A DNA stretch of 64,000 bases from a bacterium (GTDB taxonomy: Bacteria; Patescibacteriota; Patescibacteriia; UBA10025). The notes beneath the pieces were generated by a model. It was not told the origin of the DNA. It did no database searches and saw nothing but the letters and a program-made list of their open reading frames with translations. Positions within the stretch are counted from its first letter, which is position 1, and every line of letters starts with the position of its first letter. The position numbers and the translations under genes were made by a program. Location: contig JAKAGM010000002.1 in NCBI GenBank assembly GCA_021815445.1, positions 225,345 to 289,344 of the forward strand, given 5' to 3'. This document shows positions 1 through 64,000 of the stretch, one piece after another.

Positions 1-47
1 CTCCGTGTCCTGACACCCGCACAGAGCTGAATCAGGTCTTTACAACC

Positions 48-1973
48 ATGCTGCGAGTATCTGAGGCGTATCTCTCCTGGTACCTCCAGTGGCTGAAGGA
101 TGTCGGTGAAATGTTCTTCGATTGTTCATTCAGAGTGTCGAAGAACCGGAGAGCCGTACGGCGCCTCACTCTGGAGAATGACGGAAGGTTCGTTCACCGG
201 GGACTCCTAATCTTTCAAGAGGAAGTGTCTGTGTCATTTTTCGGCTTTGACAAAAAAGAATACTTCGCAACAGTGATCTCAGTGAGTGATGAGGAGATTG
301 TGGTCAGCTTCACCACTCCGCTTACACGGAGTGAGGCCCAGGGCCTGATGTCGTTCACGCGCAATGTGGATGAAGACATACCCAGGATTCAACGCGACTT
401 GTGTTGGAAGGCGCTTTCGCGAGATTCTGCGGATCCTTGTCCGCTCAGCGTGATGGCCGGTGACACCGTCAATCATGATGATGATGACGAACATTGGCTT
501 GCTGATCTTGAGCTGAGTGGTGAGAATGCTCGCCGCATACGCCAAGATGAATCACAGGCGGTTGCACTTGCCACGGTCACCGACCGGAGGTGGGTGAGCC
601 TCATCCACGGTCCTGCAGGTACCGGCAAAACATTCCTCACATCACTGGCGATACGGCAGTTTCATTCCCAAGCACGGGTGATTCTGCTCGTGTCCCACTC
701 TAACCAGGGGCTTGATAACCTCCTCGCCTTCGTCGCACAAAGTGTAGGGAATCCGGGAGCAATCTATCGCCTAGGAAATAATGCCAGGAACATTTCCAAA
801 TCCGCAGAGCAATTTCATCGGACGGCACGTTACGGCGGGTCGATGTCCGGCCAGAGGCTCAGTACTGAGGAAGCCAGCGACATAACGACGACGCTGATGT
901 ACGGGAAAAACGTCATTCTGGCGTGCACCATGACGTCATTTCTCATCGACCATACGATGGATATCTTGCGTCAGAAAGGTTTCCGGGCAGATGTCGTCAT
1001 TATCGATGAGGCTTCACGCGGACTCTTCTTTGAGGTTCTCCCTGTCATCGAAACTGCCAGCGGGCGAATCATCTTCGTCGGCGATCCGGATCAGCTCGGT
1101 AATATCGGCATCTCTCCGGACGCAAAGCAGTATCTCAATGAAGGCGGGTTTTCCCGTGAAGATATCGATCGTTTCACTGACGGTTGGTTCACGACGGTGA
1201 TTAGAGAGGGTCTCCTGCCCGTTGATCTTCTCCGGATCAATAGAAGGTCGCTCCCGGCCATCAGCGAACTTGTAAGCCGACTGTTCTACGGCGGGAGGTT
1301 AATCTCTGGACGGTTCGATCCTGAGAATCCCGGCCGGTTTGAATTTCTCGATACGAGTGCGGCCCAAGACGCCCATGACGAGCAGGTCGGCACCTCGTGG
1401 ATCAACCGTCGGGAAGCCAATCTCGTGGTCAGACAGATCGTGAAACTTCTGGCACAGGGAGTGAAGCCCGAGGATATCGGTGTGATTACCCCCTATCGAG
1501 GTCAGATTGCTTTGATTCGGCAGAAGTTGCGGGGAGAACTGGTCTTTCACCCCGCGCTGAAAAGTGTTCGCCTTGGTCTGCCAGGTGGAATGTCCATCGA
1601 TTTTTCCAATCAGCCAACAGATGGCGTTCAGTCTCCTGTCACCGAAGACAGTAAGATGACGCCGATCTTGCAGGCGCTCGGGCGGAGAATTGATACGTTG
1701 CTTCAGTCGTTAGTCAACACCGTTGATGCGTTTCAGGGATCGCAAAGGAAAGTCATTATCCTGAGCATGGTGCGCTCTAATGACGAGGGTGCGATCGGTT
1801 TCAACAGCAACGTCAGCCGGCTTCGGGTAGCATTTTCCCGCGCTGAAGACCGCCTCATCGTCATTGGCAGCTCTCGCACATTTCTCTCTAGCGACGTTCC
1901 GGAAGTCCGGAGCATTTTCCGGCAGTCAGTGGAATATGCCCGACAGCTGGAGTCGTACAGAGAGATCGAGTAA
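48..1973 (+). CDS. Superfamily 1 helicase, Upf1/DNA2-like (AAA_11/AAA_12), with ~190 aa N-terminal region of unknown function
   Basis: Walker A GPAGTGKT, Walker B VVIIDEAS, C-terminal VDAFQGSQRKVIILSMVRSN motif typical of Upf1-like SF1B helicases. Confidence 0.7.
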   Translation: MLRVSEAYLSWYLQWLKDVGEMFFDCSFRVSKNRRAVRRLTLENDGRFVHRGLLIFQEEVSVSFFGFDKKEYFATVISVSDEEIVVSFTTPLTRSEAQGLMSFTRNVDEDIPRIQRDLCWKALSRDSADPCPLSVMAGDTVNHDDDDEHWLADLELSGENARRIRQDESQAVALATVTDRRWVSLIHGPAGTGKTFLTSLAIRQFHSQARVILLVSHSNQGLDNLLAFVAQSVGNPGAIYRLGNNARNISKSAEQFHRTARYGGSMSGQRLSTEEASDITTTLMYGKNVILACTMTSFLIDHTMDILRQKGFRADVVIIDEASRGLFFEVLPVIETASGRIIFVGDPDQLGNIGISPDAKQYLNEGGFSREDIDRFTDGWFTTVIREGLLPVDLLRINRRSLPAISELVSRLFYGGRLISGRFDPENPGRFEFLDTSAAQDAHDEQVGTSWINRREANLVVRQIVKLLAQGVKPEDIGVITPYRGQIALIRQKLRGELVFHPALKSVRLGLPGGMSIDFSNQPTDGVQSPVTEDSKMTPILQALGRRIDTLLQSLVNTVDAFQGSQRKVIILSMVRSNDEGAIGFNSNVSRLRVAFSRAEDRLIVIGSSRTFLSSDVPEVRSIFRQSVEYARQLESYREIE

Positions 1974-1984
1974 ACGAAAAAATA

Positions 1985-2016
1985 GGGGTCGACCACGATG
2001 GTCGCCCCTTTTTTCT
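1985..2016 (+). terminator. Rho-independent terminator after helicase gene
   Basis: GC-rich hairpin GGGGTCGACC..GGTCGCCCC followed by TTTTTT. Confidence 0.6.
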
Positions 2017-2607
2017 TCTCTCCCGGGATTAGACCCGGCGGTGGGTACCCGACCTTAGCCCAACATCCCATTGGAATTGGGCGTTCAGGTTTCAGTAAGG
2101 GGCCCCACCCGAGGCCTATCACGCATCATGAGTTCGCCCGAGTCCGCACGGTATCCGCCGCCATGATACGTGAAATGGGTGGCAACTTCCGTCAGTGCGA
2201 GAAGCAGTACAATGGAAGTCGCCATCTGCCTGCCCACCGGGGCTGTTGCCCTGGCAAGCAGGAATGGCCTCGGAGAAGAAATGGTTTGTCCGACAAAGAA
2301 CGATCGTAGAAGCATCCAAACCCTCCTTGCTTCGAGGAATATAGAAGTTTTACTCGATTCTGATAAGAAAGTCAAGAGAGCTATTTTTTGTATTGTAAAA
2401 AGCTCCCCTCTGTCATCCTGCCTTCGGCCCTGACCATTCGGCGTTGAGGCCTCATGGCCGAAAAGGGGCTCAGGCCCAAGGGGAGCGAAGCCCCGCAATT
2501 GCGGGGCGAGATTCTTCCCCCGCCATCCGGCGGGGGAAGAATGACAAGAAAAAGCCTCATCATGAGCATTGTCAAAATCCATAGATTGTTTTACATTGTT
2601 GAGACCC

Positions 2608-2740
2608 GGAAGGGTCGCCCCGTCATGCGACGGGGCAGGCATAGTTGGTCTAGTGCGCTTGTTTAGCCACCCGCCGTGGCGGGGGGTACCGCCTCGTGCC
2701 AGAGGCAGATCAACCTCTGGCTGAAAAGGCGGGAAAAGCA
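2608..2740 (+). pseudogene. Degenerate tRNA-Ser-like element, copy A (pseudo-tRNA / tRNA-derived fragment)
   Basis: GGAAGGGTCGC and GCATAGTTGGTCTAGTGCGC match acceptor/D-arm of downstream tRNA-Ser; no complete cloverleaf can be folded; shares conserved 3' block AAAGGCGGGAAAAGC with copy B. Confidence 0.4.
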
Positions 2741-2778
2741 GTTTAATACATTATTTCAAACTTGGTTAAGCCCAGAGC

Positions 2779-2854
2779 GGAGAGGTCGCATAGTTGGTCT
2801 AGTGCGCACGCTTGGCCACCGCCTACGGCGGGGTCCCGCCAAAGGCGGGAAAAG
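2779..2854 (+). pseudogene. Degenerate tRNA-Ser-like element, copy B (pseudo-tRNA / tRNA-derived fragment)
   Basis: GGAGAGGTCGCATAGTTGGTCTAGTGCGC..TTGG parallels 5' half of tRNA-Ser (acceptor, D-arm, start of anticodon arm) but 3' half is not tRNA-like. Confidence 0.4.
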
Positions 2855-2869
2855 CTGTTGGTAAGAATT

Positions 2870-3115
2870 ATGTATTCAGTATATATTTTACAAAGTCAAT
2901 CTACTCAGCGTTACTATATAGGAGTTACTCAAGAAATTGATCAACGCATTCGCCATCATGAAAGCGGAGCGAATCGATCAACAAAAGGAAAAGGACCGTG
3001 GAAGCTAGTGTATAAAGAAGAATACCGGGATAGTAAATCTGCATGGCGGAGGGAGCGTCAGATCAAGAAGTATAAAGGTGGCAGAGCCTTCAAAAAGCTA
3101 GTTGGCAGAGAATAG
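2870..3115 (+). CDS. GIY-YIG nuclease family protein (YhbQ/UPF0213-like)
   Basis: MYSVYILQSQSTQRYYIGVTQEIDQRIRHHESG...KGKGPWKLVYKEEYRDSKSAWRRERQIKKY closely matches the small YhbQ-type GIY-YIG proteins. Confidence 0.75.
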   Translation: MYSVYILQSQSTQRYYIGVTQEIDQRIRHHESGANRSTKGKGPWKLVYKEEYRDSKSAWRRERQIKKYKGGRAFKKLVGRE

Positions 3116-3126
3116 TAGTGTAGTGT

Positions 3127-3213
3127 GGAAGGGTCGCATAGTGGACGAGTGCGCTTGCTTGGAAAGCAAGTAAGGGGTAAAACCCTTCGAGGGTTCGAAT
3201 CCCTCCCCTTCCG
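3127..3213 (+). tRNA. tRNA-Ser (anticodon GGA), class II with long variable arm
   Basis: Acceptor GGAAGGG/CCCTTCC, D-arm with GG, anticodon stem CTTGC/GCAAG and loop TTGGAAA, 18-nt variable arm, T-arm GAGGG-TTCGAAT-CCCTC, discriminator G; CCA not encoded. Confidence 0.8.
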
Positions 3214-3290
3214 GATCGACTATTTTTTATCGGATGCGATCAAAGTAAATCTTTAATTATAACCAACCTATACACAACATCATAAACAAC

Positions 3291-4493
3291 ATGGATAGGA
3301 ACATTTATATATTAGGCGCTGGTTTTAATCAAATTGTTTCTGACTGGGATGGCCTTAAACCCCCCATGTCTAAAAATTTTTTTCAAACCATTCTTAGATC
3401 TAGAAAATACTCTGAAGAATTTTACTTATCAAAAGTAAAAAATGTCTTTGATTATATTGAAAAAAATTGGGGGAAAACAAAAAACGACCTTTTAAAACAA
3501 GAGTTTAACCTGGAAGATGTTTTTACAAAATTACAATCAGAATTGCGATTAGAGTTACAAAAGAAAAGAACGAAAAAAGATATAGTAAATGAATTATTCC
3601 TTACAAACTTTCGCTTAGAAATGATGCTGGCGGAGTTCCTTTCAGAATTTGAAATACATAGCGTAAGAGATAAAACTGGTTTATTAAAAGAATTTGGTAA
3701 AAAAGTTCTAAATGAGAACGCAATTGTTATCACCTTTAATTATGACTGTATTTTAGAAGAAGCCATCGAGTCGGCATCGGGAGTGAATGTAAATGCCCCT
3801 AATAGTTACCTAAATCCAGAGGGACCATTTCAGAACAAAGAGGTGCCTGAGGAAGAGTTACCATACAGTCATCATAATTGGAATCGGCCCCTGGGATATG
3901 GGATAAAATTTGATGAAATTCAACTTCAGAGAGCTGGGATATCAACTTTTGAAAAAGGGGGTAGGTTTTATGGACATCACAAAAATAAACTATACGATTC
4001 GAGAATATTAAAATTGCATGGATCACTTAATTGGTTTCAATACTGGCCAATTCGAAAATTTCCTATTTTCCCAGGACAGCCTGATAAGCTTTCTCCAGAA
4101 AAAATGCAAGAAATTATCCTTGTGGATGGACACTGGCATTTTAACGATCCCCCAGACATAAATGGTTGGATAATTAACCCTTTAATAATTACTCCGGTAC
4201 TTTACAAAAATGAATTCTACCAAAATCAACCATTTATTGAACTCTGGAAACAAGCGAAAAATTATCTTTCTGAATGTGATAAATTGACTATTATCGGTTA
4301 TTCTTTCTCTAAAACTGATACAAGTATTCTGAGGTTATTGAGGAGTGTATTCAATCAACACCAGCTGCGAGAATTAGTGGTTGTGACTCGACACAAAGAA
4401 ATTGCTAATATAGCTCAAAAAATAACGAACTTTTCTAAACCTGCAACCAGGTATAATGATACAGAAAAATTCTTAAAAACTTTAAAGAACTAA
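3291..4493 (+). CDS. SIR2_2-domain (SIR2-like) protein, probable defense-associated NADase family
   Basis: N-terminal YILGAGFN Rossmann motif, TFNYDCILEE and KLHGSLNWF motifs typical of SIR2_2; gene is strongly AT-rich relative to flanks. Confidence 0.65.
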   Translation: MDRNIYILGAGFNQIVSDWDGLKPPMSKNFFQTILRSRKYSEEFYLSKVKNVFDYIEKNWGKTKNDLLKQEFNLEDVFTKLQSELRLELQKKRTKKDIVNELFLTNFRLEMMLAEFLSEFEIHSVRDKTGLLKEFGKKVLNENAIVITFNYDCILEEAIESASGVNVNAPNSYLNPEGPFQNKEVPEEELPYSHHNWNRPLGYGIKFDEIQLQRAGISTFEKGGRFYGHHKNKLYDSRILKLHGSLNWFQYWPIRKFPIFPGQPDKLSPEKMQEIILVDGHWHFNDPPDINGWIINPLIITPVLYKNEFYQNQPFIELWKQAKNYLSECDKLTIIGYSFSKTDTSILRLLRSVFNQHQLRELVVVTRHKEIANIAQKITNFSKPATRYNDTEKFLKTLKN

Positions 4494-4530
4494 AGCTAAT
4501 GATAGAATCCCGACCCACGTGCCTCAAATT

Positions 4531-4614
4531 CGCCCCTAGAAAAATTATCAGAAAGCCCTCATATTGTTGCTCAAGCGTGGGCACCTAACCCAAGTGGCCC
4601 GTACTTCAAAAAAC
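4531..4614 (+). repeat. Intergenic repeat element, copy 1 (~85 nt)
   Basis: GCCCCTAGAAAAATTATCAGAAAGCC...GGGCACCTAACCCAAGTGGCCCG..TTCAAAAAACC about 75% identical to copy 2 at 5531-5612. Confidence 0.6.
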
Positions 4615-4726
4615 CAATCGGAGGTTTTCCGCCTCTGCCCTGGAAACTAAAAATTTTAAGCCTGCCTTTGGATAGGCGGATTGCCACCCTGCCAGTATTA
4701 TTTTCTATTGGAGGCTAAGACGATGT

Positions 4727-5503
4727 ATGAACATATATTCTTGGAATGTATGGGACGACAATAAGACCCCGGAGCTCGTATTGAAGTTCATCCAGCAGCT
4801 TGATTTTGACATCTTGTGTCTTCAGGAAGTTCCAGAATCACTTTTGCAGAAACTCAGCGTCTTACCCTACGCGCAGGTTCACTTCGTGGACCTTACAAGA
4901 CTGCGACCAGAAAAAGAGGAAACGTGCTATTTGGTAATTCTTACTCATTATCACATTATTCATCATAGTTCGTTCTTGACGTGCCCAAAGCCAGTCTACC
5001 CTTTGCGTACCCGAGCTTTCCTAGGTCTGGGGTTATTTGGATTTACGAGGCTCAAGGATCATGGCGCACTCTATGCAGACATACGAATCCCCGGCAGTGA
5101 ACATCCCATTCGGGTTTTTTCGCTCCATCTACGTCTTAGCGGGCCCGTAGAAAGACAAAAAGAACTGGCTCTAGTCTCCAGCCATATGAATAAGGCCTAT
5201 CCGACCATGGTGTGTGGAGATTTCAATATTATTGATCAACCATTACAAAAATCCTTTAGTTGGCTTCTCGGTTCTTCCATACGCGAGGCCTTACCCTGGT
5301 ATCCCGAGAGGCGACGCATGGAACAGCAATTCGACGGCCTAGGTTTGAAGAATGTCTTGCGCGGCAAGAAAACGAATACCCGGTTCGCAAACCAGCTGGA
5401 TCATATTCTGGTACCAAAAGAATTCTCGGTTACGGCCGCCGGCGTATGCGAAAATTCATTTGGCTCAGACCATTACCCTGTTTACGTAACTATCAAGTCT
5501 TGA
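4727..5503 (+). CDS. Endonuclease/exonuclease/phosphatase (EEP, DNase I-like) family protein
   Basis: ILCLQEV, CGDFNI and GSDHYPVYV motifs characteristic of EEP superfamily. Confidence 0.7.
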   Translation: MNIYSWNVWDDNKTPELVLKFIQQLDFDILCLQEVPESLLQKLSVLPYAQVHFVDLTRLRPEKEETCYLVILTHYHIIHHSSFLTCPKPVYPLRTRAFLGLGLFGFTRLKDHGALYADIRIPGSEHPIRVFSLHLRLSGPVERQKELALVSSHMNKAYPTMVCGDFNIIDQPLQKSFSWLLGSSIREALPWYPERRRMEQQFDGLGLKNVLRGKKTNTRFANQLDHILVPKEFSVTAAGVCENSFGSDHYPVYVTIKS

Positions 5504-5530
5504 TAAACACAACCTGTGTTCCTCACAATT

Positions 5531-5612
5531 GCCCCTAGAACTATTATCAGAATTTCCTTATAATATTTGCATGACTTGGGCACTTAACCCGAGTGTCCCG
5601 CCAATTCAAAAA
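5531..5612 (+). repeat. Intergenic repeat element, copy 2 (~85 nt)
   Basis: GCCCCTAGAACTATTATCAGAATTTCC...GGGCACTTAACCCGAGTGTCCCG..TTCAAAAAAAT, paralogous to 4531-4614; lies immediately upstream of hydrolase start. Confidence 0.6.
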
Positions 5613-5618
5613 AATATT

Positions 5619-6242
5619 ATGCCTAAGCAAAAGCTTCAAATATTCATTATCCATGGTGGCAACACGCACCGAAGCCATACGAATTTCCTACGATACTTAA
5701 GAACCAGGAAAATTGACATACAGAAAAAAGCCGGGTGGAGCGGCCCGTACTTAGATAAAAAGCTGGGAAGAAAATTTCATATCATCAGACCTCGGATGCC
5801 TCTGCAAGATAATGCTAAATACAAAGAGTGGGCGCTCCACTTTGAAAGGCACATCCCGTATTTACACAACAACCTTATCCTGATCGGCGCATCTTTGGGC
5901 GGTATTTTCTTGGCCAAGTATCTCTCCGAGAATAAATTTCCCAAAAAGATACTTTCAACTTTTCTTGTCTGCCCCCCATTTGATGATACTCTCCCCAGTG
6001 AACATCTCACGGGCGGTTTTAAATTAAAATCAGATTTGTCATTACTACAAATAAATACGAAAAATTTGCGTCTGCTTTTTTCAAAGAATGATGATGTTGT
6101 CCCCGTATCGCATGCGAAAAAATATGCGGCTAAATTGCCCCATGCTCATATTGTAGTGTATAAGAACATCAACGAGCATTTTCGGATTCAAAAATTCCCA
6201 GAAATTATCCGGATGATCAAGCGGGATTATAATAATTTATAG
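5619..6242 (+). CDS. Alpha/beta hydrolase, YdeN/RBBP9-like serine hydrolase
   Basis: IFIIHGG near N-terminus, nucleophile elbow GASLGG, C-terminal His; start chosen at MPKQK because upstream in-frame extension overlaps the repeat element. Confidence 0.5.
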   Translation: MPKQKLQIFIIHGGNTHRSHTNFLRYLRTRKIDIQKKAGWSGPYLDKKLGRKFHIIRPRMPLQDNAKYKEWALHFERHIPYLHNNLILIGASLGGIFLAKYLSENKFPKKILSTFLVCPPFDDTLPSEHLTGGFKLKSDLSLLQINTKNLRLLFSKNDDVVPVSHAKKYAAKLPHAHIVVYKNINEHFRIQKFPEIIRMIKRDYNNL

Positions 6243-6352
6243 TCATAAATTTTCCCTCTTTACCACGGCCATTAGTATCGATTCGTGGCCTTTTGAGCAT
6301 ATCTAGCAATGATAGACTTCACACACCCATTCAACAGAGGTAATATAGAATT

Positions 6353-6928
6353 ATGAATGATGTAAAGAACGATAAAAGAGTGTTGCCGCAAAAACAGCGT
6401 GAAGAACTCCTCAGGGTGTTAAAGACCCGTTTTGAGAAAAACATGGATCGCCATAAGGGTGTCGCATGGGCTAAAGTACATGCACGGATTGAAGCTCGTG
6501 CTAAGAAACTGTGGTCGCTCAATGAAATGGAAAGAACCGGGGGTGAACCGGATGTTGTCGGTCATGATAAAAAGACGGGCGAATACATTTTTTATGATTG
6601 CTCAGCGGAAAGTCCTCGAGGCCGCAGAAGTATTTGTTACGACCGTCAAGCGCTGGAGTCCAGGAAAGAACATAAACCGAAAAATAACGCTCTAGATATG
6701 GCTGCTGCCATGGGCATTGAAATGTTAACTGAAGCACAATACCGGGATTTGCAAAAGTTCGGAAATTTCGATGCGAAGACGTCGAGCTGGGTGAAAACAC
6801 CCTCTGACATTCGAAAGCTCGGCGGCGCCCTCTTTGCTGATTACCGCTACAATAATGTCTTTGTGTATCACAACGGCGCAGAATCTTACTATGGCGTCAG
6901 GGGATTTCGCGGCTCGCTCAGGGTGTAA
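6353..6928 (+). CDS. Hypothetical protein, DUF4256-like
   Basis: Sequence (YDCSAESPRGRRS..NGAESYYGVRGFRGSLRV) recalled as DUF4256 family; no function known. Confidence 0.4.
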   Translation: MNDVKNDKRVLPQKQREELLRVLKTRFEKNMDRHKGVAWAKVHARIEARAKKLWSLNEMERTGGEPDVVGHDKKTGEYIFYDCSAESPRGRRSICYDRQALESRKEHKPKNNALDMAAAMGIEMLTEAQYRDLQKFGNFDAKTSSWVKTPSDIRKLGGALFADYRYNNVFVYHNGAESYYGVRGFRGSLRV

Positions 6929-7015
6929 ATTTGCGCCGACTGCTAGTTTAAAGGTGATACATCGTGTGGGCACAAGACCCGCCTGGCTCTCTAAAAGAAT
7001 GAATTACATCAACCT

Positions 7016-7573
7016 ATGAAAAAAACCACAAAGGCAACTCGCTTCAAAGCAGTTATCCTTACCGCTGATCAGTTTGAGGATATGGAAGTCTTTTTCCCGC
7101 TCTTTCGTCTCTTGGAAGCGGGATGGCAGGTAGATGTCGCCGCGCCGAGCAAGGAGCAAATTGGCGGGGAGCACGGGTACGCTTTACAGCCGGACAAAAC
7201 TATCGCTGAGGTTGATCCCGCCGAGTATCACATGCTCATTATTCCGGGCGGTTTCCCTGACGGTGCGCCGGCAACAGTCCGAAAAATAAAAAAGGCGCAG
7301 GAAATAACTAAGTCCTTTTTTGACGCGAACAAGCCCGTCGCTTCGATTTGCCACGGGCCGTGGACGCTTGCCTCGGCAAACGTAGTCAAAGGCAGGCACC
7401 TCACCTCATTCTGGCACGACGGCGTACCCGAGGATGTAAAAGCCGCCGGCGGGATTTGGGAGGATAAAGAGGTGGTTGTCGACGGCAACCTCGTCACTTC
7501 ACGTTGGCCTTTGGATCTCCCGGCATTTATGCGGGAGGTGATGAAGATGGTTGAACGGATTGAGAAAAAATAG
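7016..7573 (+). CDS. DJ-1/PfpI family protein (type 1 glutamine amidotransferase-like)
   Basis: ICHGPWTLASANVVKGRHLTSF with nucleophile Cys-His; typical length ~185 aa. Confidence 0.75.
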   Translation: MKKTTKATRFKAVILTADQFEDMEVFFPLFRLLEAGWQVDVAAPSKEQIGGEHGYALQPDKTIAEVDPAEYHMLIIPGGFPDGAPATVRKIKKAQEITKSFFDANKPVASICHGPWTLASANVVKGRHLTSFWHDGVPEDVKAAGGIWEDKEVVVDGNLVTSRWPLDLPAFMREVMKMVERIEKK

Positions 7574-7639
7574 GGCAGGTGTATTGCACATATAGGTGGG
7601 GATAGTGGTGTCGGAATACACTCGCGCACCCACGGCGGG

Positions 7640-7996
7640 GTGCGCTATACTACATATATACCAACTATGTTTTTCCGCGCACACCTAAACCCAACACCCG
7701 CCAAAAGAGTCATTTACCTGTGCAGCACCGTTGTTCTGGGCATTTTATTGAGTATCCTGGCACATGTCGGGATTGAATCACTGTATCTCAACTGGGCGCA
7801 GGACAAGGGAATCGGGATTGTCTGGCACTCGGCTTTCGGGTTAACCAGTGCCGCGTGCGCCCTGCACCCTATCATTCAGTGGGGCCTTGTGGCTCTCGGC
7901 GCAGTGGGCGGATACATGCTCGGCAGGTTCTGGTGGAGGATGGTGTATATCGAACGGTGGTGGAGCAAAGATGATATTCGACGACAACCGAAATAA
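7640..7996 (+). CDS. Hypothetical membrane protein
   Basis: Three predicted hydrophobic helices; no recognisable motif. Confidence 0.35.
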   Translation: MRYTTYIPTMFFRAHLNPTPAKRVIYLCSTVVLGILLSILAHVGIESLYLNWAQDKGIGIVWHSAFGLTSAACALHPIIQWGLVALGAVGGYMLGRFWWRMVYIERWWSKDDIRRQPK

Positions 7997-8001
7997 CCCA
8001 C

Positions 8002-8370
8002 ATGATCTTTTTTAGGGCACACCGTCAACTGCTTCTGCGTAAGGAGCTTATTTTAGAATTCATAACGTTTGCACTGGCTATCGGATTCATCTCAGCGTTG
8101 AAGGGTCAGGTGATTTTGCTTACTATCGTACTTATTTTATTATCAGTGATTGCTAATCGTGTGTGGCACCAGAAGCATGACATCTTTTTTTATATCACCG
8201 GTGCCATTCTCGGGCCGTTATCAGAGATTGTCTGTACCAACTTTGGTGTTTGGCGATACGCTCATCCGACTTTTTTCAGTATTCCCTTATGGCTTCCATT
8301 CGCATGGGGTCTCGCCGCAGTGTTGATTACGCGGATTGCGGAGACGTTTGTGAAGATTGAAAAGAGGTAG
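8002..8370 (+). CDS. Hypothetical membrane protein
   Basis: Multiple hydrophobic segments; no recognisable motif. Confidence 0.35.
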   Translation: MIFFRAHRQLLLRKELILEFITFALAIGFISALKGQVILLTIVLILLSVIANRVWHQKHDIFFYITGAILGPLSEIVCTNFGVWRYAHPTFFSIPLWLPFAWGLAAVLITRIAETFVKIEKR

Positions 8371-8383
8371 ACGAAATTCGGCA

Positions 8384-9055
8384 ATGAAGGCACGCTCCGT
8401 TATCGCCAAACTTAAGACTCACGCAAACGCCAAGAACGTTGCCGGTATGGCGAGGTTCGGCATCAACCCGCACACAACGCTTGGTGTTTCTATACCGGTG
8501 TTGCGAGGCATGGCCCGGGATATCGGGAAAGACCATGCGTTAGCCCGGCAACTTTGGAGCACGGGAATCCATGAAGCGCGTCTCCTTGCGGCGTTCGTCG
8601 AAGATCCGAAGCTGGTAACGCAGGCGCAGATGAATGTGTGGGTGGCGCAGTTCGACAGCTGGGACGTGTGCGACCAAGTGTGCAGTAATGTCTTCGACAA
8701 GACGCCATTCGCTATTCAAAAAGCCAAGGAGTGGGCACGGGACAGGCGAGAGTTTGTTCGGAGGGCTGGCTTTGTCCTTATGGCGTGTTTGGCTGTCCAT
8801 GACAAAAAGGCCGGCGACACAGTGTTTACAAGCTTTTTTCCGCTTATCAAAAGCATGTCAGTGGACGAGCGCAACTTCGTCAAAAAAGCTGTTAACTGGG
8901 CACTTCGACAGATTGGCAAAAGGAATGTAAGATTACAAAAAGCAGCTATCAAAGTCGCTGAAGACATTCTCAAAAAAGATTCGCCATCGGCTCGCTGGAT
9001 TGCCGCTGACGCGCTCCGTGAACTGCGTGCCAAAAAGTTCAAAAAGCATACCTAA
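8384..9055 (+). CDS. DNA alkylation repair enzyme (AlkD/AlkC-like HEAT-repeat glycosylase family)
   Basis: ARFGINPHTTLGVSIPVLRGMAR...WDVCDQVCSNVF matches DNA_alkylation family; start at internal ATG to avoid overlap with upstream ORF. Confidence 0.6.
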   Translation: MKARSVIAKLKTHANAKNVAGMARFGINPHTTLGVSIPVLRGMARDIGKDHALARQLWSTGIHEARLLAAFVEDPKLVTQAQMNVWVAQFDSWDVCDQVCSNVFDKTPFAIQKAKEWARDRREFVRRAGFVLMACLAVHDKKAGDTVFTSFFPLIKSMSVDERNFVKKAVNWALRQIGKRNVRLQKAAIKVAEDILKKDSPSARWIAADALRELRAKKFKKHT

Positions 9056-9058
9056 CCT

Positions 9059-9685
9059 ATGGGCATTACCGCATTTCTCATTCATTATTTTACCCTGATT
9101 ATTTCAGCAACAGGATACCCCGGCATTGCCTTGCTTATGGCGCTTGAGAGCATGGTGGCGCCCGTGCCGAGCGAGGCGGTGATGCCGTTTACGGGATTTT
9201 TGCTCTATGAACACAAAATGGCGCTGATTGGCATCATCATCGCGAGCACGCTGGGCAGTATCATCGGTTCCCTCATTTCATACTACATCGGCATGTACGG
9301 CGGGCGAGCAATCGTCAGGAAGTGGGGAAAGTTTCTTTTGCTTAATGAACACCATCTGGATCTCACGGAAAAGTTTTTTTCACGATATGGAGATAAGACC
9401 ATTTTTTTCAGCAGGTTCATCCCCGTCGTGCGGCACTTCATCTCGATCCCCGCGGGTGTGGGGGAAATGAAGGTATGGAAATTCACCGTCTATACCGCCG
9501 TCGGGGCGGCAATCTGGAATAGTTTCCTCATGTACGTGGGATATTATCTGGGCAGCAACTGGGAGTCGATCAGGAAATACAGCGAAATCATCGATATGGT
9601 CATTGTCGCAATGATTGTCGCCGCAGTGGTATATTTCTTTGTCCGCAGGCGCAAGGCTGTTTTACCGCCGGAGAATCCTTCGTAA
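9059..9685 (+). CDS. DedA family membrane protein (SNARE-associated/TVP38)
   Basis: YPGIALLMALESMVAPVPSE..GFLL and FIPVVRHFISIPAG motifs. Confidence 0.7.
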   Translation: MGITAFLIHYFTLIISATGYPGIALLMALESMVAPVPSEAVMPFTGFLLYEHKMALIGIIIASTLGSIIGSLISYYIGMYGGRAIVRKWGKFLLLNEHHLDLTEKFFSRYGDKTIFFSRFIPVVRHFISIPAGVGEMKVWKFTVYTAVGAAIWNSFLMYVGYYLGSNWESIRKYSEIIDMVIVAMIVAAVVYFFVRRRKAVLPPENPS

Positions 9686-9892
9686 AATACGGCAAACAGG
9701 CGGTGTGAGGCAAAGACAGTTTTCACGAACAGTCTAGACCCAACCCCTACCCCATTAATGAAGTTTTCACAAAGCAGTCCGCCAGTACTTCCGAATTCCC
9801 GGGTATGGGCTTCGCTCGGTTTTTTACAGTTGAGCCAGTCTCTTGCAGACTTTTGAGAGATAGGGTACGTTACAGACACCCACGCAGACACT

Positions 9893-11692
9893 ATGCCTCC
9901 ATTTTCAAGCTCTTCCCCAGTGGAAGAAATCAAATCCCGGATCGACATCGTTGACCTGATCCAGGAATATATCCAGCTCAAGCCGGGCGGGGCGAATTGG
10001 CGTGCCAATTGCCCCTTTCACCAGGAAAAAACGCCTTCGTTTATGGTATCCCGCGACAAGCAGATCTGGCATTGTTTCGGGTGCAACGAGGGCGGAGACA
10101 TTTTTACTTTTGTGCAAAAAATTGAAGGGATGGAATTTCCCGAAGCGCTGCGGGTCCTGGCAAAAAAAGCGAACGTCCAGCTCCCCTCATTCAACCCCGA
10201 GCTCCAAAATCAGAAGACACGGCTGCTTGACCTCATGAAGTCCGCCGTTCAATTTTACCAGGCGGCGCTCCAAGAGTCGGCGGACGGCAAGATTGCGCGG
10301 GAGTACCTGGCCCGTCGGGGCGTCAAAGCTGCCGCCGTAGAAACTTTCCAGCTCGGCTATTCCCCGGATGCATGGAGCAAGCTGAACACATACTTAGTTC
10401 AACAGCATTTCACCGACCAGGAAATATTTCTTGCCGGCCTTACCATCAAACGCGAGAGGGGGCAGGGATACTATGACAGATTCCGCGGCCGGTTGATGTT
10501 TCCGCTCCGGGATATCCACGGCAACGTGATCGGCTTCGGCGCGAGGAAACTCAAAGAGGACGACGACTCCGCGAAGTATATTAATTCCCCGCAGTCCGCC
10601 ATTTATGACAAGGGCGGTTTTCTCTACGGTCTCGACCAGGCAAAGCAGTTTATCCGCGAGCAGAAGGTCGCCGTCATCGTCGAGGGCTATATGGATGCCA
10701 TCGCGTCGCACCAAGCCGGTGTCTGCAACGTCGTCGCCTCTTCGGGTACAGCCCTGACTGACCGGCAGGTCAAGCTGCTGAAACGGTTTACCGCGACCGT
10801 CGCCCTGGCTTTTGACGCCGACCTCGCAGGCATGGACGCGTCCCAGCGGGGCATCGATATAGCCTTGCGAGAAGAAATGGACGTCAAAGTCATCACCCTT
10901 CCTTTCGGCAAGGATCCCGATGAGCTGATTGCCAAAGATCCTTCCGCATGGAGCAAGGCAGTCGGCGCTTCGCAAGGGATCATGGAGTATACTTTTGACC
11001 GTGCGACGAAAGGCAAAGACCTCACCCAGCTCGCGCATAAGAAAGAGCTCGTGCGGGCGATCCTGAGGGCGCTTTCACAGCTTCCCGATCCCATTGAGCA
11101 GGTACATTATCTTCAGAAGCTCTCGGCAATCGTCGGCGTCGATGAGCAGGTATTGCGCGAAAAATTCGCGGTACTGCAGGGCAAAAAAAAGTCCGTCGTC
11201 ACCGCAAAAACCGTCCCTGAGGCCCGCCAACCGCAATCGCGTCTCAACGCATATGCCGAAAGGCTTATTTCCGGCCTTCTCAAAGACCCTTCCTCGCTGA
11301 GCGAGGTGATGGCGCAGTTGACGCCGGAGGTGTTCGAGGACCCCCATTATCGCGAGCTTTACAACAGGCTCATCCTTGCGTATACTTCAAATAATACCTT
11401 TGATCTCAATGCATTCACCGAAGAGGTCAAGAAGAACGACCCACAGGCAGCGGACTCTGTAGCCCTCTTGCTTATGCGTGCTGAGCGCGAGTTCGAAGAC
11501 CTCGGGGAAGAGGCTTTCCGCAAAGATATTATCGCTACGTCACAGCTGCTCCTGCGGGAATTCTTGTCCCGGGAAGTCCAGCGCGTCTCGCAGCATATCG
11601 GAGAAGCCGAGCGCCGCGGCGACAGCCAGGAAATGAGCCGGCTGACAACCGCTCATCGCGTGCTGACCGACAAGCTGGTTAAACTTTCCTAA
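9893..11692 (+). CDS. dnaG: DNA primase DnaG
   Basis: CHC2 zinc finger CPFHQEKTPSF..HCFGCNEGGD, TOPRIM VIVEGYMDAIA, followed by rpoD. Confidence 0.9.
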   Translation: MPPFSSSSPVEEIKSRIDIVDLIQEYIQLKPGGANWRANCPFHQEKTPSFMVSRDKQIWHCFGCNEGGDIFTFVQKIEGMEFPEALRVLAKKANVQLPSFNPELQNQKTRLLDLMKSAVQFYQAALQESADGKIAREYLARRGVKAAAVETFQLGYSPDAWSKLNTYLVQQHFTDQEIFLAGLTIKRERGQGYYDRFRGRLMFPLRDIHGNVIGFGARKLKEDDDSAKYINSPQSAIYDKGGFLYGLDQAKQFIREQKVAVIVEGYMDAIASHQAGVCNVVASSGTALTDRQVKLLKRFTATVALAFDADLAGMDASQRGIDIALREEMDVKVITLPFGKDPDELIAKDPSAWSKAVGASQGIMEYTFDRATKGKDLTQLAHKKELVRAILRALSQLPDPIEQVHYLQKLSAIVGVDEQVLREKFAVLQGKKKSVVTAKTVPEARQPQSRLNAYAERLISGLLKDPSSLSEVMAQLTPEVFEDPHYRELYNRLILAYTSNNTFDLNAFTEEVKKNDPQAADSVALLLMRAEREFEDLGEEAFRKDIIATSQLLLREFLSREVQRVSQHIGEAERRGDSQEMSRLTTAHRVLTDKLVKLS

Positions 11693-11749
11693 GCACGCTC
11701 AGGCCGTGACCCTCTCCATTCGTTTTCATTATGTTTCTTTATCATAGGC

Positions 11750-12943
11750 ATGACGAGTATCATGAAGAAAAAAAAGCGCATAGAGAAAAAACCGCCAAAA
11801 ACTAAAAAGCAGACACCGAGGAAAGCCAGACAGCGAAAAGCCGAGGTTGAAACGATCCCGGAGGACGTAATCCGCAAACTCATCCAAAAAGGACGGTCGC
11901 GGGGATTTATCACCGAGACTGAAATTCTCTACGCGCTTCCCGATGTCGAGGAACACCTCCTCGAGTATGAGGAACTTCTCGACACGTTCGAGCATGTGGG
12001 CATCCAGGTCGTCGAGCACCAGGCGTCTCTTATCAATCTCCCTGAGCCCGTAGAGGTGGAAAAGAAAAAAGGAAAGAAAAAAGCCGCCGATGCCCGTTAC
12101 CTCGACCTTTCTGACATCTCAAACGATTCTATACAGATGTATCTCAGGGAAATCGGCAAGGTGCCTCTCTTAAATGCGGAAGAAGAGGTCTCGCTGGCAA
12201 AGCGGAAAGATCGCGGAGAAGTCGAAGCAAAAAAGAAACTTGTCGAAGCCAACCTCCGCCTTGTCGTAAGTATCGCAAAGAAATTCACCGGCAGGTCGCT
12301 CTCTCTCCTTGATCTTATCCAGGAGGGCAACATCGGCCTGTTCAGAGCCGTCGAGAAATTTGATTACCGCAAGGGCTACAAATTTTCCACCTATGCCACG
12401 TGGTGGATCCGCCAGGCGATCACCCGTTCGCTTGCCGACCAATCACGGACTATCCGCATTCCCGTCCACATGGTAGAGACGATTAACAAATTCCAGCAGG
12501 TAGAGCGCCAGCTCATCCAGGACCTGGGCCGGGAGCCGCTCCCAGAGGAAATTGCCGCTGAGATGGGCGAGGAGGTTGACAAAATCCACCATATCATTAA
12601 GATTTCACAAGACACCGTCTCCCTCGAAACCTCTGTCGGCGACAGCGATGACGAGGATTCGGTTCTCGGCGACTTCATCGAAGACGTCAAATCAATGACG
12701 CCTGATCGCGTCGCCGCCATGCAACTCCTCAAAGACCACGTGCAGGGGATTATCCAGGAACTTTCACCGCGTGAGCAGAAGATTCTCGAAATGCGCTTCG
12801 GACTGATCGACGGCGTCGCGCATACCCTCGAGGAAGTCGGCCATGAATTCGGCGTCACCCGGGAGCGCATCCGCCAGATTGAAGCCAAGGCGCTCGAGAA
12901 GATTGAGGAGCATGAGGGCATGAAGCGGCTAAAGGATTACTAG
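11750..12943 (+). CDS. rpoD: RNA polymerase sigma factor RpoD (sigma-70)
   Basis: Region 2 [39 protein letters not shown], region 4 HTH; conserved dnaG-rpoD order. Confidence 0.9.
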
Positions 12944-12964
12944 ATAGCATGTAGCATAGCGCTC

Positions 12965-13297
12965 ATGGCAGGAAAAGATAAAAGAAAGTACAAGGATCGG
13001 GCAGTATATCTGATTCAAGCCGTCACGCGGAGGAGAAAGAGGGTCCGACAGATGGCCCTCGAGCACAAAGGCGCGAAGTGTGAAATCTGCGGATATCGAC
13101 GATGCCCTGAAGCCCTTGAATTCCATCACCGATCCGGAAAAAAAGATTTTGGAATTTCACAAAAAGGATACACGAGGAGCTGGGAAAGGGTAAGAGCGGA
13201 ATTGAATAAATGCGTGCTTGTATGTGCTAACTGCCACCGGGAAATACATACAGGACTTGTCCGACTTCCAAAAATAAGGAAACAGACCGTAAATTAA
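12965..13297 (+). CDS. HNH endonuclease
   Basis: CEICGY..FHHRSGKKDF...CANCHREIH HNH motif with zinc-binding Cys pairs. Confidence 0.65.
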   Translation: MAGKDKRKYKDRAVYLIQAVTRRRKRVRQMALEHKGAKCEICGYRRCPEALEFHHRSGKKDFGISQKGYTRSWERVRAELNKCVLVCANCHREIHTGLVRLPKIRKQTVN

Positions 13298-13314
13298 TAA
13301 GTTACGCGCTGCGC

Positions 13315-13604
13315 TCCGGAGTAGCTCAATGGTTAGAGCAACCGGCTGTGAACTTTAAACGCAGCTCCCGACGGAAACGTCTGGATGAACTCTCCGGGAT
13401 AACGGTGAAGGCTAAGTGCAAATGTAATTTGGATACGCTAACACCGTGGGAACCCACCTGCGCTAAAGCTTCGGTGGGGCGCCGTAGAGACTAGATACCG
13501 GAGTACCCAAAAAGCAATATGGGTAAAGATATAGTCCGTGCCGTATGGAAACATATGGAGTATACGTAACCGGTAGGTTGTCGGTTCGAGTCCGACCTCC
13601 GGAG
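13315..13604 (+). tRNA. tRNA-Asn (anticodon GUU) interrupted by a group I intron in the anticodon loop (exons 13315-13349 and 13567-13604)
   Basis: Acceptor TCCGGAG/CTCCGGA, D-arm GCTC-AATGGTTA-GAGC, anticodon stem ACCGG/CCGGT, spliced loop CTGT|TAA, variable AGGTT, T-arm GTCGG-TTCGAGT-CCGAC, discriminator G. Confidence 0.7.
13350..13566 (+). ncRNA. Group I self-splicing intron (no ORF) within tRNA-Asn anticodon loop
   Basis: 5' exon ends in U (GCUGU) that can pair with internal guide GCAGC at intron 5' end (U-G wobble), conserved R-like GAGACUAGA and S element AAGAUAUAGUCC forming P7, terminal G before 3' exon. Confidence 0.7.
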
Positions 13605-13696
13605 CATAGCGCGTAATAAAAATAGAGCATGACCCGAGAATCCCGAGGGTCAGTTTTAGGTATCTTAATTAATCATTCTTATGTGTATATACTATT

Positions 13697-13793
13697 GACC
13701 CCGTTAGAAAAATTAGAATATTAACCTTGAATATAAGGAGAATGGTTTTCATAACTAGCATTTAACAGTTAATTAATTTTTCTAATGGGGTTG
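13697..13793. repeat. Imperfect inverted repeat (~19 bp arms, ~58 bp spacer) in AT-rich intergenic region
   Basis: TTGACCCCGTTAGAAAAATTA ... TAATTTTTCTAATGGGGTTGAC. Confidence 0.4.
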
Positions 13794-13819
13794 ACTATTT
13801 TAATAAAATCATTTATACT
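13791..13819 (+). promoter_or_regulatory. Sigma-70-like promoter upstream of ABC exporter
   Basis: TTGACT - 17 nt - TATACT, about 130 nt upstream of the 13948 start. Confidence 0.4.
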
Positions 13820-13947
13820 CTTGAGCATCATGAAATATTCATTATTTGTTTTATCAGCGAATGAACAGCTACACCGACCGGCGTGATTGGCATATTCCTT
13901 TATTGCAGAAACTTCCCGCCGATCAAGCGGGATTTTTATTTTAAAAT

Positions 13948-15708
13948 ATGAAGCAAAATACCCGACAAACGTTGCACATGTACTGGCAGAGCGTCTGGAA
14001 ATATAAGACGAGTCTTTCGTTTTCCCTGGTGACTATTGTCGGCGCATCGGTGTTGAATGTCCTTACGCCGTTATATTACAAAAAGTTTTTTGACGGCTTG
14101 GCCGGCGGACGATTTGGTGACTCCATTGTTCAACACCTGATTTCTATTTTGGTGATTATCGCCGGTCTCCGCATGGCGCAGTGGGTCTGCTGGCGGATTG
14201 CCACCTTCACGGCAAATTATTTTGAATCAAAGGCCATGACCGACCTGACGAATTATTGTTTTGCGTTTTTGCACAGGCACTCTTTCAGCTTTTTTAACGA
14301 TAATTTCGTCGGTTCCCTGGTCAAGAAAGTTAAATGGTTCGGCCGTTCGTTCGAAATTATCGCTGACCGCCTGTTGTGGAATCTCCTGCCCTTGGTGGTG
14401 AATATCGGCGTGATTATTATTGTCCTTTTCCGGCGGAGTACGGGCTTGGGCTTCGGGGTCGTGGTATGGGTGGTCGTTTTCCTGGTCATCAACAGTCTGT
14501 TCGTCAGGTACAAGCTGAAATATGATCTTAAGCGGAGCCTGGCGGAAACTGAATCAACGGGTTTTTTATCTGACTCCGTCACGAACCACAGCACGGTTAA
14601 GCTTTTTGGCGGGTACTTGCGCGAGATCGCCGGTTTCGCAGGCATCAACGAGAAACTTCGGCTTCTCAGGAAGCTGACCTGGGACCTGGGATCATTTTTT
14701 GAGGCCGTGCAGGGATTTTTGATGATTTTTTTAGAGGTGGCAATCTTTTATTTTGCCATCGGCTTATGGAAAAAAGGGCTGCTCACTATCGGCGATTTTG
14801 TCCTCATCCAGGTGTATTTGATAAACATTTTTGACCGGGTGTGGGACTTCGGCAAATTTATCCGTCAGATATATGAGAGCTTGGCCGATGCGGACGAAAT
14901 GACGGAGATTCTCCGGAGACCGCTGGAAGTGCAGGATATGCCCGGAGCAGGAGAATTGTCGGTTACGGGCGGACGGATTGTATTCAAAAAGGTTGATTTC
15001 TACTATCGCCGGGCGCGTGAAATTTTTTCAGGATTCAACCTGGAAATCGCATCGCATGAACGCGTGGCTATCGTCGGTTCATCGGGCGCTGGGAAGACCA
15101 CGCTGGTAAAAATGCTGCTGCGCCTGCACGATATCGGCGCCGGCGCCATTACGATTGACGATCAGGACGTGGCCAGGGTTACCCAGGAGAGCTTGCACCG
15201 GAGTATCGGCCTGGTGCCCCAGGATCCCATACTTTTTCATCGCAGTTTGATGGAAAACATCCGCTACGGGCGGCCCGAGGCGACTGACGCGGAGGTGATG
15301 GCCGCGGCACGGGCTGCGCATTGCCACGAGTTCATTTCCGGAATTCCTGAAGGTTACAATACGTACGTCGGTGAACGCGGGATCAAATTATCCAGCGGCG
15401 AGCGCCAGCGGGTGGCTATCGCCCGGGCAATCCTCTACAATGCGCCGATTCTGATTTTGGATGAGGCGACCTCCAGTCTGGACTCCGAGTCGGAGCGGCT
15501 GATTCAGGACGCGCTGGAAACATTAATGAAGGGTAAAACGGTGATTGCCATCGCTCACCGCCTTTCCACCATAAAAAAAATGGACCGTATCATCGTGATT
15601 GAGAACGGGGAAATTGCAGAGCAGGGGACTCACGCCGCGCTCATCCGGCGGCAGGCGGGAGCGTACAAGCATTTATGGGGATTGCAGGCGGGCGGATTCA
15701 TCCAGTAA
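13948..15708 (+). CDS. ABC transporter, fused permease/ATP-binding protein (MsbA-like exporter)
   Basis: Six N-terminal TM helices, Walker A GSSGAGKTT, signature LSSGERQRVAIARA, Walker B ILILDEATS. Confidence 0.85.
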   Translation: MKQNTRQTLHMYWQSVWKYKTSLSFSLVTIVGASVLNVLTPLYYKKFFDGLAGGRFGDSIVQHLISILVIIAGLRMAQWVCWRIATFTANYFESKAMTDLTNYCFAFLHRHSFSFFNDNFVGSLVKKVKWFGRSFEIIADRLLWNLLPLVVNIGVIIIVLFRRSTGLGFGVVVWVVVFLVINSLFVRYKLKYDLKRSLAETESTGFLSDSVTNHSTVKLFGGYLREIAGFAGINEKLRLLRKLTWDLGSFFEAVQGFLMIFLEVAIFYFAIGLWKKGLLTIGDFVLIQVYLINIFDRVWDFGKFIRQIYESLADADEMTEILRRPLEVQDMPGAGELSVTGGRIVFKKVDFYYRRAREIFSGFNLEIASHERVAIVGSSGAGKTTLVKMLLRLHDIGAGAITIDDQDVARVTQESLHRSIGLVPQDPILFHRSLMENIRYGRPEATDAEVMAAARAAHCHEFISGIPEGYNTYVGERGIKLSSGERQRVAIARAILYNAPILILDEATSSLDSESERLIQDALETLMKGKTVIAIAHRLSTIKKMDRIIVIENGEIAEQGTHAALIRRQAGAYKHLWGLQAGGFIQ

Positions 15709-15810
15709 CCTTCGGTGGTAGGCGCTATGCAGGTGCGCAATAACGAACTGCACTCAACGACGTACTTTACCTGAGGTTCACAGTCGGTACGATAGCAGGA
15801 TCTGGCAGCA

Positions 15811-16452
15811 TTACTCAGTTTTTTTGCTGTTGTTTTTTTCAGCAACTACGACCAGGGTCATGCCTTTTGTGAGAAGTGACGTAAAAGCAGTTTCATGGAT
15901 CTGTATTTCACAGCCGCTAAGGTAGTTCTCAAGCTGTTTTTTAGTATATCTGTAAATGCTGATTTTTTGTTCCCTGCGGGCAGCTAAAGCATAGATAGCG
16001 GACCATATGCCCTTTTGCGGCGCCGTAAAAATCACGGTTTTCTTGGCTAGTCCGAGACACCGTTCAAGAAAGTTTTTCCCGTCCCGCACATAGTCGAGGA
16101 CGCCAATGGCAACGACATGGTCAAATGTCGATTTCGAATGGTAATTTTCAAAGCTTGAAGTAATGATGCGAATATTTCCTATTGCCTCCGCGCTGATTTT
16201 TTTCTCCAAAAAATTTGACATGGCGGCGGAGGGTTCCAGCGCGACCAACGATTGAACTCTTTTCGCCATATTCATGGAATAATGGCCTGTTCCGGAGCCA
16301 ATTTCCAAAACAGTATCGTTCACGCGCAAATACTTCTCAAATAGATTGTTGAGTATTTGGGATTCCTTTTTGCGCACCGTTTTGATTATCGGAAAGCCGA
16401 GGAGCCTGTCGTACTCCTGGGCTGTTGTGTGCTCCAAAAAAGGGTTATTCAT
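15811..16452 (-). CDS. Class I SAM-dependent methyltransferase
   Basis: Motif I VLEIGSGTGHYS. Confidence 0.65.
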   Translation of the reverse strand: MNNPFLEHTTAQEYDRLLGFPIIKTVRKKESQILNNLFEKYLRVNDTVLEIGSGTGHYSMNMAKRVQSLVALEPSAAMSNFLEKKISAEAIGNIRIITSSFENYHSKSTFDHVVAIGVLDYVRDGKNFLERCLGLAKKTVIFTAPQKGIWSAIYALAARREQKISIYRYTKKQLENYLSGCEIQIHETAFTSLLTKGMTLVVVAEKNNSKKTE

Positions 16453-16601
16453 ATGCTTATTGTACAGTAAAAGTGGCCGGCCTCAAAACTTTTCGCAATC
16501 CCTTCAAAAAGCTCTTATCCGTAACGATGAGTCCGGCTCATTCGCGGAACGGTTATTCAAGGGGGATTGCCTTTTTGTTCGAAATACGAAACACTATTCT
16601 C

Positions 16602-17132
16602 ATGACTGATATCAGACCAGCACCTGAAGACTACCAACATATCAAAGAGAAAATTATCGGCTATCTTGCCCGCCAAGGATTTTCGGAACGGAAATTATTA
16701 CAAAAAGTTACCGATCTGAAACGGCGGTATCCGCATGTCAGGCGCTACCGCTTTTATACCCCCGCGCACGTGCGAATGGTCCTCGACGAGCTGAAGGCCA
16801 TGGGTCTCGTCGATGACATGAAATATGCCAGGGAAGTATTGCGGCAGTTGCGGGACGGGCAAAACGGCCTATACCGGATTAAAGACAAGATGTTCCGTCG
16901 GCTCATTCCGACTGCCATCATTAATGCGGTACTGCGGGAGTGGAAGGAATCCGGGGAAGGACAGGATTATACGGCAATCATCAGGGAGACAAAAAGAAAA
17001 AATAGCCGGCTCAAAGAAAAACATCCGTCGCCGAATGAACACTACATCGTGAAAAGGAAACTCTACGCATTCCTCGGACAAAAAGGATACGGGTCGGATG
17101 AGATCAGGGAAATACTCCGCCAGTCAAGTTAA
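16602..17132 (+). CDS. RecX-like regulatory protein (tentative)
   Basis: Repeated helical modules IIGYLARQGFSERKLLQKV and LYAFLGQKGYGSDEIREIL resembling RecX repeats; start at MTDIRP to avoid overlap. Confidence 0.35.
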   Translation: MTDIRPAPEDYQHIKEKIIGYLARQGFSERKLLQKVTDLKRRYPHVRRYRFYTPAHVRMVLDELKAMGLVDDMKYAREVLRQLRDGQNGLYRIKDKMFRRLIPTAIINAVLREWKESGEGQDYTAIIRETKRKNSRLKEKHPSPNEHYIVKRKLYAFLGQKGYGSDEIREILRQSS

Positions 17133-17264
17133 CTGCTTCAGAAAGAGGCGGAACCCTCTATTGATGCGGCATCCAGGCATGTATCAAAAGGTGAGGGAGC
17201 CCTGCAGAGTTCCGGAATTTTTGCTATACTCTATCAACTAAAAAAACTTTTAGACTCCATTGCT

Positions 17265-18737
17265 ATGTCCAATGATTCGGTAGTTCTCCGATTTTCCGAT
17301 GTCACCTTCGGCTATGAAGAAGGCAAAAAACTTCTCGATGAGGCAAACTTCTCAGTCCGCGCCGGGAGCCGCATCACCCTCATGGGCCAAAACGGAGCGG
17401 GGAAAAGCTCGATTTTCAAGCTTATTACGGGCGAGCTCAGCCCAAACGACGGACGCGTGTCTCGTACCCCTCCGAGCGCCAGTGTAGCCATCGGCCGCCA
17501 GGTCATGCCTGCGGCGGCGCTCGACCTTACCGTGCGGGACTATTTTGCCACCGCGTTTTCTGAAGTGCAGTACAAGCTCGACAAAATGATCCAGGCCGTG
17601 TTCGATATCGTCCACCTGTCACTGCCGCTGGACAGGGTCATCCGACAGTTATCCGGCGGCCAACAGGCGCGCCTTCTACTCGCGCACGCTCTCATTCAGA
17701 ACCCGGACATCCTCCTCTTAGACGAGCCGACGAATAATCTCGACCAGTACGGCATAGACCATCTGACCGAGTTTCTCGTTATGTACGAAAAAACGTGCCT
17801 GGTAATCTCCCACGACGCTGATTTCCTGAACGCCTTCTCTGACGGCGTGCTCTATCTGGACGTGCATACCCAGAAGGTTGAGCAGTATGCGGGGAATTAT
17901 ATTGATGTCGTCGAGGAAATTGCCCAGCGCGTCGAGCGTGAGAACTTGCAGAATGCCCGGATGCAGAGGCAGATCAGGGAAAAGCGGGCGCAGGCAGAGG
18001 TCTTTGCCCATAAAGGCGGCAAACTGCGCGGCGTTGCCAAACGCATGCGCGAGGCGGCGGAGACAGCGGAAGAAAACATTGTGCGTGTCCGTCAGGAAGA
18101 TAAGACGATACGAAGTTTTACCATTCCATGCCAGGAATTCAGCCCCCACTTCGGCGGGACAATCCTCCAGTTGCATGCGGCGACGGTCATCCGCGACGGA
18201 CAAGCCATAGAGAAAAAGCTCGACGTCACAATCCGGAAGGGCGCTCATGTGGTGATAGCCGGGCCCAACGGGATCGGCAAGAGTACGCTGGTGGCAAAAA
18301 TTGCCGCCGGATCGTCTGCACAGGCCACGGTGGCTCCGGAAGCCATCATCGGGTACTACCAGCAGGATTTTGGGAATCTGGAGGGCGATCAAATTGCCTT
18401 CGACGCACTGAGGGAGATAATGGCGGGCGAGGACGAGCACCTGCTCAGATCGACCGCAGCCGGGTTCTTGCTTGATGGCCGGCTGCTGGCTCGGCCGATT
18501 CGCGCATTGTCCGAGGGGCAAAAGGGCCTTCTGCTATTCTGCCGGTTCGTTTTGCAAAAACCCGGTTTGCTCATACTTGATGAGCCGACCAACCACATTA
18601 ACTTCCGCCATTTGCCGATTCTCGCCAAGGCACTGGATGAGTACAGGGGCGCATTGATCATGGTGTCCCACATCCCCGACTTTGTCAGCCAGGTCCGGGT
18701 CGATACGGTGGTAGATCTGGGCCGGGTGCCTAAGTAG
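17265..18737 (+). CDS. ABC-F family ATPase (two tandem ABC domains, no TM domain)
   Basis: Two Walker A (GQNGAGKSS, GPNGIGKST), two signatures (LSGGQQARL, LSEGQKGLL), two Walker B (LLLDEPTN, LILDEPTN). Confidence 0.8.
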   Translation: MSNDSVVLRFSDVTFGYEEGKKLLDEANFSVRAGSRITLMGQNGAGKSSIFKLITGELSPNDGRVSRTPPSASVAIGRQVMPAAALDLTVRDYFATAFSEVQYKLDKMIQAVFDIVHLSLPLDRVIRQLSGGQQARLLLAHALIQNPDILLLDEPTNNLDQYGIDHLTEFLVMYEKTCLVISHDADFLNAFSDGVLYLDVHTQKVEQYAGNYIDVVEEIAQRVERENLQNARMQRQIREKRAQAEVFAHKGGKLRGVAKRMREAAETAEENIVRVRQEDKTIRSFTIPCQEFSPHFGGTILQLHAATVIRDGQAIEKKLDVTIRKGAHVVIAGPNGIGKSTLVAKIAAGSSAQATVAPEAIIGYYQQDFGNLEGDQIAFDALREIMAGEDEHLLRSTAAGFLLDGRLLARPIRALSEGQKGLLLFCRFVLQKPGLLILDEPTNHINFRHLPILAKALDEYRGALIMVSHIPDFVSQVRVDTVVDLGRVPK

Positions 18738-18885
18738 AAAAAATACGATTCTATCCTTATACCACCCGAGGCCAGGAGATGTTTTTCGCGTAGTTCATGT
18801 CGCATAAGACAATTCGTTAATTTGCGGGGCTAGTGTATTGACGATGTAGCATGCATCACTTATACTTCCTATGCTATAAAAGGAT

Positions 18886-19374
18886 ATGATCACCGCAAAT
18901 ACATTCGATGAACAAATAAGAATAGCGGCGGTCCGAAGATTGAAGCTCCTCGATACCGAGCCCGAGGAGCGGTTTGACCGCATCACCCGGCGCGCCGTAG
19001 AGAAACTGCACGTGCCTATCTCGACCATCACTATCATGGATGAGAAACGCGAGTGGTTTAAATCCTGCCAGGGTATGCCTCAACGGGAGGGCGATCGTAC
19101 AATAGCTTTTTGCGATTACGCACTGCATGCTCAGGATGTATTCATTATCGAGGATACGCTTTTGGATGAAAGATTTGCTACGAATCCGTACGTCGTGGGT
19201 TCGCCCCATATACGATTCTATGCCGGAGTAGCACTATATGAGGCCCACAGCAGAATGCCGGTCGGCGTATTTTGCATTAAGGACACGAAACCGCGGCATC
19301 TTTCGATGCCGGAAATTGACATCTTCCTGGAACTGGCGAAAGAGGCGTCGCACGAAATCAACAAGGGCGCCTAA
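18886..19374 (+). CDS. GAF domain-containing protein
   Basis: Single ~150 aa GAF-like fold sequence pattern (RFDRITRRA..ISTITIMDE..FCIKD). Confidence 0.5.
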   Translation: MITANTFDEQIRIAAVRRLKLLDTEPEERFDRITRRAVEKLHVPISTITIMDEKREWFKSCQGMPQREGDRTIAFCDYALHAQDVFIIEDTLLDERFATNPYVVGSPHIRFYAGVALYEAHSRMPVGVFCIKDTKPRHLSMPEIDIFLELAKEASHEINKGA

Positions 19375-19509
19375 AGAATATCAAATAAGACCGGCCGAAA
19401 CCGCCCGGCCTGTTTTGGTTTACACCGAACCACAATACGCGCTACACTATCTTAGTAAACTTGGTGAAGATACGATGCGATTTCTTTATTTCATTGAATA
19501 GCGTTTCCA

Positions 19510-22008
19510 ATGCTTGCAGAGTCCAGTGAACATCAAAATATCCGGGGGCTTTCCTCCGCGGAGGCGCAAAGCCGCCTGAGGCAATACGGCGAAAATACAG
19601 TCGTTACGAAGAAAAAGCTGCGACCGCTTACCGCATTTGTCAAGAAGTTCAACAGTCCTTTGCTGTTAATTTTGATGGCAGTTTCCCTGATTTCATTTGT
19701 CATGGGGAACCGCACAAACGCGATTATCCTTATATTCATGGTATTGCTCTCTGTGACGCTGGACTTTGTCAATACGTACAGATCGCAGAAAGCCGTCGAC
19801 GAACTTGCTTCGCGGGTAGTGACGACCACAACGGTAATTCGCAACGGAAAAAAGCAAGAAATCGACCTCAAGGAGGTCGTACCCGGAGACATACTTTCTT
19901 TATCCGCAGGGGATGTGTTGCCGGCTGATTGCCGTGTCATAGAGTGCCGGGACCTTTTTATCAATCAATCAGCCCTGACCGGCGAGTCTGTCCCGGTAGA
20001 AAAATCGCCGGATATCAAATCCGCCAACAATAAAAAACTTTCCCTCGACCAGACCGACGCAGTGTTCATGGGGACGAGCGTCGTGACCGGATATGCGACT
20101 GTGGAAGTAATGTCGACAGGAAGGCAAACAGAGTTCGGCAGGATTGCCGAGCGGCTTTCGCAGGAAGAACAGGACACGGATTTCGAACGCAACATCAAAA
20201 AATTCAGCACCTTTGTCATGCGCCTCACCATTATCATGGTGAGCTTTGTATTCATCATTAACCTCCTTTCGCACAGAGGATGGCTTGATTCATTCACTTT
20301 TGCCATCGCTATCGCTATAGGGCTCACTCCGGAACTCTTGCCTGTCATCATGTCAGTCTCACTCAGCCGGGGAGCTATCCGCATGGCAAAAAAGGGAGTC
20401 ATCGTTAAACACCTGCCGGCGATACAGAACTTCGGCCGCATGAACGTCTTGTGCACCGACAAGACGGGAACGCTCACTGAGAACCGGATCACCGTGATGA
20501 AGTATGTCGATGCATTCGGTAAAGTATCCGATGATGTTCTCCATATCGCCTATGTTAGCAGCTTTTTCCATACGGGCGTTTCTAACCCGCTTGATAAGGC
20601 CATCCGGGATTATAAATCGTGGGAGATGCAAGGCGTGACCAAAATTGACGAAATTCCGTTTGACTTTGAGCGGAGAAGGGAGTCAATTGTTTCAGGGGCA
20701 AACGGTTCGCAGCAATTAACCACAAAAGGCGCTCCCGAAGCCATCTTTCCTATCTGTACGACCTACAATGCGCAGGGAAAAACTTTGAACGTTGATTCGA
20801 AGTTCCTTGAAATCGCTAACAAGCAGTTTCAGGCGCTGAGCAGCGACGGATTTAAAGTATTGGCCATCGCAAAAAAAGATGTCACCGGCAAGAAACATCC
20901 TTTTGAAAAAAGCGAGGAACAAGGGATGGTTTTCCTCGGCTTCGTTGCCTTGCTTGATCCGCCAAAGGCAACGGCCTCCGAAGCCATCCGTGAACTCGAA
21001 GGTTTGGGAATTGAATTCAAAATCCTCACAGGGGACAATGAACTTTTGACCCAGAAGATTTGCCGCGATCTGCGTGTCCCCGTAAAAGGTATTGTCTTGG
21101 GGTCGCATCTCAGCACGCTCTCAGATGCGGAGTTGCAGAAGCTTGTGCTCTCAACGACAATATTCGCACGCATAGATCCTGAGCAGAAGGAAAAGATTAT
21201 TGCGCTGATCCAAAAAGGCGGCCAGGTCGTGGGTTACCTCGGAGACGGCATCAACGACGCTCCGGCGTTAAAAGCGGCTGACGTCGGAATTTCAGTGAGT
21301 AATGCCGTCGACGTGGCCAAAGAAACAGCCGATATTATTCTATTGCGAAAAAGCCTCCGCGTACTCAAGGACGGGGTCGCCGAAGGAAGGAAAACTTTCC
21401 GTAACACGCTCAAATACATTCTCATGGGTATGAGCTCAAATTTCGGCAATATGTTCTCCATGGTGGCCGCTTCGGCTTTCCTGCCCTTTTTGCCCATGCT
21501 CCCTACCCAAGTTCTCCTTAACAATTTCCTGTATGATATTTCACAGTTATCCCTCTCCGCCGATACTGTGGATCCTGAGGATGTTGTCCGGCCGTCAGTA
21601 TGGAACCTCAAATTTATCAGGCGGTATATGATTATCTTTGGCTCAATCAGCTCGCTGTTTGATTTTATCACCTTCGGCGTCCTCTACCTTGCCTTCAGCC
21701 ACTCGCAACACCAATTCCAGACCGGCTGGTTCATTGAATCAATAGCCACGCAGGTATTCGTTATCTACGTCATCAGGACAAGGAAAATTCCATTTTTACA
21801 GAGCAAACCCAGCGCCATCCTTATGTTTAATACCCTCATAGCCGTCATTATCGCATGGGCGCTGCCGCTGATGCCGTTCGCGAAAATATTCAATTTACAG
21901 CCCCTGCCCGTCATATTCCTCGCGGCCATACTCGGTATCGTGCTCGTGTATCTGGTGCTCGCTGAGTTCGTGAAACGCATTTTTTACAGGAAATACGTCG
22001 AGGCGTAA
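19510..22008 (+). CDS. mgtA: Magnesium-translocating P-type ATPase
   Basis: CTDKTGTLT phosphorylation site, TGES, GDGINDAPAL, 10 TM arrangement and MgtA-like length (832 aa). Confidence 0.8.
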   Translation: MLAESSEHQNIRGLSSAEAQSRLRQYGENTVVTKKKLRPLTAFVKKFNSPLLLILMAVSLISFVMGNRTNAIILIFMVLLSVTLDFVNTYRSQKAVDELASRVVTTTTVIRNGKKQEIDLKEVVPGDILSLSAGDVLPADCRVIECRDLFINQSALTGESVPVEKSPDIKSANNKKLSLDQTDAVFMGTSVVTGYATVEVMSTGRQTEFGRIAERLSQEEQDTDFERNIKKFSTFVMRLTIIMVSFVFIINLLSHRGWLDSFTFAIAIAIGLTPELLPVIMSVSLSRGAIRMAKKGVIVKHLPAIQNFGRMNVLCTDKTGTLTENRITVMKYVDAFGKVSDDVLHIAYVSSFFHTGVSNPLDKAIRDYKSWEMQGVTKIDEIPFDFERRRESIVSGANGSQQLTTKGAPEAIFPICTTYNAQGKTLNVDSKFLEIANKQFQALSSDGFKVLAIAKKDVTGKKHPFEKSEEQGMVFLGFVALLDPPKATASEAIRELEGLGIEFKILTGDNELLTQKICRDLRVPVKGIVLGSHLSTLSDAELQKLVLSTTIFARIDPEQKEKIIALIQKGGQVVGYLGDGINDAPALKAADVGISVSNAVDVAKETADIILLRKSLRVLKDGVAEGRKTFRNTLKYILMGMSSNFGNMFSMVAASAFLPFLPMLPTQVLLNNFLYDISQLSLSADTVDPEDVVRPSVWNLKFIRRYMIIFGSISSLFDFITFGVLYLAFSHSQHQFQTGWFIESIATQVFVIYVIRTRKIPFLQSKPSAILMFNTLIAVIIAWALPLMPFAKIFNLQPLPVIFLAAILGIVLVYLVLAEFVKRIFYRKYVEA

Positions 22009-22060
22009 AAACCCCGATAGGTAAAAGGTTCCTGATTATAGCAGGCGGCAAATATAATGA

Positions 22061-23821
22061 TCAGGCCTGCAGCAGCTTCTCGTCGTGGCGGCGCCAATTT
22101 TGCATTGTCGGCAGATCGAGCCGCCCGCCTTTAATGAGCGAGCTCAGATGTTTGCCTCCCACAAAATGCGGAAGGACGACGTAGTCCGCTCCCGCGCGGT
22201 AACATTCCACAGCTTCCCAGCGCGTGTATGCTGTCACGATAATTTGGGGAGCTTTGCCCCAGGTTTTTTTCAACTCATGGATTTTCTTAAGGAGAAGCAG
22301 GCTGTCATCAAGGTCCGGGATCGTGGAGACGATGAGGTAGGCGGTGTCGAGGTGGACATGCTGCTGGATGTCGGTGTCGGTAATGTCGCCGAATACTACT
22401 TTGTATTTTTGCTCTTGCAGGCGCTTGACAATCTCGGGGTCAAAGTCGACGACGACAAGCTTCTGCTTGTCTATCGTCTGGAGCAGGTGGCTCCCGAGGC
22501 GGTGGGCTCCCACGAGGATGATAGGGCCTTTCATGACTGCCGGAAGGGCGAATTCCTCCGTTATATTTTTCTTTTCAAACATGGTGAGATATTTTCCGAT
22601 CTTTTCATAGAGCGCATGCGTGTGCTGGATGGCGTATGTCGAGATGATGAAAGTGACGATGCTCACCGCGGTTATCAAAGAAACATCGTTATTTGTGACG
22701 TGTCTCAGGCTCAAACCCATCGCCATGAGGATAAGGCTGAATTCTGAGACCTGCGTCGACGTGATGCTCGTGGAGAGGTTCGTTTTTCGGCTGAATCCCA
22801 GCAGCCCCATGATGGCAAGCATGACCAGGGGCTTGATAATCAGGACAAAAAGCGAAAAAACGATTGCGGGCAGTATAATAGACTTCATGTCCCCGAAGAC
22901 CAGTGAGGAACCGAGGACGACAAAAAATATCACGATAAAAAAGTCCCGTAACGGGCGAAGCTGGGCTTCAATCTCGAATTGTTCCAGCGATTTGGCCAGC
23001 GCTATGCCCGCGAGGAATCCGCCTATCTCCACCGAGAGGCCCACGTATTTGCTCGAAACCACGAGGCTCAGCCCAAGCGCCCATGCTATGCTGGTGACAA
23101 AGAGGAGCTCGCGCGACCTCGCGAGTCTCTCAAAAATCCACGGGAAAACTTTCTGTGACAGCCAAATGATAATCCCGAAAAGCACGACGCTTTTTGCAAA
23201 CGTGATAAGAAAGGCAAAAAGATTGAGGGACGAAGGATCCTGCTGGAACCCGGCAAGGAAAATGAGCAGGAAAATTGCCACGACGTCCTGGACTATCAGA
23301 TATCCGACAACTATCCTGCCGTAGAGGGTTTGCAGGTCGCGCTTTTCCGACAGCAGTTTGACGACTATGATTGTGCTCGAGAACGTGAGCGCAAAGGCGA
23401 TGTACAGGGCGGCAAGGTTCGAGAACCCGAGCGCTTTAACCGCGAGGAAGCCAATTCCGGCTGTAAGCGCTATCTGCCCGAGCCCCAGGCCCACAGCGGC
23501 CCTGCTGATGGTGCGGAGTGTATTGAAGCGCATTTGCAGGCCGACAAGGAAGAGCAACAACGTGATCCCGATAGTCGCCATAACATGAAGCACGTCCCTG
23601 ACCCCCGTCGTCAGCACCCCAACGCTGCCGACAACGATTCCGGTGACAAGGTAGGCGACGATAGTCGGCTGGCGCAAAAAGCGCGCAACGATGCCAAGTA
23701 CGGCCGCTATGACGATGACGATGGTAATGTTGGCGAATGCTTGAGTCATGCCTACAGTATAACAAAAAAACCCGATCAGGACGATCAGGCGGGTGAACGA
23801 ACAATTCTGATAAGTTCCCAT
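22061..23821 (-). CDS. Monovalent cation:proton antiporter (CPA2/Kef-type) with C-terminal TrkA-N/RCK domain
   Basis: ~12 TM Na_H exchanger-like N-terminal region, C-terminal Rossmann IILVGAHRLGS..VVDFD. Confidence 0.7.
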   Translation of the reverse strand: MGTYQNCSFTRLIVLIGFFCYTVGMTQAFANITIVIVIAAVLGIVARFLRQPTIVAYLVTGIVVGSVGVLTTGVRDVLHVMATIGITLLLFLVGLQMRFNTLRTISRAAVGLGLGQIALTAGIGFLAVKALGFSNLAALYIAFALTFSSTIIVVKLLSEKRDLQTLYGRIVVGYLIVQDVVAIFLLIFLAGFQQDPSSLNLFAFLITFAKSVVLFGIIIWLSQKVFPWIFERLARSRELLFVTSIAWALGLSLVVSSKYVGLSVEIGGFLAGIALAKSLEQFEIEAQLRPLRDFFIVIFFVVLGSSLVFGDMKSIILPAIVFSLFVLIIKPLVMLAIMGLLGFSRKTNLSTSITSTQVSEFSLILMAMGLSLRHVTNNDVSLITAVSIVTFIISTYAIQHTHALYEKIGKYLTMFEKKNITEEFALPAVMKGPIILVGAHRLGSHLLQTIDKQKLVVVDFDPEIVKRLQEQKYKVVFGDITDTDIQQHVHLDTAYLIVSTIPDLDDSLLLLKKIHELKKTWGKAPQIIVTAYTRWEAVECYRAGADYVVLPHFVGGKHLSSLIKGGRLDLPTMQNWRRHDEKLLQA

Positions 23822-24537
23822 GGCGACTCGATGATGCGACGTTTTGGGACGCCCGCCGCAATGAAATCATCAACCGTGCAAGGCCCCGTCGCGACACCGA
23901 TGAAAGGAATACCGAGCTTCTGCGCAGCTTCATAATCAATCAGCGTATCACCGGCAAGGGCCGTGTCAGTTCGTCTGACGCCTGCCTGCGCAAATTTCTT
24001 CAATGCCGGCTCGAATGCGCCCGGGTGGGGCTTGCGAAACGGAGTGTCACGGGACGTAGTGACGACGGTGAACATCCTCGGCTTGATTCCGACCTCTTTC
24101 CATCGTCTCAGCGTAGATTCCCTGTCGCGATTGGTAACTACGCCAAGGTGCATCCCGCAATCCCGAAGATCTTTCAGCGTATCAAGAAGCCCCGGAAAAG
24201 TCGGAACCTTAAGATTCCCGTTGTGCTTCGCCAGATATGCTTTCCGGAATCGCAGATGGTCATTCGGCCAAAGGTATGGGAGCATCTCTGACTCCCACTG
24301 CATTCCGAATGCGCGCCTGAGCTGTCCGGGTGTCGGGACGCGAAGCCGGAGTTGCCGTGCCATCGCGATGTGCGTGGCAACCGCGCCGGGATAGGAGTCA
24401 AGGAGTACTCCGTCATTATCTACGAACAACCCGCGGATATATAGAACTTTGCCTGACATTTCATACCTCCACGTGGGAAATAAAAAGAGCTGTTGTTTGA
24501 GAGAACAACAGTAACAAAAAAGCGCCCCCGATGTCAA
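23785..24537 (-). CDS. HAD family hydrolase
   Basis: Motif I LFVDNDGVLLDS; start overlaps 3' end of antiporter ORF by ~37 nt, true start may be downstream. Confidence 0.55.
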   Translation of the reverse strand: MTSGALFCYCCSLKQQLFLFPTWRYEMSGKVLYIRGLFVDNDGVLLDSYPGAVATHIAMARQLRLRVPTPGQLRRAFGMQWESEMLPYLWPNDHLRFRKAYLAKHNGNLKVPTFPGLLDTLKDLRDCGMHLGVVTNRDRESTLRRWKEVGIKPRMFTVVTTSRDTPFRKPHPGAFEPALKKFAQAGVRRTDTALAGDTLIDYEAAQKLGIPFIGVATGPCTVDDFIAAGVPKRRIIESPWELIRIVRSPA

Positions 24538-24558
24538 ATAGCCCGTGTTTGCAGAGCC

Positions 24559-25368
24559 CTAAAGAAGAGAGATCTTCTCCCGTATTCGGGTGGCTACTCC
24601 GTCTTTCTGAAGCCCGTTTGCCGCTTTTATGACATCTTCCGCTGTCCTATTGAGTTTGTTGGCTACGCTAGAAATAGTTATGTATTTGTGTTGAATCAGT
24701 TGCCTCACGATCTCTCCGCGGATTTGCCGCAGGGATCCTTCAAACTTTGACTGCTTGGAAAGCGCCGGAATACGTTCAATTCTGTTCGGCAGGGCGAGTC
24801 TGCTGTAGTCCATGAGCGCATTGTGCCAGTCACGTGAACGCCGACGTGGCAATAGTTGCCATGCCACTTGTTCTATACGTCTTAAAGATGTTGATGCGGG
24901 CAAATTGAGTTCATGGAGGATAACCCGCCGGATGTTCGTATCCACAGTGATGAGCGGCTTATTAAAAGCAAAAATAAGTAATGCGTTCGCTGTGTATGGT
25001 CCGATGCCCGGAAGCTGTTGTAAAAGCCGGGGGTCATCGGGGAATTTGCCGCCGTACGCGTGAACGACAGACTTGGCTAGTTTGCCGAGGTTAATAGCGC
25101 GGCGATTGTATCCCAAGCCGGACCACATCCCCAGAAGCTGTTTATTCGTCGCATGTGAAAGACTCCTCCAATTTGGCCATTTCTTTATCCATGCGAGGTA
25201 GACGGGGACGACGCGGTCAACCTGTGTCTGCTGGAGCATAATTTCAGCGACAGCGATTTTATAGGGGTCGGTGGTATCGCGAAAGGGAAGCTTGCGGCCG
25301 TGCAAACGGTAGAAACGGAGAATTCTTCCCCGGAGCATAAGAACCTTTTTTTTCGGGATTTTTTTCAT
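24559..25368 (-). CDS. MutY-like HhH-GPD DNA glycosylase lacking Fe-S cluster motif and NUDIX-like C-terminal domain
   Basis: DPYKIAVAEIMLQQTQVDRVVPVY and LPGIGPYTANALL (HhH-GPD) closely parallel E. coli MutY N-terminal domain; no Cys-x6-C-x2-C-x5-C cluster. Confidence 0.65.
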   Translation of the reverse strand: MKKIPKKKVLMLRGRILRFYRLHGRKLPFRDTTDPYKIAVAEIMLQQTQVDRVVPVYLAWIKKWPNWRSLSHATNKQLLGMWSGLGYNRRAINLGKLAKSVVHAYGGKFPDDPRLLQQLPGIGPYTANALLIFAFNKPLITVDTNIRRVILHELNLPASTSLRRIEQVAWQLLPRRRSRDWHNALMDYSRLALPNRIERIPALSKQSKFEGSLRQIRGEIVRQLIQHKYITISSVANKLNRTAEDVIKAANGLQKDGVATRIREKISLL

Positions 25369-25488
25369 GACGTCAGTATATCAGATTGTTGTTGATTTAT
25401 CAGTGTTTTTTCTCTACAATGCACGAGGAGGGTGTTTACTATAACGCGGCGGAGTTCTGACACCGCTTAGCCATGATATCCCGGTGAC

Positions 25489-27714
25489 ATGATAAAGAAT
25501 AACATACTTAAAACAGCGCTGCTTTCTTTTTTGTTTTTGGCTCTTCTCGGGGTCTATTTTCTGCCGACACTGAGTGCGGGGAATTTTTTGATCCCCTCGG
25601 ACATTTACGCGCAGTATGACTCCGTGTTCCGCGTCAACGGATATACAGCGTACAACAATCTTTCGAGCGACCTGGCGCTCCAGTTCCTTCCATACCGAGC
25701 CGTCGCGCAACAGTCGATTGTACCCACGTTTTGGAACCCTTACTCGGTGGGCGGATTACCTTTTTTCGAGGATATCCAGGCCAGATCATTTGAGCTGACA
25801 AATCTTCTCGCCGATCTCGCGAGGATTCCTCTCCAGTATTTCTTCATGTTTTCAGCCGCGGCTCTCTTACTCTTTGCTGGTTTATCAATGTTTTTCTTTA
25901 TCAAAGAGCTGCAGCTCTTTGACAGCGATGCGCTTTTTGCCGGTATAGCGTACATGTTTTCGAGTCCCATCATCATTTGGATAAATTACAGCCTCGGCAC
26001 CGCGTTTCTTTGGCTTCCGTTTCTATGTTTGTGCATCGAAAAGATTTTCCACGGCAAAAAAATATTCCTGCCCCTATTGTCAATTGCCGTATGTTTTCTG
26101 CTTTTTGCCGGGCATCCGCAGGCGGCTATCATCAATCTTGCGTTCGTTGCCATGTATTCAGTATATGCTTTCCTGAGAAACCAAAAACCAAAGAAAGTTC
26201 TTATACTGTTTATTGTCCTTTTTCTACTTCTCGGGATCGGATTGTCGGCGGTTCAAACCCTGCCCGCGTACAGCTTCATCAAACAAAGCGACGTATACAC
26301 CCTCGGCAGGAGCGCGAACCACGGTGAGCTTCTCGCCACAGCCAAAGACCAAGCCGCGCATTTTTTTACCAATGCAAAGCTTTTTGGGCAACGGCTGTTG
26401 CTGAGAGCAGTGTTCCTTGTCGCGCCGAACCACTTTGGAAGCCCGGTTGCCCGGAATTACCATTATCCCGAGAAACCGCTTTCGAATAATTTTTTTGAGA
26501 CAACCTCATATGCCGGTATTGCCACCGTCCTCTTGGCGCTCGCTGCATTATTTTTTATTAGAAAAAGAAGCCTGACATTTTGGGTGGTATCAGCCGCCGT
26601 CGCTTTTGCATTTTTTGCCAATCTGCCGTTTTTCAATTTATTTTCTTTACTGCCGATTATCAACAAAGTCAATCTAGGAAGACTGACGTTCATCTTCATA
26701 TTCGCTGCCATTGTGCTTGCTGCTTACGGCTTCCATGAGCTTCAGAAGATTGCGCGAAAAAAAATCTCCAGCAATAAAATATTTTACGTCCTCGTCATTC
26801 TTGTTATCGCCTCCGTGTTCGTTGATCAAACCGTCAACTTTACCTCTCTCGTGGACAGGCACGACTACCCATTGAAAAAGTTCGCGGATAACGACATCGT
26901 CGCTTTTCTGCAGGGTGATCCGACGGCCCGGTTTATTGCCCTCGGCAAAGGCGGCGGCAGTATTAAAACGCCGCTTATCCCCAACCAATCGATGATGTAC
27001 AGGATTGACGACCTGCGAGGGTACTTTGTCATGATCCCCGGGGACTTTTTTCAGCTCGCAAACAGATATTTAAACAGGCAGAATAACTATTACTTTGCGA
27101 GCGACATTATCAACCGCAATTTCCTCAACATCTACGGTGTGAAATATATCATCTGTGAAAAAGACATGTGCGGGAAATATACCGGCGATTTCCCGGTGGT
27201 CAAAGAAAGCGCGAACGTCCAAATTCTGCTTAACGCGCAGGCGCTTCCTCGTGCGTATATTTCATATGCGTATCGCGGGTATACCGGCATGGACCAGGTG
27301 TTCTCAGCGTTCGATGACAAAGGATTCGATGTCTCCAAGGTGTCGCTTGTCAAAAATGCTCAAAACAAGGACTCTCAGACGCCGAAGAGCGCCGCCAGTG
27401 TTCGAAACGGCAAGGACAGTATTTCAATCTCGGCGACGGCAGTGGAAGACGGCGTACTCGTCGTATCGAGTAATTATTATCCCGGCTGGAAAGCCACGGT
27501 CAACGGTACCCCTACTGATGTTCTCACTATTGACGGGGCTTTAATGGGCGTCCGTGTGGCAAAAGGCGCAAACGATGTCGTGTTTACATACCGGCCGCGA
27601 TTGTTCACCCTGTCTCTCATAATAAGCCTCGTGTCATTTTTTCTCATGCTTGCCTTTTCCTATTTTATTCTTCGACGGCCGAAAAAGATGGAAGCCGGCA
27701 ATGTGACTTTATAA
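25489..27714 (+). CDS. Large polytopic membrane protein, YfhO-like
   Basis: ~14 hydrophobic helices plus C-terminal extracytoplasmic domain and final TM; architecture like YfhO family. Confidence 0.45.
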   Translation: MIKNNILKTALLSFLFLALLGVYFLPTLSAGNFLIPSDIYAQYDSVFRVNGYTAYNNLSSDLALQFLPYRAVAQQSIVPTFWNPYSVGGLPFFEDIQARSFELTNLLADLARIPLQYFFMFSAAALLLFAGLSMFFFIKELQLFDSDALFAGIAYMFSSPIIIWINYSLGTAFLWLPFLCLCIEKIFHGKKIFLPLLSIAVCFLLFAGHPQAAIINLAFVAMYSVYAFLRNQKPKKVLILFIVLFLLLGIGLSAVQTLPAYSFIKQSDVYTLGRSANHGELLATAKDQAAHFFTNAKLFGQRLLLRAVFLVAPNHFGSPVARNYHYPEKPLSNNFFETTSYAGIATVLLALAALFFIRKRSLTFWVVSAAVAFAFFANLPFFNLFSLLPIINKVNLGRLTFIFIFAAIVLAAYGFHELQKIARKKISSNKIFYVLVILVIASVFVDQTVNFTSLVDRHDYPLKKFADNDIVAFLQGDPTARFIALGKGGGSIKTPLIPNQSMMYRIDDLRGYFVMIPGDFFQLANRYLNRQNNYYFASDIINRNFLNIYGVKYIICEKDMCGKYTGDFPVVKESANVQILLNAQALPRAYISYAYRGYTGMDQVFSAFDDKGFDVSKVSLVKNAQNKDSQTPKSAASVRNGKDSISISATAVEDGVLVVSSNYYPGWKATVNGTPTDVLTIDGALMGVRVAKGANDVVFTYRPRLFTLSLIISLVSFFLMLAFSYFILRRPKKMEAGNVTL

Positions 27715-27718
27715 TTCC

Positions 27719-28246
27719 ATGAAAGTTCCTACAATCGTCACGAAGAGATTTATTCTCCGCCCGCACACGAAATTCGACGCGCAAACTTTGGCCCGAAATA
27801 TAAACGATCGGATGATAGCGCGAAACACCATGCGAATTGTCTATCCGTACAGATTAAAAAATGCGAAAGAGTGGATTGCGAAGCTGACCAAGGATGCAAG
27901 GAAAAAACAGCCGACATGGCGTCATTTTGCAATCGACATCGGAGGGGAAGTTGTCGGAGGTATCGGATTCGACGGGATTGAACCGGCCCACAAAGCCGAG
28001 CTTGGGTATTGGCTTGCCAGGAAATATTGGGGGCGGGGGATAATGACCGAAGCGGTGCGGGCGGTGGTGAGATACGGCTTTACCACGTTGAGGTTCAAAA
28101 GGATATCCGCCTACACCCTGACTTTTAACACCTCTTCACAACGTGTGCTTAAAAAGAACGGTTTTAAACAGGAGGGGTATTTGCGAGAAAACGTGAAGAA
28201 AAACGGACGATTCGTCGACAGCTATCTTTACGCAAAGACACGCTGA
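27719..28246 (+). CDS. GNAT family N-acetyltransferase (RimJ/RimL-like)
   Basis: FILRPHTKFD..IGGEVVGGIGF..YWLARKYWGRGIMTEAVRAVVRYGF pattern. Confidence 0.7.
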   Translation: MKVPTIVTKRFILRPHTKFDAQTLARNINDRMIARNTMRIVYPYRLKNAKEWIAKLTKDARKKQPTWRHFAIDIGGEVVGGIGFDGIEPAHKAELGYWLARKYWGRGIMTEAVRAVVRYGFTTLRFKRISAYTLTFNTSSQRVLKKNGFKQEGYLRENVKKNGRFVDSYLYAKTR

Positions 28247-28300
28247 TTTCGACGGTGTTGATTATTTCCTGATTTTCTGCTTATACTGAAGTATAACACT

Positions 28301-28765
28301 ATGGAAACGCCGTCAAACAAACTATATCGGTCCCGTCACGACAGGATTATCGCAGGTGTCTGCGGCGGTCTGGCAAAGCATTTTGACTTAGATCCGGTCA
28401 TTGTCCGCGTGCTTTTTGTCCTTCTTTTCCTGGCAAAGGGCGCCAGTTTGCTCGTGTACATCGTGCTGATGATCGTTATCCCCGAGGAACCCGGCCCGGA
28501 AGTGGAAATACATCGTAACGAAAAAGCCAAGGAATTTGTGCGTGAGGTAGGCGAGAAAATACGTTCTGTGGTGGGCGGGGATGCAGCCGGTTCTCAGAAA
28601 CCTTTTGATACGCGGACGATGTTTGCGCTTATTATCATATTCGTAGGTCTGTTGCTGCTCGTACAGCAATTCACTCCGTTCGTATGGCTGCAATGGAGAT
28701 TTATTTGGCCCGCCCTCATTATCGTGATGGGCGTGTTGCTTATTTTCAACCATAAAGAAAAATAA
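28301..28765 (+). CDS. PspC domain-containing membrane protein
   Basis: LYRSRHDRIIAGVCGGLAKHFDLDPVIVRVLFVLL PspC motif. Confidence 0.75.
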   Translation: METPSNKLYRSRHDRIIAGVCGGLAKHFDLDPVIVRVLFVLLFLAKGASLLVYIVLMIVIPEEPGPEVEIHRNEKAKEFVREVGEKIRSVVGGDAAGSQKPFDTRTMFALIIIFVGLLLLVQQFTPFVWLQWRFIWPALIIVMGVLLIFNHKEK

Positions 28766-28766
28766 T

Positions 28767-29807
28767 ATGGACGACCAACAAACTCAAAAAACTGCCAGCC
28801 AAACTCCCTCCAAACATGAGGAGCAGGATCCTTCCGCGGAGTCCAAAGAGCGCGGGCAGGGCAGTGCCCAGCAGCAAAAAACCGAGATTCACCATCATTA
28901 TCACTATGACAGGCAAGGCGGGATGAATTTTGGCAGGATTTTTCTCGGCCTCATCATTCTGGTGATTGGCATGATGTATTTGGCGAACAATCTCGGCTGG
29001 ATGAATCTGAGCCTCCATTTCAACGCGAGCATGATATGGCCCCTCGTCCTCATTTTTATCGGTCTGTCACTATTCCAGCGCCGGGGCTGGTTTGGCGGGG
29101 TATTCGGCATCCTCCTGACTCTTTTGGTCGTTGTCGTCATCGCGATAATGGTATTCGGCGTAGACATGACCGGTACCACAACGGTATCGACTACCAGGTC
29201 AGTTGAAATCCAAAAAAGCGCGGATATTACCTCCGCGCGCGTTGCCATATCATCCGGCGCCGGAAAATTGATTGTCAAAGGCGGTTCATCCCAGCTGGTT
29301 TCCGGAACATTCGCATCGAACTTTCTCACCCTGTCACAGAGCTCGCAGGTTGCGGACAAAATCCAGGATGTCTCCCTAAAAACTGAAGGAAAGTGGACGG
29401 GGTTCGGCCACAAAGTCAACACGTTCGACCTGCTCTTGAATTCCATGACGCCTTTCGCGCTTACATTCGATACCGGCGCTATCGATATGAATATCGATTT
29501 GCGCACTGTGATGGCGACGTCAGTCGATATTTCCACTGGCGCCTCAAAGCTTACTCTCGTATTGGGAGACACCGTAGCATCATCAGCCGTGTCCATAGAT
29601 GCGGGAGCGAGCTCCATAGACATCACCGTCCCGAAAAGTGTCGGGACCCAGGTAAAGATAGATTCGGGGGCATCATCGAAACAGCTTGACGATTTCACCA
29701 AAGTTGACGACAAGACTTATGCCACTGACAATTACTCAACGGCGGAAAAGAAAATTACCATAGACCTTACCGTGGGGGCGACAAGCCTCAACGTCCACAG
29801 GCAGTAA
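28767..29807 (+). CDS. LiaF-like / toastrack (DUF4097-like) membrane-anchored protein
   Basis: Low-complexity N-terminus, TM helices, beta-rich C-terminal repeats (GAGKLIVKGG, SIDAGASSIDIT, KIDSGASS); adjacent to PspC. Confidence 0.5.
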   Translation: MDDQQTQKTASQTPSKHEEQDPSAESKERGQGSAQQQKTEIHHHYHYDRQGGMNFGRIFLGLIILVIGMMYLANNLGWMNLSLHFNASMIWPLVLIFIGLSLFQRRGWFGGVFGILLTLLVVVVIAIMVFGVDMTGTTTVSTTRSVEIQKSADITSARVAISSGAGKLIVKGGSSQLVSGTFASNFLTLSQSSQVADKIQDVSLKTEGKWTGFGHKVNTFDLLLNSMTPFALTFDTGAIDMNIDLRTVMATSVDISTGASKLTLVLGDTVASSAVSIDAGASSIDITVPKSVGTQVKIDSGASSKQLDDFTKVDDKTYATDNYSTAEKKITIDLTVGATSLNVHRQ

Positions 29808-30128
29808 TTTTGTTGAGATATTAGTAGATACGCGGGACACTTTAGTTATCGTGTCTTTGTTGGGTGCGGGAAGATCGCAGCTCCTCCGGAGGGGCTCCAC
29901 TTTTCTTTGCTTGTCCAAAGAAAAGTGGAGAGAAAAGAAAGGACAGCGTGGCGCAAACTCCCCCGTCAGTCGCGACTGACGGGGTCAGACAGTGCGCCCC
30001 GCGATGGGAGAGTGTTTTTCTGGTTTTGTGCAAACCAGCCATCTTCAAGACTGCAACATAGAAACTACCAGCGTGAACTGGTGGTAATTTATTTATTACA
30101 AACTTATTGTGGTGGTCTTCGGAGGAAA

Positions 30129-31145
30129 TTAGAGTGTTGTGATTGGTCGGGACTGTACGATATAGAATTTACCTTTTTCGAAGGCCCACTCTATGTCCTG
30201 AGGGAATTTGTAGTGTTTTTCTATTGAGAGACAAAGTGAGGCAATCTCCATTATCTGTTTGCCGGTGAGTTTTTGTTTGTCGCGCTTTACCTTCGGTACG
30301 GCGACCAGCTTTGATCCGCTCGCCCCTTTTTTGACTATCATGTCTTTTTGCGACGAGACATTAATATCGAGGATGGCGCCGGTTCTTTTGTCAAAAATGT
30401 ACGTATCGGGGGTTATCCTTCCCGAGACGATTGATTCACCTTGGCCCCATCCGGCCTCTAGCACCATCTGATCGCGATCTTTCGTCACGGGATGCGCGGT
30501 AAAAGTTATGCCTGAAATTTCAGAGCTCACCATTTTTTGGACTACGACGGCGACGGACACTTTCTGCTTGTGCATTTTTTTCTCGAAGCGGTAAAAAATT
30601 GCGCGCGGGGTAAAAAGGGACGACCAGCATGTTTTGATCATGCCCAAAAGTTTGCTGCGCGTGACGAAGAGATAGCTCTCAAGCTCGCCGGCCCATGATG
30701 CCACGGAGGAGTCCTCAGCTGTTGCTGACGAACGGACGGCGACAAACGGCGCGCCGAGCTTGTCGAAATCAGCCAGAAACTCCCCGCCCAAGTCTTCTGG
30801 AAATTTTGCCAGGCGTATTTCATCGCGGAGCTCGTGCGATGCCCTGTCAACGGATGAGATATCCTTCGGATTCACCTTGTGAAGCCACTTGTCTATCTCG
30901 ACGTCTATGTCGGTCTCCTCAATGAACCGTTCAAAAGCGTCAGCAAGCACGACGAATCCCGGCGGGACGGGGATTTTTGCCTGGGTCATTTCACCAAGCG
31001 ACGCGCCTTTACCGCCTGCTATTGCCACGTTCTTTTTTGATATTTTAGAAAAGGGGAGAGAGTAGATCATAGGACAATGATAGTATAGCATATGGCTTAT
31101 GGCGAATAGAATGCATGGAACCTGCCGGAGTTTGACGAAGGCCAT
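30129..31145 (-). CDS. Stand-alone PEP synthase/PPDK N-terminal ATP-binding (ATP-grasp, PPDK_N) domain protein
   Basis: FSKISKKNVAIAGGKGASLGEM matches PpsA N-terminal nucleotide-binding motif; 338 aa with no His swivel or PEP-binding domain. Confidence 0.75.
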   Translation of the reverse strand: MAFVKLRQVPCILFAISHMLYYHCPMIYSLPFSKISKKNVAIAGGKGASLGEMTQAKIPVPPGFVVLADAFERFIEETDIDVEIDKWLHKVNPKDISSVDRASHELRDEIRLAKFPEDLGGEFLADFDKLGAPFVAVRSSATAEDSSVASWAGELESYLFVTRSKLLGMIKTCWSSLFTPRAIFYRFEKKMHKQKVSVAVVVQKMVSSEISGITFTAHPVTKDRDQMVLEAGWGQGESIVSGRITPDTYIFDKRTGAILDINVSSQKDMIVKKGASGSKLVAVPKVKRDKQKLTGKQIMEIASLCLSIEKHYKFPQDIEWAFEKGKFYIVQSRPITTL

Positions 31146-31196
31146 GAGCCGTGATAGGGTAACTCTCCAAAACAGGGCCCTTTTCAGGAGGATAAC

Positions 31197-31679
31197 ATGA
31201 AGTTTCCTTTAGCAATCGAGCTGGTGTCATTCAGCCATGCCAACGCTGAGGCGGCTGGGGTATATCCATTCTGTTCGCCAGACAGCAGAACCTTCCAGCA
31301 CATTTTCGATGTGCGGTATTTGCCGAATCCGTTCAATGAGCCGACTCTGCGCGATTTGAACGGACTGGACAAGGCGGTGCGGCAATATGTGCTCCAAAGT
31401 CTATCGACGCACCTCTGGACCTTGATGAGCGAGGTTGTCCGCACGTTGCTCAAAAAGGCGGCAGATGAGCCGGCCGATGCCGCGCCTCTGACTGTCCGGT
31501 TCTGCTTCGGATGTACCGGCGGAAAACACAGGTCAGTCGCTCTTGCCGCAGAGTTTCACGATTGGCTGATGAACACTCACGGTGATGAATGTCTGTCTAT
31601 CTCAATCCGCCATCTGGCGCTTGAGACTCTCGGTGTCACGACACCGCCACTTGGCCAGCCCACAGGGGCAATCGTCTGA
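31197..31679 (+). CDS. RapZ (YvcJ/YhbJ) C-terminal domain-only protein
   Basis: FDVRYLPNPFNEPTLRDLNGLDKAVRQYV and FGCTGGKHRSVALAAEF match RapZ C-terminal domain; N-terminal P-loop kinase domain absent. Confidence 0.7.
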   Translation: MKFPLAIELVSFSHANAEAAGVYPFCSPDSRTFQHIFDVRYLPNPFNEPTLRDLNGLDKAVRQYVLQSLSTHLWTLMSEVVRTLLKKAADEPADAAPLTVRFCFGCTGGKHRSVALAAEFHDWLMNTHGDECLSISIRHLALETLGVTTPPLGQPTGAIV

Positions 31680-31943
31680 CCGGGTCAACAGCATGCGAAC
31701 CCGCCCATCTATCGAGATGAGGCGGTTTTTTTAACCAATCAGCGCACCCGCGCCTGCCCGCCGCAGGGCTTCGGCAGGCGGGGAGGGGTTCGCTGGGAAG
31801 TTGGTAAATTCTTTATTGGTTTAATCCAGCATGTCGGGTTGACAAATGCCCCCGCCCGTGCTAATATGCGAGGTCAAAATCGGACATTGATATCCATGTA
31901 AACACATACAACAGTCGAGCTCAGCTCGACAAGGAGGATTGTA

Positions 31944-32585
31944 GTGAGCATTATTCCAGTTCCAGAGGGGAGTTCCCGTTGCCGTATTTTGGTGCGGCAC
32001 TCGAAATCGGTCCAAGACGGACCGCAGAAGACACGAACACTCACACCCGAAGGCATCCTCCTCGCGAGGAGGATTGCACCGGCATATCGGGGCATCTTTG
32101 CCGACCTTACGGAGAGCTTCGGTGCTCCGCAATTTCGCTATAGCGGTCTCATTCGTGCCGCCCTGACAGGGTGGGAAATCTGCCACCCGCTCCAGCTCGC
32201 GGAAGATCCAAGGCTCACACTCGCAGTGAGTCTTAAGAAGATCCCCGGGGAATGGTACGCAACCCAGAAAGCTGCCGGCAGGACCGTACCGGAGATGATC
32301 CGTGCGGTGGCCGCGGATCTTTCACTCCTGGCAGGCCAGCCGATCGATCAGCGCCTCCAAGAGGTGGAGGAGTTCATGGTTGGGCGCGGAGCCGACGAAG
32401 AACACCGTTTGGTAGTGGGATTCGCCCACGAGCCTGAGCCGGGCCTCCTCGTCGCTACGCGCGGGTGGCTTACCGAAGGGGAAGCGGGTCTCAACGAGTG
32501 TGAGGCCTACATCATCTTCACCGATGAGAACCACAAGGTTCTATCAGCTTCCACGCTCATCCCCCTGGATCCTGAGGCCGTCTGA
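31944..32585 (+). CDS. Histidine phosphatase superfamily protein (SixA-like, tentative)
   Basis: ILVRHSKS (RHG-type motif) and VVGFAHEPE second His region. Confidence 0.4.
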   Translation: MSIIPVPEGSSRCRILVRHSKSVQDGPQKTRTLTPEGILLARRIAPAYRGIFADLTESFGAPQFRYSGLIRAALTGWEICHPLQLAEDPRLTLAVSLKKIPGEWYATQKAAGRTVPEMIRAVAADLSLLAGQPIDQRLQEVEEFMVGRGADEEHRLVVGFAHEPEPGLLVATRGWLTEGEAGLNECEAYIIFTDENHKVLSASTLIPLDPEAV

Positions 32586-32759
32586 TAATGGCCAGTGCTC
32601 AAAAGGGCTCTCGTTGAGTCCCGACGAGCCAAAGTACCCGAACCGCCTTTCGTTTTCGTGTTTTTCACGAGCGACTGGCGGTTCTTTTTTTACTTTAATT
32701 ATCGTTGAAAAACTAAATTATCAGAGGTATACTCAGGGTACTATATAACGCAATCATCT

Positions 32760-33668
32760 ATGCCTCGCCATTTACCAGAGCAAGGGATTTCACCCGGCCC
32801 AGAGTTCCGGGAAGCTGAGACGGAGCATCCCGCGCTTACCGTGTTTCTCATGCGGCACGGAGAGTCCGGCAAGGACAAATCATCTCCGACGCGCGGACTG
32901 ACTGACAAAGGCCGTGAACAGGTAGGCGAAAACTTCAACGGCCTTATCAACCAAATCATCAAAGATGAACTTCCTGAGTTCACCGACTTTGATGATCCTG
33001 AGAAACGCCAACAGGCCGCCCAAGAGGCACTGGGAAAAGTTGAAATACACTTAGCCGACTCCGAGACTGACAGAACCATGGAGCAGGCCTGGCAGGAGCG
33101 AGAAATACTCGCCAAGCTTGGTGTACCCCAGGAACGCATCTTTGTCTCACGCGCAGTGCAGGAATGGGCACGCAAGACCGGCCTTCTCGGACCTGAGGCG
33201 GCAGATCAGGGTGGCCCCGGCGTCAAAAGACGGCTTGTCGGAGTACAGGGAATGGATCAGGCGCCGGAATTCAGAAAACTCATCGACAACCCTGAGTATC
33301 AGGCGAAGGTGGGCGCAAGCGATGAAATCGGCGCATGGGCGCGTACCCCTGACGATGAAGTTCCTGCAGGCGTAGAAAAACATAGTGAGATGGAATCACG
33401 CATGGACAGTGATCTTGCAAAGGTCCAGAGAGTCACTGAAGGACGGCTTGCACATCACCAGCAGCGGGTTGTATATGTCGCTAACAGCCATGCTTCGATT
33501 ATCACATTGGCCGCGGCAAAGGAGCTCGGCATCCCCTTGGAAGAGCTTGGCCATGTGGATAATGCCGAAGGACTCCGGATGGATTTCTATGGATCCGGAA
33601 AAAAGAGAGAGGTGACGCCTTTCGGGAAAAATCTTGAGGCAAAGGCAGCAAGCTTAAAGCAGCAGTAG
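32760..33668 (+). CDS. Histidine phosphatase superfamily (PGAM-like) protein
   Basis: LMRHGESG catalytic motif, later ANSHASIITL. Confidence 0.55.
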   Translation: MPRHLPEQGISPGPEFREAETEHPALTVFLMRHGESGKDKSSPTRGLTDKGREQVGENFNGLINQIIKDELPEFTDFDDPEKRQQAAQEALGKVEIHLADSETDRTMEQAWQEREILAKLGVPQERIFVSRAVQEWARKTGLLGPEAADQGGPGVKRRLVGVQGMDQAPEFRKLIDNPEYQAKVGASDEIGAWARTPDDEVPAGVEKHSEMESRMDSDLAKVQRVTEGRLAHHQQRVVYVANSHASIITLAAAKELGIPLEELGHVDNAEGLRMDFYGSGKKREVTPFGKNLEAKAASLKQQ

Positions 33669-33687
33669 TCTGTCGGGACTGTGTGAG

Positions 33688-35805
33688 TTACCGAAGTTTT
33701 TTTACCGTCCCGTGATATCCATCCACTTCGATGATGTCCCCGTCTTTTATCAAAAGCGTGGATATACGAAGTCCAGTGACGCAGGGGATACCCGCTTCAC
33801 GGGCGAGAGTAGCAGGATGGGAGGTAACACCGGTGCCGCCGTCTGCGACCAAACCGGCTGATTTCTGAATCGCCGTGGAAAAGCTGGGTACCGCCTGCAC
33901 AGTGACGATAATATCGCCGGGTTTGACTTTTGACAGCTCGTCGAGGTTAATGACGAGTTTCGCGGGTCCTTTGGCGCGACCTTCGGACACCGGGGTGCCG
34001 TGCAATATCTTCCACGTCGAAGGAATCTGCAAGAGGTTTTTTTTGATATGCTGAGCTTTTTTACCTGTTGTCACGGTTATCTTGCCATGCGTCGCAGTGT
34101 ACAGCGCAAGATTGTATCTCTCGCGGAGGATGTGTGAGTAATCTCGTCCTTTCACGAGCGCCTGGTACGGTTCCTCGCGGAGACACTGACGGAGGTGGAT
34201 GAGCGGGATCGCCAGACGGCGGGAATACTCGAACAGTACGGTATCAAAGTGGTAGAGGGACAGCGAAACAAACCGCTTGCGAAACTCTTTCAGGTAGATA
34301 CCGTCGCGCATTGCCGCGAAAATTTTTCGCTCTATGGGGCGCAGATGGCACGCTCTCTCGGCAAGTGAAACTCGCTCGACGGCATCTGCGTGGAAACGCT
34401 CGATTCTTTGGATGTTCGCCTGGATATTGCCGCGCTTGAGTATGCCCTGCAAACGGAGAATAAAGTCTTTTGGCTCCCAGACCGGGTCCTCGTAGTCGCG
34501 CGTGATCCAAAAGAACTTTTTGCAGTGCGCGCGGAATTTTCGGGCGAATCCCGGATACCTACCTAAAAGTTTTTCGATTTCCTCCGGCTGTTTTTTCAGC
34601 AACTCTCTCAGCGAACTCGAAGATTGTACGTATGCGGCGAGGGTATAGAGTCCTTTTTCTTCCTCCTTAGGGTACATTGCACGCGTATTTGTCGTCAGCA
34701 TGGTGAAGTAGCGTTGGCGCTGTTCTGAGGAGGAGACTTTAAGGAACAGGAGTCCTTTGAGGTAGCTGTACAGCTGTTTTTCGACTGTCAAAATAGTAAA
34801 ATACGGGCCATACATACTTCTGTAGAGATCAGCGTACTTTTGGTAAAGAAGCGCCAAAGCTGTCGGGCTCATGTTGCGCAGGTTTTTTCTCGCTGTGTGC
34901 TGAGCGAAAGCGACGAGCTTCGTGCCCTGCTTCCTGACCCGTGCAATGATGTGCAGGAAAAATTTGGGATCATCTAAAATCTGGCCCAGGATGTTTTGAG
35001 CGGCAAGATACGCATGCTCCTTGTCGGCAAAAAACCACAACATCCGTTTTTCAAGCATCGCAGTGAGGGGGAAGTAGTGCTTGGCAATGTCAGCGGTGAT
35101 CGTTGTAACGGCTTGCAATGAAAAAACATTTGGCAATGGGCTCATGCGCTGCCGCTGGGAGAGTTCCTGCCATTCGTGATGCGGCCTCCGCCACTTCTTC
35201 CCGAGAATTCTGATGACTTCACGTTCGCACTGTTGAAATGTTTTATAGAAAATGCAATGCACGCCCATTTTTTTCGGCACGATGAGATTTTGTTCCTGGT
35301 CCTCAATAAACAGAATTTCGTCCGGCCGCACATCGAAGCGTGCACATATCCACTCCATGGTTTCTTTGCTGGCTTTTGGCAGCCGTAGTTCCTGCGTGTT
35401 TACCGCATTGTCGAAATGCATCCGAAAGTGTAGACGATCTTCTTTGTATTCGAACCACTGGATGAGGTTTTTACTCAGGATAACGCAAGGATATCCCTCG
35501 AGTCTAAGCTGCTTGACCATGTTGATTGCCGGGGGGTTAAACTGTTGTTGGTCGAGGTGCCACTGGCGCATAGCTCTCCAGTCCTGTTTCCATCCAAGCT
35601 CTTTGATCGGCCGCTGCCATCCTTCGACCTCGGAGATCTTGTTTTCGGCGATCATGTTGAAATATTTGGTATACAGAATGTCATACACCTTTTTCCAGGG
35701 AGTGTGGTGAATCCTGCCGAAATGTTTTGCCGTGCTCTTGTGATCTCCGAGGATGACAACCCCGTTGAAATCAAAAAGGATGAGTTTTATCTTAGGATGT
35801 TTCAT
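33688..35805 (-). CDS. PEP-utilizer swivel-domain paralog 1 (705 aa): HAD-like N-terminus + helical region + C-terminal phosphohistidine domain
   Basis: N-terminal LILFDFNGVV (HAD motif I-like); C-terminal GGTGVTSHPATLAREAGIPCVTG..DGDIIEVDGYHGTVKKL. Confidence 0.7.
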   Translation of the reverse strand: MKHPKIKLILFDFNGVVILGDHKSTAKHFGRIHHTPWKKVYDILYTKYFNMIAENKISEVEGWQRPIKELGWKQDWRAMRQWHLDQQQFNPPAINMVKQLRLEGYPCVILSKNLIQWFEYKEDRLHFRMHFDNAVNTQELRLPKASKETMEWICARFDVRPDEILFIEDQEQNLIVPKKMGVHCIFYKTFQQCEREVIRILGKKWRRPHHEWQELSQRQRMSPLPNVFSLQAVTTITADIAKHYFPLTAMLEKRMLWFFADKEHAYLAAQNILGQILDDPKFFLHIIARVRKQGTKLVAFAQHTARKNLRNMSPTALALLYQKYADLYRSMYGPYFTILTVEKQLYSYLKGLLFLKVSSSEQRQRYFTMLTTNTRAMYPKEEEKGLYTLAAYVQSSSSLRELLKKQPEEIEKLLGRYPGFARKFRAHCKKFFWITRDYEDPVWEPKDFILRLQGILKRGNIQANIQRIERFHADAVERVSLAERACHLRPIERKIFAAMRDGIYLKEFRKRFVSLSLYHFDTVLFEYSRRLAIPLIHLRQCLREEPYQALVKGRDYSHILRERYNLALYTATHGKITVTTGKKAQHIKKNLLQIPSTWKILHGTPVSEGRAKGPAKLVINLDELSKVKPGDIIVTVQAVPSFSTAIQKSAGLVADGGTGVTSHPATLAREAGIPCVTGLRISTLLIKDGDIIEVDGYHGTVKKLR

Positions 35806-36887
35806 AGCCTTATTACTATACCATGAGTCGCGTCAACCTCGACACGGTCGCCATCTTTGAGAACTTTTGTTGCAATTTTCGTACTTATCACGCAAGGAAT
35901 TTTTAATTCCCGGGAAACAATCGCGGCATGGCTTAGCATTCCGCCGCCTTCGTCGGTGACCAGGCCTTTGATCCGTCTCAAAAATGGTATTTGGTTAGGA
36001 TGGGTCATGGGGACGACAAGGATTGGGTTCCGCGGCCAAGAAGTTCTTCTGATTCGTTTTACCACCGTGCCGATAATTCGACCGGGTGATGTGGTCGTAC
36101 CGTGCAGTGCATTCACGCCAATGTATTTACGTCCCTCGGCAAAGTGACGTCGGATTGTGGCAAGCGCTGAATGTCCGCTTTGGATAAACTCTTTCCCGTT
36201 AACATAGAGGTATGCGTAGCCGGAAGCTCTTTTCACCAAGGTTTTCTTTGGAACGGCTAGTTTCGCTGCTGTGAGTGTTTTTCTTAGTTCAGACCGCGTC
36301 ATCATAAGGAGGAGCCGAGCAGGGACATGTATTTTTCTCCCAAAACTTTGTATCGCACGGACAATAAGTTTTTCGCATCGGGGATAAATTTCCGCGAGCT
36401 TGTTGCGTTCCACTGACAACGCGCGAAGGCCTTTTCTGGGGAAACGCGGCATATCTTCCGCGGCAAACTCCAGGTAACGCCAGAAAAGATTAAACCCGCC
36501 GATGCCTCCCATGTACCGGGGGTACTCAGCAATGACAAAGCGCAGAAATCGCTCAGGGTCAGTTTGAACGAGTAGGGAGTACTCCTCGAGTTCCTTTTCA
36601 AACCTTTTACACGCTTGAGCTGCGCGTAACCTTGTACGGCTGACCCATGCCGGGTCGCGGCGGATTCTTTGTGCAACGTTCCGAATTACGAGGTCAATAT
36701 CGTAAAACGTGTGCATTGCCCTTGCGTCTCCTAATGCGCCTGACGGGCCATAGGTGAGGTCGGAAATATTCCTGCATAAGTTTCCATAACCCTCAGCGAT
36801 GCAGCTTTCGGTGAAAAGAGGAAGCTTGCGGTACACGCCGCCTCGCAAGGAAAAGTGGTACCTGACAATTGCTGTTGAGACATCCAT
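35802..36887 (-). CDS. PEP-utilizer swivel-domain paralog 2 (361 aa)
   Basis: C-terminal TSPGRIIGTV..DEGGGMLSHAAIVSRELKIPCVISTKIATKVLKDGDRVEVDATHGIVIRL; 4-nt overlap with paralog 1. Confidence 0.7.
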   Translation of the reverse strand: MDVSTAIVRYHFSLRGGVYRKLPLFTESCIAEGYGNLCRNISDLTYGPSGALGDARAMHTFYDIDLVIRNVAQRIRRDPAWVSRTRLRAAQACKRFEKELEEYSLLVQTDPERFLRFVIAEYPRYMGGIGGFNLFWRYLEFAAEDMPRFPRKGLRALSVERNKLAEIYPRCEKLIVRAIQSFGRKIHVPARLLLMMTRSELRKTLTAAKLAVPKKTLVKRASGYAYLYVNGKEFIQSGHSALATIRRHFAEGRKYIGVNALHGTTTSPGRIIGTVVKRIRRTSWPRNPILVVPMTHPNQIPFLRRIKGLVTDEGGGMLSHAAIVSRELKIPCVISTKIATKVLKDGDRVEVDATHGIVIRL

Positions 36888-36890
36888 GTT

Positions 36891-37475
36891 TCAATCAATT
36901 AATCCAAGTTTGAGGTGTTTATTAAAGCCAGACCATTTCCATTTGGATGGATATTCGACGAGACTGTGTTTAACCGGGTTGTGGTGGATGTATTCGATAT
37001 GCCGGTTGAAGTCCGTCTGATTGCGGATTACATGGTCATGGAAGGAAGTTTGCCATATTTTATGACCATGCATCTTTTTATGATGATCAGGCTCGAAAGC
37101 CTGATCTGCGGTTAGGGAAATATGTTTTTCGGTTTGCGATTTATTCTTCCCGCCCCACCGTAGCTCATGCTTTCGAGCATGAGCAATCCCGATGCCATAA
37201 TCTTGATTGAGCATCCAGCTGAAGTTGCCCTTGATGCTTTGCATTATCTGCGAAATGTTCTTCTTTCCAATAACTGCAACCAGCAGGTGAAAATGATCCG
37301 GCATGATTACCCACGCAAAAAGGTTAATATATTTCTCCTTTACTTGGTAGTTGATACAATTCAAGAGTAGAGCCGCCTTTGTTGGATCATTAAAAATTTT
37401 GGCATTCCGAAACGTCTTGCTGGTTACAAATACATATCGGCTCTCCTCGTCATAATATCTTTTTGGACGAGGCAT
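36891..37475 (-). mobile_element. IS200/IS605-type Y1 HUH transposase (RAYT-like), 194 aa
   Basis: YVFVTSKTFRN...WVIMPDHFHLLV HUH motif and C-terminal conserved Tyr region (HHNPVKHSLV). Confidence 0.6.
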
Positions 37476-37480
37476 AATGA

Positions 37481-38701
37481 CTAAATCTTTCTCACAATCC
37501 CTTTTGTAGCATCGACCTCCACTCGATCACCGTCCTTGAGCACCTTGGTCGCAATTTTTGTACCGACAATGCAGGGAGTCTTGAGTTCACGGGCCACAAT
37601 TGCCGCGTGCGCCGTCATACCGCCCTCGTCGGTAACAATAGCGGCGGCTTTGCGAATGGCTCCCATGAGCCAAATAGTGGTCATGGGGGAAATAAGTATA
37701 TCGCCTTTTTTCATTTTTTTCTGATCCGATCGAGTAACCACAATCTTCACCGTTCCCTCGACTTTGCCCGGGTGCGCTGTCGTGCCGGCTATATGGGAAG
37801 GATGTTCCACCTGAACGGGCTCCACGTGCAGCCGGAAATACTGTCGCGCATGTTTTCCGGAGAGGACTCGCCATTTCCCACGCAGCATCTCAATGATGAA
37901 AAAATCTTTTCTGCGTTCAATCTCCTGGGGAGACAATCTGTGGCCTTTGAAATATCGGCGCAGAGAAGCCACGTCGTACCAGATGAGGTCTTTGGAAGTT
38001 TCCCGGGGAAGGAGGACATGGAGCTGGGAGATGAGCAGGGTATAGATCTGATCAGCGATCCGTTCCCCCGCCTCGTAAAAATAAGTAAACCATCGGAGGA
38101 TTTCGACAGCCTCCCTGGCGGTACCGGTGAGCTTCAATCTCCGCATAAGTCGCGTATACTCGCGTTCGGCAGCTTGATGGGTGGTGCGTATCTTTTGAAG
38201 TATCCCCGCTACCGGCTGTGGGGCAGAGAGTACCGAGAGAGCGTGGTCAACCTTGTTTGCAGGCAGTTTCCTCGCAAGGGCCGCCCGTACCTGGCGTGAG
38301 ATGGAAGGTTCACCCCAATATCCATAGAAGATTGCCCCGCGAGCGTGGGAGAGGTGCGTGAGGTATATTGAGAACGTTTTTGCAAAGTTTTTCGGCGTCA
38401 ATCGGTGTGAACGCTGGATCCGGGTCCACCGGTGCGCCGCCTCGAGGTATTGTACAATTTGCCTGGCCATGCGTTGTATTCGCACGCCAGAAAATTCCTT
38501 CGCGATAATTGCGCGCTGCCGTGCGTAATCATCCTGCAAGTAGTACAGCGAGGTAATATTCCCCTCGCCGACAATGAGCGTGTTTGAAATGGAGGCCTTG
38601 CCAATTTCTCGGATGCTTCGATGGTACGATAACACACGCAATGATCTATCAAGCAGGGTGTTTTCACGTGTGAGTTGTTTAACCCAACGCACCTTTTTCA
38701 T
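37481..38701 (-). CDS. PEP-utilizer swivel-domain paralog 3 (406 aa)
   Basis: C-terminal TAHPGKVEGTV..DEGGMTAHAAIVARELKTPCIVGTKIATKVLKDGDRVEVDATKGIVRKI. Confidence 0.7.
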   Translation of the reverse strand: MKKVRWVKQLTRENTLLDRSLRVLSYHRSIREIGKASISNTLIVGEGNITSLYYLQDDYARQRAIIAKEFSGVRIQRMARQIVQYLEAAHRWTRIQRSHRLTPKNFAKTFSIYLTHLSHARGAIFYGYWGEPSISRQVRAALARKLPANKVDHALSVLSAPQPVAGILQKIRTTHQAAEREYTRLMRRLKLTGTAREAVEILRWFTYFYEAGERIADQIYTLLISQLHVLLPRETSKDLIWYDVASLRRYFKGHRLSPQEIERRKDFFIIEMLRGKWRVLSGKHARQYFRLHVEPVQVEHPSHIAGTTAHPGKVEGTVKIVVTRSDQKKMKKGDILISPMTTIWLMGAIRKAAAIVTDEGGMTAHAAIVARELKTPCIVGTKIATKVLKDGDRVEVDATKGIVRKI

Positions 38702-40317
38702 GGTAGTTTTTTCACGATTCCTTTCGTTGCATCAACCTCCACACGGTCGCCATTTTTAAAAATGTCCGTTGCAACTTTCGTACCGATTACGCAAGGGATC
38801 TTAAACTCGCGCGAAACCACTGCGGCATGAGAAGTAATGCCTCCCTCGTTTGTCACAATTGCTCCCGCTTTACGACAGGCGGCAATAATTTCGGGACGCG
38901 TCTGCCCAGCGACTAGTACTTGCCCTTTTCGCATAGCGGCAATCTGTGGAAGGAGGGGCAGATCGTAGGTGAGTACTTTTACCCGGCCAACAAATTTACC
39001 GGGCGAGCCGACTTCGCCGTGTACTTCGTTTGACTGGTGAGCCTGCGTATGAGACTGGACGAACCGGGCGAGCCTCGTCGCCGCTCTCCCTGTGGACAAA
39101 TACAGCCGATAATCACGCATGTGGATAACATACAACGATCTACGCATTCTGATACTTTGAATGTCGGGCCTTTTCTTTTTTTGCAAAAACTGAAGCAATT
39201 CGGTTGTAAGACAGTAATGGGCATCTTCCGCCTGCAGGCCGACTCGTCGTCCGATTTCCGCATAGAGCGGCAAACTATAGTACATTCCCCGCGTCCATGT
39301 GAAACGAATCACAAAACGCAAATGAGCGTACTCCTGGAGCATGCGAAAAAGCCAGCGGTAGTGGAGAGGCAGAGGATATCGTTTTAAAAGCCGCGCATTT
39401 TCACGCTTTGTCCGAGTTTGAGCTACGCGTGTTTGACGGAGCTTTGCACTGAGCTCTGTTGTCGGTAGCCGAAGCAACGCGATGCACTTGTCCGCAACAT
39501 CATCCATCGAGTAGTCAATCAGGTTGCTATCGGCATTAATCCATGCAAACCGCTTTTGATGCCTGTTCAGAGCTTGATAAATCGTGGGAGCCACGCATTT
39601 CAGCATTTGCAAAAAACTCCCACTTTTTACACTCTTTAGCAGCTTGCGGGATCCAGAGAGTCGTCGCATCTTTATTACGAGCGCGATGAGCCCCGCATCT
39701 TCATCCTGAAACTCGAAACGCTTCACCGGCCGGGAAAGAAGCCGCAGGATCTCTTCACGTTTTTCGGCCTTCGCAATATTGACTCGTAAATAGGAACGAA
39801 TGTGTTCTTCGACCTTGCTAAAGTACCAGGGAGCTGTGGTTTGAAAACGTCCATAAACCTCTGTCAGGGCAGCGAAATAACGCTTGGCAAATGAATGTAA
39901 TGCCGTCGTGCTAAGTTCAGCCAGATTTGTTCTTTGTGCCGTGTGGATCATCGCTGCCATCTGATCCAAGACAATTCGCGTATCTCGGATGTCGGAGCTT
40001 ACAAAGCGGCGATTTGTGAAATTCCGGAACCCTGCCGACGGCATCACTTCAAGATCCTGCTCGTTCATGTACGCTTGGATTTTGTTTTTCTTCACTATGA
40101 AGTAAAAATCACGCGAGCCCGCCCCATGGATGCGTTTGTTCCATAACGTATTGCCCCACGCGGCGATCTCCGTGCGAATTATGTAATTTCGAACTTCGAA
40201 CAGCCTTTTATACAGCTGTTTCGACATATTAGACTGTCTCGATTTTTTTAGATCCTGTAGACGTATTCTCGACTCGCATACCAGATAGCGTTCCCGGGCG
40301 GGTAGCGATGCGCGCAA
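38698..40317 (-). CDS. PEP-utilizer swivel-domain paralog 4 (539 aa)
   Basis: C-terminal GSPGKFVGRV..NEGGITSHAAVVSREFKIPCVIGTKVATDIFKNGDRVEVDATKGIVKKL. Confidence 0.7.
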   Translation of the reverse strand: MRASLPARERYLVCESRIRLQDLKKSRQSNMSKQLYKRLFEVRNYIIRTEIAAWGNTLWNKRIHGAGSRDFYFIVKKNKIQAYMNEQDLEVMPSAGFRNFTNRRFVSSDIRDTRIVLDQMAAMIHTAQRTNLAELSTTALHSFAKRYFAALTEVYGRFQTTAPWYFSKVEEHIRSYLRVNIAKAEKREEILRLLSRPVKRFEFQDEDAGLIALVIKMRRLSGSRKLLKSVKSGSFLQMLKCVAPTIYQALNRHQKRFAWINADSNLIDYSMDDVADKCIALLRLPTTELSAKLRQTRVAQTRTKRENARLLKRYPLPLHYRWLFRMLQEYAHLRFVIRFTWTRGMYYSLPLYAEIGRRVGLQAEDAHYCLTTELLQFLQKKKRPDIQSIRMRRSLYVIHMRDYRLYLSTGRAATRLARFVQSHTQAHQSNEVHGEVGSPGKFVGRVKVLTYDLPLLPQIAAMRKGQVLVAGQTRPEIIAACRKAGAIVTNEGGITSHAAVVSREFKIPCVIGTKVATDIFKNGDRVEVDATKGIVKKLP

Positions 40318-40939
40318 AGTCAGCGCGTGCTAACTCGAGGATTTGATTGTCACCGAGTTGTTCGCCCTCATGCTGCATTGCCATGTCGATGAAACGGGAA
40401 AACATGCCGTGAGTAACAAATGCGGGATTCGCACGCGTCTGTGTCCGAATACGCCGCATAAACTTGAGGAAACGTTCAGCGCGCCGGTACACATCGACAA
40501 TACTTTCGTCCACGATTTTCCCGTTAAAAAGATTCTCCGTGAACATCCGGCGAACTGCCTGCCAATCAGGAGCCGCGTCGTACATCTCGCGGCTAATGCC
40601 GTCCATAGATGGATGTACTTCATGGAGCAGGTCTGTAGGTCGCAAATCAGCTGAGAGATGAGCCTCCTCGGCCAAAAGCTCCGCGGTTTGTTTCCCCCTC
40701 AAGGCAGTCGAGTGCATGATGACATTAATATCGTTCGTTTTAATTTCTCCTCGTGACAGCTTATCTTGCAAAATTTGTCGACTCGCTTCTACATCGATCG
40801 GCGGATCAATCGTTCCCTCGATATGCTGGACAGCCACCTCGTAAGGGGGTTTCTGATTCCGTTCGATCATCGCACTCAAATTCTCGATCATGCCATGACG
40901 AAGGATGTCGGCTTGCAGGGATTCACGTTCGTTTCTCAT
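40229..40939 (-). CDS. Histidine phosphatase superfamily (PGAM-like) protein
   Basis: ILRHGMIEN N-terminal catalytic motif, FVTHGMF second His motif; ORF 3' end overlaps paralog 4 start region. Confidence 0.55.
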   Translation of the reverse strand: MRNERESLQADILRHGMIENLSAMIERNQKPPYEVAVQHIEGTIDPPIDVEASRQILQDKLSRGEIKTNDINVIMHSTALRGKQTAELLAEEAHLSADLRPTDLLHEVHPSMDGISREMYDAAPDWQAVRRMFTENLFNGKIVDESIVDVYRRAERFLKFMRRIRTQTRANPAFVTHGMFSRFIDMAMQHEGEQLGDNQILELARADFARIATRPGTLSGMRVENTSTGSKKIETV

Positions 40940-40953
40940 AGATAATAGATAGT

Positions 40954-41946
40954 TTAGTTAGCCCTCCGTGCCGTGGCTCGTCTTTTTACTATACCATTAA
41001 AACCGCTGCTGTTCACAGTTTGCATGTAGCGGATGACTAGCGGAAAAAATTGCTCATGCAAACCCCTTGTTACAGCAAGTGAGATTACCCGTCTGGTATA
41101 CAGAAAGTAACATAAGAGCAGGTGACAACTCACTGCATTCACGAATCCTCGCTGTAGAAGTAACCGCTCACGCAGCGTCAATGGTCGGTACCGTTCATAC
41201 CCGGCCAGTAATGCTTTGATACGGGCAGGAACAATTTTACCATGGTGTGAACATTGGCGCTGAAGCGCCTTGCCAATCTCGAGTATATACGGACCGATGT
41301 GAGCGAAGTCAAAGTCAATAAGTCCCACCAGCCGATTACCCCGCACTAAAATATTGAGCGGTTTAGGATCAAGATGGATAGGCCCGTGGGGCAGATCAGT
41401 AGGCAACGTGCTTAATTGCGCAGCTGATCGGACTGCTAGGTACTGTTGTCGCAAATCACTGGGCAACTTCGGATACACTGTCCGGTTAAACCAGCGAATC
41501 TTTTTCGGCGTAAAAAGATGCGTCAGAGGTTCGCGGTTAGAACGGAAAGTAAACGAGCGGCCAAGACGATGCATGCGCCCGAGGAGACCGCCGAGCTGGC
41601 GCAGCAACGACAGCGACAGCGTTTGTTGGTGATGGCCAACAATATACCTAAACACGATATACGACGAACCCTGATGCCGGAGGATAGCTTGCCGGTTTGG
41701 CAAGTGAACCACCCGGGGCACCGGTAAAGGCTTGAGGTGGTCGAGGAGTCGCACTTCAAAGGCCAGTTTCCTAGATTCTCGTAGACAGCGACGAACCACA
41801 AAATGACCTTTAGGTGTCACAATCATCCAGCTGTCATTGATAAACCCCTTCTTTAAACTACGATGCGACAGCACGAGTTCGAGCCCATACTGAGATGCAA
41901 TGAATTGAAGGAGTTGCCGAGTTTTTTGTCTATTGAATGTTTCCAT
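40954..41946 (-). CDS. APH/HSK2-like phosphotransferase (protein-kinase-like fold small-molecule kinase)
   Basis: HGPIHLDPKPLNILV catalytic loop and LIDFDFAHIG (DFD) motif. Confidence 0.6.
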   Translation of the reverse strand: METFNRQKTRQLLQFIASQYGLELVLSHRSLKKGFINDSWMIVTPKGHFVVRRCLRESRKLAFEVRLLDHLKPLPVPRVVHLPNRQAILRHQGSSYIVFRYIVGHHQQTLSLSLLRQLGGLLGRMHRLGRSFTFRSNREPLTHLFTPKKIRWFNRTVYPKLPSDLRQQYLAVRSAAQLSTLPTDLPHGPIHLDPKPLNILVRGNRLVGLIDFDFAHIGPYILEIGKALQRQCSHHGKIVPARIKALLAGYERYRPLTLRERLLLQRGFVNAVSCHLLLCYFLYTRRVISLAVTRGLHEQFFPLVIRYMQTVNSSGFNGIVKRRATARRAN

Positions 41947-41956
41947 ACATGAACGA

Positions 41957-43027
41957 CTACAGTTTTTTAATCACTCCTTTTGTTGCATCCACTTCTACTC
42001 GGTCACCATCTTTAAGCACCTTTGTCGCAATTTTGGTGCCGACGACGCAAGGTATTCGCAATTCCCTAGAGACTATAGCCGCATGGCAGGTGATACCTCC
42101 TTCATCGGTAATGATAGCGCGCGCTTTTCGAATAGCAACAATACAATCCGGATCAGTCATCTGGGTCACGAGAATTTCTCCGGCTCGGAACGCGCCAACC
42201 TCTTTTTCTGAAAAAATGAGTCTCACTTTGCCCCGCAGAGGTTTGGCACGATAGGAAGGTGTCCCATGTATACCTTTACCCGTCCCTGAGGGTTCCGTAA
42301 AAAAGTAGCCATGCTTTTGGAAAAGACTAGGCATATCCCTTGTAAAAACAAGTTTTCCGTCGATGAGCACGTACCCATGTCGCCGGCGAGCGATAGCAGG
42401 GGCCGAGGGAATGATGTTTGACTTTAGCAAAGCTTCCACCTCACTTTGTAACAACAATGCTGGATCCCGGCTGATTCCGAGCTCCTTCAGCCGCAGAAGC
42501 GTGCATGCTTTGACGAAGTTTGAAAACTCTTTCATGAGCCCCTCAGAATATACCCTATTCACATACAATCTCCGGAGGACTGGGTTCGCTTTTTTTCCAT
42601 AAGTTGACTTGTATACGTCTGCCCACGGTCCGGGAAGAAAGAGAGACAGCGTATACCAAAGGTAAATATTCTCGAGAATTCCGCGCACCTGAGAATATGT
42701 TTTCCACAGGTCGTTATCTTTCAATTTCCTCCCCATGAGTTTCCGCATTCTTCGTACTTGTTTCCGGAAGCTTTGACTGGCTGCTGCGGCATAGAGACGG
42801 TGATCAGGGGGAATAGACACCACTCTTTTTTTCATTTCCTCGACATTTTTAAGCAAACGAAAAAATCTCTGACTTCTGCCGTCATATGCGGCAATTTGGT
42901 CTTTAAAATGAACGTGCAGAGACCTATTAAGAACACCGAGTATCAAAACTTTACGCCAGTAGTCGGCGAGAAAGAGTCTGTATGGCCGGGTAAAGGTTAG
43001 TGTGAGTTCGAGAGGTCGGGGTGGCAT
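41957..43027 (-). CDS. PEP-utilizer swivel-domain paralog 5 (356 aa)
   Basis: C-terminal DEGGITCHAAIVSRELRIPCVVGTKIATKVLKDGDRVEVDATKGVIKKL. Confidence 0.7.
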   Translation of the reverse strand: MPPRPLELTLTFTRPYRLFLADYWRKVLILGVLNRSLHVHFKDQIAAYDGRSQRFFRLLKNVEEMKKRVVSIPPDHRLYAAAASQSFRKQVRRMRKLMGRKLKDNDLWKTYSQVRGILENIYLWYTLSLFLPGPWADVYKSTYGKKANPVLRRLYVNRVYSEGLMKEFSNFVKACTLLRLKELGISRDPALLLQSEVEALLKSNIIPSAPAIARRRHGYVLIDGKLVFTRDMPSLFQKHGYFFTEPSGTGKGIHGTPSYRAKPLRGKVRLIFSEKEVGAFRAGEILVTQMTDPDCIVAIRKARAIITDEGGITCHAAIVSRELRIPCVVGTKIATKVLKDGDRVEVDATKGVIKKL

Positions 43028-43054
43028 ACCTTGTACTATTAAACTTCAAGCCTT

Positions 43055-44272
43055 TCAGCGTTTTTTTGCCTGCCCATATTTCTTTTGATAGGCCTCGATT
43101 CCCGCACGAAGAATTTCCATGGCCCGCTTAATCCTCTTGACGCTCAGCACGTATGCGATCCTGACTTCGTTTTTTCCTTTATTCTTCGTGGCATAAAAAC
43201 CTGCCGCGGGAGCGAGCATGACCGTCCTTCCGCTTACTTGGAAGCTCGTGAGCATCCATCTGCAAAAATGTTCTGCATCACGCACGGGGAGCGCCGTGAT
43301 GATGTAAAACGCTCCTTCGGGAGAATACAACCCCGTCCCCGGTATTTCTTGAAGTTCTTTAACTATGGTATCTCTGCGTTTACGGTATTCTCTGACTATG
43401 GGTTTGATGAACCGGGACGCGTTTTTTAATAAAGGAATAACGGCAAGCTGGCCCAGCGACGGCGATGACAGGCGGCTCTGGGCGAATTTTTCCGCACTTT
43501 CCATTACCCGTTTGTTCCTACTTGCCAGGCAACCGATTCGCGCGCCGCACAGGTTGAAGCGCTTGGAAACGCTGTCGACAAGAACCACCCTATCATGCAA
43601 CGCAGGAAAGCTCATGAAACTCGCGGCTTTTTGCTTTTGAAAAACAATCTCGCGGTACGTTTCGTCGGTGATGATAAAAAGTTTGTGGCGGAGGGCCAAT
43701 GCGGCAATGACCTGGAGCTCGCGGCGGGTAAAGACAGTCCCCGTCGGGTTTGAAGGGTTGCAGAGGATAATCGCCTTTGTCCTGCCGGAAATAGCTTTTT
43801 CTATATCCCGCGTCGGCGGCAGGTGGAAACCGTTCGAGGCGTGCAGCGTGACCGGAGTAAAAGATACGCCTGCGATGCGCCCAAAGGCCAGATAATTCGT
43901 GTACAGAGGTTCAAAAACGACAACCTTGTCACCGGGGTCTGTCACGCTGAGCAATGCAAAAAGTATGGCTTCACTGCCGCCGGTTGTGAGCATAAGGTCT
44001 TCTTCTTTTAACCTGATGCCGAGAGAACGGTAATATGATTGCCATGCGCGTATGACGTGGTGGTACCCTTTTGAAGGGGCATACGAGAGTGTCCCGTGAT
44101 CATATTTTTTCATCTCATCAAAGAATCGTTGAGGAGTGGGAAAGTCGGGCTGGCCAATGTTAAGATGGTACACCGATACGCCCCGTTTCTCCGCTGCATT
44201 TGCAAGCCCCTGGAGCTTGCGGATCGGGGAACTGGGTGTTAATCGGGCCCGTCGTGAAATCGATGGTTCCAT
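43055..44272 (-). CDS. Class I/II PLP-dependent aminotransferase
   Basis: Fold-type I pattern with PLP lysine in SVSKRFNLCGARIG; 405 aa. Confidence 0.7.
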   Translation of the reverse strand: MEPSISRRARLTPSSPIRKLQGLANAAEKRGVSVYHLNIGQPDFPTPQRFFDEMKKYDHGTLSYAPSKGYHHVIRAWQSYYRSLGIRLKEEDLMLTTGGSEAILFALLSVTDPGDKVVVFEPLYTNYLAFGRIAGVSFTPVTLHASNGFHLPPTRDIEKAISGRTKAIILCNPSNPTGTVFTRRELQVIAALALRHKLFIITDETYREIVFQKQKAASFMSFPALHDRVVLVDSVSKRFNLCGARIGCLASRNKRVMESAEKFAQSRLSSPSLGQLAVIPLLKNASRFIKPIVREYRKRRDTIVKELQEIPGTGLYSPEGAFYIITALPVRDAEHFCRWMLTSFQVSGRTVMLAPAAGFYATKNKGKNEVRIAYVLSVKRIKRAMEILRAGIEAYQKKYGQAKKR

Positions 44273-44276
44273 ACAG

Positions 44277-45896
44277 TTATCCTTTCAATTTCCTTATTAT
44301 ACCCTGTCGGGCGTCTACAATTATAGTGTCACCGTCTTTTAATACCTTTGTCGCGTACTCTGTGCCTATAATGCACGGCTTTTTCATCTCCCTCGCGACA
44401 ATTGCCGCATGGCTCGTGATGCCTCCGGCGTCAGTCACAAAGGCCGCCGCACGGTTCATGGCGGGTAAAAGGTCGGGGTTTGTCGCAATAGCCACCATAA
44501 TGTCGCCGTACTTTACCTTACGGATGTCTTTGGCTGATTCGACGATGGCTACGCGTCCGCGAACGATGCCGGGATAAGCTGTCTGGCCTTCGATATGGGA
44601 AGCATCGCCGATTGTTTTTTGCTCGACCATCCCGAGAAACTTCCGTCGGGCAGCGCGACCGGACCAGATGCGTTTTTTACCTCGGATGCACAGCCAAAAT
44701 AGCTCGCGTGACCGTCGCTTCAATTTTATCGGATCCAACCGTTTCCCGGTTCTCAGCATGCGGATTACTTCCTCAGGATCAGCGTGGTGGAGAAGTTTCC
44801 ACGGGATTCCAAAACGCCGCCCGACCTCCCTGAGCAGCTTGTCCAAGATGAAGTTTGCGCGACAGCGAACCTCAGCGCGATATGCCTTCAAATACCAAAA
44901 CTCCTGCGCCACGGTAATGATAAATTTTTCCTGCCTTGAGAATTTTAGACTTCGTACGACACGGCGCTGTTCTTTGGCCGTGACGGCGAGCTCACCCTTG
45001 AACTGGCGCGCGGCCAGAGCAGGCCGCTTCGCAGATATCAGAAAGTGACCGATGCGATCGACAAGCACTTCAGTATTCCACGCAGGTCCCTGGTAGTTGT
45101 AGGGGAGCCAGGCGTATTTTTTGAGATGCGCGCCCAGTTTTTTTTCAATCGAGGGCATCCGCTTCATCACCCGTTCAACCGCCCCGGCAGTCGGTCGGAC
45201 ACCTTTTAATTTCCCGGAAATCTCAAGCGCGATCTCATACAATCGCATCTGCTCTTCGCGATTGATGGTCATTCGAGTCGATACCATCAGGAGATTCATT
45301 AATTCCGGAACGCGCGCCTCGTGTAGGTGCGATCGGAGAAGCGTCAGCATTCGCCTGGTAAACAGCGAATGGCCGATATCGCTGGCGGGCGGGATAAGGC
45401 CGATGTCCGAAATGCGGTAGGCAAGATTTCGAAGCTCAACAAATGAATGTCGGATACTCTCAGGAGAAATCATGCCAAACGATTGGCGGGAGAGCAGGTC
45501 GCAGAGGACAAACGTTTTGGTCCCGTACTCAATTGTTTTGGTCTTTAACGTCTTAATATCAAATGTGCCGTGCCCGATCCTCGACATGATTGACGTTCCG
45601 GCGGCGTCCCACATCTTTTTAGGCACGCCCCAATATCCGTGATCGCCCTTCAGGTAAATGTACATAGTATCTACCTTTGCCCCGGCAAGCGCCCTGTGGC
45701 GACCCAGGAGGAAACCATTTACTATCAGCGACCACATTAAGAGGTTTGCGCCGGTTTCTTCTATATAGATGGGCATGCGTTCTCTCATAGTTTCTTTACT
45801 ATTCCTTTTGTCGCGTGAGATCCTTCTCCGCCTCTGGCGGATCAGGATGGACTTGGCACGATTGAGTATTTCCAAATTAACGTAGCAATTCTTCAT
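44277..45896 (-). CDS. PEP-utilizer swivel-domain paralog 6 (539 aa)
   Basis: C-terminal TAYPGIVRGRV..DAGGITSHAAIVAREMKKPCIIGTEYATKVLKDGDTIIVDARQGIIRKL. Confidence 0.7.
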   Translation of the reverse strand: MKNCYVNLEILNRAKSILIRQRRRRISRDKRNSKETMRERMPIYIEETGANLLMWSLIVNGFLLGRHRALAGAKVDTMYIYLKGDHGYWGVPKKMWDAAGTSIMSRIGHGTFDIKTLKTKTIEYGTKTFVLCDLLSRQSFGMISPESIRHSFVELRNLAYRISDIGLIPPASDIGHSLFTRRMLTLLRSHLHEARVPELMNLLMVSTRMTINREEQMRLYEIALEISGKLKGVRPTAGAVERVMKRMPSIEKKLGAHLKKYAWLPYNYQGPAWNTEVLVDRIGHFLISAKRPALAARQFKGELAVTAKEQRRVVRSLKFSRQEKFIITVAQEFWYLKAYRAEVRCRANFILDKLLREVGRRFGIPWKLLHHADPEEVIRMLRTGKRLDPIKLKRRSRELFWLCIRGKKRIWSGRAARRKFLGMVEQKTIGDASHIEGQTAYPGIVRGRVAIVESAKDIRKVKYGDIMVAIATNPDLLPAMNRAAAFVTDAGGITSHAAIVAREMKKPCIIGTEYATKVLKDGDTIIVDARQGIIRKLKG

Positions 45897-47338
45897 AACT
45901 TTCTCACAACTCCTTTACTAGCGTCCACTTCAACTCTGTCTCCATTCTTCAAGGCCTTTGTCGCAATCTTTGTTCCGATGATGCAGGGCTTTTTCATTTC
46001 ACGAGCAACTATGGCCGCATGGGAGGTAATGCCTCCCTCGTCAGTGATAAACGCAGACGCGAGCTTCATGGCAGGAACGTATTCAGGCTTAGTGCTCGTC
46101 GCGACCAAGACTTCCCCTTTTTGGAAAGAGCGCAAATTATCGACTACATTATCAAGCCGTATGATTCGCACAGTTCCTCGAACATGTCCGGGGTAAGCGG
46201 TGGCCCCTTCTATGCTATCTGACAGTAGATGCGTTTTTTGCTCGAGGTTTTGTTCACGAAGAATTTTTCTGATACTCTCCCGTGAAGTGATAACCTCCTG
46301 TTTGCCGCTGATATAGATGTAGAGGTACTCTTTTTTTCGTTTTTGAACTTCAGATGCTTTAAGCGGCCTTCGAGATTTCAAAAACATTTCCATTTCAGGA
46401 ACCGTATACGTAAGAATATCATGTAAAGCAACACCGTATCGTCGGGAGATTTCGGCGTATAACGGAACACCGAGATAGTAGCCCTCTCCGCGATACACAT
46501 CCCTTGATTGACGAAGATAGCTATAGAGATTGACAAGGCGGGCAAGCCGACGATGTGTCACCGACAGGTCTTTGATCAACACGTTAAATGACCGACGATG
46601 CAATTGAGTTTGTTTTTCATGTTTCGCGAGTCGCTTCCTCCAGTGTGTCCGCCTGGCTAACCGTGCCTGTTTCATAATATCAGCAATGGCGATGGGGTGA
46701 CTGTCAGTGAAGCGCATACCACTCCAGCGATACCTACGAAAAAATCGTTTTGCCGCCCGTTTAAGATCAGCTTCTCCGTATGCCGCAAGTTTGATGAGAT
46801 CAATTTCTTGTTGTAAGACCGGGGTCGGTCTTACTGGGGTTATGATTGCTTTCCATTCACGTTCGCGACTGGAGGCTGGGACATGAGCGAGAAGGATCTT
46901 CTGGGCGTAGGGAACGAGATGCGTCTCAATAATAGCCGGTGGCCATAAGATAGCGTTCATTTTTTGTATTGCATGCAGATAGGCCTCATATAATAGGAAA
47001 AGCTCGCGGTCAGTCACGCTGGTCCAACAAACTTGCTCAAAATGCTTGATCTCCTTGAGACCTTGCTTCGCGTACGCCACGATTCTCTCCTGGTGACTTT
47101 GAGTCCGTCGCATATCCCTGAGCGTTTCATCGAGGATTGCCTTCCCAAACTCTTGCCATTGTTTGCTGTCAATGTACCAGCTGCCGCTCATACCGCTGCC
47201 ATGCATGATGAAGTGGTCGAAGGTAACGGGGAAGAATTTTTTAATAACCCGCTCTACCCCCAGAAAGTATAAGTCAAGTTTATTAATACTAAATCTCCTC
47301 TGTAACCCTTCTCCCCATTGTATCTTTGGAATTTTCAT
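45893..47338 (-). CDS. PEP-utilizer swivel-domain paralog 7 (481 aa)
   Basis: C-terminal TAYPGHVRGTV..DEGGITSHAAIVAREMKKPCIIGTKIATKALKNGDRVEVDASKGVVRKL. Confidence 0.7.
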   Translation of the reverse strand: MKIPKIQWGEGLQRRFSINKLDLYFLGVERVIKKFFPVTFDHFIMHGSGMSGSWYIDSKQWQEFGKAILDETLRDMRRTQSHQERIVAYAKQGLKEIKHFEQVCWTSVTDRELFLLYEAYLHAIQKMNAILWPPAIIETHLVPYAQKILLAHVPASSREREWKAIITPVRPTPVLQQEIDLIKLAAYGEADLKRAAKRFFRRYRWSGMRFTDSHPIAIADIMKQARLARRTHWRKRLAKHEKQTQLHRRSFNVLIKDLSVTHRRLARLVNLYSYLRQSRDVYRGEGYYLGVPLYAEISRRYGVALHDILTYTVPEMEMFLKSRRPLKASEVQKRKKEYLYIYISGKQEVITSRESIRKILREQNLEQKTHLLSDSIEGATAYPGHVRGTVRIIRLDNVVDNLRSFQKGEVLVATSTKPEYVPAMKLASAFITDEGGITSHAAIVAREMKKPCIIGTKIATKALKNGDRVEVDASKGVVRKL

Positions 47339-48864
47339 AACTTTTTTACCAGACCTTTATTCGCATCCACTTCCACCTTGTCTCCGTCTTTGAGCACTTT
47401 CGTGGCAATTTTCGTTCCGATGACGCAGGGGATATTCAATTCCCGTGAAACAATTGCCGCATGCGACGTCACTCCGCCCTGTTCAGTGACAATTGCCGCA
47501 GCTTTTTTCATCGCTGGAACGATGTCAGGGTTGGTGGCGATTGAAACCAAGACATCTCCAGTTTTCATTTTCTTGAGATCGGCGATAACATTTATTATTC
47601 TCACATTGCCCTTAGCCTTGCCCAGGCAGGCAGTCTGGCCACTTAACTCTTTTATTTGTGCTGAATATTGTCGACTGACCTTTTTCTTCCAGGCTCTGGC
47701 CTTCGCCCCGTAAAAAAATTGATCAAATCCTTTTTCTGCGTAATAAATGCAAAAGGTCGCTCTTTTTTTAGAATCGGATCTCAGTGTATTGCTCACGCGC
47801 TCGCGTAACGAATGCATTACTTCCTCAGGCCGCAGATACCGAGTCTGAATCAGGGGAAGTTTTAAGCGGCGGCTTAATTCCGCAAAGATAAAATCCATTT
47901 TATAGGCCCAGTAAATTTGTGCGTCTCGGCGATAGGCCTTAGTTACCGCAAACTCAGCATACACATCAAAAAGTGTTTGCTCTTTTTTACTCAGCGCGAG
48001 CAGTTTTGCCAACTTTGTTTTTTCTTGCATCGCCTGGCGCCTCACTACTTCCTCTTTCTTAACTATGTTTGCCGCCAGTTCACCCGATTTCGTCAGCTTG
48101 CGTATTTCTTTTGTAATATCAGCCCGAGTATATACGCCCTGCAAACCGAACCATAAATGCTTTAGGTGGAAAAATCTCTGCAGGTGTTTTTGGACCGCTT
48201 TCTCCAGTCCTGCCGCTGGATGCTTTGCTTGTTTGAGCGCTGCCAGTCTCAGGAGTGATTCGTGCTCCTGATTAAGGATACTTTTTTCCGCAGATACCGA
48301 CATGGTTACCAGCGCTGCGCTTACCTCATCGAGCGGTAATTTTTCTCCCAAAAGAGATTTGAGGTAGCCGGTAAAATTGTTGTGAAACATGTCAACCGCG
48401 TTCGGCAGCCAGCCCCAGGTATAGAGTGTCGTGTGCAATCTGTCGAGATCAACATAGATCCGCGCTAGCCGTTCGTTTGAGAGCAGTTGAAGCGCCTGGG
48501 GTGAAATTGTACCTGCCGCGCGCTTTAACTTATCTGAATACTCTCTGATATGGGCATTCACTGTTACGCCAAAGCGAGGACTCTGTATGAGCAAGTTCAG
48601 TAGATGTTGGCCGAAGGCAAAAGAATCCTTTTCGCCGTAATAAAATTTCAAATCGCGGCCATGGTATACGCAAAGAATTTTTTTGTAATTTCTGCCGCAA
48701 GTTTTTTCCAGATCATTGACAAAAGACGTAAGCCAAATTTCCGAAAACTGGAAATCAAGCTCGGGAATGTCTTCTGCGAGCATCCAAGGGTCTGTATCAT
48801 TGAGAAATTTGGGCCGTCGTCGTGCCATACCCTTACTATACCCGTTTTTACGCAATAAAATCAA
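47335..48864 (-). CDS. PEP-utilizer swivel-domain paralog 8 (509 aa)
   Basis: C-terminal [49 protein letters not shown]. Confidence 0.7.
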   Translation of the reverse strand: [509 protein letters not shown]

Positions 48865-48902
48865 TGGTCGTCGTTTGGGTTGCGGCGATTTTTTGAGCTG
48901 TC

Positions 48903-50501
48903 TTAAGAGATTTTTCGTATCACGCCGTTTGTTGCATCAACCATTACTTTGTCCCCGTCTTTCAGTATTTTATCCGCGCCCGGAACGCCGACGATGCACG
49001 GCGTACGAAGTTCCCGAGCCACAATAGCTGTGTGGCAGGTGAGTCCTCCGGATTCGCTGACGAGGGCGGCAGCTTTTTTCATGGCAGGAACGAGGTTCGG
49101 GTTCGTATTATGCGCGACGAGAATATCGCCTTTATGCATCTTTCCCATATCTTCGGGGATGTTGATGATTTTTACTGTTCCCCGCACTTTCCCGGGGCAT
49201 GCCGGTGTGCCCGACAGTTCATCAGTCTTGTGTAGGTGCAATTTCTCTTTATGGATCCGTTGAAAAAGCTTTTTGGCGCGATTGCCGCTCACGATGTTAT
49301 GACTGTGACGGTCGATATACGCGAGCGCAAAAAGCTGCCGCTGGTTGAGCTCATGGACGTTAAACTTTCTGTGGAGCAATGCGGGTACGATCTCGCTGGT
49401 CTTCATTGCCCATAGCTGGGCGATGGTGAGGCCGAGCCGCTTTCCGATTTCACGCAACAGCGGGTCGTACCCGTACATGCCATGGTAGATTGTTTCTTTC
49501 CGGAACCCTTTAATAAAGACCATCTGCTGCGCGAGATAGAGGAGTTTGCGCAGTCGCGGCGTGAGCGAAAGTTCCCCGGCGAGCACCCGCTGTGTATGCA
49601 GGAGCCGCAAGCGTTCAGCCGCCATCTTCCTCGCCATACTGCGCGGTGATGCCGCGCTGCGCATGAGCTGTTGCCACCGCTCAAGATATTCGCTCACGGG
49701 TGTCGCCGGCCCGCGGTACTGGTAATTGAGCCAGCAATATTTCCGATGGTGCGCGGTGATGGCACGGACCAATGCAGAATTTTTAACCCTGAGTTTTCCA
49801 AGTATGTGGTTGATGCGGGATGTCCTGAAGGTGTTTCGCGCGAACTGATTATCGTCTATCTTGACCGCTATGTTCAGGAAATCTTTTTCTTCGCGCGTTA
49901 TTGTGCTTTCCTGCCGGGGAGTGGTGAGGATGCTGAATACATCCGCGATGTGCCTCGGACTTCCGCACATTTTAAGATGCTGGTTGAGTTCATCCCATAT
50001 ACCTTTGGTTACGCGCTCATTTTCTGCATCAGCCAACCAGCTCACTGATGCGCCGTAGCCATTTTGCTTCCCGTGGGGAATCAGGCATGCTTTATACAGT
50101 GCGATAAGCTGATTGTCGGTTTTTTCGTTGAGTCGGCTTGTCAGTATCCGCTTTGACGCGCGCACAAAGTCTTTTGACCATCGCTCTACTTTAGCTATCC
50201 ATCGCAGGGCCCAGTCAGGATCCCGCAGCATCTTCGTGGCAAGGAAATCTGCCTGGGCGTCAAATTCTTTCCGCAGAAAGTACATCCGGCAAAAATCTCC
50301 CTCGAGGTACGAGAAGTAATGAGTGATATGGTTTCCGAGCGCCGCCTGGGGCCATTTCCATACCATGTACTCGGTCGGCTCGCTCATAAAAAAAACGCTC
50401 GTCTGAGCAACCTCAGCCGTACACGCCCATACTTGCCTGTAGGGAAGATTTTTCATAACGGTACAGATGGTATTTTCCCTCTTTTTTCGCAAAAAAGTCA
50501 A
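48903..50501 (-). CDS. PEP-utilizer swivel-domain paralog 9 (532 aa)
   Basis: C-terminal [61 protein letters not shown]. Confidence 0.7.
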   Translation of the reverse strand: [532 protein letters not shown]

Positions 50502-50536
50502 TCAATCGTCACCTATCCCCGGATATCCTGCGAGAT

Positions 50537-50565
50537 CCCAAAAGACCCTCGATATTCGAGGGTCT
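50537..50565 (-). terminator. Rho-independent terminator downstream of HU gene
   Basis: Palindrome GACCCTCGATATTCGAGGGTC followed by U-run on minus strand. Confidence 0.55.
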
Positions 50566-50590
50566 CAGGTATTGTCGACAATACTCGGTA

Positions 50591-50875
50591 TTAGAGGATT
50601 GCCTCTTTTGCAGCCTTTGCCACCCGGAACTTCACGACCGTCTTGGCCGGAATCTGAATGGTTTCGCCTGTCGCAGGGTTTCGACCCTGGCGTGCAGCGC
50701 GATTCTTTTTGACCAGTTTCCCGAATCCAGGCACGGTGAATTCACCGTTTGCCTTAACCTCTTTGTAGGCTGTTTCAGCCAAGAGATCCAGGAGACCAGC
50801 CACATCTTTCCGTGAATGCCCTGACTTTTCGGCGAGGTAGCCGATCAGAGCTGACTTGCTCATGCCTTTTGCCAT
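50591..50875 (-). CDS. hup: HU family DNA-binding protein
   Basis: MAKGMSKSALIGYLAEKSG..GFGKLVKKNRAARQGRNPATGETIQIPAKTVVKFRVAKAAKEAI. Confidence 0.85.
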   Translation of the reverse strand: MAKGMSKSALIGYLAEKSGHSRKDVAGLLDLLAETAYKEVKANGEFTVPGFGKLVKKNRAARQGRNPATGETIQIPAKTVVKFRVAKAAKEAIL

Positions 50876-51190
50876 AGGTGTAAGATGTGCCTTAATGGTT
50901 AGGACTGGTGAAAAGTATAGCAAATCCCGCGAAAAGGCGAAAGAGAGCGGTCAAGATTGATTTTTCCACAGGAGATTTTTGCCCTAAGAACGGCTAAAAT
51001 TTGCCGTTATCTTTCCCGAATCAACGATTGCACAAAGGATGTGCTATACTGCATATACGAGTCTCATTTAAACATTCATTTTCCTAAGAATTCCATATAT
51101 TTCTATGAATAAAAAAAGAAAGGTGGCGCTCAAGAAGCACCGAAAAAGCGCGAAGAAAAAAATCCTCTCTCTCCGATACAGATAACCGCT

Positions 51191-52399
51191 ATGCGCCGGG
51201 GGTTGATTGTCGCCGCAGTACTCGTTGCGGGTTTTTTTGTCATCCGGCCGGTGCACGCGGAACTGATTGACCGCGTAAGCGGCATGGTCCTCCTCCAGGT
51301 CCAATCCCACAGCGAGATGTGGTACGTCGATCCGGTGACAAAGTACAGGAGTTTCCTCGGGACATCTGACGATTATTATTCGCTGATACGGACAAAAGCT
51401 TTGGGTGTTACCAATGAAACTCTTGCCAAAATCCCGACGTCAGACAGTACGGCGACGGGAGATCTCGCCCTGAGGAAACGCCTCTCGGGCAGGATTCTCT
51501 TGCAGGTGCAAGACGGGGGGAAGGCCTGGTACGTCTGGCCGACGACGCAAAAGCGATATGCTCTCGGCAAGCCGAGCGACGCGTTCGCGACATTTTGGCG
51601 CCTGGGGCTTGGCATCACCAACGCCAACCTCGCGTTGATTGCCAGCGAAGGATCGCCGGTGAATACATATACATTTAAAAGTATTGCAACGTCGCGAGGA
51701 AGCTTCGTGGTCCATCTGATGACTATCGATCTCGCCAATTCAGGATTGACCGTCCTGACCGACACCGGCAACACTGTTAACTGTACAGATGCGTGCCCTG
51801 TGAGATCACTCCTGAGTTATGTACAGTCGGACAGGGGGTTCGCGGGCATCCACGGGACGTATTTCTGCCCCCCGGACTATGCGTCATGCGCGGGCCAGGT
51901 GAATTCATATTTGTATCCCGTCTATAATTCCAATCTCGGTTATTTCATAAATAATGAACGGCTGCCGTACACCAACAGCCCGCTTCTTGCCTTTGACGGT
52001 AACAATACGCCGTACTTCTTTTTGCGCACGCACGATTTCTATTCCAAAGCCCAGTTTGAATCAAGATACAATACCCGCCTCAACGCGGCGATTTCCAACG
52101 GCCCCGCGCTTATATATAACGGGAGCAATGTCGTCGCAAGCGAGCCCATGGACACGAAACAGCTGACGGTCAAGGGCAACCGGGGCGGCATAGGCATGAA
52201 AGGGATGACTATGTATCTCATCATTGCCCAAAACGCGACTGTTCCGGATCTCGCCGCTGTGATGGAGTCGCTGAAAGTCGATAACGCCATGAATTTGGAC
52301 GGCGGGGGATCCAGCGCGATGTATTTTAACGGGAGCTACAAAGCGGGGCCGGGGAGACTGTTGCCGAATGCCATCGTAATTAAAGAGAGAGGGATATAA
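51191..52399 (+). CDS. Secreted phosphodiester glycosidase (NAGPA/DUF2233) family protein with N-terminal tandem repeats
   Basis: Signal peptide; two LLQVQ..WYV.P..R..LG repeats; C-terminal NLDGGGSSAMY motif. Confidence 0.55.
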   Translation: MRRGLIVAAVLVAGFFVIRPVHAELIDRVSGMVLLQVQSHSEMWYVDPVTKYRSFLGTSDDYYSLIRTKALGVTNETLAKIPTSDSTATGDLALRKRLSGRILLQVQDGGKAWYVWPTTQKRYALGKPSDAFATFWRLGLGITNANLALIASEGSPVNTYTFKSIATSRGSFVVHLMTIDLANSGLTVLTDTGNTVNCTDACPVRSLLSYVQSDRGFAGIHGTYFCPPDYASCAGQVNSYLYPVYNSNLGYFINNERLPYTNSPLLAFDGNNTPYFFLRTHDFYSKAQFESRYNTRLNAAISNGPALIYNGSNVVASEPMDTKQLTVKGNRGGIGMKGMTMYLIIAQNATVPDLAAVMESLKVDNAMNLDGGGSSAMYFNGSYKAGPGRLLPNAIVIKERGI

Positions 52400-52500
52400 T
52401 CGACTTTTTTTAAAGCGGGATCCTGAATTGAGTTCAAGATGGTTTGTATAACCCGCTGAAGTTATTACGGTGCAATTTGAAAATAATTATTTGATACGAT

Positions 52501-52537
52501 AAAAAAACTCCCAGCTCTACCTATTCAGAGCTGGGAT
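52501..52537 (-). terminator. Rho-independent terminator (minus strand)
   Basis: Hairpin CCCAGCTCT..AGAGCTGGG followed by U-run on minus strand. Confidence 0.55.
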
Positions 52538-52896
52538 GCGCATGACCCCGTCTACGCTCGGAGTGTTTCATGCGCTCATAGTGGATGAAGGTATCGTACT
52601 TGGCGTTTTAATGTTCCTGTCCCCGTTCAGGTCGTATACCAGGCGACGCAGGCCAGTACACATTCCTGTTGCCCTCGCGAAAGTAGAAATAGAGGAGTAT
52701 CGCGAAGGGGCCGCCCGTTGCGATCATGACCACCCACTGCCACAGTATTACCAGCGGTGTGGCAACCAACTTCCATGTGAAAAAGCGCACTTGACCTCCC
52801 TTCTGTCAGTTGCCCGGCACACGGTGTCGTGCGGCAGGTAAAAAAAGATCAGGCGGACTGCAATGCCTGATCATATTTTCGCTCCGCACTCGCGTG

Positions 52897-53295
52897 CTAT
52901 TCCTGGGTCGTTTCGACCCAGATTTCTTTGACCGGAGTTCTCCGGAAATCCGACTCGCCTTTCCGAAGGTCCCCGAGGCCGAACTTTTCGCCAGGCTGGA
53001 TGGTCCCAATCTGTACCTTAGAGGTGTGCTCCAGGATCTGCATCTGTCGGAATCCATCCGTGGGCCAGCCGGCAAATACATCGTCAATCGAACGCGGAGA
53101 TCGCGAACTCAGCCGTTGTATCTGGACGGAAGTGTCCGCCGAGACTGGTCCCTGGATAAGGTACATGGCGCCGCTTTCCACCACCACGATGGCGCGGAAG
53201 ATTCCCCCGTAGTAGTCAACGGGGTCAAATTTCGCCACCTTTCCTCGACTCGGCTGCTTCTGCGCGCGAACCTTTTTTACAACGAGCGTTGGCAT
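52897..53295 (-). CDS. Hypothetical protein (132 aa)
   Basis: Minus-strand ORF preferred over overlapping plus-strand ORF because of downstream minus-strand terminator and more protein-like composition. Confidence 0.3.
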   Translation of the reverse strand: MPTLVVKKVRAQKQPSRGKVAKFDPVDYYGGIFRAIVVVESGAMYLIQGPVSADTSVQIQRLSSRSPRSIDDVFAGWPTDGFRQMQILEHTSKVQIGTIQPGEKFGLGDLRKGESDFRRTPVKEIWVETTQE

Positions 53296-53836
53296 TGTAG
53301 TGCCTCCTTACTATCGGAAGAAGAACCGTTTGTATTTCGTTACTCAACCTTTCCTTCTGAATCGTACATAACGTTCTATCATGAATCAATGAAGGTGTCA
53401 ATAGGCGGTGAGGGGTGCTGAATAAACCCTGAAGAATGGTGCGGGAAGCTCGACATTTTTTATTGTGATACAGCATACAAAGTCCGCTTGACAAAGAAAA
53501 ACATTGCGAGGAAGATTAATCTATAATCGACCTTTTACACCAACCGCCACGGTTTTTCCGTGGTATGGAAAAAAGACCCGTATTCGCGAACATTCGTGCA
53601 AGGAGGTGATGCCATGGCATGAGAATACCGACGGTTACGTAGCACCTGTCTCACTCACGGAGTACTTTCGGATCCGGGGGATCTGTCCTTGTTTTTTCAA
53701 GTATGGATAGTTGGATCCAGTATTACACGGTGAGAATGTCAGTCTCTTAGCCGCCCCTTTTTCCGGCTCGGGACTGAAGGGGGGATCAACACCAAACTCT
53801 CTCCCCTTTTTTTCGGGGAGAGGAAGGCTGGTAACA

Positions 53837-54304
53837 ATGAGGAAGTGGATTCTTGTTGGAGTCGTGGCAGTGGCTTTCTTGGCGCTTGTGGTGGGTTGCC
53901 AGAGTGACCAGAAGATCAACAGCCCGGCCTCAGCATTCACCGCGATGTACATGGGCGGCACCACCTATCAAGTCCGTGCGCCCGATGCATCTCTGCACAT
54001 GTACACCTTCAGGAGTTATGAAGGGACATCAACGGTCGATCATCTGTCGATGGCCAACAAGGTGGTGGCATTCTTCAATGACCGTAGCCTTGCGAGAATG
54101 CGACCCGGCCAGGATGTTGCACGTGATGGTATTACGGCAATCGGCATCGATGGACACGCCGAGGCCGCAAAGTTGTACGGAGATCCGACGCTATTTACAT
54201 CCTTTGGTCTGAATCAACCCGTAGCCGGGCTGGAAGATGTCTACCTGGCTACTCTGGCGCAGGCCGAAGACCTCGCACAGATGGTCAAGACATACGCGGG
54301 GTAG
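53837..54304 (+). CDS. Putative lipoprotein
   Basis: Signal peptide with lipobox LVVGC after RBS AGGAAGG; start at MRKWIL. Confidence 0.5.
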   Translation: MRKWILVGVVAVAFLALVVGCQSDQKINSPASAFTAMYMGGTTYQVRAPDASLHMYTFRSYEGTSTVDHLSMANKVVAFFNDRSLARMRPGQDVARDGITAIGIDGHAEAAKLYGDPTLFTSFGLNQPVAGLEDVYLATLAQAEDLAQMVKTYAG

Positions 54305-54415
54305 TCTCGCGAGATCATAGTGTGTTCCCCTTGCCTCCTCATCGGTGGCAAGGGATTTTCTTATGGAATGAGCATAGACGAAGGCGGGTAATTTTGTTAC
54401 AATCGTTTCGCTTGT

Positions 54416-55417
54416 ATGAAAGTCCTTCTTGCACAACCCAGAGGATTCTGTGCCGGAGTCGACAGGGCAATCGACGTTGTTGAGTTAGCGCTGAAAGTAT
54501 ACGGCAAGCCCGTCTACGTCAAGCACGCCATAGTGCACAATGACCACGTTGTTCGCGGTCTCGAGGACAAAGGCGCTGTGTTCGTCGAAAATGTTGTTGA
54601 GATTCCCGAGGGTGCACACGCCGTGTTCAGCGCTCACGGGAGCCCGCCGTCAGATTACGAAGCGGCGAGAGCCAGGCACCTTGAGCTGATTGATGCGACC
54701 TGTCCGCTTGTCACCAAGGTACACCTCGAAGCGAAACGGTTCGGCAAGGAAGGATACACAATCCTTTTAGTCGGCCACAAAGGTCATGTTGAGCTGGTTG
54801 GAACTGGCGGGGAGGCGCCAGGGAAGGCGATTGTTCTCGAGACTGTCGACGATGTCCAACAGCTGCAGCTCCCTGCGGATGTCCGAACAGTTATCCTCAC
54901 ACAAACTACGCTCTCGGTGGATGATACGCGAGAGGTGATTGAGGCGATTAGGAAAAAGTTCCCGCAAACAGTCTTGCCTCCGTCGTCTGACATCTGCTAT
55001 GCGACGACAAACCGCCAGCGCGCCGTGAAGGAGCTGGCGAAACATGTTCAGCTGGTCTTAGTCGTCGGGTCGCAAACAAGCTCGAATACTAATCGGCTTG
55101 TTGAAGTGGCAAAAGCGCACGGCGTGGCCGCGTACCGGATCAACTCGTCGGACGACATCAATCCTGACTGGCTCAAGGGCGTGGAAAGTGTCGGTGTGAC
55201 ATCAGGCGCGTCGGCGCCCGAAGACCTCGTGCAATCTGTTGTCCAATATCTACGGACACGCGGCGCGGCAGCAGTTGAAGATTTCACTGTACTTCAAGAA
55301 CGCGTATGGTTCAATCTTCCTCAGGAAATTCGCGACGCCGCGAAAAAACGGGGAATTGATACTTCCCTGGTTCAAAAGCATCATATAGCCTCCGATCACC
55401 GGATGGGGACCGCCTGA
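54416..55417 (+). CDS. ispH: 4-hydroxy-3-methylbut-2-enyl diphosphate reductase
   Basis: MKVLLAQPRGFCAGVDRAI N-terminus and overall LytB pattern with three conserved Cys regions. Confidence 0.85.
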   Translation: MKVLLAQPRGFCAGVDRAIDVVELALKVYGKPVYVKHAIVHNDHVVRGLEDKGAVFVENVVEIPEGAHAVFSAHGSPPSDYEAARARHLELIDATCPLVTKVHLEAKRFGKEGYTILLVGHKGHVELVGTGGEAPGKAIVLETVDDVQQLQLPADVRTVILTQTTLSVDDTREVIEAIRKKFPQTVLPPSSDICYATTNRQRAVKELAKHVQLVLVVGSQTSSNTNRLVEVAKAHGVAAYRINSSDDINPDWLKGVESVGVTSGASAPEDLVQSVVQYLRTRGAAAVEDFTVLQERVWFNLPQEIRDAAKKRGIDTSLVQKHHIASDHRMGTA

Positions 55418-55559
55418 AGGCTGCTTTGGTGGGGAAGCGAAGCTGTACTGCTGACGTTGCGCAGTGGGTTATTTATTAAATATGCGCACCGTAATACAAT
55501 TCCGCTCCCCGCATATGTTACTCGGAGAGCCGCAGGAAGTGTTACACTAAATCCTCCGG

Positions 55560-56264
55560 CTATTTCGGTGGAGGATTTTGCGGTCCGTACGTAGCTTCCT
55601 CGTCCAGCTCGCTTACGGCGACAAACCGCTTCAGCGCCGTACCGACAGGCCAGGAGGTTTGGAGCGTCAAAAGTTTTCGCTCGTTGTTCTGTTGGTCAAG
55701 AACCGACGTGTCCTTCGGACCGACGATTTTTGTTTCAGTCACCTTGTATATGAAAAGTTTGCCTTCATGGTTGGTTATGCGAACAACAGTGCCGATCGGA
55801 ATATCGACAAGCGGTTTAAATACCTGCTTATAGTTTCCCGGCTTCCATTTATAATCTGACGAATGGCCGAAGATGTACATGTTTCCCGCTTCACCCGGCA
55901 GGGCGGTATCCGGGTAGTGGACAACGCCTTTTGTCAGGGCATCCTGAAAAGTCTTTTCATCCGCTCCATCTATATATACGATCGGGGCGTCAATTTTTCT
56001 GTCAGCAATGACTAGGTGGTCGGGCGTCCCTTTTTCAAGAGGGATGCGGGGCGGAGCGGGCTTGTCGCCGCTTGCCGGGAGCTTTCCCGAACCGTTCATA
56101 TTCGAAGTCAGGACAATATCAGTTTGTCCCTGCCAACGGGCAAAGACGATGCCCCCGGCAATAATTACCGCTCCAAGAGCCGCCATAACAATGAAGTACT
56201 GTTTCTTACTTAATCTCAATTTCATAGTAGGGTTGATTGTAGCAGGAGTTTCTGGCGTGTTCAA
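55560..56264 (-). CDS. Sortase-family protein with Ser in place of the TLxTC catalytic Cys
   Basis: N-terminal TM; sortase fold motifs (VHYPDTALPGEAGNMYIFGHS, KIVGPKDTSVL, KLLTLQTSWP, downstream Arg); codon TCC encodes Ser where Cys is expected. Confidence 0.55.
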   Translation of the reverse strand: MNTPETPATINPTMKLRLSKKQYFIVMAALGAVIIAGGIVFARWQGQTDIVLTSNMNGSGKLPASGDKPAPPRIPLEKGTPDHLVIADRKIDAPIVYIDGADEKTFQDALTKGVVHYPDTALPGEAGNMYIFGHSSDYKWKPGNYKQVFKPLVDIPIGTVVRITNHEGKLFIYKVTETKIVGPKDTSVLDQQNNERKLLTLQTSWPVGTALKRFVAVSELDEEATYGPQNPPPK

Positions 56265-56453
56265 TAGGCGGGCGGATCATGTGGAGAGCGCAGGCGCAGC
56301 GGCCTGCGCTGGGCGTTTTTTATATGTTTATCAAGGATTTTCATATATTCTGACTCCACATTGGAGAAAAGGGCATCTTGACAGTACTGCTACTGTGGCG
56401 TAGAATCATATGAAAACTTCAAAACGCACACTTTCCATGAGAAGGAGTCAAAG

Positions 56454-56897
56454 ATGACGTCTGGAAACTGGAAGAGGGTTGTTGCTTTGGACCCGTCGCA
56501 ACTGAAAGAGGGCGGCGGGGTACTCATTGCGACCATCAATGGAGTCGTGTACCTTATAACACCGCATGAGAAGAAGAAAGGTATGTTCAGGATGGACCAC
56601 GCCTTCTCCATTCATGAACTCTACGACGAGGAGGCCCTCGTACAGAAGATTCGCGACCATGAGAGCGGTGATCCGCCGCACGGGTGGCATGCGGGGCGTG
56701 TGGAGGTTTCCTTCGTCAGGAATGAGATTCCTCTCAAAATCGACATTACTGCCCCGATCGAAGTTGCCCGTCCGATGCTCTATGTCGTCTACTTCGACCC
56801 CGATGCTGCCAGCTGGGACTCACTGCATCTTACACAGGAAGTCGCGGAGATTCGAGTGAGTGATGGCCCTATCGTGTGGGCAAAAGAAACGCGATAA
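56454..56897 (+). CDS. Hypothetical protein (147 aa)
   Basis: Intact ORF with plausible composition; no recognisable motif. Confidence 0.4.
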   Translation: MTSGNWKRVVALDPSQLKEGGGVLIATINGVVYLITPHEKKKGMFRMDHAFSIHELYDEEALVQKIRDHESGDPPHGWHAGRVEVSFVRNEIPLKIDITAPIEVARPMLYVVYFDPDAASWDSLHLTQEVAEIRVSDGPIVWAKETR

Positions 56898-56975
56898 CAC
56901 CGACTAAGCTGTTTAAACAGCTGAGGGCAGATAGCGATATCTGCTCTATTTTCTTTTTCATGGTATTCTATCAGT

Positions 56976-57632
56976 ATGCCGACTCCTCGGATGGAAAAAA
57001 TCATTCCCGTACTCAAACGCGAAGTGAAAAAATACCAGACGCCGATTGTTGAAGTCATTGCCGCCGAGCGAAATGACCCGTTCACGATCCTCATTTCGAC
57101 TATGTTGAGTTTACGCACTAAGGATACGACGACTGCCGAGGCCTCCCGGCGGCTGTTCCGTGTTGCCAACACTCCGAAAAGTATGTTGGAGCTTACCGCA
57201 AAACAGATTGAGAAGCTCATCTACCCGGTGGGTTTCTATAAGACAAAAGCAAAAAGCATTCTCAGGACATGCTCGATACTTAGAGAACAGTATGAAGGCA
57301 AAGTTCCGGATACCATAGAACAGCTTGTCGGGCTTCCCGGTGTGGGGAGGAAAACGGCAAACTTGGTGGTGAGTCTCGGCTTCGGCAAAGACGGCATCTG
57401 CGTCGATACGCACGTCCACCGAATTTCGAACCGGCTAGGGTATGTCGAAACGAAGACTCCTTTTGAAACCGAGATGGCACTTCGCAAGAAACTTCCCCGA
57501 AGGTACTGGAAGGATATCAACGTCCTTTTGGTCACGTGGGGGCAGAACGTCTGCGCGCCTATTTCACCACATTGCTCTGCCTGCGCAATCCGGAAATGGT
57601 GCACAAGGAGAGGGGTGACTACAGCCAGGTAA
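56976..57632 (+). CDS. nth: Endonuclease III
   Basis: HhH LPGVGRKTANLV, catalytic Lys/Asp regions, C-terminal 4Fe-4S motif C-x6-C-x2-C-x5-C. Confidence 0.85.
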   Translation: MPTPRMEKIIPVLKREVKKYQTPIVEVIAAERNDPFTILISTMLSLRTKDTTTAEASRRLFRVANTPKSMLELTAKQIEKLIYPVGFYKTKAKSILRTCSILREQYEGKVPDTIEQLVGLPGVGRKTANLVVSLGFGKDGICVDTHVHRISNRLGYVETKTPFETEMALRKKLPRRYWKDINVLLVTWGQNVCAPISPHCSACAIRKWCTRRGVTTAR

Positions 57633-58050
57633 AACTTTGCTTCTTGTGCAGGTCATTGTTACCTTTGACGGAATTATTATCTTTGGTACCATTTACTCGT
57701 CCCCTTGAACGCACTGATAATTTCTTAGTAAGCAACCGGGGGATGTCTCGCACCTTTTACCCCCTGGTCCAATACCGGACCAATGGAGGAGCTCTATGAA
57801 TCGCCGTAGCTCGTCGTTCTGTGGTTACACCGCGTGAAGCCGGCAGAACTGTCGCGAAAAGAGCCGCGGGCATAACACTTCCATGAGCATCTTCTCAAGA
57901 TGGTGGCGCGTCAGAACGAAAGCAAGGCCTTTTCATTCCTGCTGTTCTTCACGGGGACCACAGAGCGACCCGTAATCGGGTCCGAAACTTCGTGGAGCGT
58001 TCGGAGGTTGTTTCCTCTGGATTTGGCCAACTCGCGCAACTCTTTCGCAC

Positions 58051-58106
58051 CCGTCTTTCTAGGTTACTTCCCCAGCGGGGATTTACGGAAAGACGGAGTT
58101 TTTTTG
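58051..58106 (+). terminator. Rho-independent terminator at end of 540-nt gene-free region
   Basis: CCGTCTTTC..GGAAAGACGG stem followed by TTTTTTT. Confidence 0.5.
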
Positions 58107-58183
58107 AAAAGGTATTTTGTGGCATCCTGAAATTAGATTGCACTTGGAGAATATTCCGAAACGTTTTATACTAAAGCTACTCT

Positions 58184-59689
58184 ATGCCACTTTTTCTCCG
58201 AGCAAAAAAGCTTGATTTCACCTCTGACAGTTCTCCGCCGATTGTAGTACTCCGCGAGGAGGAGGGAGCGATTTTTGGCATCCAGCTTGGCGACATGGTC
58301 GAGCTTTTCGTGGGCGGCCAAAAGATTATCGCCCGCGCCTTTTTTAGCACGCGCAAAGTAAACCGGGGACAAGTGGGTCTTTTCCGTGAAACGTGGTTCC
58401 ATAAAAAAGAATCCATCAAGAACGGGGATCTCGTCGAGATCCACGAACTTTCCCGCCCGCCCTCCATCCAAGCCATCAAGAAAAAACTTCTCGGCAAGCA
58501 TTTAAACTATTCAGAGATTCATTCCATCATCCGCGACCTTGTGGACCACCGCTTGAGCCACGTCGATGTGACCTACTTCGTCGCTTCAAGTTTCGTTAAA
58601 GAATACACTGACCAAGAACTCTATTATCTGACCAAGGCCATAGCCGAGACGGGGGAACAGGTCAGGTTTCCAGCCAAGATCGTTTGCGACAAACATTCGG
58701 TAGGCGGACTGGCAGGCAATCGTACGACGATGATTATTGTACCCATAGTTGCCTGTACGGGTCTCACCATCCCCAAAACATCCTCGCGCGCGATCACTTC
58801 ACCCACAGGCACTGCCGACACCATGGAGGTATTAGCGCCCGTCAGCTTCGGTGTCCAGCGTATTAAGCAAATCGTCAAAAAGACCAAAGCATGCCTCGTG
58901 TGGGGAGGGAGCCTCGAGCTTGCCCCCGCCGATGACGAAATTATCCACGTCTCCCGTCCTATTTCTCTCGAGCCATTCACCAAAATGATTGTTTCCATCA
59001 TCGCGAAGAAGGTCGCTATGGGTATCACCCACCTGGTTATCGATATTCCCTACGGTCCGACGACCAAAGTCCCGCACAGATCCCAGGCAGAGTGGGTCGC
59101 GAAAAAATTCCGCTTTCTAGGCAGGAAATTCGGCATTAAAATGAGGATACTCATGACTGATTCGCGAGAATCTGTCGGGCGCGGCATCGGGCCGGCTCTC
59201 GAGGCGCGGGATGTGCTGAGAGTTCTCCAGCAGAAAGAATGGCGCCCGAAGGATTTGGAGGATAAATCCATCCGTCTCGCGGGGATTATTTTTGAGCTCA
59301 CAGGAATCGCCAAGCGCGGGACCGGGAGCTCTCTCGCCAGGGACATTCTACTCTCGGGCAAAGCGTGGAAAAAAATGCAGGAAATAATCCGCGCGCAGGG
59401 CGGCAAGGCGTTGATAGATTCAGAAGACGTGACACTCGCCGCAAAGCGCTACCGCGTACACGCGGGGATCCAGGGGATAGTCCGCAAGGTAGACAATCAT
59501 GTCATCAACGATATTGCTCGGATTCTCGGCGCTCCCTACGACAAACGCGGCGGCATTTTCCTCAATAAGCGCATCGGCGATAGGTGCCGTGTCGGGGACC
59601 GCCTATTCACGCTGTATGCATCAAATGCAGAACGGATAAAACTCGCGCTTGATGCACTCCAGCGGGTCCATATCTACACCGTTCGATAA
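58184..59689 (+). CDS. AMP phosphorylase (thymidine phosphorylase family, archaeal-type DeoA)
   Basis: ~500 aa with N-terminal extension, KHSVGGLAGNRTT phosphate-binding motif of thymidine phosphorylase family. Confidence 0.7.
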   Translation: MPLFLRAKKLDFTSDSSPPIVVLREEEGAIFGIQLGDMVELFVGGQKIIARAFFSTRKVNRGQVGLFRETWFHKKESIKNGDLVEIHELSRPPSIQAIKKKLLGKHLNYSEIHSIIRDLVDHRLSHVDVTYFVASSFVKEYTDQELYYLTKAIAETGEQVRFPAKIVCDKHSVGGLAGNRTTMIIVPIVACTGLTIPKTSSRAITSPTGTADTMEVLAPVSFGVQRIKQIVKKTKACLVWGGSLELAPADDEIIHVSRPISLEPFTKMIVSIIAKKVAMGITHLVIDIPYGPTTKVPHRSQAEWVAKKFRFLGRKFGIKMRILMTDSRESVGRGIGPALEARDVLRVLQQKEWRPKDLEDKSIRLAGIIFELTGIAKRGTGSSLARDILLSGKAWKKMQEIIRAQGGKALIDSEDVTLAAKRYRVHAGIQGIVRKVDNHVINDIARILGAPYDKRGGIFLNKRIGDRCRVGDRLFTLYASNAERIKLALDALQRVHIYTVR

Positions 59690-59835
59690 AAACTGTACCG
59701 AGTAATAGCCGATTTTCCTGCCCTTTTTACCTAGGGTTGACGCGTTTTAGGTAGAATGATAATCTGTTAATAGGAATGGTTCTCATTAATATTTTCATGA
59801 CTCCGGTAAAAAAGCTTAAAAACGGCAAATATCGG

Positions 59836-60342
59836 ATGAGTAGCCAGCGGCGCTTAATCTTAGAGTATTTGCGCACTCATAAAGGCCATGCCACGGCAGA
59901 GGAAGTTTTTGCCGCGCTGAAAAATCGGTGGCGCTCGATGGGTCTCGGTACCGTGTATCGCAATCTGAATTTTCTTCACGAACACGGGTATATTGAGGAA
60001 ATTTTTGCACCGGGCCACATCGCTATGTACAGCGGGCGGGTAGATCCCCATCTGCATTTCCGCTGCGACAACTGCGGGACAATTTATGAATTCGACATGC
60101 CCAACGTTTTTCTCGGTGAACGCAACAGACTGCGGGACGAAGGATTTGCCATCAGGCAGGAGCTCTTTGAGTTTTCCGGTATCTGCCAAAAATGCAGCGA
60201 GAAGGAAACGCGGGAATTGCGCGTCGCCCCGATTCTCTGCCAGGCCCACATGAAGTTTTCCGACGGCCTCCCTTTGGATCCCGTGATGTGCGCGCCATGC
60301 GCATTCCAGGAAACGTGCCTGTACCAAGTTCCCAAAAAATAA
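59836..60342 (+). CDS. Fur family transcriptional regulator with Cys-rich C-terminal extension
   Basis: RRLILEYLRTHKGHATAEEVF..GLGTVYRNL..HLHFRCDNCG; alternative upstream starts at 59776/59797 possible. Confidence 0.65.
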   Translation: MSSQRRLILEYLRTHKGHATAEEVFAALKNRWRSMGLGTVYRNLNFLHEHGYIEEIFAPGHIAMYSGRVDPHLHFRCDNCGTIYEFDMPNVFLGERNRLRDEGFAIRQELFEFSGICQKCSEKETRELRVAPILCQAHMKFSDGLPLDPVMCAPCAFQETCLYQVPKK

Positions 60343-60375
60343 ACTAATTTAATTACCTAAATACTAAAAAAATAT

Positions 60376-60591
60376 ATGAAGGTTGAAGTCAAACGAGACC
60401 TCTGTATCGGAGCCGCAAGCTGTATAGCGGTAGCTCCGGATGTGTTCGAACTCGATGGTGAGAATAAAGCGATTATTAAGAACCCAAAGGGCGCTGATGA
60501 CCAGACTATGCTTGATGCCGCCAAAGCATGCCCGACACAGGCGATCATAATAACGGATGACAACGGGAAACAAATTTTTCCCGAAGTGTAA
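60376..60591 (+). CDS. Small ferredoxin (single [3Fe-4S]/[4Fe-4S] cluster)
   Basis: CIGAASCIAVAP...ACPTQAI cysteine pattern, 71 aa. Confidence 0.7.
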   Translation: MKVEVKRDLCIGAASCIAVAPDVFELDGENKAIIKNPKGADDQTMLDAAKACPTQAIIITDDNGKQIFPEV

Positions 60592-60603
60592 TATATTTTT
60601 AGT

Positions 60604-61059
60604 ATGCCAACCTTGTCTGTCGGCGACCAGGCCCCACTTTTTCGTCTTTCGGATGCAGAAGGGCGCGACGTTTCGCTCGCAGATTTTAAGGGAAAGCAGA
60701 AAGTCGTGCTGATTTTTTATCCCGGTGATGACACTTCGGGATGTACGAAGCAGCTTTGTGCCGTCCGCGACGATTGGAAAAAGTTCCGGAAGGCCGATAT
60801 AGCCGTTTTTGGAGTCAACCACGCTGATGCGGAAAGCCACCAACAATTTAAAGATAAATACCATCTCACGACACCACTGCTTATCGATGAGGGGCATAAG
60901 GTGGCAAAGGCCTACGGTGCCGTACGACTCTCTTTTAACCCGTTAAAAATTAACCGAACTGTTGTCGGTATCTCGAAAGAAGGTACTATTATATACTTCC
61001 AACCCGGCATGCCGACAAATGACGAAATCCTGTCAGCCATGGGGGCACGCGAAGCATGA
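60604..61059 (+). CDS. bcp: Peroxiredoxin, Bcp-type thiol peroxidase
   Basis: FYPGDDTSGCTKQLCAVRD with peroxidatic and resolving Cys. Confidence 0.8.
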   Translation: MPTLSVGDQAPLFRLSDAEGRDVSLADFKGKQKVVLIFYPGDDTSGCTKQLCAVRDDWKKFRKADIAVFGVNHADAESHQQFKDKYHLTTPLLIDEGHKVAKAYGAVRLSFNPLKINRTVVGISKEGTIIYFQPGMPTNDEILSAMGAREA

Positions 61060-61802
61060 AAGAGCTTTCAGTTGACAATCTTCATGTCGCCATAGACGGA
61101 AATGAAATTCTCAAAGGACTTTCGCTTGTCGTAAAGCCCGGCGAAGTGCACGCGCTGATGGGGCCCAACGGGTCAGGGAAATCAACTCTGGCATCGACGT
61201 TGATGGGGCATCCACGGTATGAAATCACAGAGGGCTCGGTCAACCTCGGGGGAGAGGATATAGCTTCACTGAGCCCTGACAAGCGCGCGAAAGCCGGACT
61301 TTTTTTGTCTTTTCAATATCCCGCCGAGCTCTCCGGAGTCAGCCTCCAAAATTTTTTGCGCACGGCATACAACAATGTGAAACGGCCGAGCGGCAATCCC
61401 ATCCCCGTGCTTGAATTCCGCAGAATGCTTCTCGAGAATATGAAAAAGCTGGGCATGGACGAAAAATTTGCCGGCAGGTCCGTCAACGAAGGGTTCTCCG
61501 GAGGAGAAAAGAAACGCGCTGAAATAGTTCAGCTCGCCGTCCTCGATCCGACAATTGCCATCCTCGATGAAACTGATTCGGGGTTGGATGTAGACGCGCT
61601 CAAAGCTGTCGCCCAGGGCATCGAGGCGTTACGCGGGCCCAGCCTCGGCATTGTATTAATAACCCACTATTCCCGGATTTTAAAATATATCGAGCCCGAT
61701 TTTGTTCACATTATGGTCAATGGGAAGATCATCGCTTCAGGAAAAGCTGATTTGGCGCACCAAATTGAGGAAAAAGGGTATGAAGGAATGGGTAATAGAT
61801 AA
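61056..61802 (+). CDS. sufC: Fe-S cluster assembly ATPase SufC
   Basis: Walker [10 protein letters not shown], signature FSGGEKKR, Walker [11 protein letters not shown]; overlaps bcp stop by 4 nt. Confidence 0.9.
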
Positions 61803-61834
61803 TTTTCGCGCACCCTCGGAGTGGTGCGCTTTGT

Positions 61835-63292
61835 ATGGATAGGAGCGCAGGTTTCCGTGCCTGCGCGAAGCAGAAAATACCAATGCCTGCAGCTACCAAA
61901 CAACCCGTTATCAACGACATAGCCTCCCAACAATTCGGCGCAGACCCGATAGCGTATTCCTTCATGTCCAAACCCGGCCTCTCAGAACGCGTGGTGAAGG
62001 AAATTTCACATTACAAAAACGAGCCCGAATGGATGCGGGCCCAGCGTTTGCGTGCGCTCAAAATTTTCGACAGCAAGCCCATGCCGACATGGGGAGCCGA
62101 CCTTTCCGATATCGACTTCCAGTCTATTTATTATTACCTGCGACCGACAGACAAAGTGGCGAAAACCTGGGATGATGTTCCCGATTCAATCCGCAAGACC
62201 TACGACCGCCTCGGGATCCCTCAGGCCGAGCGCAAATACCTCGCCGGCGTCATGGCGCAGTACGAGAGCGAGGCCGTGTATCATTCGCTCAAAAGCCAGC
62301 TGGAAAAGCTCGGGGTTATTTTCCTCGATATGGACACGGCGTTGAAGAAACATCCCGATATCGTGAAAAAGTATTTCGGTACGGTGATCCCCGCCGGCGA
62401 CAACAAACTTGCCGCGCTGAACTCAGCGGTCTGGTCAGGAGGCAGTTTCGTGTATGTTCCTTCCGGAGTTCGTGTGGAAATCCCGCTGCAGGCATACTTC
62501 AGGATCAACGCCGAGCGCGCGGGCCAATTCGAGCGGACGCTGATTGTTGCCGAGGAAGGCAGCTATGTGCACTACGTTGAAGGGTGTACGGCGCCTATTT
62601 ACACCGCAAATTCGCTCCACGCTGCCGTGGTGGAAATCATAGTGAAAAAAGGCGCGAGAGTCCGTTACACCACAGTCCAAAACTGGTCAAAGAACGTCTA
62701 TAACCTCGTCACTAAGCGGACATACGTGTATGAAGAAGGAACGATGGAATGGGTGGACGGAAACTTCGGGAGCAAAGTAACTATGAAATACCCCTCCGTG
62801 TATCTACTCGGTAAAGGGGCAAAGGGGGACGTGCTGTCGCTAGCTTTCGCCGGTGCAGGCCAGCACCAGGACGCGGGCGGCAAAGCAATTCACGGGGCCC
62901 CGTATACGAGCTCGAAAATAGTTTCAAAATCAGTGTCAAAAGAATCAGGCAGGACATCATACCGTGGGATGGTATTCATTCCCCACGGCATGAAAGGGTG
63001 CAAGTCCACGGTGATTTGCGATGCGCTGCTGCTGGACGAACATTCTCGTTCTGACACTTATCCCACGATGGATATTCGCGAATCAGACACGCAAATTACC
63101 CACGAAGCGACTGTCGGAAAAATAGGTGAAAACCAGTTGTTCTACTTAATGTCGAGAGGTTTGTCGCAGGCCGAAGCGATGAGCATGGTGGTATCAGGGT
63201 TTATAGAACCGATAGCCAAAGAAATTCCGCTTGAATACGCGGTAGAAATGAACCGCTTAATTGAAATGGAAATGGAGGGAAGCGTCGGTTAG
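61835..63292 (+). CDS. sufB: Fe-S cluster assembly protein SufB
   Basis: Typical SufB conserved blocks ([48 protein letters not shown]). Confidence 0.85.
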
Positions 63293-63381
63293 CAACTTTT
63301 GTAATTCGTCACCCTGAACTTGATTCAGGATCTTTACAGAGTTTGTAAAGATTCCGGGTCAAGCCCGGAATGACTTTACCT

Positions 63382-64000
63382 ATGTCTACCTTTCTCACAA
63401 CTCCACGTCCAAAAAAAGATCCGTTACGGCCGTACCCGGAGAACCTTGCTGCGCAAACTATGAAACACAATGTTCCAGCTGGCGAAGAAGTTGTTATTCC
63501 AATTAAACTTGTCTCCGGATTTGTTGATATCGATGTACAAGTTGCGGAAGCCGCGCACGCAACCGTGATATTGCAAGTAAAGAATCGAGTGGATTTTTCA
63601 CGAGTCCAGCTTCATGGTATCCTCAAAAAAGACGCTAAGTTCCATCTGGTCGGCGACATTTCCGGAGGACAGCGGATCGAAGTGAAAGCATGGATTGAGC
63701 TCCGTGAAAGCGGCAGTGAGGCGAAGGTGTCGGGGATGTTTACTGGCGCGGGCGCAGAACACCAGGGTATGCATGTGCTGATGGAGCATATGGCGCCGTC
63801 CACCAGAGGAGATATTTTCCTCCGCGGTGTGTACAAGGAAGAATCCCGCGGCGTATTCACCGGCCTCATCCGCGTAGCCAAGGACGCACAACAGACAAAT
63901 TCGTACTTTAAAGATGACGTACTTCTGTTCGATGACGCGTTAGCTGAGTCGTTGCCGACATTGGAGATTCTCGCCAACGACGTGAAAGCGTCGCACGGCT
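63382..64000 (+). CDS. sufD: Fe-S cluster assembly protein SufD (partial, runs off window end)
   Basis: Open frame to window end with SufBD-family motif LEILANDVKASHG; not in ORF track because no stop codon within window. Confidence 0.6.
   Translation, partial: MSTFLTTPRPKKDPLRPYPENLAAQTMKHNVPAGEEVVIPIKLVSGFVDIDVQVAEAAHATVILQVKNRVDFSRVQLHGILKKDAKFHLVGDISGGQRIEVKAWIELRESGSEAKVSGMFTGAGAEHQGMHVLMEHMAPSTRGDIFLRGVYKEESRGVFTGLIRVAKDAQQTNSYFKDDVLLFDDALAESLPTLEILANDVKASHG

Follow-up and report, generated by a model that had tools for sequence, protein, structure and literature searches.

A foreign stand-alone SIR2 gene beside a rearranged tRNA-Ser in a Patescibacteria genome: a candidate one-gene defence

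In a Patescibacteria MAG, the genome of a candidate-phyla-radiation bacterium, a single foreign SIR2 gene appears to have entered a variable hotspot between tRNA-Ser and dnaG, where it would encode a stand-alone NADase, probably serving as a one-gene abortive-infection module. The probability of this reading is put at somewhat better than even, about 0.55. What was analysed is one stretch of 64,000 nucleotides (64 kb), referred to here as the window. Its composition and variable synteny, and the fold and motifs of the protein and its want of conserved partners, are observed; NADase activity, a role in defence, a mechanism of activation and insertion as one block are inferred. An earlier note on this DNA had proposed a multi-gene defence; that system is absent, but a defence role for the orphan SIR2 gene is plausible. 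Patescibacteria have reduced genomes with few known defences, and the presence of a SIR2 gene in one of them is of some interest on that account.

The gene content given in the earlier note is there in the order described, tRNA-Ser(GGA), a gene for a 400-aa SIR2_2 protein, an EEP-fold gene and a gene for a YdeN-like hydrolase following one another 5' to 3' and co-oriented, as recovered with ARAGORN, Rfam and Pfam. The features considered below are these:

2608–2666, plus strand: truncated tRNA-Ser 5' half, copy 1, whose acceptor is GGAAGGG and whose D-arm has an insertion of 20 nt (compared part by part with copy 2 and the complete tRNA)
2779–2815, plus strand: truncated tRNA-Ser(GGA) 5' half, copy 2, whose acceptor, GGAGAGG, is typical of the clade (repeat families D3, D4 and D17)
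2816–2860, plus strand: GC-rich two-hairpin junction segment after the break in copy 2 (repeats D3 and D19)
2870–3115, plus strand: ORF of 81 aa for a YhbQ-like stand-alone GIY-YIG nuclease domain (Pfam GIY-YIG E 5e-15, scored on the longer ORF 2762–3115)
3126–3214, plus strand: complete tRNA-Ser(GGA) (ARAGORN; Rfam tRNA, 56.8 bits)
3291–4493, plus strand: stand-alone SIR2_2 (SIRim) protein, 400 aa (Pfam SIR2_2, family-invariant residues, AlphaFold model; GC 33%)
4511–4602, plus strand: promoter/operator-like element of about 95 nt, copy 1, upstream of the EEP gene (nhmmer E 1.5e-22; repeat D1)
4727–5503, plus strand: EEP-fold (Exo_endo_phos) metal-dependent phosphoesterase, 258 aa (Pfam E 1.8e-12)
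5510–5603, plus strand: promoter/operator-like element, copy 2 (TATAAT; GGGCACTTAACCCGAGTGTCCC), directly 5' of the hydrolase start codon (nhmmer E 2.1e-21)
5619–6242, plus strand: YdeN-like alpha/beta serine hydrolase (PF06821), 207 aa if its start is the ATG at 5619 (Ser_hydrolase Pfam E 1.1e-9)

The motifs previously quoted for the SIR2 protein are found in its ORF as ILGAGFNQ, TFNYDCILEE and LKLHGSLNW, with the motif residues at G9-A-G11, N150-Y-D152 and H243. Across the family alignment N150, Y151, D152 and H243 are invariant, and conservation at G9 and G11 is 90% or more. Counterparts of N150, D152 and H243 are N163, D165 and H212 in a Paenibacillus SIR2 (PMC11472057), and those of the catalytic Asn and His are N112 and H152 in ThsA (bioRxiv 10.1101/2024.09.18.613514). 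Loss of catalytic residues, which the earlier note had named as evidence against its own proposal, is thus not seen: the protein has the sirtuin Rossmann fold, the NAD pocket and the catalytic Asn and His, and its AlphaFold model is confident throughout (pLDDT 87). Its Pfam SIR2_2 (PF13289) match is marginal, at 27.9 bits with a cut-off of 24.5; the profile is matched by 34 of 34 aligned family members (best E 3.8e-8). The SIRim/SIR2_2 clade contains every antiphage SIR2 protein known (10.1101/2024.09.18.613514; PMC12700824), and the window protein most probably hydrolyses NAD+. Its description as a defence-type sirtuin holds as far as the SIR2_2/SIRim branch and the intact catalytic motifs go, but a PADLOC scan matched it to generic SIR2 profiles only and called no system. 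If it behaves like the proteins nearest to it in structure (the autoinhibited SIR2 subunit of SIR2-HerA, ThsA and DSR2), the protein would remain inactive until a trigger relieved inhibition by the helical small domain and/or drove oligomerisation, whereupon NAD+ would collapse and the infected cell be aborted.

DSR1 and DSR2 are likewise one-gene systems with a SIR2_2-type NADase effector, and abortive infection by NAD+ depletion is proposed here too. At roughly 1000 aa or more, DSR proteins also carry a large C-terminal sensor domain, through which they bind phage proteins. The window protein is 400 aa, SIR2 end to end with no extra domain, no DSR profile is among its PADLOC matches, and identity with DSR1/DSR2 was rejected. 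SIR2-HerA (Nezha; PDB 8W9L/8WLD, 8YHX and 8J4U) has a HerA ATPase, whereas none is adjacent here or in 42 family loci; the SIR2 gene is flanked by tRNA-Ser and GIY-YIG upstream and EEP downstream, and the SF1 helicase farther upstream is AAA_11/AAA_12, not HerA, so that this identity too was set aside. Thoeris ThsA was rejected for want of a SLOG or Macro domain, of a neighbouring TIR-domain ThsB and of any PADLOC match to ThsA/ThsB; SPARSA because a weak Aga_SIR2 match (E 4e-4) covers the common SIR2 core and there is no pAgo neighbour; and AbiH (PF14253) because it scores 16.7 bits with a cut-off of 30.9, and even that in just 1 of 34 family members. No PDB entry was matched by sequence, even with the family profile. 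Should the family of about 400 aa prove to be an autonomous NAD-depleting defence, no smaller stand-alone immune effector of the sirtuin type would be known to us, and it would also be a HerA-independent relative of the Nezha SIR2. How would such a protein, with no recognisable sensor domain, detect infection?

The nearest homologue is only 54% identical, and among the highest-ranking matches those with a name are archaeal (Ca. Argoarchaeum, Hodarchaeota and Methanosarcina-type), which would make the gene an added case of cross-domain gene flow. At 50% identity the family forms about 202 clusters in a set of 1.84 billion representatives, and it is patchy across archaea and bacteria in genome loci, where no Patescibacteria are among its close members (29–46% identity). 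Its proteins are 380–545 aa and covered end to end by SIR2, with about 130 family-specific residues, including a beta-rich insertion around residues 165–300; in a longer subclass a Cys/His-rich extension (CxxC...CPxGH) follows at the C-terminus. Among 339 ORFs neighbouring the 42 true family loci there is no shared gene, SIR2 alone being in common.

The sharp fall in GC that had been reported is real at the SIR2 gene, the figure of about 33% being true of that gene only. In 400-nt windows GC falls to 30–37% at 3200–4600, against about 52% in the flanks; per gene it is 33.0% for SIR2 (28% at third positions), 46.3% for EEP and 39.9% for the hydrolase, and the corresponding GC3 z-scores among 50 window genes are −3.55, −0.86 and −1.39. 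The second outlier among the 50 is the GIY-YIG ORF (GC 40.7%, GC3 z −2.94), all others having an absolute z below 1.4. The k-mer profile which the earlier note had suggested does reveal a tetranucleotide anomaly (z 4.6–5.6), confined to about 3000–4500. A three-gene low-GC island is therefore not what is present, as the compositional outliers are SIR2 and, upstream of the tRNA and absent from the earlier note, GIY-YIG. Foreign DNA beside a tRNA in a variable region is a fair description of SIR2 (and GIY-YIG) but not of EEP and the hydrolase, which are host-like in composition. In other hosts the GC of SIR2 family genes differs from that of their flanks by just +0.01 to −0.09.

Variability of the site is apparent from two relatives, both distant (DnaG about 60% identical). 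One, L085, has helicase, tRNA-Ser(GGA), an HD protein, a 200-aa ORF and dnaG, and the other, L091, has tRNA-Ser(GGA), eight unrelated genes and dnaG; since the tRNA-Ser-to-dnaG interval holds entirely different genes in the two, it is a variable hotspot. The island genes, whose presence in syntenic position in all relatives with similar composition the earlier note had named as contrary evidence, are absent from that position in both, and the helicase upstream is syntenic in a relative without SIR2. As in a classical tyrosine-integrase tRNA island, DNA of foreign composition abuts a tRNA and the interval content varies among relatives. Classical integration at the tRNA 3' end, as had been suggested, did not survive inspection: no recombinase or integrase gene was found by family matches among the genes from 1974 to 9685 (nor any Pfam match for ORFs in the 1974–2864 gap), and a search of the whole 64 kb for a 3'-half repeat (attR) of its own or a relative's tRNA-Ser gave best matches of at most 13 nt, which is chance level. 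Here, unlike in such islands, two truncated 5' halves lie upstream of a complete replacement tRNA, with GIY-YIG between.

It is unlikely, though to be kept seriously in mind, that SIR2 is instead a conserved NAD-dependent enzyme, for instance an ADP-ribosyltransferase or a regulator of a conserved cellular target, which spreads horizontally and is no immune effector. From archaea to bacteria the protein is strongly conserved along its entire length (full-length cross-domain identity 45–55%, mean column identity 53%) and has many invariant motifs of surface type, NWNRPLGYG and TPVLYK among them; together with the lack of a sensor domain, such conservation is less usual in fast-evolving defence proteins and would suit a conserved enzymatic role as well. 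Around the 12 closest genome homologues the neighbours are mostly housekeeping, with few defence-like genes (PDC-S13 and one OLD/AriA/GajA-like ATPase) and no clear defence-island signal, the family was not found in phage and plasmid record collections, and some sirtuin-fold proteins (SirTM) are ADP-ribosyltransferases (PMC12700824). However, the characterised prokaryotic members of the SIR2_2/SIRim clade are all antiphage NADases (10.1101/2024.09.18.613514), and the four-Cys zinc module of canonical deacylase sirtuins, which is needed for deacylation (PMC12700824), is missing from the family alignment, where C153 and C329 are the only invariant cysteines. Further, the extreme patchiness, the occurrence as single-gene islets (the Ca. 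Argoarchaeum homologue is one gene between housekeeping genes, beside an integrase fragment) and the strongly foreign composition here are features of an accessory rather than a core function.

As to how a single foreign SIR2 gene might have arrived, a low-GC block of about 1.7 kb (roughly 2816–4505), made up of the GC-rich junction, the small GIY-YIG gene, the complete tRNA-Ser(GGA) and SIR2, would have been acquired horizontally. Its start would coincide exactly with the break in the anticodon loop of an older tRNA-Ser copy of the clade-typical kind, and its end would lie just ahead of the native EEP promoter element. That older copy, copy 2, aligns with the 5' part of the tRNA-Ser of L085 (28 nt, 96% identity) and breaks off behind TTGG, just past anticodon nucleotide 35; copy 1 is broken at the same loop position (TTAG|CCACC) and is followed by a homologous but longer junction segment (2667–2745), with AAAGGCGGGAAAAGCWGTT occurring in the window at 2725 and 2841 only. 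The acceptor of the complete tRNA, GGAAGGG/CCCTTCC, differs by two compensated pairs from the GGAGAGG/CCTCTCC of L085 and L091, and the fold of the region 2600–2870 has a z of −3.8. The GIY-YIG ORF, between a truncated copy and the complete tRNA, is missing from the public gene call. Against insertion as one block, no 3' half of the old tRNA was recovered, and the second truncated copy (2608–2666) needs explaining. A bolder scheme, offered tentatively and distinctly improbable, is that GIY-YIG, tRNA-Ser(GGA) and SIR2 form an integrase-free mobile cassette which homes into the tRNA-Ser anticodon loop, destroys the resident tRNA, makes good its loss with a copy resistant to cleavage and carries a defence gene as cargo, the family of about 200 HerA-less clusters then being a new one-gene antiphage system of archaea and bacteria. 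The locus would record two serial homings: both 5' halves break after nucleotide 35 with homologous junctions following, and the acceptor types alternate (GGAAGGG, GGAGAGG, GGAAGGG). An intron-bearing tRNA-Asn lies 10 kb from the tRNA-Ser locus; together with the rearranged tRNA-Ser it suggests that selfish elements have repeatedly targeted the anticodon loops of tRNAs in the lineage.

There is only a slim chance that SIR2 is a decaying passenger, recently transferred, under relaxed selection and without function in this host. Its composition is unameliorated, its Pfam score is the marginal one given above, and at 13 of the 114 highly conserved columns its residue is a deviating one, the family median being 3.5, with 8 of the 13 deviations within the last 60 residues, so that judged from these substitutions partial loss of function may have occurred. 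Yet the 400-codon ORF is intact, every family-invariant residue, the catalytic ones included, is kept, the confident model extends throughout, and the identical protein is present on 12 public contigs from several sequencing runs; moreover, the family members P0116 (21) and P0110 (14) have more deviations, and P0071 (13) has as many.

The reading of the earlier note, that SIR2, the EEP 'nuclease' and the hydrolase are one horizontally acquired multi-gene defence combining NAD depletion with nucleic-acid degradation, is very improbable and has largely been refuted by comparative genomics. The three genes are adjacent and co-oriented, and as no terminator is predicted between SIR2 and EEP, transcription may read through from the one into the other; 12 of 12 public contigs with this exact EEP protein also have SIR2, yet these are the same organism; and SIR2-HerA shows that SIR2 systems can pair NADase and nuclease activities (PMC11472057). 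Against this, none of 160 loci with SIR2 relatives has a homologue of EEP or the hydrolase (nor of GIY-YIG or DUF4256), and EEP orthologues, 74–84% identical in other Patescibacteria-type contigs, are without SIR2 in 5 of 5 loci. A hydrolase orthologue (81% identity) is in L088, two genes away from an EEP orthologue. PADLOC, which finds no such SIR2/nuclease system, is blank for EEP and gives the hydrolase ORF a marginal, partial DUF1837/HamA match (E 0.001, 16.5 bits). Of the label 'DNase I-like EEP nuclease', the EEP fold and the conserved catalytic residues (E34, D165/N167, D225/H226 and D248/H249, all invariant) stand, but nuclease function is no more than putative: the family profile fits ExoIII/APE1 in the PDB only over some 36–47 N-terminal residues, its nearly full-length matches being to mannosyl-6-phosphatase and uncharacterised EEP proteins. 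EEP and the hydrolase, whose nearest solved homologue is YdeN (1uxo, E 1e-3), are native Patescibacteria accessory genes and not functional partners of SIR2.

EEP and the hydrolase each have their own copy of the promoter-like element, through which they would be co-regulated with each other; upstream of SIR2 there is none. Copy 1, starting 18 nt past the SIR2 stop codon, consists of a box GACCCAnnTGCCTCAAA, a −10-like CATATT and an imperfect palindrome GGGCACCTAACCCAAGTGGCCC; both sub-motifs of the element occur exactly twice in the 64 kb. The public gene call starts the hydrolase at 5571, inside copy 2, in which the start codon is 27 nt downstream of a RYYYAAC-like word. Integron attC sites have an inverted-repeat architecture, R''(RYYYAAC)...R'(GTTRRRY), between cassettes. 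An attC reading was rejected, as the RYYYAAC-like word is in 7 of 7 copies but no R' partner comes after it, and a promoter fits instead because TATAAT is conserved at fixed spacing. The element is lineage-specific, with two copies in the window and five in L088, the latter upstream of EEP, NUDIX, ADH, cupin and ABC genes.

The gene order described in an earlier note on this DNA, a tRNA-Ser(GGA) gene and then SIR2_2, EEP-fold and YdeN-like genes, is borne out by ARAGORN, Rfam and Pfam matches, with the three ORFs all running in the same direction downstream of the tRNA, and the SIR2 motifs quoted there are found in the translated ORF 3291-4493. The locus, a tRNA-Ser hotspot of variable content in a Patescibacteria genome, carries a horizontally acquired, stand-alone SIR2_2 gene that is HerA-less.

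Genes of the locus
2870-3115, YhbQ-like GIY-YIG ORF, 81 aa
3126-3214, + strand, tRNA-Ser(GGA), on which ARAGORN and Rfam agree
3291-4493, + strand, SIR2_2 ORF, 400 aa (Pfam SIR2_2, 27.9 bits against a cut-off of 24.5)
4727-5503, + strand, EEP ORF, 258 aa (Pfam Exo_endo_phos, E 1.8e-12)
ending at 6242, + strand, hydrolase ORF (Pfam Ser_hydrolase PF06821, E 1.1e-9; closest solved homologue YdeN)

GC content goes down to 30-37% across 3200-4600, and the tetranucleotide anomaly is restricted to about 3000-4500. Set against 50 window genes (mean GC3 0.562, sd 0.079), the GC3 of the SIR2 gene is 0.282 (z -3.55) and that of the GIY-YIG ORF, on the opposite side of the tRNA from SIR2, is 0.329 (z -2.94), with the hydrolase (z -1.39), DUF4256 (z -1.05) and EEP (z -0.86) genes being within the normal spread. 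Because of these per-gene values and the tetranucleotide profile, the compositional islet consists of GIY-YIG, tRNA-Ser and SIR2, not of SIR2, EEP and hydrolase. Low GC had been ascribed to all three protein genes; of these, only SIR2 has it.

The proposal of a SIR2/nuclease defence pair finds no support in the comparison of loci. None of 42 SIR2 family loci with 339 neighbouring ORFs (12 genome loci, 29 metagenome loci and a Ca. Argoarchaeum locus) carries a homologue of the window EEP, hydrolase, GIY-YIG, helicase, DUF4256 or DJ-1 genes, and no SIR2 is present at the EEP-orthologue loci L086-L090. EEP orthologues are 84, 82, 81 and 74% identical, with remoter named relatives in Paceibacterota and Kaiserbacteria, and at L088 a hydrolase 81% identical to that of the window is two genes away from its EEP. 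The catalytic residues of EEP are conserved; its family profile fits ExoIII/APE1 at the N-terminus only, and aligns over nearly the full length with mannosyl-6-phosphatase and uncharacterised EEP proteins. The EEP and hydrolase genes of the window are each directly preceded by a copy of an element of ~95 nt, of which there are exactly two in the 64 kb of the window and five in 12 kb at L088, in a second Patescibacteria genome, there before EEP, NUDIX, ADH, cupin and ABC genes.

Copies of the ~95-nt element
4511-4602, window, before EEP
5510-5603, window, before hydrolase
1478-1593, L088
2409-2499, L088
3179-3272, L088
4290-4380, L088
11726-11823, L088

The element comprises a box, GACCCAnnTGCCTCAAA, then, with constant spacing, a TATAAT-like hexamer (in the window at about 4565 and about 5565) and an imperfect palindrome, GGGCACTTAACCCGAGTGNCCCGCC, which contains YTAACCC, the layout being GACCCAnnTGCCTCAAA ... 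TATAAT ... GGGCACTTAACCCGAGTGGCCCGCC. It probably serves a small lineage-specific regulon as promoter, combined with an operator or leader. The SIR2 gene is without it, that of EEP beginning 18 nt past the SIR2 stop, and judged from sequence the EEP and hydrolase genes are native and controlled separately from SIR2. The palindrome is possibly a DNA operator or short leader hairpin; covariation support for an RNA structure is weak (RNAalifold -3.3 kcal/mol, six pairs, one covarying), no Rfam match for the element was found at E <= 5, and an integron/attC reading was rejected. The publicly called hydrolase start, ATG 5571, is within the element, and translation more likely begins at ATG 5619 (MPKQKLQIFIIHGG...). 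In the copy before EEP the equivalent frame is open and has no start codon.

From where might the SIR2 gene have come? A search with its protein gave 418 homologues, the closest 54% identical and the named ones archaeal (Ca. Argoarchaeum, Hodarchaeota, Methanosarcina-type), and an exhaustive profile search (E <= 1e-30) gave 202 family clusters at 50% identity, all of 380-545 aa with the profile spanning the whole protein. In one-genome-per-species contigs the family occurs among archaea in Methanosarcinales, Bathyarchaeia, Promethearchaeota and Nitrososphaeria, and among bacteria in Chloroflexota, Gammaproteobacteria, Clostridia and Acidobacteriota. The 12 closest genome loci have no common neighbour family, and the sole cluster common to the 42 loci is SIR2 itself. 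In Ca. Argoarchaeum it is a single gene between enolase/FeoA and OMP-decarboxylase genes. Directly upstream of P0004, the Ca. Argoarchaeum ethanivorans SIR2 that is the closest named homologue (55% identity, third in the homologue list), is a 109-aa Phage_integrase fragment (4679-5008 in L098 and 4654-4983 in L099, two assemblies of that organism). The Ca. Argoarchaeum locus with its integrase fragment gives a hint that family members move between genomes as islets of one gene. Since the GC of SIR2 differs from that of its flanks by -0.19 here and by +0.01 to -0.09 in other hosts, its composition points to a recent arrival in this host.

Named relatives of the window DnaG are all from Patescibacteria (Parcubacteria, Kerfeldbacteria), the closest being 61% identical. 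In the distant relative L085 (GCA_042570925.1) the order PPDK, Big_7 protein, SF1 helicase, non-coding gap, tRNA-Ser(GGA), dnaG, rpoD, tRNA-Asn is kept, with nothing but an HD protein and a 200-aa ORF from tRNA-Ser to dnaG; in another, L091, eight unrelated genes (ABC transporter, Na/Ca exchanger, TerC and others) separate the two. Of the nine window genes from tRNA-Ser to dnaG, none has a homologue at either locus. Because the contents differ so, the interval is a hypervariable hotspot behind a positionally conserved tRNA-Ser; as both relatives are distant, synteny by itself dates no single insertion. No empty site was found among strains, all 12 contigs with an identical EEP also having SIR2. 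The SF1 helicase upstream of tRNA-Ser (AAA_11/AAA_12, Upf1-like) comes from a gene for 789 aa whose 3' part is at 48-1973. Against PADLOC it matches MkoA of Mokosh (E 1.4e-61); since it is syntenic (49% identity) in the SIR2-less L085, its gene is apparently core and outside any defence island.

Ahead of the complete tRNA-Ser are two truncated 5' halves of tRNA-Ser.

Truncated tRNA-Ser 5' halves and the junctions behind them
2608-2666, copy 1, GGAAGGG as in the complete tRNA, with 20 nt inserted
2667-2745, GC-rich hairpin junction behind copy 1
2779-2815, copy 2, 28 nt of it 96% identical to the tRNA of L085
2816-2860, GC-rich hairpin junction behind copy 2

The copies have an identical break point in the anticodon loop, copy 2 ending after TTGG (anticodon nucleotide 35), and its acceptor strand, GGAGAGG, is that of both relatives; the acceptor stem of the complete tRNA-Ser is a compensated GGAAGGG/CCCTTCC. 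The two junctions are homologous, follow the 5' halves with the signature CCACCGCC...GGCGGGAAAAGC and end in AAAGGCGGGAAAAGCWGTT, which has no other occurrence in the window. Together with the GIY-YIG ORF between copy 2 and the complete tRNA-Ser, the copies and junctions suggest that tRNA-Ser was more than once disrupted at a specific site and replaced. Low-GC DNA extends from the copy 2 break to about 12-18 nt past the SIR2 stop, where the native promoter-like element starts. On the simplest reading of the locus one block, with GIY-YIG, a replacement tRNA-Ser and SIR2, would have entered the resident tRNA-Ser at its anticodon loop, and a similar insertion may have preceded it. We put this at a probability of roughly 0.3. 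The displaced tRNA 3' half is missing, and neither a GIY-YIG gene nor adjacency to a tRNA is a trait of other SIR2 family loci. The tRNA-Ser 3' halves of the window and of L085, BLASTed against the whole 64 kb for an attR, gave chance-level matches only. The locus has no recombinase gene, the 1974-2864 gap has no remnants of one, and viral contigs contain no GIY-YIG relatives. The earlier island idea, left with neither integrase nor attR, is partly supported, and for SIR2 only.

Other explanations of the 5' halves were discarded. A group I or homing-endonuclease intron lacks an Intron_gpI match and a 3' exon, and the spacing (54 nt from the copy 2 break to the GIY-YIG ORF, 10 nt from there to the tRNA) counted against it; a split or trans-spliced tRNA would have an anticodon stem with no partner strand; and a hybrid of an old 5' half with the 3' half of the complete tRNA would have mismatched acceptor and anticodon stems.

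Elsewhere in the window, tRNA-Asn(GUU) at 13315-13606 (exon 1 13315-13349, exon 2 13567-~13606), which ARAGORN misses, has a 217-nt group I intron (13350-13566; Rfam RF00028, 54 bits, cut-off 50) that separates anticodon nucleotides 35 and 36; the last nucleotide of the 5' exon is U and that of the intron is G. Nucleotide 35 is likewise the one after which the truncated tRNA-Ser copies break off. In L085 the tRNA-Asn in syntenic position behind rpoD is intronless. Between the helicase stop (1973) and the tRNA-like repeats, the ~620-nt non-coding gap 1990-2610 (+) is far more stably folded than shuffled controls, with z -10.0 and an MFE of -272.5 kcal/mol for the + strand and z -6.0 for the - strand; its L085 counterpart, 8105-8690, has z -4.45. 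It has no Rfam match at E <= 5 and no ORF in it matches Pfam, including a publicly annotated 165-aa minus-strand gene; a large structured RNA is one candidate for it, stacked GC-rich hairpins another.

All 34 aligned SIR2 family members match SIR2_2, with N150-Y151-D152 and H243 invariant and G9 and G11 at least 90% conserved, positions that we take to correspond to the sirtuin GAG, TQNID-type and HG motifs. The AlphaFold model is confident (pLDDT 87, pTM 0.87) and in agreement with Foldseek, a helical small domain occupies about residues 27-142, and a zinc module is absent; a PDB sequence search with the family profile gave nothing even at E <= 1, and AbiH membership was dropped on a score below threshold. 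Counterparts of the conserved positions are N163/D165/H212 of a Paenibacillus SIR2 (PMC11472057) and N112/H152 of ThsA (bioRxiv 10.1101/2024.09.18.613514). Characterised prokaryotic SIR2_2/SIRim proteins are all antiphage NADases and the whole clade is proposed to be immune (10.1101/2024.09.18.613514; PMC12700824); in SIR2-HerA the helical small domain of SIR2 autoinhibits until activation (PMC11472057). By analogy the window protein would be an autoinhibited NADase, freed by some trigger, likened to SIR2-HerA in this proposed autoinhibition but HerA-less.

Family neighbours are chiefly housekeeping genes with few defence-like proteins and no evident defence-island enrichment; phage and plasmid record collections have no match, and IMG/VR has four distant SIR2_2 proteins only. 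This, and a cross-domain conservation well above what is usual in immune proteins with a sensor, would suit a non-immune enzyme, which we consider unlikely, though worth keeping in mind, beside a clade whose characterised members are antiphage. In 13 of the 114 conserved columns, chiefly near the C-terminus, the window copy differs from the consensus, as would suit a decaying passenger, a reading that is quite improbable.

About half of the family, for instance the ~475-aa P0043, P0059 and P0080, has a conserved C-terminal extension of ~75 aa, absent from the window protein, with the Cys/His-rich motifs CKTCG...GIRTNPRSFAT...CPNGH...YDK (CxxC...CPxGH; columns about 460-540 of the family alignment A1). 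From its residues it resembles a zinc ribbon, and it may act in sensing or in nucleic-acid binding.

What the first reader, a model, noticed from the sequence alone, without database searches (positions are those of the whole stretch)
13315..13604. tRNA-Asn(GUU) split by a ~217-nt group I intron in the anticodon loop
A complete cloverleaf is only obtained after removing 13350-13566. The removed segment has group I hallmarks read directly from the sequence: the 5' exon ends in U (GCUGU) and can pair with an internal guide GCAGC at the intron start with a U-G wobble; an R-like element GAGACUAGA and the canonical S element AAGAUAUAGUCC form P7; the last intron nucleotide is G. The spliced loop CUGUUAA gives anticodon GUU with A37 and discriminator G73, consistent with Asn. 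Group I introns in bacterial tRNAs are known mainly for Leu(UAA), fMet, Ile and Arg; an Asn(GUU) host is unusual. No ORF lies inside the intron.
Basis: partly seen in the sequence, partly recalled or inferred. Interest (0 to 1): 0.65.

Follow-up and report, generated by a model that had tools for sequence, protein, structure and literature searches.

The report
Self-splicing intron in tRNA-Asn gene
The asparagine tRNA gene here really is split by a 217-base self-splicing group I intron, a kind already published for this bacterial group, and the small gene just upstream is a free-standing relative of the homing endonucleases usually found inside such introns.

Summary
Rfam Intron_gpI matches 13346-13558 above its gathering score. 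ARAGORN with intron detection calls tRNA-Asn(GUU) at 13315-13605, with a 217-nt intron (13350-13566) between anticodon positions 35 and 36. An alignment of 89 homologous introns shows strong covariation for P1-P9.0, including a 2-bp P9.0 that fixes the 3' splice site.

The claim that an Asn host is unusual is out of date. Williams (2020) and Nakagawa et al. [quoted passage not shown] Nakagawa et al. showed self-splicing in vitro and found this the commonest tRNA intron in Patescibacteria. My capped scan found 54 more Asn and 52 Asp cases. This locus is a new member of a known kind.

One thing is less ordinary. The 110-aa ORF at 12965-13297 ends 17 nt before the tRNA. It is 52-66% identical to the HNH endonucleases encoded inside the long tRNA-Asn introns of other genomes. 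Among the metagenome relatives examined, the gene lies in the intron in most cases and free-standing beside the tRNA in a minority. In phage tRNA arrays it sits beside tRNA-Asn far more often than chance predicts. That the protein cuts DNA and drives homing is inferred, not shown.

The parts
13315..13349 (+). tRNA-Asn(GUU) 5' exon, positions 1-35: acceptor 5' strand, D arm, anticodon-stem 5' strand and loop C32 U33 G34 U35
   Evidence: ARAGORN on the spliced and unspliced sequence. The last six bases, GGCUGU, form P1 with the intron.
13350..13566 (+). Group I intron, 217 nt, no internal ORF, inserted between anticodon positions 35 and 36
   Evidence: Rfam RF00028: 54 bits, gathering score 50, E = 6.5e-11. 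ARAGORN intron call. Covariation on 89 homologues. 70-80% identity to many tRNA-Asn and tRNA-Asp 35/36 introns.
13567..13604 (+). tRNA-Asn 3' exon, positions 36-73: U36 A37 A38, anticodon-stem 3' strand, variable loop, T arm, acceptor 3' strand, discriminator G73. CCA is not encoded.
   Evidence: The spliced tRNA is 60/73 identical to an intron-less tRNA-Asn(GTT) in locus L186.
13361..13366 (+). Internal guide sequence GCAGCU, the 3' strand of P1. It pairs with exon bases 13344-13349, and U13349.G13361 is the wobble pair at the 5' splice site.
   Evidence: GCAG is invariant in 89/89 homologues although it was not part of the search pattern.
13367..13384 (+). P2 hairpin (13367-13373 / 13378-13384) with a GAAA tetraloop (L2)
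   Evidence: MFE fold. All 7 pairs show changes on both sides across homologues (helix 2).
13392..13397 (+). P3 5' strand, pairing with 13498-13503
   Evidence: 96-98% of cells paired, and all pairs have compensatory changes (helices 3-4).
13402..13483 (+). P4-P6 domain: P4 13402-07/13442-47; P5 13410-12/13437-39, with a CUAAG...UACG motif that resembles a tetraloop receptor; P5a 13416-23/13427-34; P6 13448-49/13482-83; P6a 13453-58/13473-78
   Evidence: The first P4 pair is U-A in 46 sequences and A-U in 43.
13489..13493 (+). P7 5' strand GACUA (within the R element GUAGAGACUAGA), pairing with 13532-13536
   Evidence: Invariant in 89/89 homologues; this strand was not in the search pattern. 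It forms a pseudoknot with P3.
13498..13503 (+). P3 3' strand CCGGAG
13505..13524 (+). P8 hairpin (13505-13509 / 13520-13524)
   Evidence: helix 11; 4 of 5 pairs have compensatory changes.
13527..13538 (+). S element AAGAUAUAGUCC. UAGUC (13532-13536) is the 3' strand of P7.
13538..13566 (+). P9.0 (GU 13538-39 with AC 13564-65), the P9 hairpin 13541-47/13552-58 with a GAAA tetraloop, and the terminal G at 13566
   Evidence: P9.0 is 99.4% paired across 89 sequences, with AU/GU/GC and CG/UA/UG/AU variants. This fixes the 3' splice site.
12965..13297 (+). Free-standing HNH endonuclease gene, 110 aa, ending 17 nt before the tRNA. It is a homologue of the endonucleases encoded inside long tRNA-Asn 35/36 introns.
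   Evidence: - tblastn: 52-66% identity, E 1e-36 to 1e-46, to ORFs inside 13 long introns.
- All 25 invariant residues of the family are present, including CxxC, HH and CxNCH.
- 15/15 family members hit Pfam PF01844.
- The family profile hits the HNH domain of PDB 6ME0 with E = 2e-5.
13302..13314 (+). 5' leader complementary to the 3' trailer 13604-13616. It extends the acceptor stem by about 8-9 further base pairs.
   Evidence: Inverted repeat with arms 13302-13321 and 13597-13616, 20 nt, 90% complementary. L119 has the same feature with a different sequence.
11750..12943 (+). rpoD (sigma-70), context gene. The dnaG-rpoD-tRNA-Asn order is conserved in many related loci.
   Evidence: Pfam; synteny and spacer lengths.

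Best explanation
This is a tRNA-Asn(GUU) gene of a Patescibacteria-type bacterium, interrupted between anticodon nucleotides U35 and U36 by a compact 217-nt group I ribozyme.

**How it most likely works**
1. The precursor is transcribed, probably together with the upstream dnaG-rpoD-HNH genes.
2. The last six exon bases, GGCUGU, pair with the internal guide GCAGCU to form P1, with U35.G as the wobble pair that marks the 5' splice site.
3. The P3-P8 and P4-P6 domains fold around P7, which holds the guanosine-binding site. The GAAA loops of P2 and P9 dock on helices P8 and P5.
4. A free guanosine attacks after U35.
5. The 2-bp P9.0 then places the terminal G13566 in the same site. The 3'-OH of U35 attacks after G13566 and joins U35 to U36, restoring the anticodon GUU.
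6. CCA is added afterwards, because it is not encoded.

**The upstream gene.** The 110-aa HNH gene belongs to the endonuclease family that elsewhere sits in the P1 loop of this same intron. Here it is free-standing. The most likely reading is a homing endonuclease that targets tRNA-Asn genes and is inherited, or spreads, together with the adjacent ORF-less intron by co-conversion.

**Shown:** the gene and intron anatomy, homology, covariation, and the three genomic arrangements of the HNH family.
**Inferred:** splicing activity, by analogy with in vitro results on related introns in PMC13011429; endonuclease activity and its target; co-transcription.
For: **Intron and tRNA**
- Rfam RF00028 matches above its gathering score.
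- ARAGORN calls tRNA-Asn(gtt) with a 217-nt intron at 35/36.
- The MFE fold recovers P1-P9 with z = -3.64.
- A capped scan of 185,579 species genomes returned 120 loci. From these I resolved 54 further tRNA-Asn and 52 tRNA-Asp genes with an intron at the same site. The window intron is 70-80% identical to many of them.
- Covariation: 84.6% of cells paired against 35-42% when slid; 45 of 63 pairs have compensatory changes; P9.0 is 99.4% paired with several pair types.
- The spliced tRNA is 60/73 identical to an intron-less tRNA-Asn.
- Nakagawa et al. [quoted passage not shown]
- Their Table S3 lists an intron of the same lineage, GCA_030583765.1, identical at 155 of the window intron's 217 positions.

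**HNH gene**
- Homology to intron-encoded ORFs; HNH fold.
- Of the 80 best metagenome relatives, 57 lie inside tRNA-Asn 35/36 introns. Six lie free-standing upstream of an intron-bearing tRNA-Asn (five within 131 nt, one 396 nt away) and one or two just downstream.
- None lies near any of the 52 tRNA-Asp introns.
- In viral contigs the nearest tRNA is Asn(GTT) in 43 of 74 loci, against 11 expected.
- The three closest free-standing copies keep 70-75% protein identity while synonymous sites are saturated.
- The rpoD-to-tRNA spacer is 44-160 nt without the gene and 322-399 nt with it.
Against: - There is no expression or splicing data for this locus.
- The Rfam score is only 4 bits above the gathering score.
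- The two introns validated in the paper belong to lineages other than this one. The Asn one has an extra region after P7. The Asp one is compact like this intron but only loosely alignable.
- I found no convincing P10.
- On its own, the window HNH protein is below Pfam's threshold (E = 0.048).
- No cleavage site is known for this HNH family.
- Long-term conservation of a fixed endonuclease gene could also mean it has been domesticated rather than being mobile.
- I found no promoter-like site, and the terminator scan called none, between rpoD and the tRNA. Co-transcription is therefore only a default assumption.
- I could not check the rest of the genome for a second tRNA-Asn copy.
Confidence: 0.85

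Rival explanations
1. The intron is real, but the upstream HNH gene is not a homing endonuclease acting on this locus. It would be either a domesticated protein with a host function (for example helping to process or fold the intron-bearing precursor) or an immobile relic that happens to remain intact.
For: - The gene sits at the same place in three related genomes (window, L119, L126). Protein identity is 70-75% with synonymous sites saturated, which looks like long-term vertical inheritance under purifying selection rather than recent invasion.
- Selfish endonuclease genes are expected to decay once fixed (Hausner et al. 2014, PMC3984707).
- No target site is known.
Against: - The same family lies inside the intron in most cases. 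It also lies beside intron-less tRNA-Asn genes in many phage tRNA arrays. That pattern fits an element that tracks a DNA target in different genomes, not a host factor of one lineage.
- Free-standing copies are scattered among intronic clades in a neighbour-joining tree, which has no support values.
- In close relatives the same spacer holds a GIY-YIG nuclease gene instead, as expected of a landing site for selfish nucleases.
Confidence: 0.3
2. The gene is a decaying or non-functional copy. The intron can no longer splice on its own, or splices only with a protein helper, and a different intron-less tRNA-Asn elsewhere in the genome does the work.
For: - Only 64 kb of the genome could be inspected.
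- One metagenome locus (L133) carries an intron-bearing and an intron-less tRNA-Asn 1.1 kb apart, so double copies exist.
- The Rfam score is close to threshold.
Against: - Every helix of the window copy is intact apart from one C.U in P2 and one G.G in P5a.
- All invariant core bases of the 89-sequence family are present.
- The cloverleaf has no mismatch.
- Nakagawa et al. report that intron-bearing and intron-less copies with the same anticodon rarely coexist, and that the genes they tested were the sole copies.
Confidence: 0.07
3. The splice sites are shifted by two bases, and the host is a tRNA-Thr interrupted at 33/34, as ARAGORN and tFind call many homologues.
For: ARAGORN calls many homologous loci tRNA-Thr(tgt) with an intron at 33/34. 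The paper reports the same ambiguity.
Against: - In the window a 2-nt shift would end the intron in A rather than G and give anticodon CGU.
- It would also break the U.G pair of P1 and the covarying P9.0.
- ARAGORN itself calls Asn here.
- Discriminator G73 and the body match intron-less tRNA-Asn.
Confidence: 0.01

Closest known systems
[quoted passage not shown]
   Same: - Same host tRNA, same insertion site, U before the 5' splice site and G at the intron end, and the same bacterial group.
- An intron of the same sequence lineage is listed in their Table S3: GCA_030583765.1, identical at 155 of the window intron's 217 positions.
- The HNH genes inside their long Asn introns (GCA_000503835.1, GCA_016699425.1) are of the same family as the window ORF, judged by reading the sequences.
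   Different: - This genome (GCA_027341205.1, a MAG) is not in their set of complete genomes.
- Here the HNH gene lies outside the intron, in the rpoD-tRNA spacer. The paper does not mention that arrangement: it has no occurrence of 'free-standing'.
- They assign nearly all Patescibacteria tRNA introns to subgroup IA with covariance models. By anatomy the window intron has no room for P7.1/P7.2 between P7 and P3. I could not run their models.
Compact bacterial tRNA introns of subgroup IC3 (Azoarcus tRNA-Ile, cyanobacterial tRNA-Leu); structural comparison from my own knowledge, not a tool result
   Same: - About 200 nt long, with no P5abc and no P7.1/P7.2.
- GAAA tetraloops on P2 and P9.
- Receptor-like CUAAG...UAUG motifs in P5 and P8 in most family members.
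- The R element GUAGAGACUAGA matches the Azoarcus sequence as I recall it (marked as from memory).
   Different: - Different host tRNA and insertion site: 35/36 rather than 36/37 or 34/35.
- Subgroup membership was not tested with subgroup models, and the published classification of this lineage is IA.
[quoted passage not shown] Reviewed in Hausner et al. 2014, PMC3984707; also PMC2790892 and PMC6083498
   Same: [quoted passage not shown] The same endonuclease family is found embedded in the intron in other genomes, which is the end state that model predicts.
   Different: - Those cases are in phage protein-coding genes. This one is in a bacterial chromosomal tRNA gene.
- There the endonuclease target was mapped to the intron insertion site. 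Here no cleavage data exist.
[quoted passage not shown]
   Same: A homing endonuclease dedicated to one tRNA gene that carries a group I intron in its anticodon loop.
   Different: A different enzyme family (PD-(D/E)XK rather than HNH), a different tRNA, and always intron-encoded.

Membership tests
Group I intron (Rfam RF00028) | Covariance-model score at or above the curated gathering score | tested here: met
   54.0 bits against 50, E = 6.5e-11, full model length.
Group I intron (Rfam RF00028) | [quoted passage not shown] | tested here: met
   GGCUGU/GCAGCU, with U13349.G13361. The guide bases GCAG are invariant in 89/89 homologues.
Group I intron (Rfam RF00028) | Core helices P3-P8 and P4-P6 around P7, supported by covariation | tested here: met
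   84.6% paired against 35-42% when slid; 45 of 63 pairs compensatory; 0 of 500 shuffles reach this. P7 is invariant, so it gives no information either way.
Group I intron (Rfam RF00028) | Terminal G at the 3' end, positioned by P9.0 | tested here: met
   G13566. The 2-bp P9.0 is 99.4% paired across 89 sequences with several pair types.
Group I intron (Rfam RF00028) | Guanosine-dependent self-splicing | not testable with these tools
   Shown in vitro only for two related 35/36 introns of other lineages (PMC13011429).
tRNA-Asn(GUU) with a 35/36 intron, Patescibacteria type (PMC13011429) | Intron between anticodon positions 35 and 36; the spliced product is a canonical tRNA-Asn | tested here: met
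   ARAGORN reports 'Insertion Position(35-36)' and tRNA-Asn(gtt). 60/73 identity to an intron-less tRNA-Asn.
tRNA-Asn(GUU) with a 35/36 intron, Patescibacteria type (PMC13011429) | The host is a member of Patescibacteria | tested here: inconclusive
- RpoD is 75% identical to L119 and 73% to L083 (both labelled 'Patescibacteria group bacterium') and 67-71% to Uhrbacteria and Moranbacteria MAGs.
- The dnaG-rpoD-tRNA-Asn gene order is shared.
- Membership is likely but was not established with marker-gene phylogeny.
tRNA-Asn(GUU) with a 35/36 intron, Patescibacteria type (PMC13011429) | Subgroup IA by covariance-model classification | not tested
   The subgroup models are not available here. By anatomy, only GAUA separates P7 from P3, so there is no room for P7.1/P7.2.
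HNH endonuclease (Pfam PF01844) | HNH motif with zinc-binding cysteines | tested here: met
   - The window protein alone scores E = 0.048, below the cut-off.
- All 15 aligned family members hit PF01844, best 5.7e-5.
- The family profile hits the HNH domain of 6ME0 with E = 2e-5.
- CxxC, HH and CxNCH are invariant and present in the window copy.
Homing endonuclease of tRNA-Asn introns | Homology to endonuclease genes embedded in the intron | tested here: met
   52-66% identity, E 1e-36 to 1e-46, to ORFs in the P1 loop of 13 long introns. 57 of the 80 best metagenome relatives are intronic.
Homing endonuclease of tRNA-Asn introns | Site-specific cleavage of the endonuclease-free or intron-free allele, followed by gene conversion | not testable with these tools
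   There is only indirect support: association with tRNA-Asn in three arrangements.
Collaborative homing pair | A free-standing endonuclease gene adjacent to an ORF-less intron in the same gene | tested here: met
   The HNH stop codon ends at 13297 and the tRNA starts at 13315; the intron has no ORF. The arrangement recurs in L119, L048 and L092 and in L126, L146, L147, L182 and L196, with L203 396 nt away.
Collaborative homing pair | The endonuclease target coincides with the intron insertion site, so the intron protects its carrier | not testable with these tools
   No cleavage data. Many phage copies sit beside intron-less tRNA-Asn genes, so the intron cannot be the only source of immunity.

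The most novel reading that the evidence does not exclude
The HNH gene at 12965-13297 is an active member of an endonuclease family that homes specifically to tRNA-Asn genes. The family is caught in nature in all three stages of the proposed route to a mobile group I intron:
- free-standing beside intron-less tRNA-Asn genes in phage tRNA arrays;
- free-standing beside an ORF-less intron, as in this window;
- embedded in the P1 loop of the intron, as in most Patescibacteria and Omnitrophota cases.

The same endonuclease family is found with at least two unrelated ribozyme lineages at the same site. This would mean the endonuclease and the ribozyme move independently and meet at the tRNA-Asn gene.
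Probability: 0.4. Interest if true: 0.6.

Novelty: new member of a known kind. Interest (0 to 1): 0.4.

Why it matters
**Annotation.** Default tRNA finders miss this gene, so genomes like this one look as if they lack tRNA-Asn. Nakagawa et al. have already made that point.

**Intron biology.** The intron itself adds nothing new. The locus is useful because the endonuclease sits outside the intron. Together with its relatives it gives a small, simple system: a 35-nt exon, a roughly 200-nt ribozyme and a 100-aa enzyme. In that system the long-standing idea that mobile introns arise when a free-standing endonuclease moves into an ORF-less intron could be tested by comparison and by experiment.

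**Horizontal transfer.** The finding also qualifies the published inference that horizontal transfer of these tRNA introns is limited because most lack an internal endonuclease gene. Some have the gene next door.

Tried and rejected
- Single-sequence Pfam and NCBIfam scans of the HNH ORF gave only sub-threshold hits. The family was established through homologues instead.
- My first classifier for the metagenome loci had a one-base error in the 3'-exon pattern and found nothing. It was corrected. Five loci it still missed were rescued with ARAGORN.
- dN/dS for the free-standing HNH copies could not be computed because synonymous sites are saturated. I report only that protein identity exceeds DNA identity.
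- A full-text search for the Azoarcus ribozyme sequence, to anchor the IC3 comparison in a citable source, found nothing. That comparison therefore rests on memory and is marked as a lead.
- The global pairwise alignments to the two experimentally validated introns are rich in gaps and not trustworthy beyond showing a similar core.
- The promoter and terminator scan found nothing between rpoD, the HNH gene and the tRNA.
- I looked for P10 and found only a 3-bp possibility, set off from P1 by three bases, so I do not claim it.
- The window ribozyme has no blastn match among the 80 viral loci, so there is no evidence that phages carry this intron lineage.
- I considered and rejected the tRNA-Thr 33/34 reading. 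It would remove the terminal G and break P1 and P9.0.
Full report

Yes. The sequence at 13315-13604 reads exactly as described.

- Default ARAGORN finds only a tRNA-Ser in the whole window.
- When 13350-13566 is removed, it finds a perfect 73-nt cloverleaf, tRNA-Asn(gtt).
- With intron search on, it reports the same gene on the unspliced DNA: a 217-nt intron at 'Insertion Position(35-36): gctgt-Intron-taacc'.
- Rfam's Intron_gpI model matches 13346-13558 on the + strand over the full model length: 54.0 bits, gathering score 50, E = 6.5e-11.
- The minimum-energy fold of 13340-13575 recovers P1 (exon with internal guide), P2, P3, P4-P6, P8 and P9. Its z-score is -3.64, and none of 200 shuffles folds as well.

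**2. Related sequences and covariation**

I scanned one genome for each of 185,579 species. The pattern was the S element, a variable gap, G|YA, and the T loop at the spacing expected for a 35/36 insertion.

Pairing the exons by complementarity resolved 54 further tRNA-Asn and 52 tRNA-Asp genes with an intron at the same site. Most are in MAGs labelled Patescibacteria (Saccharibacteria, Paceibacterota and others); some are labelled Omnitrophota or other phyla. The window intron is 70-80% identical to many of them. The closest is L119, a 'Patescibacteria group bacterium', at 79.7% over 217 nt.

I aligned the 89 distinct short introns and laid the window's helices on the alignment. The pair counts were:

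| Measure | Observed | Control |
|---|---|---|
| Cells forming a standard pair | 84.6% | 35-42% with 3' partners slid by 1-3 columns |
| Pairs with changes on both sides | 45 of 63 | 26-33 when slid |
| Covariation score | 0.345 | 0.06-0.125 when slid |
| Shuffles reaching the observed values | 0 of 500 | - |

Individual helices:
- P3 is 96-98% paired, with several pair types at every position.
- The first P4 pair is U-A in 46 sequences and A-U in 43.
- The two bases before the terminal G pair with the two bases after GUCC (P9.0) in 99.4% of cells. Variants include AC/GU, AU/AU, GU/AC, GA/UC, GC/GC and AA/UU. This fixes the 3' splice site at G13566.
- P7 never varies, so it says nothing either way. 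Its 5' strand was not part of my search pattern, yet it is identical in all 89.
- The guide bases GCAG are also invariant.

**3. Anatomy**

| Element | Window coordinates | Note |
|---|---|---|
| P1 | 13344-49 / 13361-66 | U.G at the 5' splice site |
| P2 | 13367-73 / 13378-84 | GAAA loop |
| P3 | 13392-97 / 13498-503 | |
| P4 | 13402-07 / 13442-47 | |
| P5, P5a | 13410-12 / 13437-39; 13416-23 / 13427-34 | |
| P6, P6a | 13448-49 / 13482-83; 13453-58 / 13473-78 | |
| P7 | 13489-93 / 13532-36 | pseudoknot with P3 |
| P8 | 13505-09 / 13520-24 | |
| P9.0 | 13538-39 / 13564-65 | |
| P9 | 13541-47 / 13552-58 | GAAA loop |

- Only four bases (GAUA) separate P7 from P3, so there is no P7.1/P7.2, and there is no P5abc.
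- Most family members carry CCUAAG...UAUGG-like motifs in P5 and P8. From general knowledge of tetraloop receptors, this suggests L9-P5 and L2-P8 docking as in the Azoarcus intron. That is an inference.
- The window copy has one C.U in P2 and one G.G in P5a; all other pairs are standard.
- I found no convincing P10.
- CCA is not encoded.

**4. What is already known**

- Williams (bioRxiv 10.1101/2020.01.27.920355) expanded the classes from 4 to 21.
- Nakagawa et al. (mSystems 2026, PMC13011429) found group I introns at 35/36 in tRNA-Asn(GUU) in 15 of 22 intron-bearing tRNA genes of 95 complete Patescibacteria genomes.
- They showed accurate in vitro self-splicing for one Asn and one Asp intron. 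They also noted the same ARAGORN/tFind miscalls as Thr(UGU) 33/34 that I saw.
- They reported that four Asn introns encode HNH endonucleases.
- Their Table S3 contains an intron of the window's sequence lineage (GCA_030583765.1, identical at 155 of 217 window positions).

The host tRNA, the site and the lineage are therefore all published. This MAG (GCA_027341205.1, contig DAIENG010000002.1) is simply another carrier.

They classify almost all Patescibacteria tRNA introns as subgroup IA using covariance models. I could not run those models. The anatomy here looks like the compact IC3 type, so the subgroup label remains open.

**5.

The gene order is dnaG (9893-11692), rpoD (11750-12943), a 110-aa ORF (12965-13297), the tRNA 17 nt later, then an ABC transporter.

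*The ORF is an HNH endonuclease of the intron-encoded family.*
- Alone it is only weakly HNH-like (PF01844, E = 0.048).
- tblastn shows 52-66% identity (E 1e-36 to 1e-46) to ORFs inside the 510-580-nt versions of the tRNA-Asn intron in 13 of the genome loci.
- Those long introns align to the window intron only from about window intron position 8-10 onward. The extra ~310 nt therefore lies between the 5' splice site and the guide sequence, that is, in the P1 loop.
- A 15-sequence alignment has 25 invariant residues, including CxxC, HH and CxNCH, and all are present in the window protein.
- All 15 members hit PF01844, and the profile hits the HNH domain of a group II intron reverse transcriptase (6ME0, E = 2e-5).

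*The free-standing arrangement recurs.*
- In the genome loci it is seen in L119, L048 and L092, with L027 on the opposite strand.
- The family is found with both ribozyme lineages that occupy this site. Lineage A has GUAGAGACUAGAUAC and includes the window. Lineage B has GGUUCAGAGACUAU and is mostly Omnitrophota.
- It is never found near the 52 tRNA-Asp introns.

**6. How general is this?**

*Metagenome contigs.* A profile scan found at least 567 relatives. The best 80 break down as follows:

| Arrangement | Loci |
|---|---|
| Inside a tRNA-Asn 35/36 intron | 57 |
| Free-standing upstream of an intron-bearing tRNA-Asn | 6 (five within 0-131 nt, one at 396 nt) |
| Just downstream of such a gene | 1-2 |
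| Beside an intron-less tRNA-Asn | 1 |
| In a 10-tRNA array | 1 |
| 5' exon not found (HNH lies upstream of the 3' exon, likely intronic) | 1 |
| At a contig end | 12 |

*Viral contigs.* A scan found at least 556 relatives. In the best 80, the gene is free-standing inside phage tRNA arrays. The nearest tRNA within 300 nt is Asn(GTT) in 43 of 74 loci, against 11 expected if the neighbour were drawn at random from each locus's tRNAs (binomial p about 1e-17; some loci are near-duplicates). Almost all of those tRNA-Asn genes have no intron.

*Synteny.* rpoD lies directly upstream of tRNA-Asn in many related loci. The spacer is 44-160 nt when it holds no gene, whether the intron carries an endonuclease or not. 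It is 322-399 nt in the four loci with a free-standing HNH; the window's is 371 nt. In two close relatives (L114 and L007, RpoD 73% identical) a spacer of about 411 nt holds a GIY-YIG nuclease gene instead.

*Phylogeny and selection.*
- A neighbour-joining tree without support values groups the window protein with other non-intronic copies (L119, L126, L147, L145, L128). It scatters the remaining free-standing copies among intronic clades.
- The window, L119 and L126 proteins are 70-75% identical, while their DNA is 62-69% identical and synonymous sites are saturated. The protein has therefore been kept intact over a long divergence.

**7. Mechanism**

*Splicing.* The steps are the standard group I pathway as set out in the best explanation. 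The anatomy and covariation are shown. The chemistry is inferred from the family and from the in vitro work on related introns.

*The HNH gene.* The best-supported reading is an endonuclease family whose DNA target is the tRNA-Asn gene. It propagates by cutting copies that lack it and being copied in during repair.
- Where it lies within about 50 nt of an ORF-less intron, as here, both would travel together. This is the collaborative homing arrangement reviewed by Hausner et al. (PMC3984707).
- Which arrangement came first is unknown.
- Many phage copies sit beside intron-less tRNA-Asn genes, so the intron cannot be the only thing that protects carriers from self-cleavage.
- Long-term conservation at a fixed site would also fit domestication. 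I give that rival about 0.3.

**8. Verdict**

- The observation and the structural interpretation are correct.
- The novelty claim is not. This is a new member of a published kind.
- The added value is the free-standing endonuclease and the three arrangements of its family. The papers I could read do not describe this, and it is directly testable.
- Overall interest is moderate to low for the finding as given, and somewhat higher for the endonuclease story.

Noticed in passing
window 12965-13297 (+): A 110-aa HNH endonuclease gene ends 17 nt before the intron-bearing tRNA-Asn. It is 52-66% identical to the endonucleases encoded inside long versions of the same intron. It is free-standing here and in a minority of related loci.
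   Followed up: yes
window 13302-13314 with 13604-13616: The 5' leader and 3' trailer of the tRNA are complementary and extend the acceptor stem by about 8-9 pairs. L119 has the same feature with a different sequence. Nine of 103 related loci have 8 or more such pairs, against about 1.6% in permuted controls. Function unknown; it may aid precursor folding or processing.
   Followed up: partly
L114 and L007, rpoD-tRNA-Asn spacer (about 411 nt before the tRNA): In two close relatives (RpoD 73% identical to the window's), the spacer that holds the HNH gene here holds a small GIY-YIG nuclease gene instead (PF01541, E = 4e-14 and 5.5e-18). The spot seems to attract free-standing nuclease genes.
   Followed up: partly
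L004-L123 (genome loci), e.g. L032, L051, L084, L108 versus the window: At least two unrelated ribozyme lineages occupy the same 35/36 site of tRNA-Asn: GUAGAGACUAGAUAC as in the window, and GGUUCAGAGACUAU, mostly in Omnitrophota. The experimentally validated Saccharimonadia intron in the paper looks like a third. The same HNH family is found inside both lineages seen here.
   Followed up: partly
L205-L283 (viral contigs): Relatives of the HNH gene are common in phage tRNA gene arrays. They sit next to tRNA-Asn(GTT), nearly always intron-less, in 43 of 74 loci against 11 expected. Most viral matches start at about residue 17 of the window protein, so they lack its N-terminal KRKYADR segment.
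   Followed up: partly
L133 (688-1294 and 2418-2493); L186 (1817-1892 and 2001-2333): L133 carries an intron-bearing tRNA-Asn with an internal HNH gene and an intron-less tRNA-Asn 1.1 kb downstream. L186 has the HNH gene about 110 nt downstream of an intron-less tRNA-Asn.
   Followed up: no
L007, L048, L114 and others (record titles): Several MAGs titled 'uncultured Gammaproteobacteria', 'Bdellovibrionales' or 'Planctomycetales' carry RpoD 66-73% identical to the window's (L007, L048, L114 and L063 were checked) and the same dnaG-rpoD-tRNA-Asn order as MAGs labelled Patescibacteria. Their names are probably wrong.
   Followed up: no
window 13630-13657: A hairpin (TGACCC ... GGGTCA, 11-nt loop) followed by GTTTT lies about 25 nt after the tRNA. 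It is terminator-like but weak, and the terminator scan did not call it.
   Followed up: no
window 13605-13607: The 3' CCA of the tRNA is not encoded (the sequence reads CAT), whereas several homologues listed in the paper encode it.
   Followed up: no

What the first reader, a model, noticed from the sequence alone, without database searches (positions are those of the whole stretch)
31197..33668. RapZ C-terminal-domain-only protein and two histidine-phosphatase-superfamily genes at the head of the swivel-domain cluster
31197-31679 matches only the C-terminal domain of RapZ/YvcJ (DVRYLPNPF..LRDLNGLDK, GCTGGKHRSVA) and lacks the N-terminal P-loop kinase domain. It is divergently transcribed from the stand-alone PPDK_N gene. 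Immediately downstream are two proteins with RHG-type histidine phosphatase motifs (ILVRHSKS/GFAHEP and LMRHGESG/NSHAS). A third such protein (ILRHGMIEN/VTHGMF) sits inside the array at 40229-40939. Because the array is built around phosphohistidine swivel domains, co-clustered phosphohistidine/phospho-substrate phosphatases and a RapZ-like domain (a phospho-sugar/RNA-binding kinase-like fold) suggest a regulated phosphorylation-dephosphorylation module rather than a random neighbourhood.
Basis: partly seen in the sequence, partly recalled or inferred. Interest (0 to 1): 0.55.

Follow-up and report, generated by a model that had tools for sequence, protein, structure and literature searches.

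The report
Phosphatase trio heading a dikinase array
Three small genes (a RapZ C-terminal domain with no kinase half, a SixA-like histidine phosphatase and a second, capped histidine phosphatase) sit at the head of a Patescibacteria gene cluster with one ATP-loading enzyme and nine phosphohistidine-carrier proteins; the two phosphatases are kept there in every related genome examined, which points to an undescribed built-in phosphate-removal/control layer for this phosphotransfer system.

Summary
31197-31679 encodes a complete RapZ C-terminal domain with no P-loop half (Pfam 2.6e-21; E. coli RapZ 1e-12; CTGGKHRSV identical).

The neighbourhood is not random. In 16 distinct loci, nearly all labelled Patescibacteria, a stand-alone ATP-grasp gene lies beside a histidine phosphatase from one of several families. 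The conserved 300-aa phosphatase and an array of swivel-domain genes accompany it wherever the contig reaches. RapZ_C occurs in only 4 loci, in a slot that elsewhere holds a histidine kinase/response regulator pair.

The three genes are separate transcription units.

Best reading: accessory phosphate-draining and sensing parts of a one-to-many version of the two-component dikinases (HpeHI, PpsAB). Whether they reset carrier phosphohistidine or hydrolyse products is undecided. I found no description of this cluster. It is a new variant of a known kind, of moderate to high interest.

The parts
30129..31145 (-). Stand-alone ATP-grasp (PPDK_N) protein, the HpeI/PpsB-like nucleotide-binding component. 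The likely true start is M26 at 31070, which gives 313 aa.
   Evidence: Pfam PF01326 at 7.7e-95 covers residues 42-337. It matches only the first ~330 positions of the PEP synthase / rifampin phosphotransferase models. Orthologues in other loci are 314-332 aa and 63-77% identical.
31197..31679 (+). RapZ C-terminal-domain-only protein (160 aa). It carries the anion-binding loop C106-TGGKH-R112-S113, a CX5R(S) pattern.
   Evidence: Orthologues of 44-49% identity lie at the same position in L001, L002 and L003.
31701..31732 (+). Intrinsic terminator after the RapZ_C gene: a hairpin followed by U7.
   Evidence: Folding gives -15.6 kcal/mol, z = -3.7, and 0 of 200 shuffles fold as well.
31839..31867 (+). 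Promoter-like site (TTGACA, 17 nt, TAATAT, with an upstream TG) for the SixA-like gene.
   Evidence: The block is conserved in the equivalent intergenic regions of L001 and L003, even though the gene downstream there belongs to a different phosphatase family.
31914..31930 (+). Perfect palindrome/hairpin GTCGAGCTCAGCTCGAC, 13-14 nt before the start codon of the SixA-like gene.
   Evidence: It occurs once in the window. The shuffle control is weak: 21 of 100 shuffles give at least one match when 2 mismatches are allowed. The same 15-mer occurs exactly once in each RapZ_C-bearing locus and in no other locus.
31944..32585 (+). HP-A1: SixA-like histidine phosphatase (213 aa, GTG start) from a family with no Pfam or NCBIfam model.
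   Evidence: R18, H19, R71, H162 and E163 are present.
32640..32691 (+). Intrinsic terminator after HP-A1: a long hairpin followed by U7.
   Evidence: Folding gives -26.8 kcal/mol, z = -5.1, and 0 of 200 shuffles fold as well.
32705..32733 (+). Promoter-like site (TTGAAA, 17 nt, TATACT) for HP-B. The resulting leader is short and has no Shine-Dalgarno sequence.
   Evidence: HP-B lacks an SD in all loci inspected.
32760..33668 (+). HP-B: divergent histidine phosphatase (302 aa) with an ~105-aa helical cap. It is the most constant marker of the cluster after the ATP-grasp gene.
33688..35805 (-). HAD phosphatase fused to the first swivel-domain protein, convergent with HP-B. In other loci the HAD and this swivel protein are fused or adjacent.
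35802..50501 (-). The rest of the array: eight more proteins with a substrate-domain plus a C-terminal phosphohistidine swivel domain. Interspersed are an IS200-like Y1 transposase, the third histidine phosphatase, an APH-family kinase and an aminotransferase.
   Evidence: All nine swivel domains keep the catalytic His.
40229..40939 (-). HP-C: conventional His_Phos_1 protein inside the array. It abuts the start of the next swivel gene.
   Evidence: Pfam at 1.7e-10. Weak NCBIfam matches to CobC, GpmB and PspA.

Best explanation
The three genes are accessory phosphate-handling parts of a locus found almost only in genomes labelled Patescibacteria. That locus is a one-to-many version of the two-component small-molecule dikinases.

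1. One ATP-grasp protein (30129-31070) loads a phosphoryl group from ATP onto the conserved histidine of nine different carrier proteins. Each carrier has its own substrate-binding domain plus a swivel domain.
2. Facing that array, two catalytically intact histidine phosphatases are always kept next to the single shared ATP-grasp gene.
3. I propose that they drain phosphoryl groups out of the system.
4. The small SixA-like enzyme (31944-32585) would reset the phosphohistidine of the swivel carriers, as SixA does for NPr and Ndk.
5. The capped enzyme (32760-33668) would hydrolyse a phosphorylated ligand or intermediate that is common to the whole system.
6. The RapZ C-terminal-domain protein is an optional sensor or regulator. 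It keeps RapZ's phosphate-binding pocket and occupies a variable 'regulatory slot' that holds a histidine kinase/response regulator pair in another lineage.

Shown: the folds, the catalytic residues, the conserved gene order and the separate transcription units.
Inferred: the direction of phosphoryl flow, the substrates of both phosphatases, and any role of RapZ_C.
For: Context:
- The PPDK_N gene lies within a few kb of every HP-B gene fetched (13 of 13).
- The swivel array follows HP-B in all 11 loci whose contig extends that far.
- A further histidine-phosphatase-like gene sits beside HP-B in every locus.
- HP-A1 homologues retrieved independently are always beside PPDK_N.

Catalytic competence:
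- HP-B has an invariant RHG, R105 and H244, and its model has the histidine-phosphatase fold.

A shared target is plausible:
- All nine swivel domains keep the GG-x-T-S/C-H-A-A motif and have near-identical C-terminal ends. Their N-terminal domains differ.
- There is one HP-B per locus whatever the array size.
- PPDK_N and HP-B are the most conserved proteins of the locus.

Precedents:
- Split ATP-grasp plus swivel dikinases exist: HpeHI, CreHI and PpsAB (PMC12167813).
- SixA drains phosphohistidine from NPr and Ndk (PMC7948535, PMC12934123).
- The product phosphatase of the Hpe pathway is a HAD enzyme (PMC9618137). A HAD domain is already present in this cluster, which leaves the histidine phosphatases free for another job.

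RapZ_C:
- Pocket residues T248, G249, H252 and R253 and the essential C247 are all conserved.
- In L007 the same slot holds HK + RR genes.
Against: - No experiment and no interaction prediction links any of these proteins to a swivel domain.
- Both phosphatases have insertions over the active site, small in HP-A1 and large in HP-B. SixA lacks such a cap, and caps usually shape small-molecule pockets. HP-B's top structural hit is an acid phosphatase.
- The histidine phosphatase superfamily is mostly made of small-molecule phosphatases and mutases.
- The HP-A slot is filled by unrelated subfamilies in close relatives: A1 in the window but A2 in L003, although HP-B is 81% identical. This fits an exchangeable substrate-specific enzyme better than a fixed partner of the carriers.
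- 9 of 51 HP-A1 family members lack the nucleophile His in the alignment.
- RapZ_C is absent from 12 of 16 loci, so it cannot be essential to the system.
- H190 of the RapZ pocket is Phe here.
Confidence: 0.4

Rival explanations
1. Pathway phosphatases. HP-A, HP-B and HP-C are ordinary small-molecule phosphoesterases. They remove the phosphate that the dikinases put on their substrates, after an intermediate step as in the Hpe and Cre pathways or as a salvage or detoxification cycle. RapZ_C is a phospho-metabolite-binding protein that senses such a product.
For: - In the Hpe pathway a dikinase, a transforming enzyme and a phosphatase are clustered (PMC9618137).
- Both phosphatases have cap insertions.
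- HP-B's best structural match is prostatic acid phosphatase.
- The HP-A slot swaps between subfamilies, as expected for substrate-specific enzymes.
- The array also holds an aminotransferase and an APH kinase, which suggests small-molecule chemistry.
- The RapZ C-terminal domain binds GlcN6P in E. coli (PMC9841335).
Against: - There is one HP-B for up to nine or more different carrier proteins.
- HP-B is far more conserved than the substrate domains of the array.
- A HAD phosphatase, the class used in the Hpe pathway, is already a constant member of the cluster.
- HP-A1's nearest structure is a protein phosphohistidine phosphatase.
Confidence: 0.33
2. RapZ_C is an RNA-binding post-transcriptional regulator of the cluster. 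Like the E. coli RapZ C-terminal domain on GlmZ stem-loops, it binds the conserved hairpin in the leader or terminator next to its own gene and controls expression of the neighbouring phosphatase. The phosphatases then act as in either model above.
For: - The C-terminal domain of E. coli RapZ alone binds RNA, and its phosphate pocket contacts the RNA backbone (PMC5737377, PMC9841335).
- The palindrome TCGAGCTNAGCTCGA occurs exactly once per locus, and only in the loci that carry RapZ_C, always in the RapZ_C/HP-A intergenic region.
Against: - Only three independent lineages are available, so covariation cannot be tested.
- In L003 the motif is part of the RapZ_C terminator rather than the leader of the next gene.
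- The C-terminal tail here has no basic residues. Established knowledge of E. coli RapZ places RNA-binding Lys/Arg residues in that tail.
- There is no Rfam match in the region.
- H190, which is needed for GlmZ binding, is Phe here.
Confidence: 0.12
3. Phosphoryl acceptors rather than drains. The histidine phosphatases, whose own catalytic His is phosphorylated during turnover, or the Cys of the RapZ_C loop, receive the phosphoryl group from the swivel histidine and pass it on as part of a relay or as primed mutases.
For: - Histidine-phosphatase-fold mutases work through a phospho-His enzyme (established knowledge of dPGM).
- In RapZ, C247S is inactive and 'a specialised catalytic function' of the thiol was proposed (PMC9841335).
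- CxxGxxRS is invariant in all cluster RapZ_C proteins, including a divergent paralogue.
Against: - There is no precedent for phosphotransfer from a swivel His to this fold.
- RapZ_C is absent from most loci.
- Nothing computed here bears on the direction of transfer.
Confidence: 0.08
4. The association is not functional. The genes are neighbours by descent in one small clade and have independent housekeeping roles.
For: - The genes have separate promoters and terminators.
- Base composition is like that of the housekeeping genes of the window.
Against: - The order is kept across loci whose proteins have diverged to 42-47% identity and whose flanks differ (T4SS-like genes, Suf genes or LiaF/PspC genes).
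- HP-A1 and HP-B homologues were never found outside this context.
Confidence: 0.04

Closest known systems
RNase adapter protein RapZ (YhbJ/YvcJ), C-terminal domain (Pfam PF22740; PDB 5o5s, 5o5o)
   Same: - It is the same domain from its first strand to its last helix.
- It has an identical GCTGGKHRSV loop.
- The pocket residues T248, G249, H252 and R253 and the essential C247 are conserved.
- Like rapZ, which sits between ptsN and npr or next to crh/HPr (seen directly in L021/L022), it is encoded beside phosphohistidine-carrier genes.
   Different: - It has no N-terminal P-loop domain anywhere nearby.
- It scores 75.8 bits against the 244-bit RapZ cut-off.
- H190 is Phe.
- It has an 8-9-residue insertion after the first strand.
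- It has a different, non-basic, conserved C-terminal tail (LETLGVxxPPxGQxxG).
- There is no GlmY/GlmZ-type RNA nearby.
- Its neighbours are a dikinase array, not PTS, yvcK or whiA genes.
SixA phosphohistidine phosphatase (PDB 1ujc; TIGR00249)
   Same: - It has the RH nucleophile motif, the S-x3-R-x3-T motif and a second His.
- SixA-like Alr0221 shares the GHEP-type second motif.
- SixA's known job is to drain phosphohistidine from carrier proteins downstream of a swivel-domain enzyme.
   Different: - HP-A1 is about 50 aa longer and has a conserved insert (SLKKIxGxW...QP) over the active site.
- It gives no significant sequence match to the SixA model.
- Its activity and substrate are untested.
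- HP-B matches the SixA model only weakly (17.7 bits against a cut-off of 74.5) and carries a large cap.
Two-component small-molecule dikinases HpeHI, CreHI and phenylphosphate synthase PpsAB (relatives of rifampin phosphotransferase)
   Same: - The ATP-grasp protein is separate, and a second protein carries the substrate-binding and His-swivel domains (PMC12167813).
- The window's ATP-grasp and carrier proteins match the corresponding parts of the RPH/PEP-synthase models.
- A phosphatase is encoded in the same cluster (HpeD).
   Different: - One ATP-grasp gene serves nine carrier genes instead of one.
- The cluster has dedicated histidine-phosphatase-fold genes (two to three), not only a HAD enzyme.
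- It has an optional RapZ_C.
- It is found in reduced Patescibacteria genomes and has no aromatic-catabolism genes.
Cys-X5-Arg-(Ser/Thr) phosphate-binding loops of protein tyrosine/dual-specificity phosphatases and the phospho-Cys loops of some PTS EIIB domains
   Same: The pattern C-x2-G-x2-R-S is invariant in all cluster RapZ_C proteins and in RapZ. It forms an anion pocket from backbone amides plus Arg. The Cys cannot be replaced by Ser.
   Different: The resemblance is at motif level only and comes from my own knowledge of those families. The RapZ C-terminal domain has a phosphofructokinase-like fold. No phosphatase or phospho-acceptor activity has been reported, and I could not test structural similarity.

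Membership tests
RapZ (NCBIfam NF003828, RNase adapter RapZ) | N-terminal P-loop (Walker A/B) kinase-like domain | tested here: not met
   The match covers only model positions 178-268. The protein starts at the domain boundary. A RapZ N-domain HMM finds nothing in the window or in L001-L019.
RapZ (NCBIfam NF003828, RNase adapter RapZ) | Whole-protein score above the curated cut-off | tested here: not met
   75.8 bits against a cut-off of 244.
RapZ C-terminal domain (Pfam PF22740) | Domain match above the gathering score | tested here: met
   76.5 bits against 27, E = 2.6e-21. E. coli RapZ CTD 5o5s matches at E = 1.3e-12.
RapZ C-terminal domain (Pfam PF22740) | Sulphate/malonate pocket residues H190, T248, G249, H252, R253 and the essential C247 | tested here: inconclusive
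   C, T, G, H and R of CTGGKHRS are conserved. The H190 equivalent is Phe46. Among 94 RapZ homologues in which the flanking motif could be found, this position is H in 57, Y in 19 and F in 18.
RapZ C-terminal domain (Pfam PF22740) | Binding of GlmY/GlmZ-type RNA or GlcN6P | not testable with these tools
   There is no Rfam family in the region or the window apart from a tRNA and a group I intron.
Histidine phosphatase superfamily, branch 1 (Pfam PF00300), for 31944-32585 | Sequence match to the family model | tested here: not met
   There is no Pfam or NCBIfam hit at E <= 0.1. A family profile reaches PGAM5 only at E = 0.007.
Histidine phosphatase superfamily, branch 1 (Pfam PF00300), for 31944-32585 | Fold, plus the catalytic Arg-His...Arg...His set | tested here: met
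   [not shown]
Histidine phosphatase superfamily, branch 1 (Pfam PF00300), for 32760-33668 | Sequence match, fold and catalytic residues | tested here: met
   [not shown]
SixA phosphohistidine phosphatase (TIGR00249) | Score above the family cut-off | tested here: not met
   HP-B scores 17.7 bits against 74.5, and HP-A1 has no hit.
SixA phosphohistidine phosphatase (TIGR00249) | Dephosphorylation of a phosphohistidine protein | not testable with these tools
   Only structural proximity and genomic context are available.
Two-component small-molecule dikinases (HpeHI/CreHI/PpsAB) | Separate ATP-grasp protein, plus a protein with substrate-binding and His-swivel domains that keeps the catalytic His | tested here: met
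   The definition is from PMC12167813.
Two-component small-molecule dikinases (HpeHI/CreHI/PpsAB) | One ATP-grasp component paired with one carrier component | tested here: not met
   The window has one PPDK_N gene and nine swivel genes. Related loci have six or more.
Known anti-phage defence systems (PADLOC) | Match of any cluster protein to a defence model | tested here: not met
   Eight of nine proteins gave no hits. The APH protein gave one negligible hit at E = 0.005.

The most novel reading that the evidence does not exclude
The RapZ C-terminal domain is not primarily an RNA or sugar-phosphate binder. It is a Cys-dependent phosphoryl-handling module, with an invariant CxxGxxRS loop and a thiol that cannot be replaced by Ser. 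Its ancestral partners are phosphohistidine carrier proteins. In this cluster it works free of the kinase-like half, accepting or removing the phosphoryl group of the swivel histidines alongside the SixA-like enzyme. That would explain the old, unexplained linkage of rapZ with ptsN/npr and crh.
Probability: 0.1. Interest if true: 0.85.

Novelty: new variant of a known kind. Interest (0 to 1): 0.6.

Why it matters
Split dikinases are known as one-to-one pairs in aromatic catabolism. Here a single ATP-loading enzyme appears to feed many carrier proteins, and the genome keeps two dedicated histidine phosphatases right beside it.

If these reset the carriers, this would be a second system besides the PTS/SixA pair in which enzymatic phosphohistidine removal controls a swivel-domain phosphotransfer chain. 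It would lie in organisms with very small genomes, where nine-plus paralogues are a large investment.

The locus also yields two phosphatase families that current profile libraries miss or barely detect. It yields a naturally isolated RapZ C-terminal domain as well. That domain offers a clean handle on two open questions: what the conserved pocket and essential cysteine of RapZ do, and why rapZ travels with phosphocarrier genes.

If instead the enzymes are plain product phosphatases, the finding is a useful annotation of a Patescibacteria-specific metabolic cluster but not a surprise.

Tried and rejected
- Pfam and NCBIfam on 31944-32585 gave nothing relevant.
- The word-indexed homologue search for it found only itself. 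The exhaustive phmmer search was needed.
- BLASTP between the 213-aa protein and the gene in the same slot of L001 showed no similarity.
- hhalign between the two slot families gave only 3-4% probability. I therefore treat them as separate subfamilies of one superfamily, not as orthologues.
- The HP-B profile against PDB sequences gave only a weak SixA-like N-terminal match (E = 0.11). Fold comparison was needed.
- Rfam in permissive mode on 29500-34000 found nothing.
- PADLOC found no defence family.
The 6-sequence alignment gave 4 loci, of which 2 were new.
- Other 'RapZ_C-only' database proteins were checked as possible further examples. P0113 and P0062 are frameshifted full-length rapZ genes in the rapZ-yvcK-whiA-HPr context. 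P0019 is a genuine stand-alone copy in an unrelated context.
- Horizontal acquisition of the head genes was considered. Their GC (0.55-0.60) is within the range of housekeeping genes of the window, so there is no support for it.
- Literature searches for this cluster, or for swivel arrays in the Candidate Phyla Radiation, found nothing.
- The 4-cresol pathway paper (PMC4813557) is not held.
Full report
**1. What is there**

The region 30.1-50.5 kb of the window is one gene cluster in a chromosomal stretch. DnaG, RpoD, SufB and LytB lie nearby. Most relatives are labelled Patescibacteria.

On the minus strand, 30129-31145 encodes a protein that is only the ATP-grasp (PPDK_N) domain of the PEP synthase / rifampin phosphotransferase family (Pfam 7.7e-95). 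It matches the first ~330 positions of those models. Its orthologues are 314-332 aa and the domain match begins near residue 28-42, so the real start is probably M26 at 31070.

From 33688 to 50501, also on the minus strand, lie nine genes. Their products end in a PEP-utilising 'mobile' (swivel) domain (PF00391, 1e-16 to 1e-26). All nine keep the catalytic His.

Interspersed are four other genes or domains:
- a HAD domain fused to the first swivel protein;
- an IS200-like transposase;
- a His_Phos_1 protein (40229-40939);
- an APH-family kinase and an aminotransferase.

The finding concerns the three plus-strand genes between the ATP-grasp gene and the array.

**2. The RapZ_C-only protein (31197-31679)**

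- Pfam PF22740 matches at 2.6e-21.
- The NCBIfam RapZ model matches only positions 178-268 of 278 and far below its cut-off, at 75.8 against 244 bits.
- The best solved relatives are the E. coli RapZ chains (1e-12), with GCTGGKHRSV identical.

In an alignment with full-length RapZ proteins, the protein begins exactly at the first strand of the C-terminal domain. It has an 8-9-residue insertion after it. It ends in a conserved non-basic tail that full-length RapZ lacks.

A model built from 33 RapZ N-terminal halves finds nothing in the window or in any related locus. The gap to the ATP-grasp gene is about 126 nt. This is therefore a genuine stand-alone domain, not a truncation.

Four of the five residues of the E. 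coli sulphate/malonate pocket are kept. H190 is Phe here. Among RapZ homologues in which the flanking motif could be found, this position is H in 57, Y in 19 and F in 18. C247 is also kept. In E. coli its replacement even by Ser kills RapZ, and the authors suggested 'a specialised catalytic function' (PMC9841335).

Across all cluster-type RapZ_C proteins, including a divergent second paralogue (CERGIQRS), the invariant core is C-x2-G-x2-R-S-V-A. I note that this is the CX5R(S/T) pattern of Cys-dependent phosphatases. That comparison is from my own knowledge and was not tested structurally.

Most other 'RapZ_C-only' entries in the databases are fragments or frameshifted rapZ genes. One other genuine stand-alone copy exists in an unrelated context.

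**3. The two head phosphatases**

The 302-aa protein (HP-B, 32760-33668):
- It barely passes Pfam His_Phos_1 (25 bits against 21.7, C-terminal part only). It has a faint SixA-like N-terminal match.
- Its 26 homologues (43-83% identical, all about 300 aa) keep R32-H33-G34, R105 and S243-H244 invariant.
- An AlphaFold model built on that alignment is confident (pLDDT 87.8, pTM 0.85).
- A helical insertion of about 105 residues forms a cap.

The 213-aa protein (HP-A1, 31944-32585):
- It has no Pfam or NCBIfam hit. The indexed search found only itself.
- An exhaustive phmmer search found 64 representatives, nearly all of 190-245 aa.
- In 51 of them R18 (48/51), H19 (42/51), R71 (38/51), H162 (42/51) and E163 (49/51) are conserved.
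- The family profile hits only histidine phosphatases in the PDB (PGAM5 0.007; SixA-like 0.12 and 0.18).
- The model is very confident (pLDDT 96.4).

The third protein (40229-40939) is an ordinary His_Phos_1 member (1.7e-10).

**4. Transcription units**

The three genes are not an operon.
- RapZ_C is followed by a hairpin plus U7 (-15.6 kcal/mol, z = -3.7).
- HP-A1 is followed by a longer hairpin plus U7 (-26.8 kcal/mol, z = -5.1).
- Promoter-like sites with 10 of 12 matches precede HP-A1 (31839-31867) and HP-B (32705-32733).
- HP-A1 and RapZ_C have strong Shine-Dalgarno sequences. HP-B has none, in any locus.

**5. Conservation of the neighbourhood**

I fetched loci in three ways:
- through RapZ_C homologues;
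- through HP-B homologues;
- through HP-A1 homologues.

I annotated them with HMMs built from the window's proteins. After removing near-duplicates there are 16 distinct loci.
- Every HP-B gene (13 of 13) has a stand-alone PPDK_N gene within a few kb, divergently oriented.
- Wherever the contig continues (11 of 11), an array of swivel genes on the opposite strand follows.
- A HAD gene or domain accompanies the start of the array in most loci.
- A further histidine-phosphatase-like gene lies beside HP-B in every locus. It is usually between PPDK_N and HP-B, but it belongs to different subfamilies. The A1 type, as in the window, occurs in 7 loci. A clearly His_Phos_1 'A2' type occurs in 5 (Sts-1/PhoE 1e-8). 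Other RH...SP-R...HG proteins occur in 3.
- Close relatives can differ in this slot. L003 has A2 although its HP-B is 81% identical to the window's, and the promoter block upstream of the slot is nevertheless conserved.
- RapZ_C is present in only 4 of 16 loci: the window, L001 and L002 (two paralogues each), and L003. All are in the subclade with the most similar HP-B.
- In L007 the same position holds small ORFs plus a histidine kinase and a response regulator. In L011 and L019 it holds a membrane protein.
- The flanks outside the cluster differ: T4SS-like genes in several loci, Suf genes in L005, and LiaF/PspC-like genes here.

Against the window, PPDK_N is 63-77% identical and HP-B 42-81%. 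HAD is 32-64% and RapZ_C 44-49%. The N-terminal domain of the first carrier protein is barely alignable.

**6. What the cluster works like**

Separate ATP-grasp and 'substrate-binding plus swivel-His' proteins are the defining feature of the two-component small-molecule dikinases HpeHI, CreHI and phenylphosphate synthase. These are relatives of rifampin phosphotransferase (PMC12167813).

The window's carriers match the C-terminal 100-350 positions of the rifampin-phosphotransferase-like models. The difference here is the ratio of one ATP-grasp gene to nine carrier genes. The swivel domains are near-identical and the N-terminal domains are diverse. This implies one shared loading enzyme and many substrates.

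**7. Role of the head genes (inference)**

Three facts favour a system-level role over a substrate-level role.
- There is one HP-B per locus whatever the array size.
- HP-B and PPDK_N are the best-conserved proteins.
- The nearest structure of HP-A1 is a phosphohistidine phosphatase whose known targets are carrier or intermediate phosphohistidines (NPr, ArcB, Ndk).

The product phosphatase of the characterised Hpe pathway is a HAD enzyme (PMC9618137), and a HAD domain is already a constant member here.

Other facts point towards small-molecule substrates.
- Both phosphatases have active-site insertions that SixA lacks.
- The HP-A slot is exchangeable.
- The superfamily is dominated by small-molecule enzymes.

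I therefore give the 'phosphohistidine reset / flux control' model 0.40 and the 'pathway phosphatase' model 0.33.

For RapZ_C the safest statement is this. It is an optional phosphate-pocket protein in a variable regulatory slot. An RNA-binding role is possible. It is hinted at by a palindrome that occurs once per locus and only in RapZ_C-bearing loci, but that rests on three lineages.

The parallel with the PTS is worth stating. rapZ lies between ptsN and npr in proteobacteria and next to crh/HPr in Firmicutes (seen directly). SixA drains NPr, and Enzyme I carries the same swivel domain. Here a RapZ domain, a SixA-like enzyme and swivel proteins again sit together in an unrelated lineage.

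**8. Novelty and verdict**

I found no description of this cluster, or of these two phosphatase families, in the searchable literature. No known defence family matches.

Each protein belongs to a known superfamily, and the overall logic has precedents in dikinase-plus-phosphatase clusters and in the SixA/PTS pair. The one-to-many dikinase array with two dedicated histidine phosphatases and an optional free RapZ C-terminal domain is, however, an undescribed arrangement. I rate it a new variant of a known kind, with interest 0.6.

Noticed in passing
window 31915-31929; L001 10644-10658; L003 8856-8870: The perfect palindrome TCGAGCT-N-AGCTCGA occurs exactly once in the window, 14 nt before the HP-A1 start. 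It also occurs once in each other RapZ_C-bearing locus whose intergenic region was fetched, and in none of the loci without RapZ_C. In L003 it forms the RapZ_C terminator stem rather than the leader of the next gene. It may be a binding site for RapZ_C or for another regulator. Only three lineages carry it.
   Followed up: partly
window 31839-31943 compared with L001 10560-10671 and L003 9000-9116: The promoter and leader upstream of the 'HP-A slot' are conserved between loci, although the gene downstream belongs to different, non-alignable histidine-phosphatase subfamilies. This looks like gene replacement behind a fixed promoter.
   Followed up: partly
window 32734-32759 and the equivalent regions of L001, L003, L005, L007, L011: The HP-B gene has a short AT-rich leader with no Shine-Dalgarno sequence in every locus inspected. 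The neighbouring RapZ_C and HP-A genes have strong AGGAGG sites.
   Followed up: no
window 13314-13606: A tRNA gene appears to be interrupted in its anticodon loop by a group I intron (Rfam RF00028, 54 bits, E = 6.5e-11, at 13346-13558). tRNA-like acceptor and T-arm sequences flank the intron, and ARAGORN did not call the gene.
   Followed up: partly
window 36891-37475: An IS200-like Y1 transposase gene (PF01797, 5.7e-12) sits inside the swivel array on the same strand. At 0.417 it has the lowest GC of the 22 genes compared.
   Followed up: no
window 35802-50501 (C-terminal ~30 codons of each swivel gene): Several swivel proteins end in almost the same sequence (GTKIATKVLKDGDRVEVDATKGI/V...), although their N-terminal domains differ. 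This suggests gene conversion or strong constraint from a shared partner.
   Followed up: partly
L007 5657-8774 (also L008, L014, L024): In one lineage the head of the cluster carries a duplicated HP-A1 gene and a PPDK_N fragment. These flank three small ORFs, a GAF/PAS histidine kinase and a stand-alone receiver protein, in the position where the window has RapZ_C.
   Followed up: no
L001 1-8275; L002 1-8258; L003 1-7149; L007 1-3489: In four lineages the ATP-grasp gene is followed on its own strand by a conserved unknown 460-550-aa protein and a set of type IV secretion-like genes (PrgI-like, TraC-like, VirB4/TraG-type ATPase, pilin-like). The window lacks these here and has PspC/LiaF-like and GNAT genes instead.
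   Followed up: no
L015, L017, L019 (labelled uncultured Gammaproteobacteria) and L018 (labelled Pirellulales): Four loci with the same cluster come from bins labelled as non-Patescibacteria. Either the contigs are mis-binned or the cluster is not restricted to Patescibacteria.
   Followed up: no
window 48-1973 and 3291-4493: A superfamily-1 helicase-like protein (AAA_11/AAA_12) and a SIR2_2-domain protein flank a tRNA-Ser gene at the start of the window. This may be a defence or mobile island and is unrelated to the finding.
   Followed up: no
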